Made by a program: the position numbers and the translations under genes. This document shows positions 1 to 38,278 of a stretch of DNA of 38,278 bases, in pieces. Numbering within the stretch: position 1 is the first letter of the stretch; each line of letters opens with the position of its first letter. The notes below the pieces were generated by a model. The model was not told where the DNA came from and did no database searches. It saw nothing but the letters and a program-made list of their open reading frames with translations. This DNA comes from a virus (taxonomy: Duplodnaviria; Caudoviricetes). The DNA lies in IMG/VR virus record IMGVR_UViG_3300025635_000072, positions 1-38,278 of that record. One strand, 5' to 3'.

Positions 1-348
1 ACCCATTATTTTATGGGATTTTCTCAAAATAGAGACGTTGTGAAGCTGGCAAATAATAACGGGTTCACAATTAATCTTTCTGCGAACAATCTTGAACATG
101 CTGATATCCTTATGGGTATGAATATCGGTCCCGTTGTAGTCATCCAGGACGCCAAGGAAGGCACTAGGGCTGATACCCATACTCCGGCTGGTCATAAGGT
201 TGTTACCTGTCCTGCGACCTATATGGAGGCTGTTACGTGCCAAACGTGCAAGCTATGTGCTAGGGCTGATCGAAAGGTTATTGTTGGGTTTCCTGCCCAT
301 GGTAATGCTAAAAACAAGGTATTACAAATTTCTAAAGGGCATGGGTGA
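1..348 (+). CDS. Cys-rich phage protein (gp88/DUF7227-like), 5'-truncated by the window edge
   Basis: Frame is open from base 1 (THYFMGF...). Motifs GFTINLSAN, VTCPAT, TCQTCKLC and IVGFPAHG resemble this phage family. Confidence 0.55.
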   Translation, partial: THYFMGFSQNRDVVKLANNNGFTINLSANNLEHADILMGMNIGPVVVIQDAKEGTRADTHTPAGHKVVTCPATYMEAVTCQTCKLCARADRKVIVGFPAHGNAKNKVLQISKGHG

Positions 349-355
349 TTTTCTA

Positions 356-384
356 TTGACATAGGAATACGGATAGCCTATTAT
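356..384 (+). promoter_or_regulatory. sigma70-type early promoter
   Basis: TTGACA-17 nt-TATTAT, followed by an RBS (AAGGA) and ATG at 430. Confidence 0.75.
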
Positions 385-429
385 ACCTTCATAGACAGAA
401 ACAGAAACCGACATATAAGGATTAGTAAA

Positions 430-636
430 ATGGCTCTCATTCCTCCCCCAAAATTGTTTCGTTTTAATTTTATCTTTTGGCGGTTTGAATTGAGTATTGA
501 AAATTCTGATTTTCCCGAAACGTGGTATTGTCAGGCCGAGGATACTGAACATGCTCTTGAACAATTTCATGATGCATATCCAGAAGCCAAACGGGAATAT
601 TGGACCTTTGATTGGGATTCAAATTATTATGAATAA
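430..636 (+). CDS. hypothetical early protein
   Basis: ORF with RBS directly downstream of a promoter. Confidence 0.65.
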   Translation: MALIPPPKLFRFNFIFWRFELSIENSDFPETWYCQAEDTEHALEQFHDAYPEAKREYWTFDWDSNYYE

Positions 637-832
637 TATCGGAAAAATTATTGGATATACCCTCAGTTTTCTGGAATGGGCCGTGACTTCCAATGGCTGG
701 GATTTTGATGAACGGAATGAATATTATTCAGATAGTGATATAGAAAAATTACAATCTCGATTATTGGAATTACATTCGGATAAGAGAAAGTATACAGATA
801 TTGGATTAATCTACGATATTGAGGAAGAATGA
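629..832 (+). CDS. hypothetical acidic protein (start revised from 497 to ATG 629)
   Basis: ATG overlaps the end of the upstream gene; followed by a terminator-like hairpin. Confidence 0.55.
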   Translation: MNNIGKIIGYTLSFLEWAVTSNGWDFDERNEYYSDSDIEKLQSRLLELHSDKRKYTDIGLIYDIEEE

Positions 833-846
833 AATAAAATAGAAAT

Positions 847-875
847 ACCCTGCTAGACATTGAATCTAGCAGGGT
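847..875. terminator. hairpin between convergent transcription units
   Basis: ACCCTGCTAGA-cattgaa-TCTAGCAGGGT, a perfect 11-bp stem; the A-rich left flank gives a U-rich tail on the minus strand. Confidence 0.7.
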
Positions 876-912
876 GAAATGAATCTATAACGAATCTAAA
901 TAAAAAGATAAA

Positions 913-988
913 TGGCGAAAGTGGAAGGAATCGAACCTTCATCTCAAGTTTTGGAGACTCGCGCTCTAGGCCATTGAGCTACACTAAC
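913..988 (-). tRNA. tRNA-Trp(CCA)
   Basis: Reverse complement GTTAGTGTAGCTCAATGGCCTAGAGCGCGAGT-CTCCAAA-ACTTGAGATGAAGGTTCGATTCCTTCCACTTTCGCCA folds as a cloverleaf with encoded CCA and two U-U mismatches in the acceptor stem. Confidence 0.9.
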
Positions 989-1003
989 ATAATTATTTAT
1001 TAT

Positions 1004-1138
1004 TTATTCAAATTTTAATACTTCATCCCAGAATTGAGTATCCTGGCCGATGAATCTCATGTATTCATCATATTCTTCTTTAGTATATTCTTCTTCATAT
1101 ACTTCCTCGCATTGAACCTGGGTATCAAAATCATCCAT
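1004..1138 (-). CDS. 44-aa highly acidic small protein (not in ORF track)
   Basis: MDDFDTQVQCEEVYEEEYTKEEYDEYMRFIGQDTQFWDEVLKFE; RBS AAGGA and its own sigma70 promoter. Confidence 0.7.
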   Translation of the reverse strand: MDDFDTQVQCEEVYEEEYTKEEYDEYMRFIGQDTQFWDEVLKFE

Positions 1139-1172
1139 GGTTTTATTCCTTCTTTCTCTCTCTGATAAAAGG

Positions 1173-1201
1173 ATCATACTGGATTAGGCTTATAGAGTCA
1201 A
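1173..1201 (-). promoter_or_regulatory. sigma70-type early promoter
   Basis: TTGACT-17 nt-TATGAT on the minus strand. Confidence 0.75.
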
Positions 1202-1234
1202 CCATAAAGTATGATAAAATGACTCTATAAGCCT
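1186..1234. repeat. 15-bp perfect inverted repeat overlapping the -35 element
   Basis: AGGCTTATAGAGTCA (1186-1200) / TGACTCTATAAGCCT (1220-1234). Confidence 0.85.
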
Positions 1235-1250
1235 TATTAGATAATCCATA

Positions 1251-1556
1251 TTAGACGTATGGATATGCCGTTGCCTTCAATCCGATACCGATGGCTTCCC
1301 GATAGGCCATAAGGTCCATAGCGCGATCCTGAAGGGCGGCAAGGGTGGTCCGGGCATCACAGGTTGGCATGTCTCGGACTTCGCGCTTTAGGAAACGAAT
1401 TACCCGAACGGTCGATTCATATTCCTTACGCCATTGGTCCCGCTTACGAATCCAATTACTATTTGCCTTGCGTTGTTCCGCCGATACCTTTACATTAGAA
1501 TGATTCGGGATTCGGCCGGAAGTAGAAATATCAGATTGGTTTTCAATATCATCCAT
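1251..1556 (-). CDS. hypothetical early protein (helical)
   Basis: 101-aa ORF, RBS AAGGA upstream, co-oriented with neighbours. Confidence 0.7.
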   Translation of the reverse strand: MDDIENQSDISTSGRIPNHSNVKVSAEQRKANSNWIRKRDQWRKEYESTVRVIRFLKREVRDMPTCDARTTLAALQDRAMDLMAYREAIGIGLKATAYPYV

Positions 1557-1587
1557 GTTTTCAATCCTTATTTGATATTAGAAATTT

Positions 1588-1627
1588 CTAATGGGATAGG
1601 AACAATTCATAAACCCTATCCCATTAG
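1588..1627. repeat. 13-bp intergenic inverted repeat (hairpin)
   Basis: CTAATGGGATAGG / CCTATCCCATTAG with a 14-nt loop. Confidence 0.8.
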
Positions 1628-1640
1628 GTAGGCGATGGTA

Positions 1641-2195
1641 TTAGGCTTCCGTCGTGGCTTCCGTCGTGGCTTCCGTCGTGGCTTCCGTCGTGTCTTCCAT
1701 GCCAGTCTGGGCAACCTCCTGGGCAACCTCCTGGGCAACCTCCTGGGCAACCTCCTGGGCAACCTCCTGGGCAACCTCCTGGGCAGTTTCCGCCACGGTA
1801 TCGGCCAGGATCACAACGCTATTGCTATCATCCTGGGACGATGCGACATTGTTGTGAGTGAACCACACATGAGCGGTTTCAATCGCCTTCACGAAAGCCT
1901 TGGCTTCCTCCATCGTAAGGTCCGGGTTGATGGTCTGATTATCATTCCCATCTTCAATGAAAACGTCAAACAAGACACGCGCGAAGCGCCGATTCGGACT
2001 GCGACGAATGGTAGCAATCATGTTGGGATTACCAGTCAAAGCAATCATGCAATCTTCCAGGCTTGCCGCAACCTGCCCGGTAAGGGCTTCCTCATTCGCG
2101 GTAATGCGAACCCGGTCTTCATGCTTGCGAGCATAACGGCCACCATGAAGATCAGCGGCGACAACGGCATTGTTGGTTTCGGTAGAAGCGTTCAT
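1641..2195 (-). CDS. hypothetical early protein with acidic C-terminal AQEV and TTEA repeats
   Basis: 184-aa ORF, RBS AAGGA, promoter at 2264-2292. Confidence 0.8.
   Translation of the reverse strand: MNASTETNNAVVAADLHGGRYARKHEDRVRITANEEALTGQVAASLEDCMIALTGNPNMIATIRRSPNRRFARVLFDVFIEDGNDNQTINPDLTMEEAKAFVKAIETAHVWFTHNNVASSQDDSNSVVILADTVAETAQEVAQEVAQEVAQEVAQEVAQEVAQTGMEDTTEATTEATTEATTEA
1644..1691. repeat. 12-bp tandem repeat x4 (GGCTTCCGTCGT; encodes TTEA)
   Basis: Read directly from the sequence. Confidence 0.95.
1707..1785. repeat. 12-bp tandem repeat x6.6 (CTGGGCAACCTC; encodes EVAQ)
   Basis: Read directly from the sequence. Confidence 0.95.
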
Positions 2196-2263
2196 AATGT
2201 ATAATTCCTTATGTTTTGTTTCACAGAGTAGGAAGAAGAACCATTCCGCTTCCTATGAGAGAG

Positions 2264-2292
2264 ATATTAGTCGATTAGATTTTCCTAGTCAA
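2264..2292 (-). promoter_or_regulatory. sigma70-type early promoter
   Basis: TTGACT-17 nt-TAATAT on the minus strand. Confidence 0.7.
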
Positions 2293-2324
2293 GATATTTT
2301 TTGCAGGATTTTCAATCTTTATTT

Positions 2325-2717
2325 TTAGATGACATCCTTCAAGGCATTCTTGATCGCAGAAAATTTCATAGCCTTAAATTCCGTCTTTATCAATGAGGAA
2401 TTAAATGTATTCGCTGGCAATGTCAGCATTTCCCCCTTGACAGTTTCAAAAGTGATCATACGCGGATAAGACGCGGTATCCACGTTGTTTGTGATACTGC
2501 GGATAATAATAGGATATTGATTCCCGCTCCTAAATGTCCATACTGTATTAACCTCAAATACGGTATTATTTGCGGCATTTGAAGGAGTCTTAATATTTGA
2601 AGGAGTCTTAATATTTGAAGGAGTCTTAATATTTGAAGGAGTCTTAATTACTGCCTCAAAGCCTGACGGGCCGGATGAAATTGTCACGCGGGGTTGGATT
2701 TTTGTATCAAACGTCAT
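2325..2717 (-). CDS. hypothetical early protein with IKTPSN repeats
   Basis: 130-aa ORF, RBS AAGGA, promoter at 2759-2787. Confidence 0.75.
   Translation of the reverse strand: MTFDTKIQPRVTISSGPSGFEAVIKTPSNIKTPSNIKTPSNIKTPSNAANNTVFEVNTVWTFRSGNQYPIIIRSITNNVDTASYPRMITFETVKGEMLTLPANTFNSSLIKTEFKAMKFSAIKNALKDVI
2577..2648. repeat. 18-bp tandem repeat x4 (ATTTGAAGGAGTCTTAAT; encodes IKTPSN)
   Basis: Read directly from the sequence. Confidence 0.95.
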
Positions 2718-2758
2718 TTTCTATTCCTTCATGTCTCTTTAGCGGTTTCGATACAAGG

Positions 2759-2787
2759 AATATAGCCAATAGACATACCATTGTCAA
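2759..2787 (-). promoter_or_regulatory. sigma70-type early promoter
   Basis: TTGACA-17 nt-TATATT on the minus strand. Confidence 0.75.
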
Positions 2788-2932
2788 CGGAATTTTTAAG
2801 GGAATATGATGAAAGATTCTATTGACATTCTCGGATGAATATGAGAAATTAGTTTTATGAAAACGAGTCTAAAAATAGAGAATAATGTCAGGAAAAAGAT
2901 TCACTATTGACTGAAAAATAGCGAAATAATGC

Positions 2933-2961
2933 TTGACATTCCTGTTTTTTCTCGGTATACT
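2933..2961 (+). promoter_or_regulatory. sigma70-type early promoter
   Basis: TTGACA-17 nt-TATACT. Confidence 0.8.
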
Positions 2962-3019
2962 TAATTTGTCAAAATGAAACAGATAATAGTTACTATAGAG
3001 AGAAATAGGAATTAATAAA

Positions 3020-3547
3020 ATGGATATTGTAATATGCAATAGGCGTGGAGTAGAAAGAACCATTAGACAGGTGAAGGCTACCCATGTAATCAGTTTACTT
3101 GATCCTGATGTATTTGCTTTCGTCCCTGATGAAATTAATATATCCAGGACATTCATACCTATCATTCATAATGTCCAGAAAATTAGAATCGTGATGAAAG
3201 ATGAAATTGATCCAAATATATCATTTGCTCCAAAAATAGAACAAATAAAAAGTATATTGGATTGGGCCAAGGATTTAGTCAATAATGAGATAATTATCGT
3301 CCATTGTGAGGCTGGTATTTCAAGGAGTCCAGCCATGGCATTAGGATTGCTTGTTCAAAGATTTGGACGAAATGAGATTGATTTTGCAATTACTAGACTA
3401 TTACAGATTCGTCCACACTGTTTCCCTAATGAATTAATTATTAGACATTGTGATGAATTGTTGGGATGTAATGGCGAATTGATTAATAAGGTTAATTCTC
3501 GAATTTGGAGTAAGATACCAATTATAGGACAATTTAATGCAGGATAA
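3020..3547 (+). CDS. protein tyrosine/dual-specificity phosphatase (CX5R family)
   Basis: Catalytic loop VHCEAGISRS; N-terminal THVISLLDP; C-terminal RPxxxPN. Confidence 0.85.
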   Translation: MDIVICNRRGVERTIRQVKATHVISLLDPDVFAFVPDEINISRTFIPIIHNVQKIRIVMKDEIDPNISFAPKIEQIKSILDWAKDLVNNEIIIVHCEAGISRSPAMALGLLVQRFGRNEIDFAITRLLQIRPHCFPNELIIRHCDELLGCNGELINKVNSRIWSKIPIIGQFNAG

Positions 3548-3550
3548 TGA

Positions 3551-3579
3551 TTGACACTCAGAGGATATCGGTCTATATT
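3551..3579 (+). promoter_or_regulatory. sigma70-type early promoter
   Basis: TTGACA-17 nt-TATATT. Confidence 0.75.
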
Positions 3580-3625
3580 GTATTCATAGAAACAAGCCGG
3601 AATAACTCTATAAAGGATTTTTGTT

Positions 3626-4492
3626 TTGATCGTTCAAAAGCGTGTGTTGAATGTTGTTCCTGATAATACCAATAATAACTCGGGTATTATTCGGCCTTCT
3701 ACTATTGTTAATAAGGCTCCTGAGACAAAGCAAGAAACGGATGATGAAATTGATTTTCGTATTCGGGAACGGTTTGAAGTGTTGGCCGATCTGACTGATA
3801 TGGTTATCGGCGGATTTAGTCGGAGTCTCATTGTGTCCGGTCCTGCTGGTGTGGGTAAGTCCTACACTGTAGAAGAAAAAATGCGTAATTACGACTCTGA
3901 TAAGTATACTATCAGTCGTGGGTTTATTCGTCCTACTGGCCTTTATAAGCTATTGTTTGAAAATTCTGGATCGGGTGATATCCTAATTCTGGATGACTCG
4001 GATTGTGTCTTCATGGATGAAATTAGTCTTTCTCTCATGAAGGCGGCATGTGATACAACTGAGGAACGTGTTATTTCTTGGCGCGCTGAAACCAATATGC
4101 GAACGGAGGATGGCGAACCATTGCCTACTTCTTTTGAATATAATGGTGGTATGATCTTTATCACTAATACGGATTTTGATGCTGTTGCCAATAGCAAGGA
4201 TAAATTGGCGCCGCATGTTGGTGCGATGGTTTCCCGTTCGGATTATATTGAATTGGGAATGAAGACTCGGCGCCATTATCTAATTCGTATTAAGCAAGTA
4301 ATCTATGAACATGATATGTTGTCTGATAAGTTGGACAAGTCTCAAATTGAGGATGTTGTGGGATTTATCAGTAATAATCTCAATAGTCTTCGGGAAGTTT
4401 CCTTGCGAACGGCGGTAAAGATTAGTAATGCAATTCAGGCTAATCCCAAGGGTTGGGAACGTCAGTGTCGCATTACTTGCTGCAATGGGTAA
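3626..4492 (+). CDS. AAA-type P-loop ATPase
   Basis: Walker A GPAGVGKS, Walker B ILILDDSD, sensor-like IFITN, arginine-finger-like SR; TTG start with RBS AAGGA. Confidence 0.85.
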   Translation: MIVQKRVLNVVPDNTNNNSGIIRPSTIVNKAPETKQETDDEIDFRIRERFEVLADLTDMVIGGFSRSLIVSGPAGVGKSYTVEEKMRNYDSDKYTISRGFIRPTGLYKLLFENSGSGDILILDDSDCVFMDEISLSLMKAACDTTEERVISWRAETNMRTEDGEPLPTSFEYNGGMIFITNTDFDAVANSKDKLAPHVGAMVSRSDYIELGMKTRRHYLIRIKQVIYEHDMLSDKLDKSQIEDVVGFISNNLNSLREVSLRTAVKISNAIQANPKGWERQCRITCCNG

Positions 4493-4517
4493 TAATACAT
4501 AACTAAGGATTTATATT

Positions 4518-4589
4518 ATGGATAATAAGTTTGATTTTGAACAATGCGATAATCCCATTCTGGGATTATCGCATGGAGTATTGTCGTAA
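4518..4589 (+). CDS. 23-aa possible leader peptide containing a perfect hairpin
   Basis: TAAGGATTTATATT-ATG start; MDNKFDFEQCDNPILGLSHGVLS*; stop overlaps the next ATG (TAATG). Confidence 0.4.
   Translation: MDNKFDFEQCDNPILGLSHGVLS
4544..4574. repeat. 14-bp perfect inverted repeat
   Basis: ATGCGATAATCCCA-ttc-TGGGATTATCGCAT, directly before the GGAG RBS of ORF 4589. Confidence 0.9.
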
Positions 4590-4927
4590 TGGAAACTAAA
4601 TCTGATCCAAGATATGAAAAGCTAAAGGCACTAGTTGATAAGTATAATGAGTATCTAGATTTCTGGGGGGATCTCTGCCTAGGATTTGAATGTGAAGTGC
4701 GAAGGTTCAATGGTGGAGAATGGATTATTAGTGAGATAGATAGTCCCTCTGTAATTTATTCTGTAGAAGATTTTAAGCGTATTGTTAATGTGGATTTTCC
4801 TAATGCGATTAGGAAGCATCTTGATAAAATTACGATTACTAATAAATCTAATAGAATTACTCGCAAGATTAAGGAATTTCTTACGGATGATGAATATTCT
4901 CACTATAGAACATACATGAGTAAGTAA
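4589..4927 (+). CDS. hypothetical protein
   Basis: 112-aa ORF with GGAG RBS. Confidence 0.7.
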   Translation: METKSDPRYEKLKALVDKYNEYLDFWGDLCLGFECEVRRFNGGEWIISEIDSPSVIYSVEDFKRIVNVDFPNAIRKHLDKITITNKSNRITRKIKEFLTDDEYSHYRTYMSK

Positions 4928-4947
4928 TTTATAAAGGAAAAAGTAAC

Positions 4948-5718
4948 ATGGGAATTTTCAATATTATTCTAAAAAATTATCATAATTTTCAGGACGGGCG
5001 AGGCAAGGTTAAGGCCCGCCGTCATAAGAATGGTGGTGGCTGGGTTGCTGATACCGCCTTTGTATCATCCAGTGATACCTACATTGATAAGGACGCTAAG
5101 GTAAGTGATTTTGCTATCATAGATGGTAAATCTAAAATTATTGGTAAAGTAGATATTAGTGGTAAGACTTATATTGATAGCTCTACTATTAGAAATAATG
5201 TTTGTTCTAAACATTCCTCGTTAACTATTAAAGATAATGTTACTATTAGTAAATCAGAAATTAATGTAAATCAGTTATATTTTGACTCTGCTGTATCTTT
5301 AACTGCGAATATCACAGATAAAGTTTATATTGGTAACTCAAAAATTAACATTATTACTCGCCCATATTCTAGAGTTTTGATTTCAAATGACGTAAAAATT
5401 AGGGATGTAACCACTGATATTCCCACTTCATTAATTGGCAATTATGAAATTAATGATCCTATCTATTGGGTAACATTACCTAAAAATGTTATTGTAACAT
5501 CCCTACGGCATAAAAATAAAATTTTAATTGATGATAACAATTTTTCATTTATTGATGCCGCAACTGCAATTAATAATATAAAAAATCATAGAGATAGTCT
5601 CTATCTTTCTAATAAAGAAATGATTACTTCTATTGAATACCTAGTTTTGATGGAAAGTCAGAGAGAGAAACAGAGAGAGAGGCAAGAATACCCTAAAAAC
5701 TTGAAACATTTTGATTGA
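4948..5718 (+). CDS. left-handed beta-helix (hexapeptide-repeat-like) protein
   Basis: N-terminal FQDGRGKVKARRHKNGGGWVADTA followed by repeated I/V-x-D/G-x-A/S-K-I strands. Confidence 0.7.
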   Translation: MGIFNIILKNYHNFQDGRGKVKARRHKNGGGWVADTAFVSSSDTYIDKDAKVSDFAIIDGKSKIIGKVDISGKTYIDSSTIRNNVCSKHSSLTIKDNVTISKSEINVNQLYFDSAVSLTANITDKVYIGNSKINIITRPYSRVLISNDVKIRDVTTDIPTSLIGNYEINDPIYWVTLPKNVIVTSLRHKNKILIDDNNFSFIDAATAINNIKNHRDSLYLSNKEMITSIEYLVLMESQREKQRERQEYPKNLKHFD

Positions 5719-5743
5719 CTCTGATATCTGATAATAGTATACT
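5715..5743 (+). promoter_or_regulatory. sigma70-type early promoter
   Basis: TTGACT-17 nt-TATACT. Confidence 0.75.
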
Positions 5744-5786
5744 CTGGTCATAGAAAGACATAGAAACATAAAGGATACCAAATCTG

Positions 5787-5969
5787 ATGAATAGGAATAT
5801 GAACGATTATAATGGTATTGCATACATTGAAGTCTGTATTAATGGATACTGGCAACAGATTTCCTCGGGAATGATTGGTAGTATCCAACAGGATTTGGAT
5901 CAACTGAAACGCAATTCTGGTGATCCATTGCGCGCGGTCGATTCCAATGGCCGATTGGTTGCAATGTAA
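5787..5969 (+). CDS. hypothetical small protein
   Basis: ORF after the promoter with AAGGA RBS. Confidence 0.65.
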   Translation: MNRNMNDYNGIAYIEVCINGYWQQISSGMIGSIQQDLDQLKRNSGDPLRAVDSNGRLVAM

Positions 5970-5993
5970 CTATTATTATAGGGATAATATATT

Positions 5994-6605
5994 ATGAACA
6001 TTACTCGTCTCACACATCTAATTACTGTTCTTGAGAATGTAATTGCGGCAAAGAAGAAGTTTAGTTTGGATAATTGGGTTTCAGTTAATCTAAAGGAAAA
6101 AAATCCTGCATGTGGCACAACGGCCTGTGTAATGGGCTATGCTGCATTGGACCCAAAGTTTAATAAGATGGGACTAAAGCTAGAAATTGATTATTATATT
6201 GAAAATAATTATACTGGTTCTAGCACCCGTATTTGCAAGAATGTCGCAAGTGTCAATACGTTTAATGAAGAAATTATGCGTATGCGACGAATTGAAAACT
6301 CCACCGATAAAGATATCTTTATTACTGACAAGACATTCGATGTCATCTATAAGATTGGTAATAAAGATGCACTAGGGTATAGTGCAGGAATGCGTGCAGG
6401 AATGCAATTTTTTGATATCGAATATGAAACAGCGGATTTGTTGTTTAGTCCAGGTGCCTATTCTCCAAACAACAGTGGCCCCCGCCGAGTAATTCAGCGT
6501 ATTCAATATCTTATTGCTAATGGAGAAGATAAGTTTCATAAAAAGTATGAACAATACACTTATAATTTTTCTATTCGCCGCCGCATTACTAATAATGGCA
6601 TGTAG
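5994..6605 (+). CDS. CGTTAC-motif phage protein, paralog A
   Basis: CGTTACVMGYAALDPKF; C-terminal VIQRIQYLIANGEDKF; paralogous to 7261-7788. Confidence 0.75.
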   Translation: MNITRLTHLITVLENVIAAKKKFSLDNWVSVNLKEKNPACGTTACVMGYAALDPKFNKMGLKLEIDYYIENNYTGSSTRICKNVASVNTFNEEIMRMRRIENSTDKDIFITDKTFDVIYKIGNKDALGYSAGMRAGMQFFDIEYETADLLFSPGAYSPNNSGPRRVIQRIQYLIANGEDKFHKKYEQYTYNFSIRRRITNNGM

Positions 6606-6621
6606 TTTAACGGTAGAATAA
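6547..6621 (+). CDS. 24-aa hydrophobic micro-ORF (overlaps 3' end of paralog A)
   Basis: MNNTLIIFLFAAALLIMACSLTVE*; shares a 23-nt exact segment with ORF 15644-15763. Confidence 0.3.
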   Translation: MNNTLIIFLFAAALLIMACSLTVE

Positions 6622-6637
6622 TTTAATGTAACTAAGA
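6596..6637 (+). pseudogene. possible 5'-half tRNA remnant
   Basis: TGGCATG-TA-GTTT-AACGGTA-GAAT matches the acceptor/D-arm pattern; weak anticodon arm (GTA); no T-arm. Confidence 0.35.
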
Positions 6638-6681
6638 TTTATAGTTTATAGTGTAATATATACAATTATAAACTATAAATC
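6636..6681. promoter_or_regulatory. 15-bp inverted repeat abutting the HNH translation start, containing TATAAAT
   Basis: GATTTATAGTTTATA (6636-6650) / TATAAACTATAAATC (6667-6681); GGAAG at 6682 and ATG at 6691. Confidence 0.7.
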
Positions 6682-6690
6682 GGAAGTATT

Positions 6691-7227
6691 ATGCCAAACT
6701 GTTTAAAATGTGAGATAAATTTCCCAATTTACCATAAAACACCTGATGGAAAATTACATAATTTATGTAAAAGAAAATATTGTCTTTTATGTTCCCCATT
6801 TGGGTTAAAAAATCGCCGTAAACTACATAATCCAGGGGTTTTACAATTAGGTGAAGAAATATCAACATGCCAAGAATGTGGTAACTCATTCGTTTATAAT
6901 AGAAAAGCTGGAAATAGAACTACTAAATGTGCTTCATGCTATCGTAGAGGTTCTAGAATTAAAATTAAAGAAAAGGCAGTTGACTATAAAGGTGGTTCTT
7001 GTGTAAAATGTGGCTATAATAAAAGTCTACGTGCCTTAGTTTTTCATCATCGTGATCCACACGAGAAAAATTTTGGTATCGGGGGAAATCGTTGCCGAGC
7101 ATGGAAAAAGATTCAAATAGAATTAGATAAGTGTGATCTTTTGTGTTCAAATTGTCATGATGAAGAACATGATAAAATGGATGATGATCGTCGATATAAA
7201 AATAGACTTAAAAATATAGTAATGTAA
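6691..7227 (+). CDS. HNH endonuclease with N-terminal zinc-finger motifs
   Basis: CVKCGY...LVFHHRDP...KCDLLCSNCHDEEH; additional CxxC pairs. Confidence 0.88.
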   Translation: MPNCLKCEINFPIYHKTPDGKLHNLCKRKYCLLCSPFGLKNRRKLHNPGVLQLGEEISTCQECGNSFVYNRKAGNRTTKCASCYRRGSRIKIKEKAVDYKGGSCVKCGYNKSLRALVFHHRDPHEKNFGIGGNRCRAWKKIQIELDKCDLLCSNCHDEEHDKMDDDRRYKNRLKNIVM

Positions 7228-7260
7228 TAACCATTTATATTAATGAAATAGGAGCAAGTA

Positions 7261-7788
7261 ATGAATATTGAGAGACTGAAAATTCTAATTGACATTCTTG
7301 AAAATGTCCAGAAGGAACACAAGGAATTTGATCTTAGACATTGGGCTGATATTTCAAATAATATTGAAAATAATGATCCTATTTGTGGCACTACGGCATG
7401 TGCAATGGGCTATGCTGCATTAGACCCGCGTTTTAGTGAATTAGGTCTTCATTTAGTTGCAACTGTTCCATTTAATGAAAGTTATGATGGTGTAGATGCA
7501 CAGTATAACTCCGATCATATCATTAAAGATAATGATGATATGACTAGTCTAATTAAATTGCTTATGGAAAATCCACATGGTATGGATAAGATGGAGTTTT
7601 ATATTGAATATGGAAATCATCAGGATTTTAATGCTGGCGAGAAATTTTTTGATATTAGTAAGTCTACATCTCTTAGTTTATTCTATGCTGGGAGATATGG
7701 AGAATTTAGGGGAGTTGATAAGGTAATTGAACGTATTCAATATCTTGTTGATAATGGTGAAGATAAATTTTTGGGAAAATATAGTTGA
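7261..7788 (+). CDS. CGTTAC-motif phage protein, paralog B
   Basis: CGTTACAMGYAALDPRF; C-terminal VIERIQYLVDNGEDKF; RBS AGGAG. Confidence 0.78.
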   Translation: MNIERLKILIDILENVQKEHKEFDLRHWADISNNIENNDPICGTTACAMGYAALDPRFSELGLHLVATVPFNESYDGVDAQYNSDHIIKDNDDMTSLIKLLMENPHGMDKMEFYIEYGNHQDFNAGEKFFDISKSTSLSLFYAGRYGEFRGVDKVIERIQYLVDNGEDKFLGKYS

Positions 7789-7806
7789 TGATAGGAATAA
7801 TTAAAC

Positions 7807-7959
7807 ATGACTGCCGATGAAGCAATGGAATGGATTAATAAATTTGTTAAGGTTGCGAATCGTTCCGAGGATAGAGTAATGATTGCCCTACGGGATGAAG
7901 TCGAGAGTCTACGTAAGGATATTAGATATCTAGAAACAGTATTATACAGTAAAGTTTAA
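7807..7959 (+). CDS. 50-aa hypothetical helical protein (not in ORF track)
   Basis: MTADEAMEWINKFVKVANRSEDRVMIALRDEVESLRKDIRYLETVLYSKV*; RBS AGGA. Confidence 0.65.
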   Translation: MTADEAMEWINKFVKVANRSEDRVMIALRDEVESLRKDIRYLETVLYSKV

Positions 7960-7984
7960 TTTAAATCATATAGGAGATTACATA

Positions 7985-8275
7985 ATGAACAATACCAATA
8001 CAATTGCCAATGAGACTGTGGATGAAACCACAACTATTTCCCCTACATTTACTAAGCATAATTCTCGGCAGAAGGTTGGGATTAAGCATCGTAATTTTAC
8101 TGCGGATAATGACAATGGGACTTCCCATCGCAAGAACAAGGATAAGAAGAAGGCGCAGTATCTACGCAACGTGGCTACCCGTGCTGCCCTATATTCACAG
8201 TTTCAGGGCAATGCTGGGCGTAATCCAGGGGAATTTCATGCCGCTCTAAAGGCACTCTCCATGGGCACCGCATAG
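7985..8275 (+). CDS. basic hypothetical protein
   Basis: 96-aa ORF with AGGAG RBS; K/R-rich middle section. Confidence 0.7.
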   Translation: MNNTNTIANETVDETTTISPTFTKHNSRQKVGIKHRNFTADNDNGTSHRKNKDKKKAQYLRNVATRAALYSQFQGNAGRNPGEFHAALKALSMGTA

Positions 8276-8474
8276 AGCATATGAGTCGCATATTCTATCA
8301 TTAATTGGATTTGTTATTCTGGCATTTATAGGATATTTCGTAATATTTTCATGGTTCGATAAGGACCTTCCCACAATATATAAATGGGTTATTAATATTA
8401 TGGTATTTATACTCTATATTTTCGTTGCTTTTCGTAGTTATTGATAATTAAGGATTTATATTGGAGATTTAATT

Positions 8475-8777
8475 ATGTGCCATAATCCAGATACAGAGAA
8501 ATATACACAAAGATTGGTTGAATTGACTAATCTCGATAAGAATTGGTATACTAAGGAATATATTTCTCCAATTCCTAACCATGTCGCGGCTAATAACTGC
8601 CAGAAGTGGATTGATGAAAATTATTATACAACTAGAAATTATGTTATTATCATTACTCCAATGATTGATCATGCTGGAATTGAATTAGAATATACTAAGT
8701 TTCGGAGTGATGATAATGGAGATATTGTATATTTCTATAATGACGGCAGAATTGAATACTTATCTGAATTAGAATAA
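8475..8777 (+). CDS. hypothetical protein
   Basis: 100-aa ORF with GGAG RBS. Confidence 0.7.
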   Translation: MCHNPDTEKYTQRLVELTNLDKNWYTKEYISPIPNHVAANNCQKWIDENYYTTRNYVIIITPMIDHAGIELEYTKFRSDDNGDIVYFYNDGRIEYLSELE

Positions 8778-8805
8778 TAATTAGAATAGGAAATTCTAAT
8801 TATTA
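8775..8805. repeat. 13-bp AT-rich inverted repeat
   Basis: TAATAATTAGAAT-aggaa-ATTCTAATTATTA. Confidence 0.6.
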
Positions 8806-8819
8806 CATTTATTATTAGT

Positions 8820-8990
8820 ATGCTATTGATTTTATTTGCATGGAGTGTAGTATATGTTATTATTATTGGAGAACTAATTCAAAATAGTAAAATGAAAAGA
8901 ATGTTTCTTTATACTATTATAGCTACAGTAGCAGGTATTATTGGAGTGAGTGGATTTGTTCAATATTTAGTCTGGAATTATAATCCTTGA
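8820..8990 (+). CDS. 56-aa two-TM small membrane protein
   Basis: MLLILFAWSVVYVIIIGELIQNSKMKRMFLYTIIATVAGIIGVSGFVQYLVWNYNP*. Confidence 0.5.
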   Translation: MLLILFAWSVVYVIIIGELIQNSKMKRMFLYTIIATVAGIIGVSGFVQYLVWNYNP

Positions 8991-9015
8991 CATTCATTTA
9001 AGGTCATGCTATTGT
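8987..9015 (+). promoter_or_regulatory. sigma70-type promoter
   Basis: TTGACA-17 nt (ending TGC)-TATTGT. Confidence 0.6.
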
Positions 9016-9046
9016 AGTCATCTATTCAATATAGAGGATTAGTAAA

Positions 9047-9250
9047 ATGACCTTTGAAATTTATGATCGGGTAATGATCTGCAACACTGTCAAGTCTGAT
9101 ATTGAAAATGCCTTTGGACAAATAATTGGATTCTATACCGATGAATATTATATCGTTCAATTGGATACGCCAATTCGGGGTGGACAAACGGGTGTAGTAA
9201 TAAGTAAACATTGTTTAATTTCAGAACTGTTAGTAACTAAGGAACTATAA
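9047..9250 (+). CDS. small SH3/KOW-like beta protein
   Basis: FEIYDRVMI...GQIIG...YYIVQLD pattern; RBS GAGGA. Confidence 0.6.
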   Translation: MTFEIYDRVMICNTVKSDIENAFGQIIGFYTDEYYIVQLDTPIRGGQTGVVISKHCLISELLVTKEL

Positions 9251-9291
9251 TTCAGTAATCTATAAATCAACTTTATCAATGGAGAATTGCT

Positions 9292-9492
9292 ATGTATGAA
9301 GTAATTATTTACGATTCCGTATTTGGGCGCACAAAGGTAATTGATAAGGCGGATTTTACAAATGAAGATTGCGCCTGGGCATATTATGATCTAAAAATTA
9401 AGGAAAAGAATGAAGATTTGCCATCCAAGGCCAAATTGAAGGTTGAATTTAAGTATACCGGCAACGGTCATATTATTACTCATCCAGAATAA
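9292..9492 (+). CDS. hypothetical protein
   Basis: ORF with GGAG RBS. Confidence 0.65.
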   Translation: MYEVIIYDSVFGRTKVIDKADFTNEDCAWAYYDLKIKEKNEDLPSKAKLKVEFKYTGNGHIITHPE

Positions 9493-9505
9493 GGAGAACA
9501 ATTCC

Positions 9506-9850
9506 ATGGAATTGAAATATTGGCGGAAATATCTAAAAATTCAAAAGGAAAGGTATTATCTAAATTGTAATTATACTCCATCAAATCTATATCAAGTTTG
9601 GGATAATGGATATGATTATGATATTGAGTCTAATGGAAAGTGGCCGTTTCGTGGATATAGTTGTGGATTACGATCATGTGCGCCAGAGGCAATTGATAAA
9701 GTAACCGCACATAAAATGGCTATGTATTACAGGAAATATGGATATGAGAAATATATGCTAAAGTATATCCATAAGAATAAAAAACTTTCTCGAAATAAAT
9801 TCCATAAATATCTAGTTAGTTGGGAATATTTTGGAGAACCTAAACATTAA
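9506..9850 (+). CDS. basic/aromatic hypothetical protein (start revised to ATG 9506)
   Basis: AAGGAG RBS precedes MELKYWRK. Confidence 0.7.
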   Translation: MELKYWRKYLKIQKERYYLNCNYTPSNLYQVWDNGYDYDIESNGKWPFRGYSCGLRSCAPEAIDKVTAHKMAMYYRKYGYEKYMLKYIHKNKKLSRNKFHKYLVSWEYFGEPKH

Positions 9851-9868
9851 ATTGATTAATGCCTGTAT

Positions 9869-9921
9869 ATCCATCACCAGAAAGGATTAGAAATAATCTA
9901 ATTTGGTGATGGATTTTTTTT
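9869..9921 (+). terminator. rho-independent terminator
   Basis: ATCCATCACCAGA...GATTA-GAAA-TAATC...TTTGGTGATGGAT followed by a T run. Confidence 0.85.
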
Positions 9922-9939
9922 ATTTAAAAGATAAAATCA

Positions 9940-9947
9940 TATAAATA
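9940..9947 (+). promoter_or_regulatory. T4-type late (gp55) promoter
   Basis: Exact TATAAATA 30 nt upstream of ATG 9978. Confidence 0.75.
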
Positions 9948-9977
9948 CAATAAAATAGATAAATAGGAAACTCATTT

Positions 9978-10883
9978 ATGGTTATTAGAAATTTTAAAGA
10001 TTTTATCAATAGTTTAATTCTAGAGGAATTACATCCAGAATTACAGAAAATTATTGAAACTCCATCCAGTATTAATCCCAATGATTTAAAGAAACAGACG
10101 TTACTTACTAAGAAAATCCAGGATTTAACCAAGGCAGGGGAGAAGACAGGTATTGAGGGAAACATGCCCCAGGGATCATCCAGGGCTTATCTACAGCATG
10201 ATGAACCTACTCAGGTGATACTAGATGGTCAACCAACCAACCTTAAAATGGGCACTAAAGTTGCTATTACTGCTGATCTAGATAAACATCATAATAAAGA
10301 ATACTATGATGGGCATAGTCTAGGTGCAATGCAAAATAAGGCCGAAGCCGGGGATGGTTGGGTTAATGCAACATATAGAATGTTGCGGGAACATTCCGAA
10401 CGCCCTGGCCATTTTAAATCCAATAAAAATATGGGCATATTTCCCCCATTAATTAAACATGACCATGATACTCATCAATGGTCACAGGTCGGCCATGCTG
10501 AAAATATGAAATCTAAAGATTTTGAAAAATTAACTAAAAATGAAGATTTCCCCAAGGGTATTTCTCATGATGATTTTGTGCATACGTTAGTTAGATCACA
10601 TCAAAGAAGTAATGGTAAATATCATGACCAAACTCCAAATAGAGAAAAAGAGTTAGATAAAATTGAGCAACATCCATTAACTCAGAAATTTCTAGATTAT
10701 CATAATAATACTGGTCATCCACCATATGATTTAATGCAAATTCAAAATATGGGAATATGGCATCATCCAGATGGAAGTAAACATATTGTTGCCAGGGATC
10801 ATGGATTTGATACAGAAGTCATGGATGCATATGCTAAAGCTAAGAGAAAACGGTATGATGATGCTTTTCCTAAAAGTTATTAA
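9978..10883 (+). CDS. putative protein-kinase-fold protein with capsid-targeting-like N-terminus (candidate internal head protein)
   Basis: G66SSR, K94, E123, D251..N257 and D274HG in kinase subdomain order; N-terminal FKDFINSLILEE; late promoter. Confidence 0.65.
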   Translation: MVIRNFKDFINSLILEELHPELQKIIETPSSINPNDLKKQTLLTKKIQDLTKAGEKTGIEGNMPQGSSRAYLQHDEPTQVILDGQPTNLKMGTKVAITADLDKHHNKEYYDGHSLGAMQNKAEAGDGWVNATYRMLREHSERPGHFKSNKNMGIFPPLIKHDHDTHQWSQVGHAENMKSKDFEKLTKNEDFPKGISHDDFVHTLVRSHQRSNGKYHDQTPNREKELDKIEQHPLTQKFLDYHNNTGHPPYDLMQIQNMGIWHHPDGSKHIVARDHGFDTEVMDAYAKAKRKRYDDAFPKSY

Positions 10884-10893
10884 TATTTTCCGC

Positions 10894-10923
10894 TTGACAT
10901 AACCCCTTCACCTATGATAGAAT
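10894..10923 (+). promoter_or_regulatory. sigma70-type promoter (extended -10)
   Basis: TTGACA-18 nt-(TGa)TAGAAT. Confidence 0.65.
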
Positions 10924-10966
10924 CTTCTCTATAATTCAAATATAAAATAGAGAGGATTTTATCAAT

Positions 10967-12055
10967 ATGAATATTGAACGTAATAATGAACGTAAACTTG
11001 CGACTATTAGACAAATTAGTAATATTACTCCAATTCCCGATGCTGATGCAATTGAACTGGCATCTGTTGATGGTTGGAATGTTGTTGTAAAGAAAGATGA
11101 ATTTAAGATTGGCGATCCATGCATCTATATTGAGATTGACTCGTGGGTTCCAAATGAAATTGCTCCCTTTCTATCAAAGGGTAAGCCTCCCAAGGAATAT
11201 CAGGGTATTAAGGGGGAACGTCTAAAGTCAATTATGCTGCGTAAGCAATTAAGTCAGGGACTAATTCTCAGTTATTGGGATTATCCTAAAGTTGTTGATG
11301 CATACCATAAGACACGTCTAGTATCGGAGAATGACGGTGATTTTGACGTTACTGATATTCTTGGCATTGTCAAATGGGAAAAAGAAATTTCTGCTAATCT
11401 TCGGGGAATTGTAAAGGGTAATTTTCCCTCATATATTCCAAAGACAGATCAGACACGAGTCCAGAATATGGGACGAACATTTTCTCATATTCAAGATGAA
11501 AATTATACTTGGGAAGTGACAGAGAAGCTAGATGGTTCCAGTATGACAATCTATCTCAATAAAGATGGAGTGTTTGGTGTATGCTCACGTAATTATGATT
11601 TGGAACGTGATGAAAATAATGCTTATTGGAGGGCTGCGGCATTCAATGGCGTTGATTATGAGGCAATTCTTCGTAACTATGAACGAATGGATATGTATTT
11701 TGCATTACAGGGTGAATTGATTGGGGAAGGTGTTCAGGGCAATCCATATAATCTAAAGGGAACACATTTTTATATTTTCGATATTTTCGATATTGATGAA
11801 CAAAAATATCTATCGGCTATTAATAGAAAGTTAATTATCAGTAATAATGTCGAATTGAGTAGTGTTCCAGTAATTGATCTTAATTATTATATTACTGATT
11901 ATAATTCTAGGGATATTCTGGAAATGGCTGATGGGCATTCTAGAATTAATGATAAAGTATTGCGTGAGGGTTTGGTATTTAAATGTGCGGAAACCCCAGA
12001 TATCTCCTTCAAGGCAATTTCAAATAAGTGGCTTCTCAAAAACGGAGATAAGTAA
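10967..12055 (+). CDS. RNA ligase 2 family (DRB0094-type, N-terminal OB/tRNA-binding domain)
   Basis: RKLATIRQI...PIPDADAIE N-terminus; motif I EKLDGSS; QGELIG; REGLVFK; FKAISNKWL. Confidence 0.9.
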   Translation: MNIERNNERKLATIRQISNITPIPDADAIELASVDGWNVVVKKDEFKIGDPCIYIEIDSWVPNEIAPFLSKGKPPKEYQGIKGERLKSIMLRKQLSQGLILSYWDYPKVVDAYHKTRLVSENDGDFDVTDILGIVKWEKEISANLRGIVKGNFPSYIPKTDQTRVQNMGRTFSHIQDENYTWEVTEKLDGSSMTIYLNKDGVFGVCSRNYDLERDENNAYWRAAAFNGVDYEAILRNYERMDMYFALQGELIGEGVQGNPYNLKGTHFYIFDIFDIDEQKYLSAINRKLIISNNVELSSVPVIDLNYYITDYNSRDILEMADGHSRINDKVLREGLVFKCAETPDISFKAISNKWLLKNGDK

Positions 12056-12432
12056 TGGTATTTGATATTGATCCAAAATTTAATGTTGGAGATATCTTCT
12101 GGGTTCCACGAGTGCATAGAAATACAATCCAGAGAACAGTTATCGTAGATAATAAAGTTTATAGTAGAAACGAAGATATTTTATATCCTACAGCCAAACC
12201 AAAATTGGTTCATAAAATTGAAATTATTATTGTAAAAAAATCTAGAGATAAGAATTATGACGATATTGGTATAGTTTATTATGTAAAATCTATTGCGGGA
12301 TTTATGACAAAATATTCGGGTAAAGATAAATTATTTCATAATGAGGAAAATGCCATGGAATACGCAAAATATTTTCACGAAACATGTCCAAATCAAACTT
12401 ATTATGGTGCGGGGATTGATAATAATGAATAA
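12055..12432 (+). CDS. hypothetical protein (KOW/SH3-like start PKFNVGD)
   Basis: Translationally coupled ORF. Confidence 0.65.
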   Translation: MVFDIDPKFNVGDIFWVPRVHRNTIQRTVIVDNKVYSRNEDILYPTAKPKLVHKIEIIIVKKSRDKNYDDIGIVYYVKSIAGFMTKYSGKDKLFHNEENAMEYAKYFHETCPNQTYYGAGIDNNE

Positions 12433-12459
12433 TTTTAAAAATAATAAAAGGAATAATAC

Positions 12460-12873
12460 ATGAAGGTAGTAGTAGCAGGATCACGAGCAATTAGTGAATT
12501 ATATTATGTTCAATTTGCCATTAAAAGTGCCAATATCTATATTAGTGAATTAGTAAGTGGTGGGGCAAATGGTATTGATAAACTAGGTGAACAATGGGCC
12601 AGGGATAATAATATCAACATTAAATTATTTCCTGCCGATTGGGATCAATATGGTAAATCAGCCGGCCCAATGAGAAATGCAGAAATGGCAGATTATTGTG
12701 ATGCAGCAATTATTATTTGGGATGGTAAATCCAAGGGAACGTTTAATATGATAGAAAATATCAAGAAGCGAAAAAAGCCCTTGCATCTATCCGTCTTTCA
12801 GGTATATAATTGGTGGAAGGATAAGAAGCCTAAAGAACTTAATAAACCACACTATAGCAGAGAATTTCAGTAA
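12460..12873 (+). CDS. YspA/SLOG-family (DUF2493-like) protein
   Basis: MKVVVAGSR, VSGGANGID, FPADW..YGKSAGPMRN, WDGKSKGT. Confidence 0.85.
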   Translation: MKVVVAGSRAISELYYVQFAIKSANIYISELVSGGANGIDKLGEQWARDNNINIKLFPADWDQYGKSAGPMRNAEMADYCDAAIIIWDGKSKGTFNMIENIKKRKKPLHLSVFQVYNWWKDKKPKELNKPHYSREFQ

Positions 12874-12973
12874 ACTAATAATAGTATAAGGAATTAGCGT
12901 CTCTCTACTATTCTTCTGTGCATCAACTTATGCCGCATCTCAGGCATTTAAGTAAAAGAGAAAGTAAATAATT

Positions 12974-13204
12974 ATGCGAGTAAGTGAATTGAAGTCATTA
13001 TTGACACAATTTAATGATAATGATTTAGTAGTAATAGAAAATACTGTAATTACTGGTGTCTCTCGTATTAGAGGAAAGTCTAATACTACGGATTCTAAGG
13101 GTAATAGTATATTTAGACCTAATGATAAAGGTGATGTATTTGCATTGAAGTTCATCCGGTTACAGGAATTGAGTGATGGCAAAATATATGATGTTGTAAT
13201 ATAG
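12974..13204 (+). CDS. hypothetical protein
   Basis: MRVSELKSLL..FNDNDLVVI start, common in small phage proteins. Confidence 0.65.
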   Translation: MRVSELKSLLTQFNDNDLVVIENTVITGVSRIRGKSNTTDSKGNSIFRPNDKGDVFALKFIRLQELSDGKIYDVVI

Positions 13205-13214
13205 GGAATATAAA

Positions 13215-13763
13215 ATGAGCAAAAATAATGGTGGCAATGGTCGGACATGGATAACTTCGGATTTACATTTTTCTCATGCAGGAGTAACTAAGTTTCTCAT
13301 GGAAGATGGAGTTACTAAACTTCGTCCCTGGGATAATATTGAAGATATGGATGAGGAATTAATTAGAAACTTTAATGATCATGTTAAGCCAGGAGATAAA
13401 TGTTATTTTCTTGGAGATATGGTTATTAATAGACGTGGATTGCCTCAAATTGGGCGCCTGAATGGTGATAAGATTCTCATTAAGGGAAATCATGATATTT
13501 TTCGTCTGGATGAATATCTAAAGTATTTTAGGGATATTCGTGCATACCAAATTCAAAATAATATTGTCATGAGTCATATTCCTATTCATTCAGAATCCAA
13601 GGGTAGATTTAGGGCTAATATTCATGGCCATACTCATGCAAATAAAGTAAAGGATCAATACGGAAATATTGATCCATGGTATATTTGTGTTTGTGTAGAA
13701 CAGACTGAATTTAAGCCTGTCCTAGTGAGTGATCTATATGATAGGATTAATAATGGTATCTAA
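13215..13763 (+). CDS. calcineurin-like metallophosphoesterase
   Basis: SDLHFSH, LGD, GNHD, SHIP and HGHTH motifs. Confidence 0.9.
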   Translation: MSKNNGGNGRTWITSDLHFSHAGVTKFLMEDGVTKLRPWDNIEDMDEELIRNFNDHVKPGDKCYFLGDMVINRRGLPQIGRLNGDKILIKGNHDIFRLDEYLKYFRDIRAYQIQNNIVMSHIPIHSESKGRFRANIHGHTHANKVKDQYGNIDPWYICVCVEQTEFKPVLVSDLYDRINNGI

Positions 13764-13995
13764 TACAATAGCAGATAAGATTGCTCAATATAAAGCATAT
13801 AAGGATTTACAGGAAAAATTTAATAATGAAATTGAAAAATTTCTAGTGGAATTAAAGAATTCTTGTGATGGAACATGTGGAAATTATGTAAAATTAAGGA
13901 TTTATACTCCTAGCACATATTATGATAGTGCATATGATACAATTTATATGAATTGTAAAATTTGTGGTAAGTCTGAATATCTCGGAACCATGTAA
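13753..13995 (+). CDS. small protein with C-terminal Cys motif (start revised)
   Basis: CDGTC...CKICG; overlaps the upstream stop. Confidence 0.6.
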   Translation: MVSNTIADKIAQYKAYKDLQEKFNNEIEKFLVELKNSCDGTCGNYVKLRIYTPSTYYDSAYDTIYMNCKICGKSEYLGTM

Positions 13996-14019
13996 TTTCC
14001 GATAATATGGTTTTCATGA

Positions 14020-14048
14020 TTGACATCATAACGATTTTATGATAGAAT
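14020..14048 (+). promoter_or_regulatory. sigma70-type promoter (extended -10)
   Basis: TTGACA-17 nt-(TGa)TAGAAT. Confidence 0.8.
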
Positions 14049-14111
14049 ACGACACTTCCTGATTTAATAGGAAGGACTAAGTTAATAAACAACAATACAA
14101 AAGGAATTAAA

Positions 14112-14366
14112 ATGCAAACTGCAACTATTTCTAATACTAATACTACAACATCTAATGGAACAAAGGCAGATCGGCTTCTTTCAGCACTGAAAAGCGAACA
14201 TGCCCAGGTAAACGGCTTGACATCGCGCCAGATTTCCGCTAGGTTTAGTGTATCGTCTCCCAGGGACCTTATTCATCGTCTTCGTAAGAATGGACATACT
14301 ATTGTTCTAGAGGAAACTGTCACAACTAAAGGTAAATCCAGGCAGAAATATTTTCTGGATGACTAA
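14112..14366 (+). CDS. winged helix-turn-helix DNA-binding protein
   Basis: RLLSALK...LTSRQISARFSVSSPRDLIHRLRKNGHTI...KY. Confidence 0.75.
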   Translation: MQTATISNTNTTTSNGTKADRLLSALKSEHAQVNGLTSRQISARFSVSSPRDLIHRLRKNGHTIVLEETVTTKGKSRQKYFLDD

Positions 14367-14378
14367 TAAACTAACTTA

Positions 14379-14395
14379 ATGTTGCATCGCAGCAT
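14379..14395. promoter_or_regulatory. PhaR/AniA-like operator (imperfect palindrome)
   Basis: ATGTTGCATCGCAGCAT; core TGCATCGCAGCA fits the recalled rhizobial PhaR consensus TGCRNYGCASMA. Confidence 0.5.
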
Positions 14396-14412
14396 ACAGA
14401 AAATATCATAGG

Positions 14413-14441
14413 TAGACATACAAATCTTCGGGTGTTATGAT
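14413..14441 (+). promoter_or_regulatory. sigma70-type promoter of the DUF1127 gene
   Basis: TAGACA-17 nt-(TGt)TATGAT. Confidence 0.6.
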
Positions 14442-14477
14442 ATAGATATCAGTAAATATAACACTAGGAGATTTGAT

Positions 14478-14624
14478 ATGTTACAATTTATTAGAGGCTT
14501 TTTAAATAGACGAAAACAATATAATGAATTAATGAAATTGACTGATAGAGACTTGCATGATATTGGACTTACTAGAAGTCAAGTAATGTTCGATATTAAA
14601 AGAGAATGTGACAGATATATTTAA
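14478..14624 (+). CDS. DUF1127 (YjiS-like) small protein (not in ORF track)
   Basis: MLQFIRGFLNRRKQYNELMKLTDRDLHDIGLTRSQVMFDIKRECDRYI; signature ELxxLxDRxLxDIGLxR; RBS AGGAG. Confidence 0.88.
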   Translation: MLQFIRGFLNRRKQYNELMKLTDRDLHDIGLTRSQVMFDIKRECDRYI

Positions 14625-14644
14625 CCCGTATAAGGATTTATATT

Positions 14645-14737
14645 ATGGATCTTTTGCCTAATGGTTTAATTACTACGACTCTCGTAGTAACTGCCGCAGG
14701 GATTATATTTACAATTATTGCAGCAATTTTGTGTTAA
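14645..14737 (+). CDS. 30-aa single-TM micro-protein
   Basis: MDLLPNGLITTTLVVTAAGIIFTIIAAILC*; TAAGGATTTATATT leader. Confidence 0.6.
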   Translation: MDLLPNGLITTTLVVTAAGIIFTIIAAILC

Positions 14738-14765
14738 TTTTATTATAATTATAGGATCATATATT

Positions 14766-14942
14766 ATGAATGCTTGTGTTATCTTTTTCACTCTGGTATT
14801 ATATGGACAAGTAAATATGGTTGTCCCAAATCTTCCCAATCAAATTACATGCACTAATGTTGGTGATAAAACAATAAAAGAACTAGACTCACTATATAAA
14901 ACTAATAAGTTTAGATATACTTGTGTTACTACTTGTAAGTAA
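14766..14942 (+). CDS. small Cys-containing protein with hydrophobic N-terminus (start revised)
   Basis: AGGA RBS before MNACVIFFTLVLYG. Confidence 0.6.
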   Translation: MNACVIFFTLVLYGQVNMVVPNLPNQITCTNVGDKTIKELDSLYKTNKFRYTCVTTCK

Positions 14943-14952
14943 ATAATATTAA

Positions 14953-15028
14953 TGCGGCGGTAGATCAGTCAGGTTAGATTAATTGACTCATAATCAATAG
15001 GTCGGTGGTTCAAATCCACCCTCCGCAA
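14953..15028 (+). tRNA. tRNA with CAT anticodon (Met; fMet-like acceptor and D arms)
   Basis: TGCGGCGG-TA-GATC-AGTCAGGTTA-GATT-A-ATTGA-CTCATAA-TCAAT-AGGTC-GGTGG-TTCAAAT-CCACC-CTCCGCA-A; no encoded CCA. Confidence 0.85.
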
Positions 15029-15038
15029 TAAATTATAA

Positions 15039-15105
15039 CTGGATGTAGCTCAGTGGCAGAGTGCTTGCTTTGGAAGCGAGAGGTCGGAATTTCCCATCCA
15101 GACCA
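15039..15105 (+). tRNA. tRNA-Pro(TGG) with truncated T-arm (67 nt; possibly a pseudogene)
   Basis: Perfect acceptor CTGGATG/CATCCAG-A-CCA, intact D and anticodon arms (CTTGC-TTTGGAA-GCGAG), T-arm reduced to GGAATTTCC. Confidence 0.75.
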
Positions 15106-15121
15106 ATTACTAGGAATTATA

Positions 15122-15337
15122 ATGAAATACTATATGGACAATAAAAGGCATCTAGTCTGTCTTCCATATAGTATTGAAAATCTCCATCAAATGGCAATAA
15201 AATTAAATATTAATCGTTGCTGGTTTCATAAGAATCATTATGATATACCTAAACGGCGAATGGAGGAAATGAAATTATTATGTAATGTAGTTTCATCCCG
15301 AGATATATTGAATATAATAAAGAATGGAAATTATTAA
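15122..15337 (+). CDS. DUF4031-like small protein (start revised to ATG 15122)
   Basis: RHLVC...IENLHQMA..LNINRCWF...HYDI motif; AGGA RBS. Confidence 0.65.
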   Translation: MKYYMDNKRHLVCLPYSIENLHQMAIKLNINRCWFHKNHYDIPKRRMEEMKLLCNVVSSRDILNIIKNGNY

Positions 15338-15593
15338 TATGATAAAGATTGAAAACAATGATCAATTGAAGAATTGTCCATTCTGTGGAACATTACATGA
15401 AACATATATGGAACCGACATATTTAAGTAGATCACCTAGAATGGGCAGAAGTAATGATGAAACTAACGTAATTAGCGTAGAAATTCGTCACTGGTGCCCA
15501 AATATTCCTGGACAACCTAGCCAGAGAGTGATAGTAAAGGTTGGGCGCGATGTAGAATCGGTAATCAAATTATGGAATATGCGATATGAATAA
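15324..15593 (+). CDS. Lar-like (restriction alleviation) zinc-ribbon protein
   Basis: LKNCPFCG ... C ... IKLWNMR. Confidence 0.6.
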   Translation: MEIINMIKIENNDQLKNCPFCGTLHETYMEPTYLSRSPRMGRSNDETNVISVEIRHWCPNIPGQPSQRVIVKVGRDVESVIKLWNMRYE

Positions 15594-15654
15594 TGTTTAT
15601 ATGTTTATTGGAATTTTACTTTTAGTTATATTGTATAATATCTATGGAAATTAA
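15586..15654 (+). CDS. 22-aa single-TM micro-protein
   Basis: MNNVYMFIGILLLVILYNIYGN*; coupled to neighbours. Confidence 0.4.
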   Translation: MNNVYMFIGILLLVILYNIYGN

Positions 15655-15763
15655 TATTGTTCTATTAATTTTTCTATTCGCCGCCGCAGTAATTATTTAT
15701 GAACATTTAGGATCATTCCTAATCTTTCCACAGAGGAATTACAGAAGAAGATTGACGAATTGA
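15644..15763 (+). CDS. 39-aa membrane micro-protein
   Basis: MEINIVLLIFLFAAAVIIYEHLGSFLIFPQRNYRRRLTN*. Confidence 0.45.
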   Translation: MEINIVLLIFLFAAAVIIYEHLGSFLIFPQRNYRRRLTN

Positions 15764-15790
15764 GTTAATTTATAAAAGGATTAAATAAGC

Positions 15791-16180
15791 GTGAAGCCAA
15801 TGATTCATTCCAAACTTTCGGTCAAAAGATACGGCGGAAAGCGCGAAGATTATCTACCAATTCATAATATGATGGATATTAGCAAGTCTGCATTAGCTGA
15901 TGTTCGTCATCGGGCTATTCTCCATAATTCATTAGGTCCATATCTAATGGAACATATTTTCGGAACAACTATTACTAACTCGGATAATACGGAAGTTTGT
16001 GTTCGTGATATTGCCGAAGATCATATTATGGAGGATTTAGGTCGTATTCCAACCATTGAACAATGGCTAAAAGGTGTTAAGGTTGAACCGTGGATGGCCG
16101 GTGGTGTTCTTAAATATAAGAAAATGATGGAACAAGAGGAACAATCCGATAACAACAATAATCAAGTCAATTTAGATTAA
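15791..16180 (+). CDS. DUF6915-like His-rich protein
   Basis: HSKLSVKRYGGKREDYLPIHNMMD..K....D.RHRAILH...VRDIAEDHIMEDLG.IP. Confidence 0.7.
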   Translation: MKPMIHSKLSVKRYGGKREDYLPIHNMMDISKSALADVRHRAILHNSLGPYLMEHIFGTTITNSDNTEVCVRDIAEDHIMEDLGRIPTIEQWLKGVKVEPWMAGGVLKYKKMMEQEEQSDNNNNQVNLD

Positions 16181-16198
16181 TTATAAGGGAATAAGATA

Positions 16199-16684
16199 AT
16201 GGCAAATTTTAAAATTACAGAAGATACAGTAATTTCTAATCTAGGTGAAGCTCTAGTAGTTGAATTGGATATGCTACGTCTTGAATATAAGAACAAGTGT
16301 AAAGATGCATTCAATAGATTACTTAGGGTATTTTTTGAAACATATCCCCAGGTGAAAACTATTTATTGGGCACAATGGGTTCCAGGATTTAATGATGGTG
16401 ATCCTTGCACATTTACATTAGGTGATATTAATTTTTCTCCCAGTGATTGGCGAGAAATTGATGGTCCATATGCTGATGATGAAAATGAAGATGATGAAAG
16501 AAAGAAGTTTAACGTTCCCTGGAATCTTAAAGAGGTAACTGATGCTTTTACAATTGACCTAAAAGCTATGAATGACGTAATCTGTGATCTAGAAGACCAT
16601 CTAGAATCTGCATTTGGTAGTCATGCCTTTGTTCGTATTCATCGGGATGGAATGGAGGTAGATGATTATGATTGTGGATACTAA
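16199..16684 (+). CDS. acidic conserved phage protein (FNDGDPC motif)
   Basis: WAQWVPGFNDGDPCTF ... FGSHAFV. Confidence 0.7.
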   Translation: MANFKITEDTVISNLGEALVVELDMLRLEYKNKCKDAFNRLLRVFFETYPQVKTIYWAQWVPGFNDGDPCTFTLGDINFSPSDWREIDGPYADDENEDDERKKFNVPWNLKEVTDAFTIDLKAMNDVICDLEDHLESAFGSHAFVRIHRDGMEVDDYDCGY

Positions 16685-16691
16685 TTCTAAT

Positions 16692-17807
16692 ATGAAATTT
16701 CTGAAATTTAAGAAAGAGGATACATTGGCTGTATATGTGGGACGATTCCAAATCCCACATATTGGTCATTCCCATATTGTTTATAAGGGACTGGAAATTG
16801 CCGATAGAGTATTGATTGTCCTAGGTTCTGCCAATGAATCCCCTAGTTTCCGCAATCCATTTTCAGTAAATGACAGAATTGCTATGCTTAGGACATATTT
16901 TAATTATAAAAATTATTTTAACTATGCTAATATTTTAGATAATATTGTTTATGATAAAATTGAAGACGATCTATATGGAAATATGTGGTATAATAATTTA
17001 GATAAAATTGTCACTAAATGGAAAGATAGTTATGGATATAAAAATATCGTTCTAATTGGTCATCATAAAGATTCTTCATCCGATTATCTACGGGATACCA
17101 ATATTAAGAATGTAGTGGAATTTGAGGCAATTCCAGGCATTCATTCAAGTGATATGCGTAAATTGTATTTTACCGAGGAAACTAAGAACGAAATTTACAA
17201 TCAATACGATAAGTTATCTGCCGGCACAATTAATTTTCTTAGTTCTCATATGAATATGAAGGAATATTATAATATTCAGAATGAGATGAAGGCTATTAAT
17301 AAGAATAAAGAAATCTGGAAAAATTCTCCATATCCACCCTTATTTGTAACGACTGATTCATGTGTTGTATGTAAGGAACATGTATTAGTAATTCGTCGTA
17401 AGAATTATCCTGGTAAGGGTCTTCTTGCTCTGCCCGGTGGATATCTAAATGAAAATGAAGATATTCAAGATGGGATGATGCGGGAATTACTTGAAGAAAC
17501 TTCATTGACTAATAGAATTGATTATAAAATTATTACCAACTCAATTAAGTTACGGAAGGAATTTTCACATCCACAACGTTCCGAACGTGGAAGAATTATT
17601 ACCTTTGCATCATTGATTATGTTAGACCAGTATATGCTAATGGACCTATATGATTTTGATGAAGATGAATTACCACATGTGGAGGCTGCTGATGATGCAG
17701 AGGAAGCATTTTGGCTACCATTGAAAGACCTTAAAAGTCGCCGTGCAGAATTTTTCGAGGATCATTATCATATGATCAATTATTTTGTTCGGAAGGCTAT
17801 TTATTAA
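16692..17807 (+). CDS. nadM: bifunctional NMN adenylyltransferase / ADP-ribose pyrophosphatase (NadM-Nudix, NatV-like)
   Basis: GRFQIPHIGH (HxGH), GSAN...RNPF, SSDMR; Nudix box GGYLNENEDIQDGMMRELLEETSL; DDA, FEDH. Confidence 0.92.
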   Translation: MKFLKFKKEDTLAVYVGRFQIPHIGHSHIVYKGLEIADRVLIVLGSANESPSFRNPFSVNDRIAMLRTYFNYKNYFNYANILDNIVYDKIEDDLYGNMWYNNLDKIVTKWKDSYGYKNIVLIGHHKDSSSDYLRDTNIKNVVEFEAIPGIHSSDMRKLYFTEETKNEIYNQYDKLSAGTINFLSSHMNMKEYYNIQNEMKAINKNKEIWKNSPYPPLFVTTDSCVVCKEHVLVIRRKNYPGKGLLALPGGYLNENEDIQDGMMRELLEETSLTNRIDYKIITNSIKLRKEFSHPQRSERGRIITFASLIMLDQYMLMDLYDFDEDELPHVEAADDAEEAFWLPLKDLKSRRAEFFEDHYHMINYFVRKAIY

Positions 17808-17825
17808 TTATAGGAGATTATTATA

Positions 17826-18161
17826 ATGAATCATAATGAAAATGTTCAAAACATTATGTGTAATATTACGGTGGAAAAACAATCCCCACGTCAAATCCCC
17901 GAGCATTATACTTTTTATGTTATGAGTGGGGATGTATCTAAAAGCACTAAATTTGATTTTAGTGTTAAATATTCTGATCTATATCCTATTATTATTGAAA
18001 ATATTCACTCTAGGTTTCCTTATCTACATTCATTATTACTAAAGACATTTCCCGAAAAGAAAAAATATACATGGCCAGATGGTCTAGCCGAGGAATTACC
18101 TACTGGTAATGTTGATGCTGGAAAATTTATTTGTTTTATTCGGGATTTAGCTCATAGTTAA
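17826..18161 (+). CDS. hypothetical protein
   Basis: 111-aa ORF with AGGAG RBS. Confidence 0.65.
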   Translation: MNHNENVQNIMCNITVEKQSPRQIPEHYTFYVMSGDVSKSTKFDFSVKYSDLYPIIIENIHSRFPYLHSLLLKTFPEKKKYTWPDGLAEELPTGNVDAGKFICFIRDLAHS

Positions 18162-18178
18162 TAAGAGGAATTTATATT

Positions 18179-18550
18179 ATGATGACTTTGGATGAAGTGA
18201 AGACTATTGTATTCGATTGTCGTTATTTAATTGGATGGGATATTTTAGTAAAATTAGATAATGATCGTCCATATCTACAAATTTCGGTGGATGATACTGA
18301 TAATTTTACTGGACTACCTTTAAGGTGGACTGGACGTAAATGGTTTCTTAGTTACCATATGTGCAAAAATGAAATTGTCAATACTGTATATAAAGCAATT
18401 GAGGCGGCGGTGATGCATGAAATGCGGGAAAATTTCTTATATAAAAATACAGCTATCTTTAATCCACACCTAGACCCCGATAAACTTGTTGACTTCGTGA
18501 ATAATCCTGATAATATCAATGAACGAGAGAACTCAGAACAAGCAGTATAA
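18179..18550 (+). CDS. conserved phage hypothetical protein (GRKW / HExRE / FNPH motifs)
   Basis: WTGRKWFLSYHM..NEIV....KA......HEMRENFLY....IFNPH. Confidence 0.7.
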   Translation: MMTLDEVKTIVFDCRYLIGWDILVKLDNDRPYLQISVDDTDNFTGLPLRWTGRKWFLSYHMCKNEIVNTVYKAIEAAVMHEMRENFLYKNTAIFNPHLDPDKLVDFVNNPDNINERENSEQAV

Positions 18551-19971
18551 TGGAGAGTAATAATAAAATGATGCAGATTGAACCAATTAATACTATTATG
18601 AATGCTGATTCCTATAAGGATAGTCATTTTAATCAGCTTCCTCCCGGCACCACTCATATGTATTCCTACATTGAATCTCGCGGCGGAATGTTTGATAAGA
18701 CATTGTTCTTTGGTCTACAGATGTTCTTAAAACAATATCTTTCCGTTCCAATTACTCTGCAAGATATTAATGATGCAGAGGAAGACTCTAGTATTCATGG
18801 AACACCATTCAATCGTCAGGGTTGGATGTATATTCTTCGTAACCACAATGGTTACATGCCAGTGGAAATTCGTGCATTGCCAGAGGGAACAGTTATTCCT
18901 ACTAGGAATGTTCTATTGACTATTGTGAATACTGATCCTAATGTTCCCTGGATCACTAGCTATGTAGAAACTGCATTGCTTCGTGCAATTTGGTATCCTA
19001 CAACCGTGGCCACACTGTCCTGGCACGCAAAGCAAATTATTCGTTCATATCTTGAAAAGACTTGTGATAATCCAGAGGCAGAACTACCGTTTAAGTTGCA
19101 TGATTTTGGTGCCCGTGGTGCATCATCGGAGGAAACTGCCGCCCTGGGTGGAACTGCACATCTAGTTAATTTCATGGGAACAGATACTAAATCCGCATTG
19201 CGCTATGCACGTCATTTCTATGGTGAACGTATGGCCGGTTTCTCAATTCCTGCCATGGAACATTCCACAGTTACTTCCTGGGGTAAGGATAATGAGATTG
19301 GTGCATATAAGAATATGCTACAGAATTACGCCAAGCCTGGAAAGATTCTTGCTATTGTAAGTGATAGCTATGATCTGGAAAATTGCGTTAGGAATATTTG
19401 GGGGGATGCTCTAAAGGAAGATGTAATTAATTCTGGTGCGGTGGTCGTTGTTCGTCCTGATAGTGGCGATCCCGAATTGGTCCCAACCGAAACAATTAAA
19501 ATTCTTGGTGAAAAGTATGGGTCTACCGTAAATAAAAAGGGATATAAGGTATTACATCCATCCGTGCGGGTTATTCAGGGTGATGGCGTGAATATTGATA
19601 CTATTCCTATTATTTATGATAATCTAACTAAGATGGGATGGTCTGCGGAAAATCTCAATCTAGGTATGGGTGGTGGATTGCTACAGAAGGTGGACCGGGA
19701 CAGCCTACGTTTCGCCATGAAGGCTTCTGCGGTATGTATCAATGGAGTATGGCAGGATGTGTATAAGGACCCTGTGGGCGATCCTGGGAAGCGTTCTAAG
19801 AAAGGCCGATTTGTTGTTACATTTAACCCAGATGATGGTTGGCAAACCCTACCATTAAACAGTGGACATGACTGGGATGATATGCTACAACCTGTATGGA
19901 GGGACGGAGTTCTGCTTAGGGATCAATCATTCCAGCAAATTCGTGAGATTTCTAATTTACAATTCTCCTAA
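18550..19971 (+). CDS. nadV: nicotinamide phosphoribosyltransferase (NAMPT)
   Basis: DSYK..H, YIESR, LHDFGARG, SIPAMEHS, SDSYD, RPDSGDP, IQGDG, GMGGGLLQ, KSKKG-like motifs. Confidence 0.95.
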   Translation: MESNNKMMQIEPINTIMNADSYKDSHFNQLPPGTTHMYSYIESRGGMFDKTLFFGLQMFLKQYLSVPITLQDINDAEEDSSIHGTPFNRQGWMYILRNHNGYMPVEIRALPEGTVIPTRNVLLTIVNTDPNVPWITSYVETALLRAIWYPTTVATLSWHAKQIIRSYLEKTCDNPEAELPFKLHDFGARGASSEETAALGGTAHLVNFMGTDTKSALRYARHFYGERMAGFSIPAMEHSTVTSWGKDNEIGAYKNMLQNYAKPGKILAIVSDSYDLENCVRNIWGDALKEDVINSGAVVVVRPDSGDPELVPTETIKILGEKYGSTVNKKGYKVLHPSVRVIQGDGVNIDTIPIIYDNLTKMGWSAENLNLGMGGGLLQKVDRDSLRFAMKASAVCINGVWQDVYKDPVGDPGKRSKKGRFVVTFNPDDGWQTLPLNSGHDWDDMLQPVWRDGVLLRDQSFQQIREISNLQFS

Positions 19972-19986
19972 TAAAGGAGTTATATT

Positions 19987-20073
19987 ATGACACGTAGAGA
20001 AATCATTATGCAGACGGTTAGTATTGTATTAATCGTCATTTCTTTAATTTGGTTTACCTATAGCTATAGTTAA
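19987..20073 (+). CDS. 28-aa single-TM micro-protein
   Basis: MTRREIIMQTVSIVLIVISLIWFTYSYS*; AAGGAG RBS. Confidence 0.6.
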   Translation: MTRREIIMQTVSIVLIVISLIWFTYSYS

Positions 20074-20094
20074 GTAATATAGGAGCGATTCTTT

Positions 20095-20592
20095 ATGGGA
20101 GCAAAGGCGAAAGTAACTGTTTATAGATTAGAAAACTCTTGGGGATTAGGGCCATATGGAGCACAGGCATGTGGGACTCATGATTATGGTTATGGACGTA
20201 ATCATCCACCACCACAAGATGATGGTCTAGATATAAATTTTGTGTATTTTAAGAATAAATATCCTAAGTCATATAATAAAAATAAAGTTAAATTTGGATT
20301 TAAATCTCTGGAACAATTATATGATTGGTTTCCAGTAGAAATTATTGGAAAATTTCATAGCACACATAAAATACATATTGTAACTAAGGAAGTAAGAGAA
20401 GATTTAGTTATATATGGTCATAATCAAGTAATATTTTATGATATTAGATCGCCTAGTAAGATAATTGATTATGATTATAAAATAAAATTTAAAAGAAATG
20501 TTCCATTTAAAGATATAAATCTATTATATAATGATAAAATGATTGGTTTCAAAACTCTTACCGCTGCACTAAACATTATTAATGAACAATAA
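20095..20592 (+). CDS. hypothetical protein, possible ADP-ribosyltransferase-like fold
   Basis: VYRLE...GPY...HPPP.DD...FGFKSLEQL..WF...QVIF. Confidence 0.55.
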   Translation: MGAKAKVTVYRLENSWGLGPYGAQACGTHDYGYGRNHPPPQDDGLDINFVYFKNKYPKSYNKNKVKFGFKSLEQLYDWFPVEIIGKFHSTHKIHIVTKEVREDLVIYGHNQVIFYDIRSPSKIIDYDYKIKFKRNVPFKDINLLYNDKMIGFKTLTAALNIINEQ

Positions 20593-20604
20593 AGGAATTA
20601 TAAG

Positions 20605-21006
20605 ATGAAGAATTTTTTCAAGTATGGATCAATGGCAGTAGCCGGATTTGTTGCCATTGGCGTAGGAATTTTTGCAGTAAATATTATTACTCAGCCAATG
20701 CGAACGGTAACTGGCGTTATGAGTAAGACTTTCTCTGCGGAGAATGTTCTTACTAAGTATGAATGGTTTCATGATGCCAATGGCCAATACATGGCACGAG
20801 TAAATCAAATCAAAGTTTCCAAATCTAACATGAAAAATGAAACTGATACAGCCGAACGGCAACGAATTCGTATTGAATTGAATGCACAACAACAATCCTG
20901 TCGTGATCTAGTTACCCGCTATAATGCCAATTCAACAAAGACAAATGTTGGTATTTTCCAGGGGCGAGAGGCACCAGCAACTCTAGATATTGCTACTTGT
21001 GAGTAA
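20605..21006 (+). CDS. N-terminally membrane-anchored helical protein
   Basis: TM segment AVAGFVAIGVGIFAVNII; YEWFHD; two Cys; YNANS. Confidence 0.75.
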   Translation: MKNFFKYGSMAVAGFVAIGVGIFAVNIITQPMRTVTGVMSKTFSAENVLTKYEWFHDANGQYMARVNQIKVSKSNMKNETDTAERQRIRIELNAQQQSCRDLVTRYNANSTKTNVGIFQGREAPATLDIATCE

Positions 21007-21310
21007 ATATTCAGTTGTTACTTTATATGATTTTGGTGATGGGAACGGTCCTGTTCCAGCCAAACAACATATAAATGGTGGTGGTTGGGTAGCTGATACT
21101 GCAAAAGTATCTAGAACAGTATATGTTGGCCCAAAAGCTAAGGTATATGGTAACGCTCAAATTTCTGGTAATGCTGTTATATTTGATAACGTAGAAGTAT
21201 ATGGCAATGCGAAATTTTCTGGCGATCCAATATTAAAAGGGAATCACAAGTATTTTGGTCAACCACGAAAAAGAAACAAAAATGACGGTTATCCATACTT
21301 TCGGAAATAA
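20990..21310 (+). CDS. left-handed beta-helix hexapeptide-repeat protein (paralog of 4948-5718)
   Basis: DFGDGNGPVPAKQHINGGGWVADTA; VYGNAQISGNAVIFDNVEVYGNA repeats. Confidence 0.75.
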   Translation: MLLVSKYSVVTLYDFGDGNGPVPAKQHINGGGWVADTAKVSRTVYVGPKAKVYGNAQISGNAVIFDNVEVYGNAKFSGDPILKGNHKYFGQPRKRNKNDGYPYFRK

Positions 21311-21323
21311 TTTAACATAAAGG

Positions 21324-21875
21324 ATGAATAATAATATGATGATTAAGAATAAATTACTTTCTGCTTTTCTTGTTGGTAGTATTTCCCTTGTATCTCTAGG
21401 AGGATGTTGGGAGCAAGCGGTTTCCCAGCCAAGCAATAAAAATACCCAGGCACAGAAGGCCAGGGAAGCCGCGAATTCAATTGTATTTACTGAAAATGCA
21501 GAAATTGAAAATATTAAAAAGCGTCTGGAACTAACATCAAATCCAGGACTTCTTGGTTATGTAATTCTTCTCAATGCATCTGGACAACCAATTCTATATG
21601 AAGGTGTAATGGGAAAGATTACATCTGGATCAAAGCGCCTAACGGAGCCTGATCGCATCGTTACTGCCGGTAATGGTAGTGGTGGAACGAACATGACCAC
21701 TAGGCAAGCTCCATCTGATGAAGGAACATATGGTTCAAGCAATCCGTATATCTTCTATACAAATACCGATGGCGTATATCGTCAATGGTCAGGAGATTAT
21801 CTATATTCAACACAACCAATGCGCCTTAATATTACCCCGCTAGTTGTTAACATCAAGGATAATCCAAAACAATGA
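21324..21875 (+). CDS. putative lipoprotein
   Basis: Signal peptide with lipobox SLGG-C; conserved-looking GKITS..KRLT and PSDEGTYGSS. Confidence 0.75.
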   Translation: MNNNMMIKNKLLSAFLVGSISLVSLGGCWEQAVSQPSNKNTQAQKAREAANSIVFTENAEIENIKKRLELTSNPGLLGYVILLNASGQPILYEGVMGKITSGSKRLTEPDRIVTAGNGSGGTNMTTRQAPSDEGTYGSSNPYIFYTNTDGVYRQWSGDYLYSTQPMRLNITPLVVNIKDNPKQ

Positions 21876-22063
21876 AATCACTATTAATCATTTTTTCCTT
21901 ATACAATGGAGTTGCATTACCAAAACTTCCATTGTATTTGGATACAGTTTCGCCCGATTGTCTAGTTGAATTTAATATGATTATTGGTATCAATGAAAAT
22001 ATTAAGGATACTGGACTTCAATTTAAACCAGTTTGTGTTACTTCATTGGGTAATGATGAGTAA
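21872..22063 (+). CDS. hypothetical small protein
   Basis: ATGA-coupled ORF. Confidence 0.55.
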   Translation: MKSLLIIFSLYNGVALPKLPLYLDTVSPDCLVEFNMIIGINENIKDTGLQFKPVCVTSLGNDE

Positions 22064-22232
22064 TAGTAGTAGTAATAATAATTATTCTGTAGATATGCTA
22101 CTTAAATCAGCATTTGTATATGAAATCTTAAATAAATTGAAATATACAAATGCTGATAATAATGGTATGATAATCAAAATATATTTAGAAAATAGGATTA
22201 AAGAAATTAATTCACGATATAAAGATATGTAA
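22056..22232 (+). CDS. hypothetical small protein (start revised)
   Basis: Coupled start; YLENRIKEI C-terminus. Confidence 0.5.
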   Translation: MSNSSSNNNYSVDMLLKSAFVYEILNKLKYTNADNNGMIIKIYLENRIKEINSRYKDM

Positions 22233-22234
22233 AT

Positions 22235-22423
22235 ATGGGAATTCCTATTAAATATAATGCATTCACTGAATTGGGTGCTAAGACTATGATTAAAATACTC
22301 ACTAAGAAAATGGGCTGTATCAATGTATCAGAAATAGTGTATAGTGATGGAATGTATCATTATACCGTTGAAAATGAGAATTGGTCTGATACTACAAAAT
22401 GGGATTTAGATGATAAATGTTAG
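22235..22423 (+). CDS. hypothetical small protein
   Basis: Tightly packed ORF. Confidence 0.55.
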   Translation: MGIPIKYNAFTELGAKTMIKILTKKMGCINVSEIVYSDGMYHYTVENENWSDTTKWDLDDKC

Positions 22424-22506
22424 ATTATAAGACAAGCTGGGTCTTAATTATTTTAATCGTAATTGTAACTATAATTTTACGGGCAGTAAATAATGGTAGT
22501 TTATAA
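22417..22506 (+). CDS. 29-aa single-TM micro-protein
   Basis: MLDYKTSWVLIILIVIVTIILRAVNNGSL*. Confidence 0.45.
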   Translation: MLDYKTSWVLIILIVIVTIILRAVNNGSL

Positions 22507-22576
22507 AATATTTATTATTACAGTAATAATAATTCAATTAAGTTTTCTTTTATATCTTATGTTTGGAGTAAATTAA
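22493..22576 (+). CDS. 27-aa single-TM micro-protein
   Basis: MVVYKIFIITVIIIQLSFLLYLMFGVN*; stop abuts ATG 22577. Confidence 0.45.
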   Translation: MVVYKIFIITVIIIQLSFLLYLMFGVN

Positions 22577-22888
22577 ATGGTAGATCGAAATAGAAAAACA
22601 GTAAAAGATTATTCATATTCTATACAAATCCCTGATACTCTAGGCGAATTAGCAACTCATCTGGAAGAATTGCTTCAAAAATACGGCCCGAATGCAGAAC
22701 TTTGTCTAGATCATATGGATAATTATTCCGATCACTATAGTCTCTATATTCAGCTTTATCGACTCGAAAATGATAAAGAATATAAAAAGAGAATTATAAA
22801 TGAAGAATATTGGGAGAAACAACGGGAAGACCGGGAACGTCAGGATTACTTAAAGTTGAAGGCTAAATTTGAAGGTGGAGATAAGTAA
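22577..22888 (+). CDS. hypothetical protein
   Basis: RLENDKEY..R...YLKLKAKFE, a C-terminal pattern common in phage proteins. Confidence 0.7.
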   Translation: MVDRNRKTVKDYSYSIQIPDTLGELATHLEELLQKYGPNAELCLDHMDNYSDHYSLYIQLYRLENDKEYKKRIINEEYWEKQREDRERQDYLKLKAKFEGGDK

Positions 22889-23254
22889 ATGGAATTTACA
22901 TTTATGGAAAATAATTCGGATGGTGATCCATTTGCCGGCATTTCATATAATACTCCTGGAAAAATTCTATTTAAATACACCGCTGCCAATGAACAATATG
23001 ATTCTGATATTGAAATTGTAGACCATAGTGGATGCACAATTTATATTCAGGAAGGTATCGGTTTTGATTACTTCCTGGAAAATTACGTTGATATGGAGAA
23101 AATTACGGCGACGGGATTATATGTTGTTGACGGGATCATTGGAACCTATTATAAAGGTGATGGTTGGTCCACTGACGATGACGAAACATGGGAATATTCA
23201 GAGGTTAGGCCAGCATCAGAAATGGAGATTAAAACAGAATCTCTAGATGACTGA
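22889..23254 (+). CDS. acidic hypothetical protein
   Basis: 121-aa D/E-rich ORF with GGAG RBS. Confidence 0.7.
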   Translation: MEFTFMENNSDGDPFAGISYNTPGKILFKYTAANEQYDSDIEIVDHSGCTIYIQEGIGFDYFLENYVDMEKITATGLYVVDGIIGTYYKGDGWSTDDDETWEYSEVRPASEMEIKTESLDD

Positions 23255-23280
23255 TAATTAAACATATAAGGATTTATATT

Positions 23281-24441
23281 ATGACGCTACATTATGATTT
23301 TCCTGAAAATATTACTCTTGATGAAGTGAAGACTATTGTAGAAAATAATCCTAATTTTATTCTAGTCGATAAAGGTTCATATTCAGTAGCAAATTATATT
23401 CGTTCAGGAAATGACGTTCATGTTCCTGTTACGGATCGGCAGAGTGCTATTCTGCGGGAACTGCGCGGACTAATTATTTGCAATTGGTCCAGGCAGGTTA
23501 TTTCTCGTCGTTTCCAGAAGTTTTTTAATTATGGGGAACGTGAAGATGTGATGACTCTGGATTTGTCCAAACCACATGTTATTCTGGATAAACTTGATGG
23601 ATCAATGATTACTCCATTCATGGATTGTGGGCGGATTATTTGGGGGTCAAAGATGGGCGAAAGTGATCTTACCAAACAAATTGATGAATTTATTGGCGAA
23701 GACAGCAATTATAATAGTCTATATTATTATTGTGAACATAATAACCTAACTCCTATTTTTGAATGGACTTCCCGCCAGCAGCGTATTGTAGTTGATTATC
23801 CCGAGGATAAGTTAATTCTAATTGCCATTCGTGATAATACTACTGGTAAGTATACTAGCTATAATAATATGAAGCGTATTGCTGATTTTTTTCTAATTCC
23901 TGTTGTTGGTCAATTTTCATATACCAGCGATAATTTCAATGATATTGTTAATTACGTTAAGAATATGCAGGAAGGCGAGGGTATCGTTATTCGCTTTGAT
24001 GATGGGCATATGGTAAAGATTAAGGCTGATTTGTATGTTACTCTACACCGTGCAAAATCTCTCATTGAGAGTGAACGTGATGTAATGGAATTGGTTCTTG
24101 ATGAAAAGGTTGATGATCTTTATCCATTGTTGTCAGAGAATGATTCAAATAAACTTCGTAGTTATTATAAGGATGTATGGGATCAGATTGTTGACTTCAC
24201 TGAACTGACGCAGAAACTCATTAATAATACTTCTCATATGAATCGAAAGGAATTCGCATTTCATACAGCTAATATCGGCACTGGAATGCGATCTATTGCA
24301 TTTTCCTGTTTTGACAAAAAACGTGTTGACATTGGTAACGTAGTGGACTATCTTCGGAAGAACCTTGGTTCAAATAGTCGATTTCAACGTAACCGAGAAA
24401 TCGTAGCAACTAAATGGAATTATAAGAATACCAGTGAATAA
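23281..24441 (+). CDS. rnlA: RNA ligase 1 (T4 RnlA/gp63-like)
   Basis: RELRGL, FQKFFNYGE, KLDGSMI, FEWTS..QRIVVDY, EGIVI, VKIKA..Y..LH. Confidence 0.92.
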   Translation: MTLHYDFPENITLDEVKTIVENNPNFILVDKGSYSVANYIRSGNDVHVPVTDRQSAILRELRGLIICNWSRQVISRRFQKFFNYGEREDVMTLDLSKPHVILDKLDGSMITPFMDCGRIIWGSKMGESDLTKQIDEFIGEDSNYNSLYYYCEHNNLTPIFEWTSRQQRIVVDYPEDKLILIAIRDNTTGKYTSYNNMKRIADFFLIPVVGQFSYTSDNFNDIVNYVKNMQEGEGIVIRFDDGHMVKIKADLYVTLHRAKSLIESERDVMELVLDEKVDDLYPLLSENDSNKLRSYYKDVWDQIVDFTELTQKLINNTSHMNRKEFAFHTANIGTGMRSIAFSCFDKKRVDIGNVVDYLRKNLGSNSRFQRNREIVATKWNYKNTSE

Positions 24442-24442
24442 T

Positions 24443-24559
24443 ATGGAAATAATTGAATTAATATTGAGTTACCTAGTAGGATATTCATTATTGTTTATTC
24501 TACTAGGATTGTTTATATCATTCATAATACTTATGAAAACTATTATTTTTGGAAAATAA
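24443..24559 (+). CDS. 38-aa membrane micro-protein
   Basis: MEIIELILSYLVGYSLLFILLGLFISFIILMKTIIFGK*. Confidence 0.5.
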   Translation: MEIIELILSYLVGYSLLFILLGLFISFIILMKTIIFGK

Positions 24560-24567
24560 GGAATTAA

Positions 24568-25080
24568 ATGATGACACATGAATATACCCTTCCTCCCGGA
24601 AGATACCTACTTAGTGATCCCTGTTATGTTATTAAAAATGAACTTTGGGGAAAATTTCTGGATAAAGTATTAACTCCGGTTGGATTGTTTGCCTCAGAAA
24701 AGGTCATTAGTAACAAGTTATTTCATCCAGAATTTGAGGGATGTATATTTGATACTTATTTTGGTGATGGTTCATTTACAATAAAAGTGACATCCGAAGA
24801 AAATATTTTTAGTTCCATTACCCCATATAATAAGAAACTTAATGTAGATTCAGGAATGATTGGTCTTATACAAGTTCCTAATGATTGGTTGAATGACTCA
24901 TATAGTTATGCTCAGGGATTAATGGCATTCATTTTTATTAATAAAATTAAATGCTTTAGTCATAATGGAGTTATTCATTTTGGTGATATTGTCATTGACA
25001 CTAAATGTGATAGTGAGTATGATGATGATGAAGAAGATAATGACCCTGACTATAGTGATGATAATAAGGTATTAAAATAA
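24568..25080 (+). CDS. conserved phage protein (DUF4241-like) with acidic tail
   Basis: SDPCYV, TYFGDG, VDSGMIG motifs. Confidence 0.65.
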   Translation: MMTHEYTLPPGRYLLSDPCYVIKNELWGKFLDKVLTPVGLFASEKVISNKLFHPEFEGCIFDTYFGDGSFTIKVTSEENIFSSITPYNKKLNVDSGMIGLIQVPNDWLNDSYSYAQGLMAFIFINKIKCFSHNGVIHFGDIVIDTKCDSEYDDDEEDNDPDYSDDNKVLK

Positions 25081-25568
25081 TGGCCCATCAACCCGTATAT
25101 GTAATGTTAGTCGGATTACCCGCAAGTGGCAAGTCAACTTTTCGCAAAATTCTGGAAAAGACCGGACAATTTTATATTTTATCATCAGATGATATTATTG
25201 AATCTGAATGTAATAAAATTGGAATTACATATTCCGATGGATTTACTAAATTTATTGGCGATGCAACAAAGAAAGTAATTTTTAATAGAAATGTATATTG
25301 TAAAGATGATTATCCCGTTAATGTAATTGATGATCATACTAATATGAGTCGGAAATCTCGCCAGGATAAGATGAAGGATATTTCCAGCAAATATATTAAA
25401 ATTTGTTACGTATTTCCAAAACTACCAGACCAAGAATGGTCGCGCCGGTTGAACCAGCGAAAGGATAAGAAAATTCCTGATAGTGTATTAATTACAATGA
25501 AAAATACATTCCAGGAACCTTCCTATCATGAGGGATTTGATATCATTTCATATGTTGAAAATTATTAA
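25080..25568 (+). CDS. stand-alone polynucleotide-kinase-like P-loop protein (AAA_33 type)
   Basis: GLPASGKST, SSDDI, IDDHTN...SR, RLNQR lid, P...EGFD. Confidence 0.85.
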   Translation: MAHQPVYVMLVGLPASGKSTFRKILEKTGQFYILSSDDIIESECNKIGITYSDGFTKFIGDATKKVIFNRNVYCKDDYPVNVIDDHTNMSRKSRQDKMKDISSKYIKICYVFPKLPDQEWSRRLNQRKDKKIPDSVLITMKNTFQEPSYHEGFDIISYVENY

Positions 25569-25584
25569 TAATAGGGGAAAATAA

Positions 25585-25896
25585 ATGAAATCAACAATAG
25601 AACTAGAGATTAATCTAGAAAACTTAGAACGAGACATCTGGGATTTACAGGACGACATTAGTAAATTACAATTATCTGTTGGAGAAATTGCGACGGATAT
25701 TGTTACAACCCAAGATGAGATTAAAGATTTAGATAATAAAATTGAAATTGATCTACCTGAAAAATTCGAGAAAGAAATTAAGTATTTACGAGAAAAGTTT
25801 GACTATGATTTAGATTATTTTAGGGAAAGTTTAGAACGTCAAATTAATATGTTAGAAGATAGAATTGATGAATTACAAAATAAATTTTCAGCATGA
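25585..25896 (+). CDS. acidic coiled-coil protein
   Basis: Heptad L/I pattern throughout. Confidence 0.7.
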   Translation: MKSTIELEINLENLERDIWDLQDDISKLQLSVGEIATDIVTTQDEIKDLDNKIEIDLPEKFEKEIKYLREKFDYDLDYFRESLERQINMLEDRIDELQNKFSA

Positions 25897-26099
25897 ACAA
25901 AAAGATATTTACTGAATATAGTGATGTAATTTTATTTTTTCTTGTATATATGATTACACTTTTTAGTAGTTTACTAATGGGAACATTCATTATATTCTAT
26001 GACACATTGCCACCTTGGACTGTTGATTCACTATTATTTGGTAGTCTACTTAGTGAAATTGGTCTTATAATTTTTATCTTTTATAAGAAAGACCGATAA
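25893..26099 (+). CDS. two-TM small membrane protein
   Basis: Two hydrophobic segments and a basic C-terminus. Confidence 0.6.
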   Translation: MNKKIFTEYSDVILFFLVYMITLFSSLLMGTFIIFYDTLPPWTVDSLLFGSLLSEIGLIIFIFYKKDR

Positions 26100-26653
26100 T
26101 GATAATTATTAATTTCTTCGCGGGGGCAGGATCGGGTAAATCTACGACTGCCGCAGCATTATTCAGTTATCTAAAAATGACTGGATTAAATTGTGAATTA
26201 GTAACAGAATTTGCCAAGGATTTAACCTGGGATGAAAGCACCAAGGTTCTTGGCTATCAACCCTATGTCTTTGGACAGCAGGCATGGCGTCTAGAGAGGC
26301 TTGCGGGTAAAGTGGATGCGGTGGTCACAGATAGCCCCCTACTCCTGTCTCTGGCCTACTCTGACCCGCTATTGCCTATCTGCTGGAAAGAGTATGTCCT
26401 ATGGGAGCATAACCGATATCCATCCATCAATTTCTTCATTCATAGAAATAAGAAATATCATAAAACTGGTAGAAACCAGACATATGATGAAGCCGTATTG
26501 ATGGATAAGAAAATACTGCAAATTTTAGAAGATGAGAATATTTCCCTCACTGAAATATTAACAGGGGATGGAACATCTGCTATTAAAGCCTTCGCAAAGG
26601 TTTCCTCAAATGAAACCGTGGCAAAATTAATTCAACATTCGCCTGAATTTTAA
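26099..26653 (+). CDS. NadR-like (AAA_28) P-loop kinase/ATPase
   Basis: AGAGSGKST, ELVTEFAKDLTW, TDSPLLL, GRNQT. Confidence 0.8.
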   Translation: MIIINFFAGAGSGKSTTAAALFSYLKMTGLNCELVTEFAKDLTWDESTKVLGYQPYVFGQQAWRLERLAGKVDAVVTDSPLLLSLAYSDPLLPICWKEYVLWEHNRYPSINFFIHRNKKYHKTGRNQTYDEAVLMDKKILQILEDENISLTEILTGDGTSAIKAFAKVSSNETVAKLIQHSPEF

Positions 26654-26667
26654 TATAGAGGATTATA

Positions 26668-26910
26668 TTATTTTTTAGTTAATTTTGGGGACTTATAATC
26701 CCAAATATAATTGAGCATATCACATTTTGGGCCGTGCCACCGAAGATGCATATTTTCCTGCATAGTAACGCCGCAAACCTCACAAGTAGCCATTCTTGTG
26801 AGGTTTCGTGTTTTATTAGCTACTTGTTCTTTAGCAGTTTTACTCATATTAGCGATGGTCGTTGGTGAATGAAATACTTCATCCGGCCATCGTTTTCGCA
26901 TTCTAGGCAT
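26668..26910 (-). CDS. small protein with CxxC...RWH...C zinc motif (start revised)
   Basis: CEVCG...MHLRWHGPKC, like C-terminal Zn modules of phage homing endonucleases. Confidence 0.55.
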   Translation of the reverse strand: MPRMRKRWPDEVFHSPTTIANMSKTAKEQVANKTRNLTRMATCEVCGVTMQENMHLRWHGPKCDMLNYIWDYKSPKLTKK

Positions 26911-27403
26911 TATTAGTTTCCTTACTATCAATCTTTCTCTGTAGATACCATAATGCCTTCTTCAAATCTTCATTATAAGTATTCTCATTCTTAACTCCGG
27001 CGCGAAGAATATATTTAATGACATTACCAAGATGAAATCCTAACTCATAATGTTCGATAATCTTAATTACTTCATATGGCCCTGGGTTATAATGCTCTGG
27101 ATGATTAACAAATTCTCTTTCTTTATTAGATTCATTATCCATAATAGGATTAATTTCTAATTGAGGGACATAATCTAATGGAGGATATCTAGTAGTAAAT
27201 TGTTCTAATTGAGATATTGCAGAACCGCCTCCCATTCCATTAATAATATCTCCTTGATTAATATTATTCAATACATCTGTATATGTTGGTCTGTCAATTA
27301 TTCTATTTAAATGATCTCTAAAATCGACATATTGTTCATCATCAACAATTTTAAAGTTATTATCATCTGTATATGATTCATACTCATTGTAATGGTTTAC
27401 CAT
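26903..27403 (-). CDS. DUF3310 protein (T7 gp1.7 nucleotide-kinase-related domain)
   Basis: VNHPEHY...GFHLGNVIKYILRAG.K....EDLKKALWYL. Confidence 0.85.
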   Translation of the reverse strand: MVNHYNEYESYTDDNNFKIVDDEQYVDFRDHLNRIIDRPTYTDVLNNINQGDIINGMGGGSAISQLEQFTTRYPPLDYVPQLEINPIMDNESNKEREFVNHPEHYNPGPYEVIKIIEHYELGFHLGNVIKYILRAGVKNENTYNEDLKKALWYLQRKIDSKETNNA

Positions 27404-27432
27404 ATTAATATTTCCTTTCTCTCTATGTTTCT

Positions 27433-27924
27433 CTATGTTTCTCTATGTAATTTTCTTGATAGTGATTTCCAGTCCTTTACTGCTTTATTTTTATGTAGGA
27501 AGTTGGCAGCATTCCAGAATGGTTCAGCATTGGATACCATATGGACCATTTCATGCTGAAATAAGCGTGCTACAGGCCCCTCTAACTGTCTAGTGATGGT
27601 TTCCCCACTCTCGGTCTGAAACCTTACCCTGACCGTATATGGGCGGATGATCTTAACTTTGATTCCTGGATATGAATAACAAGTTTCATGATATACTGAT
27701 TTCTGATCAGAATAATTAACTATCTTAGGATTAATAGCAAATATCCAATCCTCACCTGGAATATTTTTCACATAGAAAATACTATAATTAATACCTAACT
27801 CTGGTGCAGATACTCCCGGCACAGCTTTATTCTCTAATACCTTATATAAAGTATCTTTAATCCCAATAATTTCCTCTGTATTACTGAAATTAGTATATGG
27901 TTCTATAATCATTGTTGTATCCAT
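27433..27924 (-). CDS. def: peptide deformylase-like protein (divergent motifs)
   Basis: GVSAPELG, INPKI, ETCYSYPG, ARLFQHEMVH. Confidence 0.8.
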   Translation of the reverse strand: MDTTMIIEPYTNFSNTEEIIGIKDTLYKVLENKAVPGVSAPELGINYSIFYVKNIPGEDWIFAINPKIVNYSDQKSVYHETCYSYPGIKVKIIRPYTVRVRFQTESGETITRQLEGPVARLFQHEMVHMVSNAEPFWNAANFLHKNKAVKDWKSLSRKLHRET

Positions 27925-29624
27925 TTACTGAAATTTTTCACCTTTTCTACTTTTATTATATTTGTAAACTTATCTACCATATCTGTCTTATGACTAATAA
28001 TGAAAACATTGGTTCCTTCGCCTAATTCATCCATCATCTTAAAGAATGAATCAATTCCATCATAATCCAATGAACTATCCATGATTTCATCAAAGAATAT
28101 TAAATTACTTGTAGTGGAACTTCTCATTTTAGAAATCATTCTCCATGTGAAAATAAGAGCTAAATTAAGTCTCATCTTCTCACCCTCTGAAAATGATTCA
28201 TATGAGAATATATCTCTATATCTAGACTTTATCGTTTCATTAAACTGTTCATCTAACTCAAAGTTAATGAAAAAATTCATGTTTTCCAGAAATTTATTTA
28301 CATGTTTATTAATAACTGGAATATACTTCTTAACAATCTGCGCCTTAATTCCACTATCTTTTAATAGCACACTGATATTATCAAAAATATCTTTCTTGTT
28401 ATTAATCGAATTTTTTTCCTCCAATAATTTATTTTTATCTTCCCTAAGCTGATGTAACTCGCCCTCTGAGAAGGCAACCTTATTCTCTTCACTAATTTTA
28501 TTAATGTCTTTCTCTAGACTTGATATCATTCTCTCATCAGATAAAATATAGTTTCTATATTGGGAGATACTATTATTTAATTTATTAATCTCCTGAATAA
28601 TCCTATTATTATTCTCTAATTTTTTGTTCTTGGATTTTAGTTTCTTCTCAATTTTCAGAAGATTACTATTCAGTTCATTTACACAATTAGTATGTTTTTC
28701 TATAGTATCGGATTTAAATTCACTCGTAATGTTTTGTCTACACGTGGGGCATACATCATTATCATTGAAGAATGATATTTCCTCATTTAGTCTAGATTTT
28801 TTATTACTAAATTTATTATTGAATTTATTTAACTCTAATATTTCCTCATTTAAGTTATTAATATCTAACTTTGATTTCTCTAACTCTGATATTGATAATT
28901 CTAACTCAGATATATTTTGTTGTAATGTAACTATGTTATTCTTATATGCATCTATCTTTTCTCTAATAGAATTTATCTTACCTGTTTCATCAGTATTGAG
29001 TTGTTTAATATAATTTTCATGAATATTTATTTTTTCATCTAGAATGATTATCTGATTACCTAACTCAGACTGATTACTTTTAACATCACTTAATTTCGTT
29101 TTCAGAATGATGTTCATTGTGGTAAATATCTGTTGATCTAATAAATCCTCCATAAACAGGCGTCTATTATTCAATGATAATTGCATGAATGGAACGAATG
29201 ATGCCGTTCCCATAATAGATGTCTGTGTGAAAGACTTATGGCGTAATTTAATAATATTCTCTTCCAGATATTCCTGATAATCTCTACTATCAGCTTCCTG
29301 ATTAATCAATACTCCATTTTTAATAATTTCAAATACTACAGGTTTCATTCCACGTTTAATGATATATTTGTTATTACCAATATCAAAATACAATTCAACA
29401 ATCATATTCTTACCATTGATGGAATTTACCAATTGTGGTTTATTGATATTACGATATGGTTTATTGAATAATGCAAAACAAATAGTCTCAATTAATAAAC
29501 TTTTACCATTACCGTTTTTACCAACAATTAATGTATGTTTGTTTTTATTAAGATAAATTTCTGTAAAGGTATTACCTGAACTAAGAAAGTTCTTAAATTT
29601 AATTTTTTCAAAATTAATGTGCAT
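27909..29624 (-). CDS. gp46: recombination endonuclease subunit gp46 (Rad50/SbcC-like)
   Basis: GKNGNGKS, Zn hook CPTC, FSEGEK signature, FFDE, ISH; long coiled coil. Confidence 0.95.
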   Translation of the reverse strand: MHINFEKIKFKNFLSSGNTFTEIYLNKNKHTLIVGKNGNGKSLLIETICFALFNKPYRNINKPQLVNSINGKNMIVELYFDIGNNKYIIKRGMKPVVFEIIKNGVLINQEADSRDYQEYLEENIIKLRHKSFTQTSIMGTASFVPFMQLSLNNRRLFMEDLLDQQIFTTMNIILKTKLSDVKSNQSELGNQIIILDEKINIHENYIKQLNTDETGKINSIREKIDAYKNNIVTLQQNISELELSISELEKSKLDINNLNEEILELNKFNNKFSNKKSRLNEEISFFNDNDVCPTCRQNITSEFKSDTIEKHTNCVNELNSNLLKIEKKLKSKNKKLENNNRIIQEINKLNNSISQYRNYILSDERMISSLEKDINKISEENKVAFSEGELHQLREDKNKLLEEKNSINNKKDIFDNISVLLKDSGIKAQIVKKYIPVINKHVNKFLENMNFFINFELDEQFNETIKSRYRDIFSYESFSEGEKMRLNLALIFTWRMISKMRSSTTSNLIFFDEIMDSSLDYDGIDSFFKMMDELGEGTNVFIISHKTDMVDKFTNIIKVEKVKNFSKWIQQ

Positions 29625-30078
29625 TTGGTGTTTCTATTCCAATATTAACACTATCAATAGTAATATCCTTGGGAAAATTTATTGTGTTAACTTTAAAATT
29701 ATCTACAACAGACATAGATAATATTGGAACTAATGTGATATCGTTATCATAAAGTGATTTAATTATTGAACCAAGATGATTATTAAGTAATTTTATTCCA
29801 ACATAAAGTTTATTTCCTGAGATATTCATATCAACAATTTTATGTGATGCATCAGTAATTTTATTATTAATAAGCATATCTGTGTCTACTATACCACCAT
29901 ATGCAGTATGATCATATATTTTTACTAAATATTCATTTAGTGCTTTATTAATAACACTAGCTTGATAACATATATTAGTATATGGGTTTATTTTACCCAC
30001 TCTCAAAATATAAGCCTCATAAATTTGATTGGTTGTATCAATACAAATAAAATTACTTCTATATTTATAAGGTTCCAT
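29614..30078 (-). CDS. degenerate gp21 prohead-protease-like protein
   Basis: Collinear similarity to T4-like gp21 (N..Y...I.KA..EY; SHKI; GNKLYVGIKLLNNHLGSIIKSL), but no GELxH or GVSSRG. Confidence 0.55.
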   Translation of the reverse strand: MEPYKYRSNFICIDTTNQIYEAYILRVGKINPYTNICYQASVINKALNEYLVKIYDHTAYGGIVDTDMLINNKITDASHKIVDMNISGNKLYVGIKLLNNHLGSIIKSLYDNDITLVPILSMSVVDNFKVNTINFPKDITIDSVNIGIETPNAH

Positions 30079-30082
30079 TATA

Positions 30083-30277
30083 TTACCCTTCTATTTTATA
30101 TTTAATAAGGTTTATCGCATAGTGAGATTGTGTTTCTGAATCAAAATGTGGTGACATTGTTAATGGACATTTTCCACCTGGACATGCCCAACTATCCCCA
30201 GAATAACTTTTACATCTAGGACATTGCCCTTCTATACCTAGCAATGTATTATCCGTCATTTTCATTTTATCAATCAT
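30083..30277 (-). CDS. small Cys-rich protein
   Basis: CPRC...CPGGKCP..SPHF. Confidence 0.6.
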   Translation of the reverse strand: MIDKMKMTDNTLLGIEGQCPRCKSYSGDSWACPGGKCPLTMSPHFDSETQSHYAINLIKYKIEG

Positions 30278-30283
30278 AATATA

Positions 30284-31351
30284 TTATTCCTTATTCAATT
30301 GAATTGCTTCATTATACAGATTGATTAACTCTTGTTTAATCATTGACTTATCTTCTATTTCAATTTTATCTACGTAATTGTTTATTATGGTATAGGTATC
30401 TTCTATCTGTTCCATATCAACATTTACATCGGTATCTAATAATACACTTTCATCAATAACCTGTAGATCAATTGTTTCAACTTTATTGAAGTTATCAAGA
30501 AATTCATCCAACTTATGTTTTCTCTTATTGCTAACTACGGCAATTTTGACATAAGTATTTTTATACTTATCATAGGGAAATGTATCATTTTTAATAATTT
30601 TCTCATCATAAATTATTCTATGAAATAAACAATGAGGATTTTGAATAAATTCTGTTTCATCAGTATTCAAATCCAATATAATAAATCCACGTGGATCATC
30701 ATAATCCGACCATACTATTTCATATGGAGTTCCAACATATGTGATATTATCAATTGTTGATTTATGATGATAATGTCCTGTGAATACTTGTTTAAATTTA
30801 CTGAGTATTCTATGTGACATACCTTCCTCGGAAAAATTATCCTTATTCATTTCAAACCCAGATAATTCCAGATGACCAATCATATAGTCAGATTTAGAAT
30901 TATGGATAAACTCATAGGATAATTTTTCATTATCATCACATATCCAGGGAACATATAGGAATGGTTTATCCTGAATAATAACTTCTGCTGGTGATGAATA
31001 ATACTTAATATTATCAGGGACATTTCTATAGAGGATATTTAATGCATTAACACTATTCGTTCCCTTATAGAAGGTATCATGATTTCCAATAATAATATCC
31101 AGGGAAATGTTTCTCTTCTCTATTTCATTGGTAAAATATTCATGAATAGCATGAGCAGTATTAATGTTGATAAATTTACGTCTATCAACTAAATCACCAC
31201 ATTGAATGATCTTAGTGATACCACGTCTATTTAATTCAGGAAAGAATACTTTACTAAAGAAATTATTGAAGTGATTGATAATATGAATACTATCTGATCT
31301 AGCACCCCAATGAAGATCACCTAGAATAGCTATTTTATTTTCATTAGCCAT
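30284..31351 (-). CDS. gp47: recombination endonuclease subunit gp47 (Mre11/SbcD-like)
   Basis: GDLHWG, GDLVDRRK, GNHD, GHLE and GHYH motifs. Confidence 0.95.
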   Translation of the reverse strand: MANENKIAILGDLHWGARSDSIHIINHFNNFFSKVFFPELNRRGITKIIQCGDLVDRRKFININTAHAIHEYFTNEIEKRNISLDIIIGNHDTFYKGTNSVNALNILYRNVPDNIKYYSSPAEVIIQDKPFLYVPWICDDNEKLSYEFIHNSKSDYMIGHLELSGFEMNKDNFSEEGMSHRILSKFKQVFTGHYHHKSTIDNITYVGTPYEIVWSDYDDPRGFIILDLNTDETEFIQNPHCLFHRIIYDEKIIKNDTFPYDKYKNTYVKIAVVSNKRKHKLDEFLDNFNKVETIDLQVIDESVLLDTDVNVDMEQIEDTYTIINNYVDKIEIEDKSMIKQELINLYNEAIQLNKE

Positions 31352-31356
31352 CAGTA

Positions 31357-31572
31357 TTATTTTCTATTCTTGTTATTATTACCAAAGATTTTATTATGTG
31401 ATTTTTTCTTATCAAATTCCTTGATAGCTTCCTGACATACTTCTAATACAGAATGTATATTATCACGGTAATTATCTCTAACATGTTCACGTATTGTTGG
31501 ATCAAACATGTTTCTAATATATTGCCCAATGATAGGTGGAATGTTACCCATTTCCTTATTGATTATAGTCAT
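31357..31572 (-). CDS. hypothetical protein between gp55 and gp47
   Basis: ORF with AAGGA RBS in the core block. Confidence 0.7.
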   Translation of the reverse strand: MTIINKEMGNIPPIIGQYIRNMFDPTIREHVRDNYRDNIHSVLEVCQEAIKEFDKKKSHNKIFGNNNKNRK

Positions 31573-31637
31573 TAACAGTTATTCCTTATTCTTATTCATA
31601 AAACCACAGTTTAGTATACAACTTAAAAAAGAGGGTG

Positions 31638-32198
31638 TCAAGAACTATTTTCATCTTTCGCCATCTTTTTTTCTTTCTGGCGTTCTTTTGCCTTGCGTCG
31701 CTTTTCACTTAACATATTCTCATAACTCTCAACAAAATCATCATCATTCATTTCCGAGGGATTTTCAGTTCTCAGATTTGAATATGTCTGAAATTCTGTT
31801 ATCTTATGAATGATATACGTCTGTTTTCTCTCTTTTTGGATTCGTCTGATGAATGCATTTTTAATAATCTCAGTGAAATAGGCAAACGGATTATCGTATT
31901 TCTCAGGATTGAAACTATGTAGATATAGAAAAGTGTTTTCTATTCCATCAGATATCATTTCTTCCTTGAATGGATAATTACAGAAATTTGACTTCTGTGC
32001 TAACTTATTCGCCAATAATAAGATACACTCACCAATATAATTGGGAATAGCTGGGACAGTAAGATTATTTTCCTGACACCGTTTAATCTCATTTTGATAT
32101 TTAATAAATGCATCTAGAAATTTCTTATTATTGATGTAATGATTTCTAGGTTTAGTTAATCGCGTGGGAGTAATTGTTTGTTGTGACTTGAAATTCAT
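31638..32198 (-). CDS. gp55: late-transcription sigma factor gp55
   Basis: HYINNKKFL, YIGECI..LA..L...NF..Y.FKEEMISDG, NPFAYFT.II..AF.RRIQKE. Confidence 0.95.
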   Translation of the reverse strand: MNFKSQQTITPTRLTKPRNHYINNKKFLDAFIKYQNEIKRCQENNLTVPAIPNYIGECILLLANKLAQKSNFCNYPFKEEMISDGIENTFLYLHSFNPEKYDNPFAYFTEIIKNAFIRRIQKERKQTYIIHKITEFQTYSNLRTENPSEMNDDDFVESYENMLSEKRRKAKERQKEKKMAKDENSS

Positions 32199-32601
32199 CC
32201 ATAGTTTCCTCTTCTAGACAAGTTTTATAGTGTGATAATATTTCTTCATTGGGCATATTGACGGTTAAAATTGATGTTGGGCTGAATAGAAAACTCCTAG
32301 TTAAAGTATATGGCATCCACTTCAATAGAAATAATGCAGGAGTATTATTAATAATCTGGCGAGTAACTACATATGGATTAATTGCCATCATATAATTACC
32401 ATTTCGTGATAAATTACTAACTAATAATTCATCACCAGTCATCAATTTAACGACCATAGGAAAAAATGGAAAATCTACTGATTGCTCGGTAGTTTCATCG
32501 GAAGATTCCTCATCGGTATCCTCCATCTGTTCATCTTCATCAATATCATCAATATCATCCAATGGTGTATTGATGGATTCGGTATTTAAATTCTTCGTCA
32601 T
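32152..32601 (-). CDS. conserved T4-like hypothetical protein (Sm-like, KL.TGDE) downstream of uvsW
   Basis: VVKLMTGDELL...INP...KWMPY; acidic N-terminal tract; start uncertain. Confidence 0.7.
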   Translation of the reverse strand: MTKNLNTESINTPLDDIDDIDEDEQMEDTDEESSDETTEQSVDFPFFPMVVKLMTGDELLVSNLSRNGNYMMAINPYVVTRQIINNTPALFLLKWMPYTLTRSFLFSPTSILTVNMPNEEILSHYKTCLEEETMDEFQVTTNNYSHAIN

Positions 32602-34009
32602 TGTAAATTTTAACCCTTTCAAACAAATGATTTAATGTAAAATTATTCTTACCCTTATATGCTAAATTATCGGCTATATCGTATAATTTAGCAGTATTTT
32701 TCTTTGAAGATATACGAAGAATTCTTCCGATTGATTGAAGATTTCTAATTTTAGATTTAGATGGACTTGCAAAAATTGCATTATTCAGATTAGGTATATT
32801 AATCCCTAATTGAAATACTCCATATGATGCTATTATAACAGAATTTTCAAGATTGTCAACCTTTTGTATAGTGCCATGACGATCTTTAACGTCAACTTTT
32901 CCATGAAGAAAATATACATTTTCCATCTTATCTTTCAATAAATCAAATAGTAATTTCCCATGACCATCTACCCTATTAAATAATACTAAAGTATTGCCTT
33001 TCAGAGATTGAACTAATCCAGATATAAACGAATTTCTTTTTCTATGAGAAATTAGAAAATTGATTTCATCCTGATATTCAAAATCCTTAGTCATTTTCTT
33101 AGTGATTTCATCATAGTTAAGCATTATAATATCAATTGATAAATCTGCTAACTCTCCCCGATCCATTAGTTCTTTACTGGTAATAACTTTATTGTGAGTA
33201 TTGAATAATCCCTCTAATACTAATATATTCACTTCCTCTGATTGGAGGGTGCCAGTAAACCCAAAGCGATACTTACAGTCCACCAGAGAGCAAAGTATGG
33301 AGCTTAGAACACGTGATTTGCAGGTATGTGCCTCATCGAAAAACACCGTGGTAAACTGTTTGAACCATTCAGGATCAATATTCTGTAGTGATTGCCATGT
33401 GGATACAGTTATAGTATCTTCTGTATTCTTTTCTTTTCCAGAATAAATTTTATGAACATTTTCTGTATATCCATAATTCAGGAAATCCCCAGCCATCTGT
33501 TCCACCAAGTTAGTTGTGGGAACAATAATTAATACTTTATTATCCTTATTCTCCATTAAATAATATTTGGATAACATATAAATTAATAATGATTTGCCTG
33601 ATCCTGTGGGGCTGACAATTAGACGCCGATTGCTATTGACACAATCCAGAAATGCTGCTACTTGATAATCTCTAGGAGTGACAGGAAGTTTTATAAAATC
33701 AATAAATTCCTCTGTGGAAACTTGATTCATTTTAACTTCCACTTTAGGAAGATTATTAACTATCTCATATGAATTATCCTGTGCATATTCTATGACTTTA
33801 TCTAATAATCCATAATATATTTTCTTGGTTTGCTTGGAATATAATTTTAGTTTTCCATCCCAATTTTTATATCGTGGATTTTTTCTGGCCATAAATTTAC
33901 TACCAGGAATTTCATATGTTAGTAACTCAGATAATTCTTGTTCAACATGAGGTTCAGATGTAACTTTGATATAAACTTCATTGAAATAATTAATCGTAAT
34001 TGAGGTCAT
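32555..34009 (-). CDS. uvsW: SF2 RNA-DNA/DNA helicase UvsW
   Basis: PRDYQ, SPTGSGKS, DEAH, GFTGT, QSIGRILR. Confidence 0.95.
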   Translation of the reverse strand: MTSITINYFNEVYIKVTSEPHVEQELSELLTYEIPGSKFMARKNPRYKNWDGKLKLYSKQTKKIYYGLLDKVIEYAQDNSYEIVNNLPKVEVKMNQVSTEEFIDFIKLPVTPRDYQVAAFLDCVNSNRRLIVSPTGSGKSLLIYMLSKYYLMENKDNKVLIIVPTTNLVEQMAGDFLNYGYTENVHKIYSGKEKNTEDTITVSTWQSLQNIDPEWFKQFTTVFFDEAHTCKSRVLSSILCSLVDCKYRFGFTGTLQSEEVNILVLEGLFNTHNKVITSKELMDRGELADLSIDIIMLNYDEITKKMTKDFEYQDEINFLISHRKRNSFISGLVQSLKGNTLVLFNRVDGHGKLLFDLLKDKMENVYFLHGKVDVKDRHGTIQKVDNLENSVIIASYGVFQLGINIPNLNNAIFASPSKSKIRNLQSIGRILRISSKKNTAKLYDIADNLAYKGKNNFTLNHLFERVKIYNDEEFKYRIHQYTIG

Positions 34010-34012
34010 GAT

Positions 34013-34450
34013 CTAGGCAACTCCATTCTCAAATTTTTTCCAATCAATATAATTCTTAAATACGAAATTCCTATTATTAATAGATTTAATAATTTGATCC
34101 AGTAAATTAACTTTTTCCTGCTGCATTTCCATTTTTATTAGATGTTGTGATACATCTTCATCACCATCCAAATACATAGGTAATTCAGATTTTAGAATTT
34201 TAAATTGAAATGGTTCCCAATTTAATTCTTTTAATTGGTCTATACTAAGTAATCCTAGATAATATTCCCATTTAATTCTGTATAATCTTTTATGATCTGC
34301 CTTATATTTTTTTAGTAATGCAGATTCATTGGCGAATAGTTTTAGATATTTACTATGTAATTTTGGAGTGTTTAACGTTTCTCCCCCAATATCCTCTGGA
34401 TTTATTTTAGTGTCTTCTTCCCATAATGTAATAATATCATCTAATTTCAT
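34013..34450 (-). CDS. uvsY: recombination mediator UvsY
   Basis: W.EDTKI...PKLHSKYL...KWEYY.G...NRNF...N.IDWKKF; synteny gp3-uvsY-uvsW. Confidence 0.92.
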   Translation of the reverse strand: MKLDDIITLWEEDTKINPEDIGGETLNTPKLHSKYLKLFANESALLKKYKADHKRLYRIKWEYYLGLLSIDQLKELNWEPFQFKILKSELPMYLDGDEDVSQHLIKMEMQQEKVNLLDQIIKSINNRNFVFKNYIDWKKFENGVA

Positions 34451-34452
34451 TC

Positions 34453-34971
34453 TTATACTCTTTCAATTTTTATGTTTTTATATTTAAATGTCGCAGTTGC
34501 AACAACATGTTCCTCTGATGTTTGGGTGGATGAAAGAATAAAATCTGATAATGATGTGGGAAATGCATCTAAAATAGTAACTCTTACATTAGGATTTTTA
34601 GTGTTAGTTAAAATATTAATAATACAATCAGATTCCTTACCTTCACCTTTCCAATTTTTACTAATGAGTTCTGCGCGCTGCTGGTAACTCTCCGGCCCAC
34701 CCAATCCATCTAGCCAAGTAGAAATTTCCAAATAATTTTCCAAATCTTCATCTACTATAAATGTAACAGTCAAATCATTATAAACCATCTTATTTCCATT
34801 TACATTAATGTTAATAAAAGGTGTTGACTGTTGGACCAATGTAATTCTTCTCCCTGGTATATTCACACTCTCTGTGAAGAAATTAGTTGTGGGGAGTTTC
34901 TTTACGAAAAACGTAAATCCGGTTGATGATAAAAAATTATAGTTTGAAGGTTGACTATCTAAAGCTGACAT
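34453..34971 (-). CDS. gp3: tail tube terminator / tail completion protein gp3
   Basis: NFLS.TGF.F...KLP..NFF....NIPG, FIVDEDLENY..I..W, DAFPTSLS. Confidence 0.88.
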   Translation of the reverse strand: MSALDSQPSNYNFLSSTGFTFFVKKLPTTNFFTESVNIPGRRITLVQQSTPFININVNGNKMVYNDLTVTFIVDEDLENYLEISTWLDGLGGPESYQQRAELISKNWKGEGKESDCIINILTNTKNPNVRVTILDAFPTSLSDFILSSTQTSEEHVVATATFKYKNIKIERV

Positions 34972-34982
34972 GGTATACTCCT

Positions 34983-35014
34983 AAAAAATTAGGGGAATGA
35001 CGATTTCCCCCTAA
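34983..35014 (-). terminator. rho-independent terminator immediately upstream of the gp3 RBS
   Basis: Minus strand TTAGGGGGA-aatcgtca-TTCCCCTAA-TTTTTT-AGGAG. Confidence 0.7.
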
Positions 35015-35102
35015 AAAGTAATTATGATCGTCGCATTAATTTTGCGATCTGTATATGTTATATACATATTTATCAATCTAATATTTTAAAAGGAAGAATA
35101 TA

Positions 35103-35756
35103 TTGAGATTTATTGGAGATATTCACGGAAAAATTTCTGAATATGTAAAAATTGCTAATGATAGTCCAGATGGAAAATCAATTCAAGTTGGTGATTTTGG
35201 CATGGGATTTGACATTAAATATAGAGAATTAATTAACCTTAAAGGTAAGCATTATTTCATTCGCGGAAATCATGATAGTCCCGATGTCTGCAAGCAATAT
35301 AAAGATAGTCCATATCTTAAATGGATTCCTGATGGGAGAATGACGACTGGATTAGCTGATAATAGTCCTGGCAATAAGAAATCATGCTTATTCATTGGTG
35401 GAGCGTTCTCTATTGATAGACAAAGGCGATTAGAAGGTGTATCATGGTGGCCAGATGAGCAACTATCATATAAAGAATTGAATAAAATTATTAGGAAAGT
35501 TGAAAAAATAAAGAAGCCTCTGGATATTATCGTGTCTCATGATTGCCCAGAATCATTCTGTTATAACTTAGATGCGGATTATAGAAATTTTTCTGATTGG
35601 AATAGTGTAACTCGACATGCTCTGCAAATGATTTGGGATATTAATAAACCTAAGATGTGGATTCATGGACATTGGCATATTCAGAATAATGTTGTAGTGA
35701 ATGGGACAGAATTTAATTCTCTGGCTGAGTTAGGATATATTGATGTTGAATGGTAA
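35103..35756 (+). CDS. calcineurin-like metallophosphoesterase
   Basis: GDIHG, GDFG, RGNHD, GGAFSID, SHDCP, HGHWH. Confidence 0.9.
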   Translation: MRFIGDIHGKISEYVKIANDSPDGKSIQVGDFGMGFDIKYRELINLKGKHYFIRGNHDSPDVCKQYKDSPYLKWIPDGRMTTGLADNSPGNKKSCLFIGGAFSIDRQRRLEGVSWWPDEQLSYKELNKIIRKVEKIKKPLDIIVSHDCPESFCYNLDADYRNFSDWNSVTRHALQMIWDINKPKMWIHGHWHIQNNVVVNGTEFNSLAELGYIDVEW

Positions 35757-35868
35757 GAAAATATTTGATGAACTGAATAAATATGAGAATTCAGTGGCAT
35801 TTATCTATGTATTATTTCTAATTGTTATTGGATTACTTATTTTGGGAGCGAGTTTTTATAGTGGATGA
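35743..35868 (+). CDS. 41-aa single-TM micro-protein
   Basis: MLNGKKIFDELNKYENSVAFIYVLFLIVIGLLILGASFYSG*. Confidence 0.45.
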   Translation: MLNGKKIFDELNKYENSVAFIYVLFLIVIGLLILGASFYSG

Positions 35869-36111
35869 TCTGTCATTTATCATAATTTTATTGGTATGTG
35901 TATATTGGTTTACCCGTTAAATGATATATTTTATTATAGGAATTATCCTTGGATTTATAGGGTGAAATAGAATTAATAAACCACCTATAGTAGTAGATTT
36001 AGGTATTTTATGTCCATCATGTAAAAATAATAGATTAAAAATAGTCGCGCCAGTTAGATATCATTGTGATAAATGCAAATGGCTAGGACCGATGATACCA
36101 TTGAGGTAATA

Positions 36112-37566
36112 ATGAGAGAATTAGTAGAGAAAATTGAACAATTAATTCCTAACGTAAAACAACGCAAATTAATTGTTCTGAAAAATAAAGACACTTCGTT
36201 ATATGATGAAGTATTAAATTTATCTCATTATTTAGATTTGTCTACTAATTTAACAACTAGACTTAAATTTATTTCCGCAGGATATACATCATTATTAAAA
36301 TGTAAAACTTGCGGAAATGAACACCAACACCTAAATGATAGAAAAGAACTATCTGAATATTGTTCAGGAAGATGTTATTTAAAAGATAAGAATAAAGATA
36401 CGAGCAAATTTAAATTCATTGATCAAACTGAAAAAGTTAGAAAAATGAAAGAAACTAATAAAGAAAAATATGGCCATGAATTCAATTCCCAGAGAAAAGA
36501 AATTAAAACTATATTGTCTAAATCTAAATTAGAAAAAACCAATCCTGATGCATTGAATAAATTATTAAACTATGAGTATATGCATAATGAATATGTAACT
36601 AAAAATTTGACATCTACACAAATAGCGGAAAATTTGAATGTATATTATGGAACAGTAATAGATTATTTAATTAAACATAATATAGAAATTCAATATTATT
36701 GTAATAGAAGTTCTCATGAAAAAGAATTAAGTGAGTTTTTAAATGAGTATAATGTAGAAGTATTAACTAATGTTAAGGGAATTTTAAATAATAGTAATTT
36801 AGAACTTGATGTATATCTACCACAATATAGATTTGCATTGGAAATTAATGGACTATATTGGCATTCCTCTACTATAGAAACTGATAGGCATTTAATTAAA
36901 ACAGAACAGTGTAAAAATAAAGACATTTCATTATTCCAATTTACTGATGAACAATGGATATCTAAAAAACATATATGCAAATCAATGATATTGAATAAAA
37001 TACAAAAATCAAATAGAATTTTTGCCAGACAATGTTTAGTAAAAGAAATATCAACTGAAATATGTAAATCTTTTTGTGAGGAAAATCATATTTCAGGATA
37101 CTCTCAATCTAAATTAAAATACGGTCTATACTATAATGGCGAATTGATACAAATAATATCTTTAGGTTCCCCTAGATTTGATAAACAAAATGAATGGGAA
37201 CTTATTAGATTATGCACGAAAATTGGATATAATGTTGTAGGAGGATCATCTAAATTATTTAAATATTTTATTAGTATTCACCATCCAAATACAGTTATTT
37301 CCTATGCGGATAGACAGTATAGTGAAGGTAATGTATATAACAATTTAGGGTTTACATTTTCTCATTATAGTAAACCTGGGTATAGATGGACTAATGGAGT
37401 TATTAGTTATAATAGAATGAATTTTCAAAAACATAAATTAAAAAATCAATTGAAAATATATGATGAGAATTTAAGTGAAAGAGAAAATATGTTTAATAAC
37501 AAATATAAAATGTATTGGGATAGTGGGCAATCAGTATGGACATATAAAAATCCTCTAGTAAATTAA
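36112..37566 (+). mobile_element. free-standing Hef-like homing endonuclease (Zn finger + PD-(D/E)XK/Vsr-like nuclease + GNAT-like C-terminal domain)
   Basis: CKTC...C..RC; S.HE; ELDVYLP..RFALEINGLYWHS; FARQC...WELIRLC...GGSSKL...SYAD...G..Y..LGF; GAGGT RBS favours ATG 36112. Confidence 0.8.
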
Positions 37567-37577
37567 TACTAGAGGAT
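37550..37577 (-). terminator. terminator of gp23 (possibly bidirectional)
   Basis: ATCCTCTAGTA-aattaa-TACTAGAGGAT with an A-run on the left flank (U-run on the minus strand). Confidence 0.75.
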
Positions 37578-37605
37578 AAATATTTTCTATAAAGAAAGTA
37601 TACAA

Positions 37606-38278
37606 TTACATTAGGTTGGTGACAAGGATTCTTCTGTAATATTTGTTACTATCTTTTGTTAAAGCCCCATTACCAGCAGTAATACCTTCCGCGAATGGAT
37701 TTGCTACCATACCATATCTGGTTTTAAATGCGATTCTGGGTTGGAAATTATCTTCGCCTACCGCACGAACCATCTGTAGTGGAACATATGGGCAATAGAA
37801 AATACCAGCGTCAAATGTGCTTGGACCTTTATAACCTACAACGGCATAGTTACCACCTTCGGCATATGGATCAATATAGACGCGGAGTCTACCATTTAGA
37901 ACACCAGCAAAAGTATTACCAGTATCATCAACATTAAGTTGATTTGAGTTCAAAGCAGGAGTATAATCTAGAATGCCGGCCATTTGCATTGCTGATGCAA
38001 CATCAGAAGAACAAATCATAATGTTACCTTTGCCTCTACGGGTATCACGTGAGATTTGGTTACATTCGCGTTCTAGATGGAACATTAGACCTTTGAATTT
38101 TTCAACTGACCAACGACCATTTGAGTCTGTGTCAAGATCAAAAATACCTGATGTGGTAGTTCCAGTGTTTGCACCACGAGTAGCAGTAATAGCAATAGTT
38201 CTAATTACTTCTCTATTGATTTCAGCAAGAATTTCTGTGGTAAGAATGTTAGCTAATTCAGTTTCAGCATCCAGACCA
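37606..38278 (-). CDS. gp23: major capsid protein gp23, C-terminal part (5' end beyond the window)
   Basis: GLDAETELANILTTEILAEINRE...TRRGKGN...DAGIFYCPYVPLQMVRAV...FQP.I.FKTRYG...NPF. Confidence 0.97.
   Translation of the reverse strand, partial: GLDAETELANILTTEILAEINREVIRTIAITATRGANTGTTTSGIFDLDTDSNGRWSVEKFKGLMFHLERECNQISRDTRRGKGNIMICSSDVASAMQMAGILDYTPALNSNQLNVDDTGNTFAGVLNGRLRVYIDPYAEGGNYAVVGYKGPSTFDAGIFYCPYVPLQMVRAVGEDNFQPRIAFKTRYGMVANPFAEGITAGNGALTKDSNKYYRRILVTNLM

Follow-up and report, generated by a model that had tools for sequence, protein, structure and literature searches.

A plus-strand gene of an uncultured freshwater T4-like phage, located within a 38,278-nucleotide stretch of viral DNA (referred to here as the window), encodes a 301-residue protein with a predicted protein-kinase-like fold, preceded by a T4-type late promoter and beginning with a leader that resembles T4 capsid-targeting sequences. 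The layout of the locus and the motifs of its product are confirmed, and a kinase fold with late, leader-tagged deployment is supported by sequence comparison and structure prediction. The account that we favor is that the kinase is made late, packaged into the head, injected, and phosphorylates host proteins; we put the probability of this whole account, which draws on sequence, a structural model and analogy, at about 0.45.

The window encodes a late sigma factor, gp46/47, UvsW, UvsY, a gp3-like protein and major head genes, which identify it as T4-like, and its head-gene fragment is 75.6% identical to that of Sinorhizobium phage phiM12. Freshwater metagenomes are the best carriers of the stretch, with no RNA run among the 24 runs listed as carrying it, and a lake-metagenome contig of a related strain covers it in one piece, so it is not an assembly artefact. 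The features considered here are as follows.

9869..9921, plus strand: hairpin plus U run resembling an intrinsic terminator, preceding the late promoter (folding z -5.84)
9940..9947, plus strand: T4-type late promoter consensus TATAAATA (exact word match)
9958..9969, plus strand: second late-type core GATAAATA, overlapping the likely ribosome-binding site AGGAA (sequence reading)
9978..10025, plus strand: residues 1-16, capsid-targeting-like leader, F-x-x-F then I-L-E16 (homolog alignment, pattern scan)
9978..10883, plus strand: predicted 301-aa protein-kinase-like enzyme without the helical substrate-binding part of the C-lobe (ORF call, structure prediction, conservation)
10894..10923, plus strand: extended -10 sigma70-type promoter serving the RNA ligase gene that follows (11/12 consensus matches)
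10967-12055, downstream of the kinase gene: RNA ligase gene (Pfam and PHROG matches)
31638-32198: gp55-type late sigma factor (annotation of window genes)

The initial annotation described the kinase gene as walled off among early genes by a strong terminator, an exact T4 late promoter and a sigma70 promoter that restarts early transcription, and all three elements are present. The hairpin (9869-9914) has a 13-bp stem and an inner 6-bp stem (-25 kcal/mol), is matched by none of 200 shuffled sequences, and is followed by a T run to 9921; it was not listed by the consensus scanner. The TATAAATA word at 9940-9947 is the sole plus-strand copy in the window, which holds three copies against 13.4 expected from shuffles, so the single match is not above chance by count; depletion of the word would nonetheless be expected if it acts as a late promoter. 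The GATAAATA core itself (9958-9965) is a word that also precedes the gp3-like late gene of the window. The site at 10894-10923 (TTGACA-18-TAGAAT with TG) ties for the best of 80 sigma70-like sites in the interval 5000-16000, where 69.7 are expected by shuffling and the class overall is near chance. No terminator was found downstream of the kinase gene, which is therefore walled off upstream only. Insulation is not a family trait, with an upstream terminator in 3/32 homolog loci (compared to 28/360 in the background) and a downstream sigma70 site in 1/32; the wall is local to this genome.

Several other features of the window were noted. An exact minus-strand TATAAATA lies at 8404-8411 with only a 42-aa ORF (8246-8374) behind it, and a late antisense transcript from this site is possible. 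A 154-aa minus-strand ORF between gp47 and gp46 (29614-30078) has TATAAATA within its first codons and a weak match to head maturation proteases (E 7.5e-6). A paralogous gene pair with weak PHROG 889 matches flanks an HNH endonuclease (5994-6605 and 7261-7788), and the nucleotidyltransferase-Nudix and nicotinamide phosphoribosyltransferase genes at 16662-19971 constitute an NAD-rebuilding set; by eye, this pair is also near the kinase gene in L003, L010 and L018. A functional link between the kinase and the downstream RNA ligase was considered and rejected, as the ligase gene is served by a separate promoter and is not conserved beside the kinase in the homolog loci, and no conserved neighbor hinting at a kinase target was found in these loci.

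The late signal recurs among relatives of the gene. From 45 viral loci fetched, 32 were retained after removal of 11 duplicates and two partial genes, and [AC]TAAATA is present within 70 nt of the start in 18 of the 32 kinase loci compared to 45 of 371 other ORFs, noting that the loci are kin and not independent, and that p-values overstate the difference. In 11 of the remaining 14 loci, inspected by eye, such a site precedes the kinase gene at a distance of one to three genes. Late expression, originally proposed from the single promoter, thus appears to be a property of the family to the extent that sequence signals report it.

The family is a large one for which Pfam has no model, and it appears almost exclusively in phage DNA. 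The query protein has no significant match in Pfam, PHROG or PDB sequence searches; its relatives are 270 proteins among 543 candidates, forming 151 clusters at 50% identity (the best 150 of the 151 were listed, and many are fragments). A tblastn search with three family members yielded no match in 50,697 GenBank phage records, so that no cultured close carrier is known here, and a scan of 185,579 prokaryote genomes gave two loci. The only near-full-length copy found in a bacterial-looking context (L091:2998-3798, 50% identity) is GC-rich, has no leader, has an altered GSSR motif, and lies beside a repeat-protein gene in a Bryobacteraceae MAG; host capture or a decaying copy are possible explanations. 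Among unusual members, five are tandem kinase-kinase proteins (P0122, P0147, P0166, P0169 and P0179), L016:5109-6870 is an adjacent gene pair, and P0198, P0199 and P0229 have long Lys/Arg-rich tails, which by analogy with the shutoff domain of the T7 gp0.7 kinase (T7K) might bind DNA.

Cultured relatives are more distant. One remote match (P0269) led to nine cultured records, and the family profile matches XacN1 ORF170, Munch_046 and Slickus01 WGH49852 with hhalign probabilities of 96.3-97.6; profile-profile comparison with PHROG 4301 relatives gave 96.3-98.6. XacN1 ORF170 and Munch_046 are members of PHROG 4301 (function unknown), Munch_046 being labelled 'putative protein kinase', and Slickus01 WGH49852 is closely related to XacN1 ORF170. 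The PHROG 4301 profile is matched by 8 of 79 relatives and not by the query itself, and on these profile comparisons the family is distantly linked to PHROG 4301. The two share a core of GSSR, K, QNxxE, D..N and DxG together with the C-terminal truncation, and differ in that the query has several insertions plus additional helical sequence at its N-terminus. XacN1 ORF170 and Slickus01 WGH49852 also begin with L-x-E leaders, and GATAAATA precedes the XacN1 gene pair containing ORF170, whereas Munch_046 lacks a leader and is preceded by a sigma70-type promoter, from which we infer that the wider family is used both ways. The supplement of PMC5852040 lists XacN1 ORF170 as a predicted ORF only, the passages of PMC7824862 and PMC4621102 considered contain nothing on the kinase family, and no description of the family or of leader-mediated kinase packaging was found in the literature searched, the coverage of which excludes most subscription papers.

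The 301-aa ORF product contains no cysteine and 22 histidines, and its kinase motifs G66-S-S-R, K94, Q119-N-x-x-E123, D251-x5-N257 and D274-H-G occupy the positions originally assigned to them. An AlphaFold model built with 121 aligned sequences (pLDDT 88.2, pTM 0.82) was used for the fold comparison that the initial annotation proposed, and structure searches returned kinase-like folds with modest scores. The 50 matches listed by VIA are kinase-fold or SAICAR-synthetase chains, the best having a Z of 6.3 (rmsd 3.0-3.7 over 116-130 residues), within the range under 8 that the tool warns can be common. Foldseek found no PDB match to the query model at E<=0.001, and in a BFVD search the best E was 1.7e-9, annotated phage protein kinases ranking fifth and lower. 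The predicted structure is thus bilobed, as in the protein-kinase-like (PKL) superfamily, to which nearly all of the top matches belong. Residue roles, assigned by order and by secondary structure in the model, include the beta3 Lys, alphaC Glu, catalytic Asp, Mg-binding Asn and DxG Asp of the superfamily. In 79 sequences spanning 21-73% identity, hand-chosen for length and spread (9 close and 70 distant), G66, R69, K94, G116, D251, D274 and G276 show no variation, and at least 90% of the sequences retain E123 and N257. Neither an activation loop nor substrate-binding helices appear in the model and alignment; a single helix follows the DxG motif and the chain ends 27 residues past D274, so that the usual substrate-binding lobe is missing. 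Predicted structure and conservation thus both bear out the proposed kinase fold and catalytic residues, and the protein is very probably an active kinase-fold enzyme.

What such an enzyme would phosphorylate is less clearly indicated, since in the modeled structures the fold matches are split among protein, RNA and small-molecule kinases. Bud32 and the RNA kinase Ark1 tie for first place in the VIA search (both Z 6.3). A compact relative divides the tools further, with VIA ranking protein kinases first (Z 7.8), whereas Foldseek leads with aminoglycoside, methylthioribose and choline kinases. The tie with Ark1 and the Foldseek order would suit a kinase that is packaged and injected but whose target is tRNA or some other RNA, a nucleotide or a small metabolite, the enzyme being one component of an injected kit for nucleotide and RNA handling, and the presence of nucleotidyltransferase-type proteins among the leader-tagged cargo (see below) is in keeping with this. 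However, small-molecule kinases such as APH hold their substrate by a large helical insert and the C-lobe, both of which the query lacks, the VIA order for the compact relative favors protein kinases, and the RNA ligase gene is not a conserved neighbor. We consider a non-protein target unlikely.

The leader is the main evidence for packaging. An [ILVM]-x-E motif occupies residues 14-16 in 120 of 121 close homologs, with E16 invariant, and corresponds to the L/I-X-E cleavage motif of T4 gp21 (PMC9026906); from the sequence, a prohead-protease cut is predicted after E16. The leader fits the T4 internal-protein type, with aromatics three residues apart followed by L/I-x-E, although this pattern was fitted after seeing the family. 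Strict and loose versions were both written in this way, so their counts within the family are circular: 101 and 114 of the 121 close homologs pass, respectively, compared to 27 and 38 of the 79-sequence set, the leader being weaker in distant members. Applied to 35 T4 genes, the strict pattern at first selected nothing, missing IPII and IPIII, and after post hoc relaxation of one position it selected these two only, with IPI still missed. Among the 54 ORFs of the window, the strict pattern picks the kinase gene only and the loose pattern two. Of the 976 ORFs in four carrier records, 14 pass, four of them being the kinase and two apparently false, and a late core accompanies 8 of these 14 compared to 107 of the 962 others.

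A held-out test used 145 ORFs from two regions of S-CREM2, less seven structural genes, scored against Table 3 of PMC10665884. Of the four ORFs that pass the loose pattern, three are virion proteins, compared to 10 of the 134 others, a calibration with four positives only, for which the authors of that report allow for co-purification; the strict pattern had no match among the ORFs tested. Leader-tagged neighbors of the kinase genes fall in PHROGs 3041 and 36119, as do the virion-detected S-CREM2 ORFs 154 and 156. The virion-detected ORFs 6, 14 and 154 pass the leader pattern (L051:10579-12846 and other ORFs), and the leader would explain their being in particles; ORFs 13 and 15 look leader-like by eye. 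In L003, L005, L006 and L018 the kinase gene is followed by that of a leader-tagged protein of about 400 aa with its own TATAAATA, and the three that were scanned all belong to the GP88 family (PF17338). Composition also distinguishes the leader-tagged proteins: in L003-L043 and L055-L090, those that are not kinases contain 6.1% His compared to 2.5% in others, and 16 of 26 are Cys-free compared to 152 of 982. The kinase family has 8.5% His, and 88 of 121 members are Cys-free; a His-rich, Cys-poor make-up is possibly a compositional signature of head cargo. The proposal of a T4-like capsid-targeting N-terminus is therefore supported by both the conserved [ILVM]-x-E motif and the held-out test, and packaging and cleavage of the kinase are likely on these sequence grounds.

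The late promoter is the one element of deployment seen directly, and the protein could instead be a late, unpackaged intracellular kinase with an end-of-infection role such as lysis timing, exclusion or late defence, its leader being vestigial or a helix with a structural role. Conservation is in fact higher for the helix after E16 than for the leader (0.83 versus 0.63), and the leaderless, early-type Munch_046 suggests that the wider family can work without packaging. Against this stand the occurrence of the same leader on unrelated proteins, the detection in virions of most leader-positive S-CREM2 proteins, and a composition that matches the leader-tagged class, and we regard an unpackaged kinase as rather improbable. 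Late synthesis and head targeting would bring a packaged kinase into contact with phage proteins first, and L/I-x-E is also the cleavage site of T4 core proteins (PMC9026906), such that the enzyme might act on phage proteins in the prohead or on co-injected cargo during assembly, maturation or ejection. In most homolog loci, however, the gene is outside the head cluster and its neighbors change freely, and the lack of matches to the three members searched against the GenBank phage records argues against a core assembly gene; a phage-protein target seems more improbable still. A pseudokinase or ATP-binding scaffold without phosphotransfer might account for the single Gly in the Gly loop, the truncated C-lobe, and a catalytic loop one residue longer than the canonical form (D-x5-N in 21 of 79 sequences, including the clade of the query, and D-x4-N in 55), but it is very improbable given that the Lys, Glu, Asp, Asn and Asp are each retained in sequences spanning 21-73% identity.

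Returning to the account of an injected kinase acting on host proteins, the protein would be made late from the T4-type late promoter, directed into the prohead core by its leader and cleaved after E16; in this genome, the upstream terminator may prevent its premature production by early read-through. It would then be ejected with the DNA and phosphorylate host proteins ahead of phage gene expression, its open active site being promiscuous by analogy with T7 gp0.7, and so blunt host defences or reset host physiology. We put injection combined with a host-protein substrate at a little under even odds. More speculatively, the family may comprise lid-less promiscuous kinases preloaded into capsids by T4-like and jumbo phages for general counter-defence from the moment of entry, which would make them the virion-borne equivalent of T7K, with other phages such as Munch expressing a tag-less kinase early; this joint reading is doubtful. 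T7K disarms defences but only once expressed, whereas a pre-made injected kinase, if the account is true, could act ahead of all phage gene expression, at the point where restriction and sensing systems attack. Alishewanella phage Slickus01, a cultured distant relative with a leader, makes the packaging question testable.

The packaged-kinase concept is partly in print, although the kinase family itself is unnamed. The initial annotation knew of no capsid-packaged kinase in T4-like phages, which is wrong as regards virion association, as an APH/ChoK-like kinase (ORF14, 21 peptides) has been reported from S-CREM2 virions in PMC10665884, where earlier findings of virion kinases in S-CRM01 (a homolog of the S-CREM2 enzyme), S-TIM5 and S-CBWM1 are cited. 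The leader offers a mechanism for these unexplained kinases of cyanophage virions, which the authors could not separate from contamination. S-CREM2 ORF14 is likewise a protein-kinase-like enzyme of a T4-like phage, and we observe that it lies behind a gene with TATAAATA and starts with the same type of leader. However, it is 755 aa in length with a long N-terminal region and the canonical H-G-D-x4-N motif, whereas members of the query family are about 290 aa and stop after DxG; no homology is detectable between them (hhalign probability 0.5), and a homologous relationship is rejected.

No Pfam kinase family matches the query, one weak Alpha-kinase match was seen among the 79 members, and none of the 79 matches the polyvalent-kinase model that we take Pfam to contain. 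The query family occurs as stand-alone or tandem proteins in T4-like lytic phages, whereas polyvalent kinases are found in Bacteroidetes and Verrucomicrobia prophages. Iyer et al. 2017 (PMC5512222) described the kinase domain of phage polyvalent proteins as having lost its C-terminal subdomain while keeping the active site intact, and predicted that these kinases are injected and act like T7K. The model and alignment suggest that the query has similarly lost this subdomain, but it lacks the His-insert-Asp loop and has no conserved His before D251.

Among T4 proteins, Alt and IPI-III have an N-terminal propeptide ending in L/I-x-E as in the query, the 16-residue leader of which is between those of IPIII and IPI in length, whereas the T4 ip genes have no late core within 70 nt. 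Alt is a packaged and ejected host-modifying enzyme (PMC9026906), although it ADP-ribosylates, unlike the predicted kinase. The T7 gp0.7 kinase core likewise has a non-DFG motif and no regular C-lobe, ending at its DFG-like motif, and BFVD and Atlas give weak links between T7K and the query; membership of the query in the T7 gp0.7 group is nonetheless rejected (hhalign 0.3, with T7K PHROGs 2828, 15752 and 18305 not matched). T7K acts against defences by promiscuous phosphorylation through an open active site after early expression, and has DPV where the query has DHG (PMC13645617). The query has no shutoff domain, and its late promoter and leader set it apart from the early-expressed T7K.
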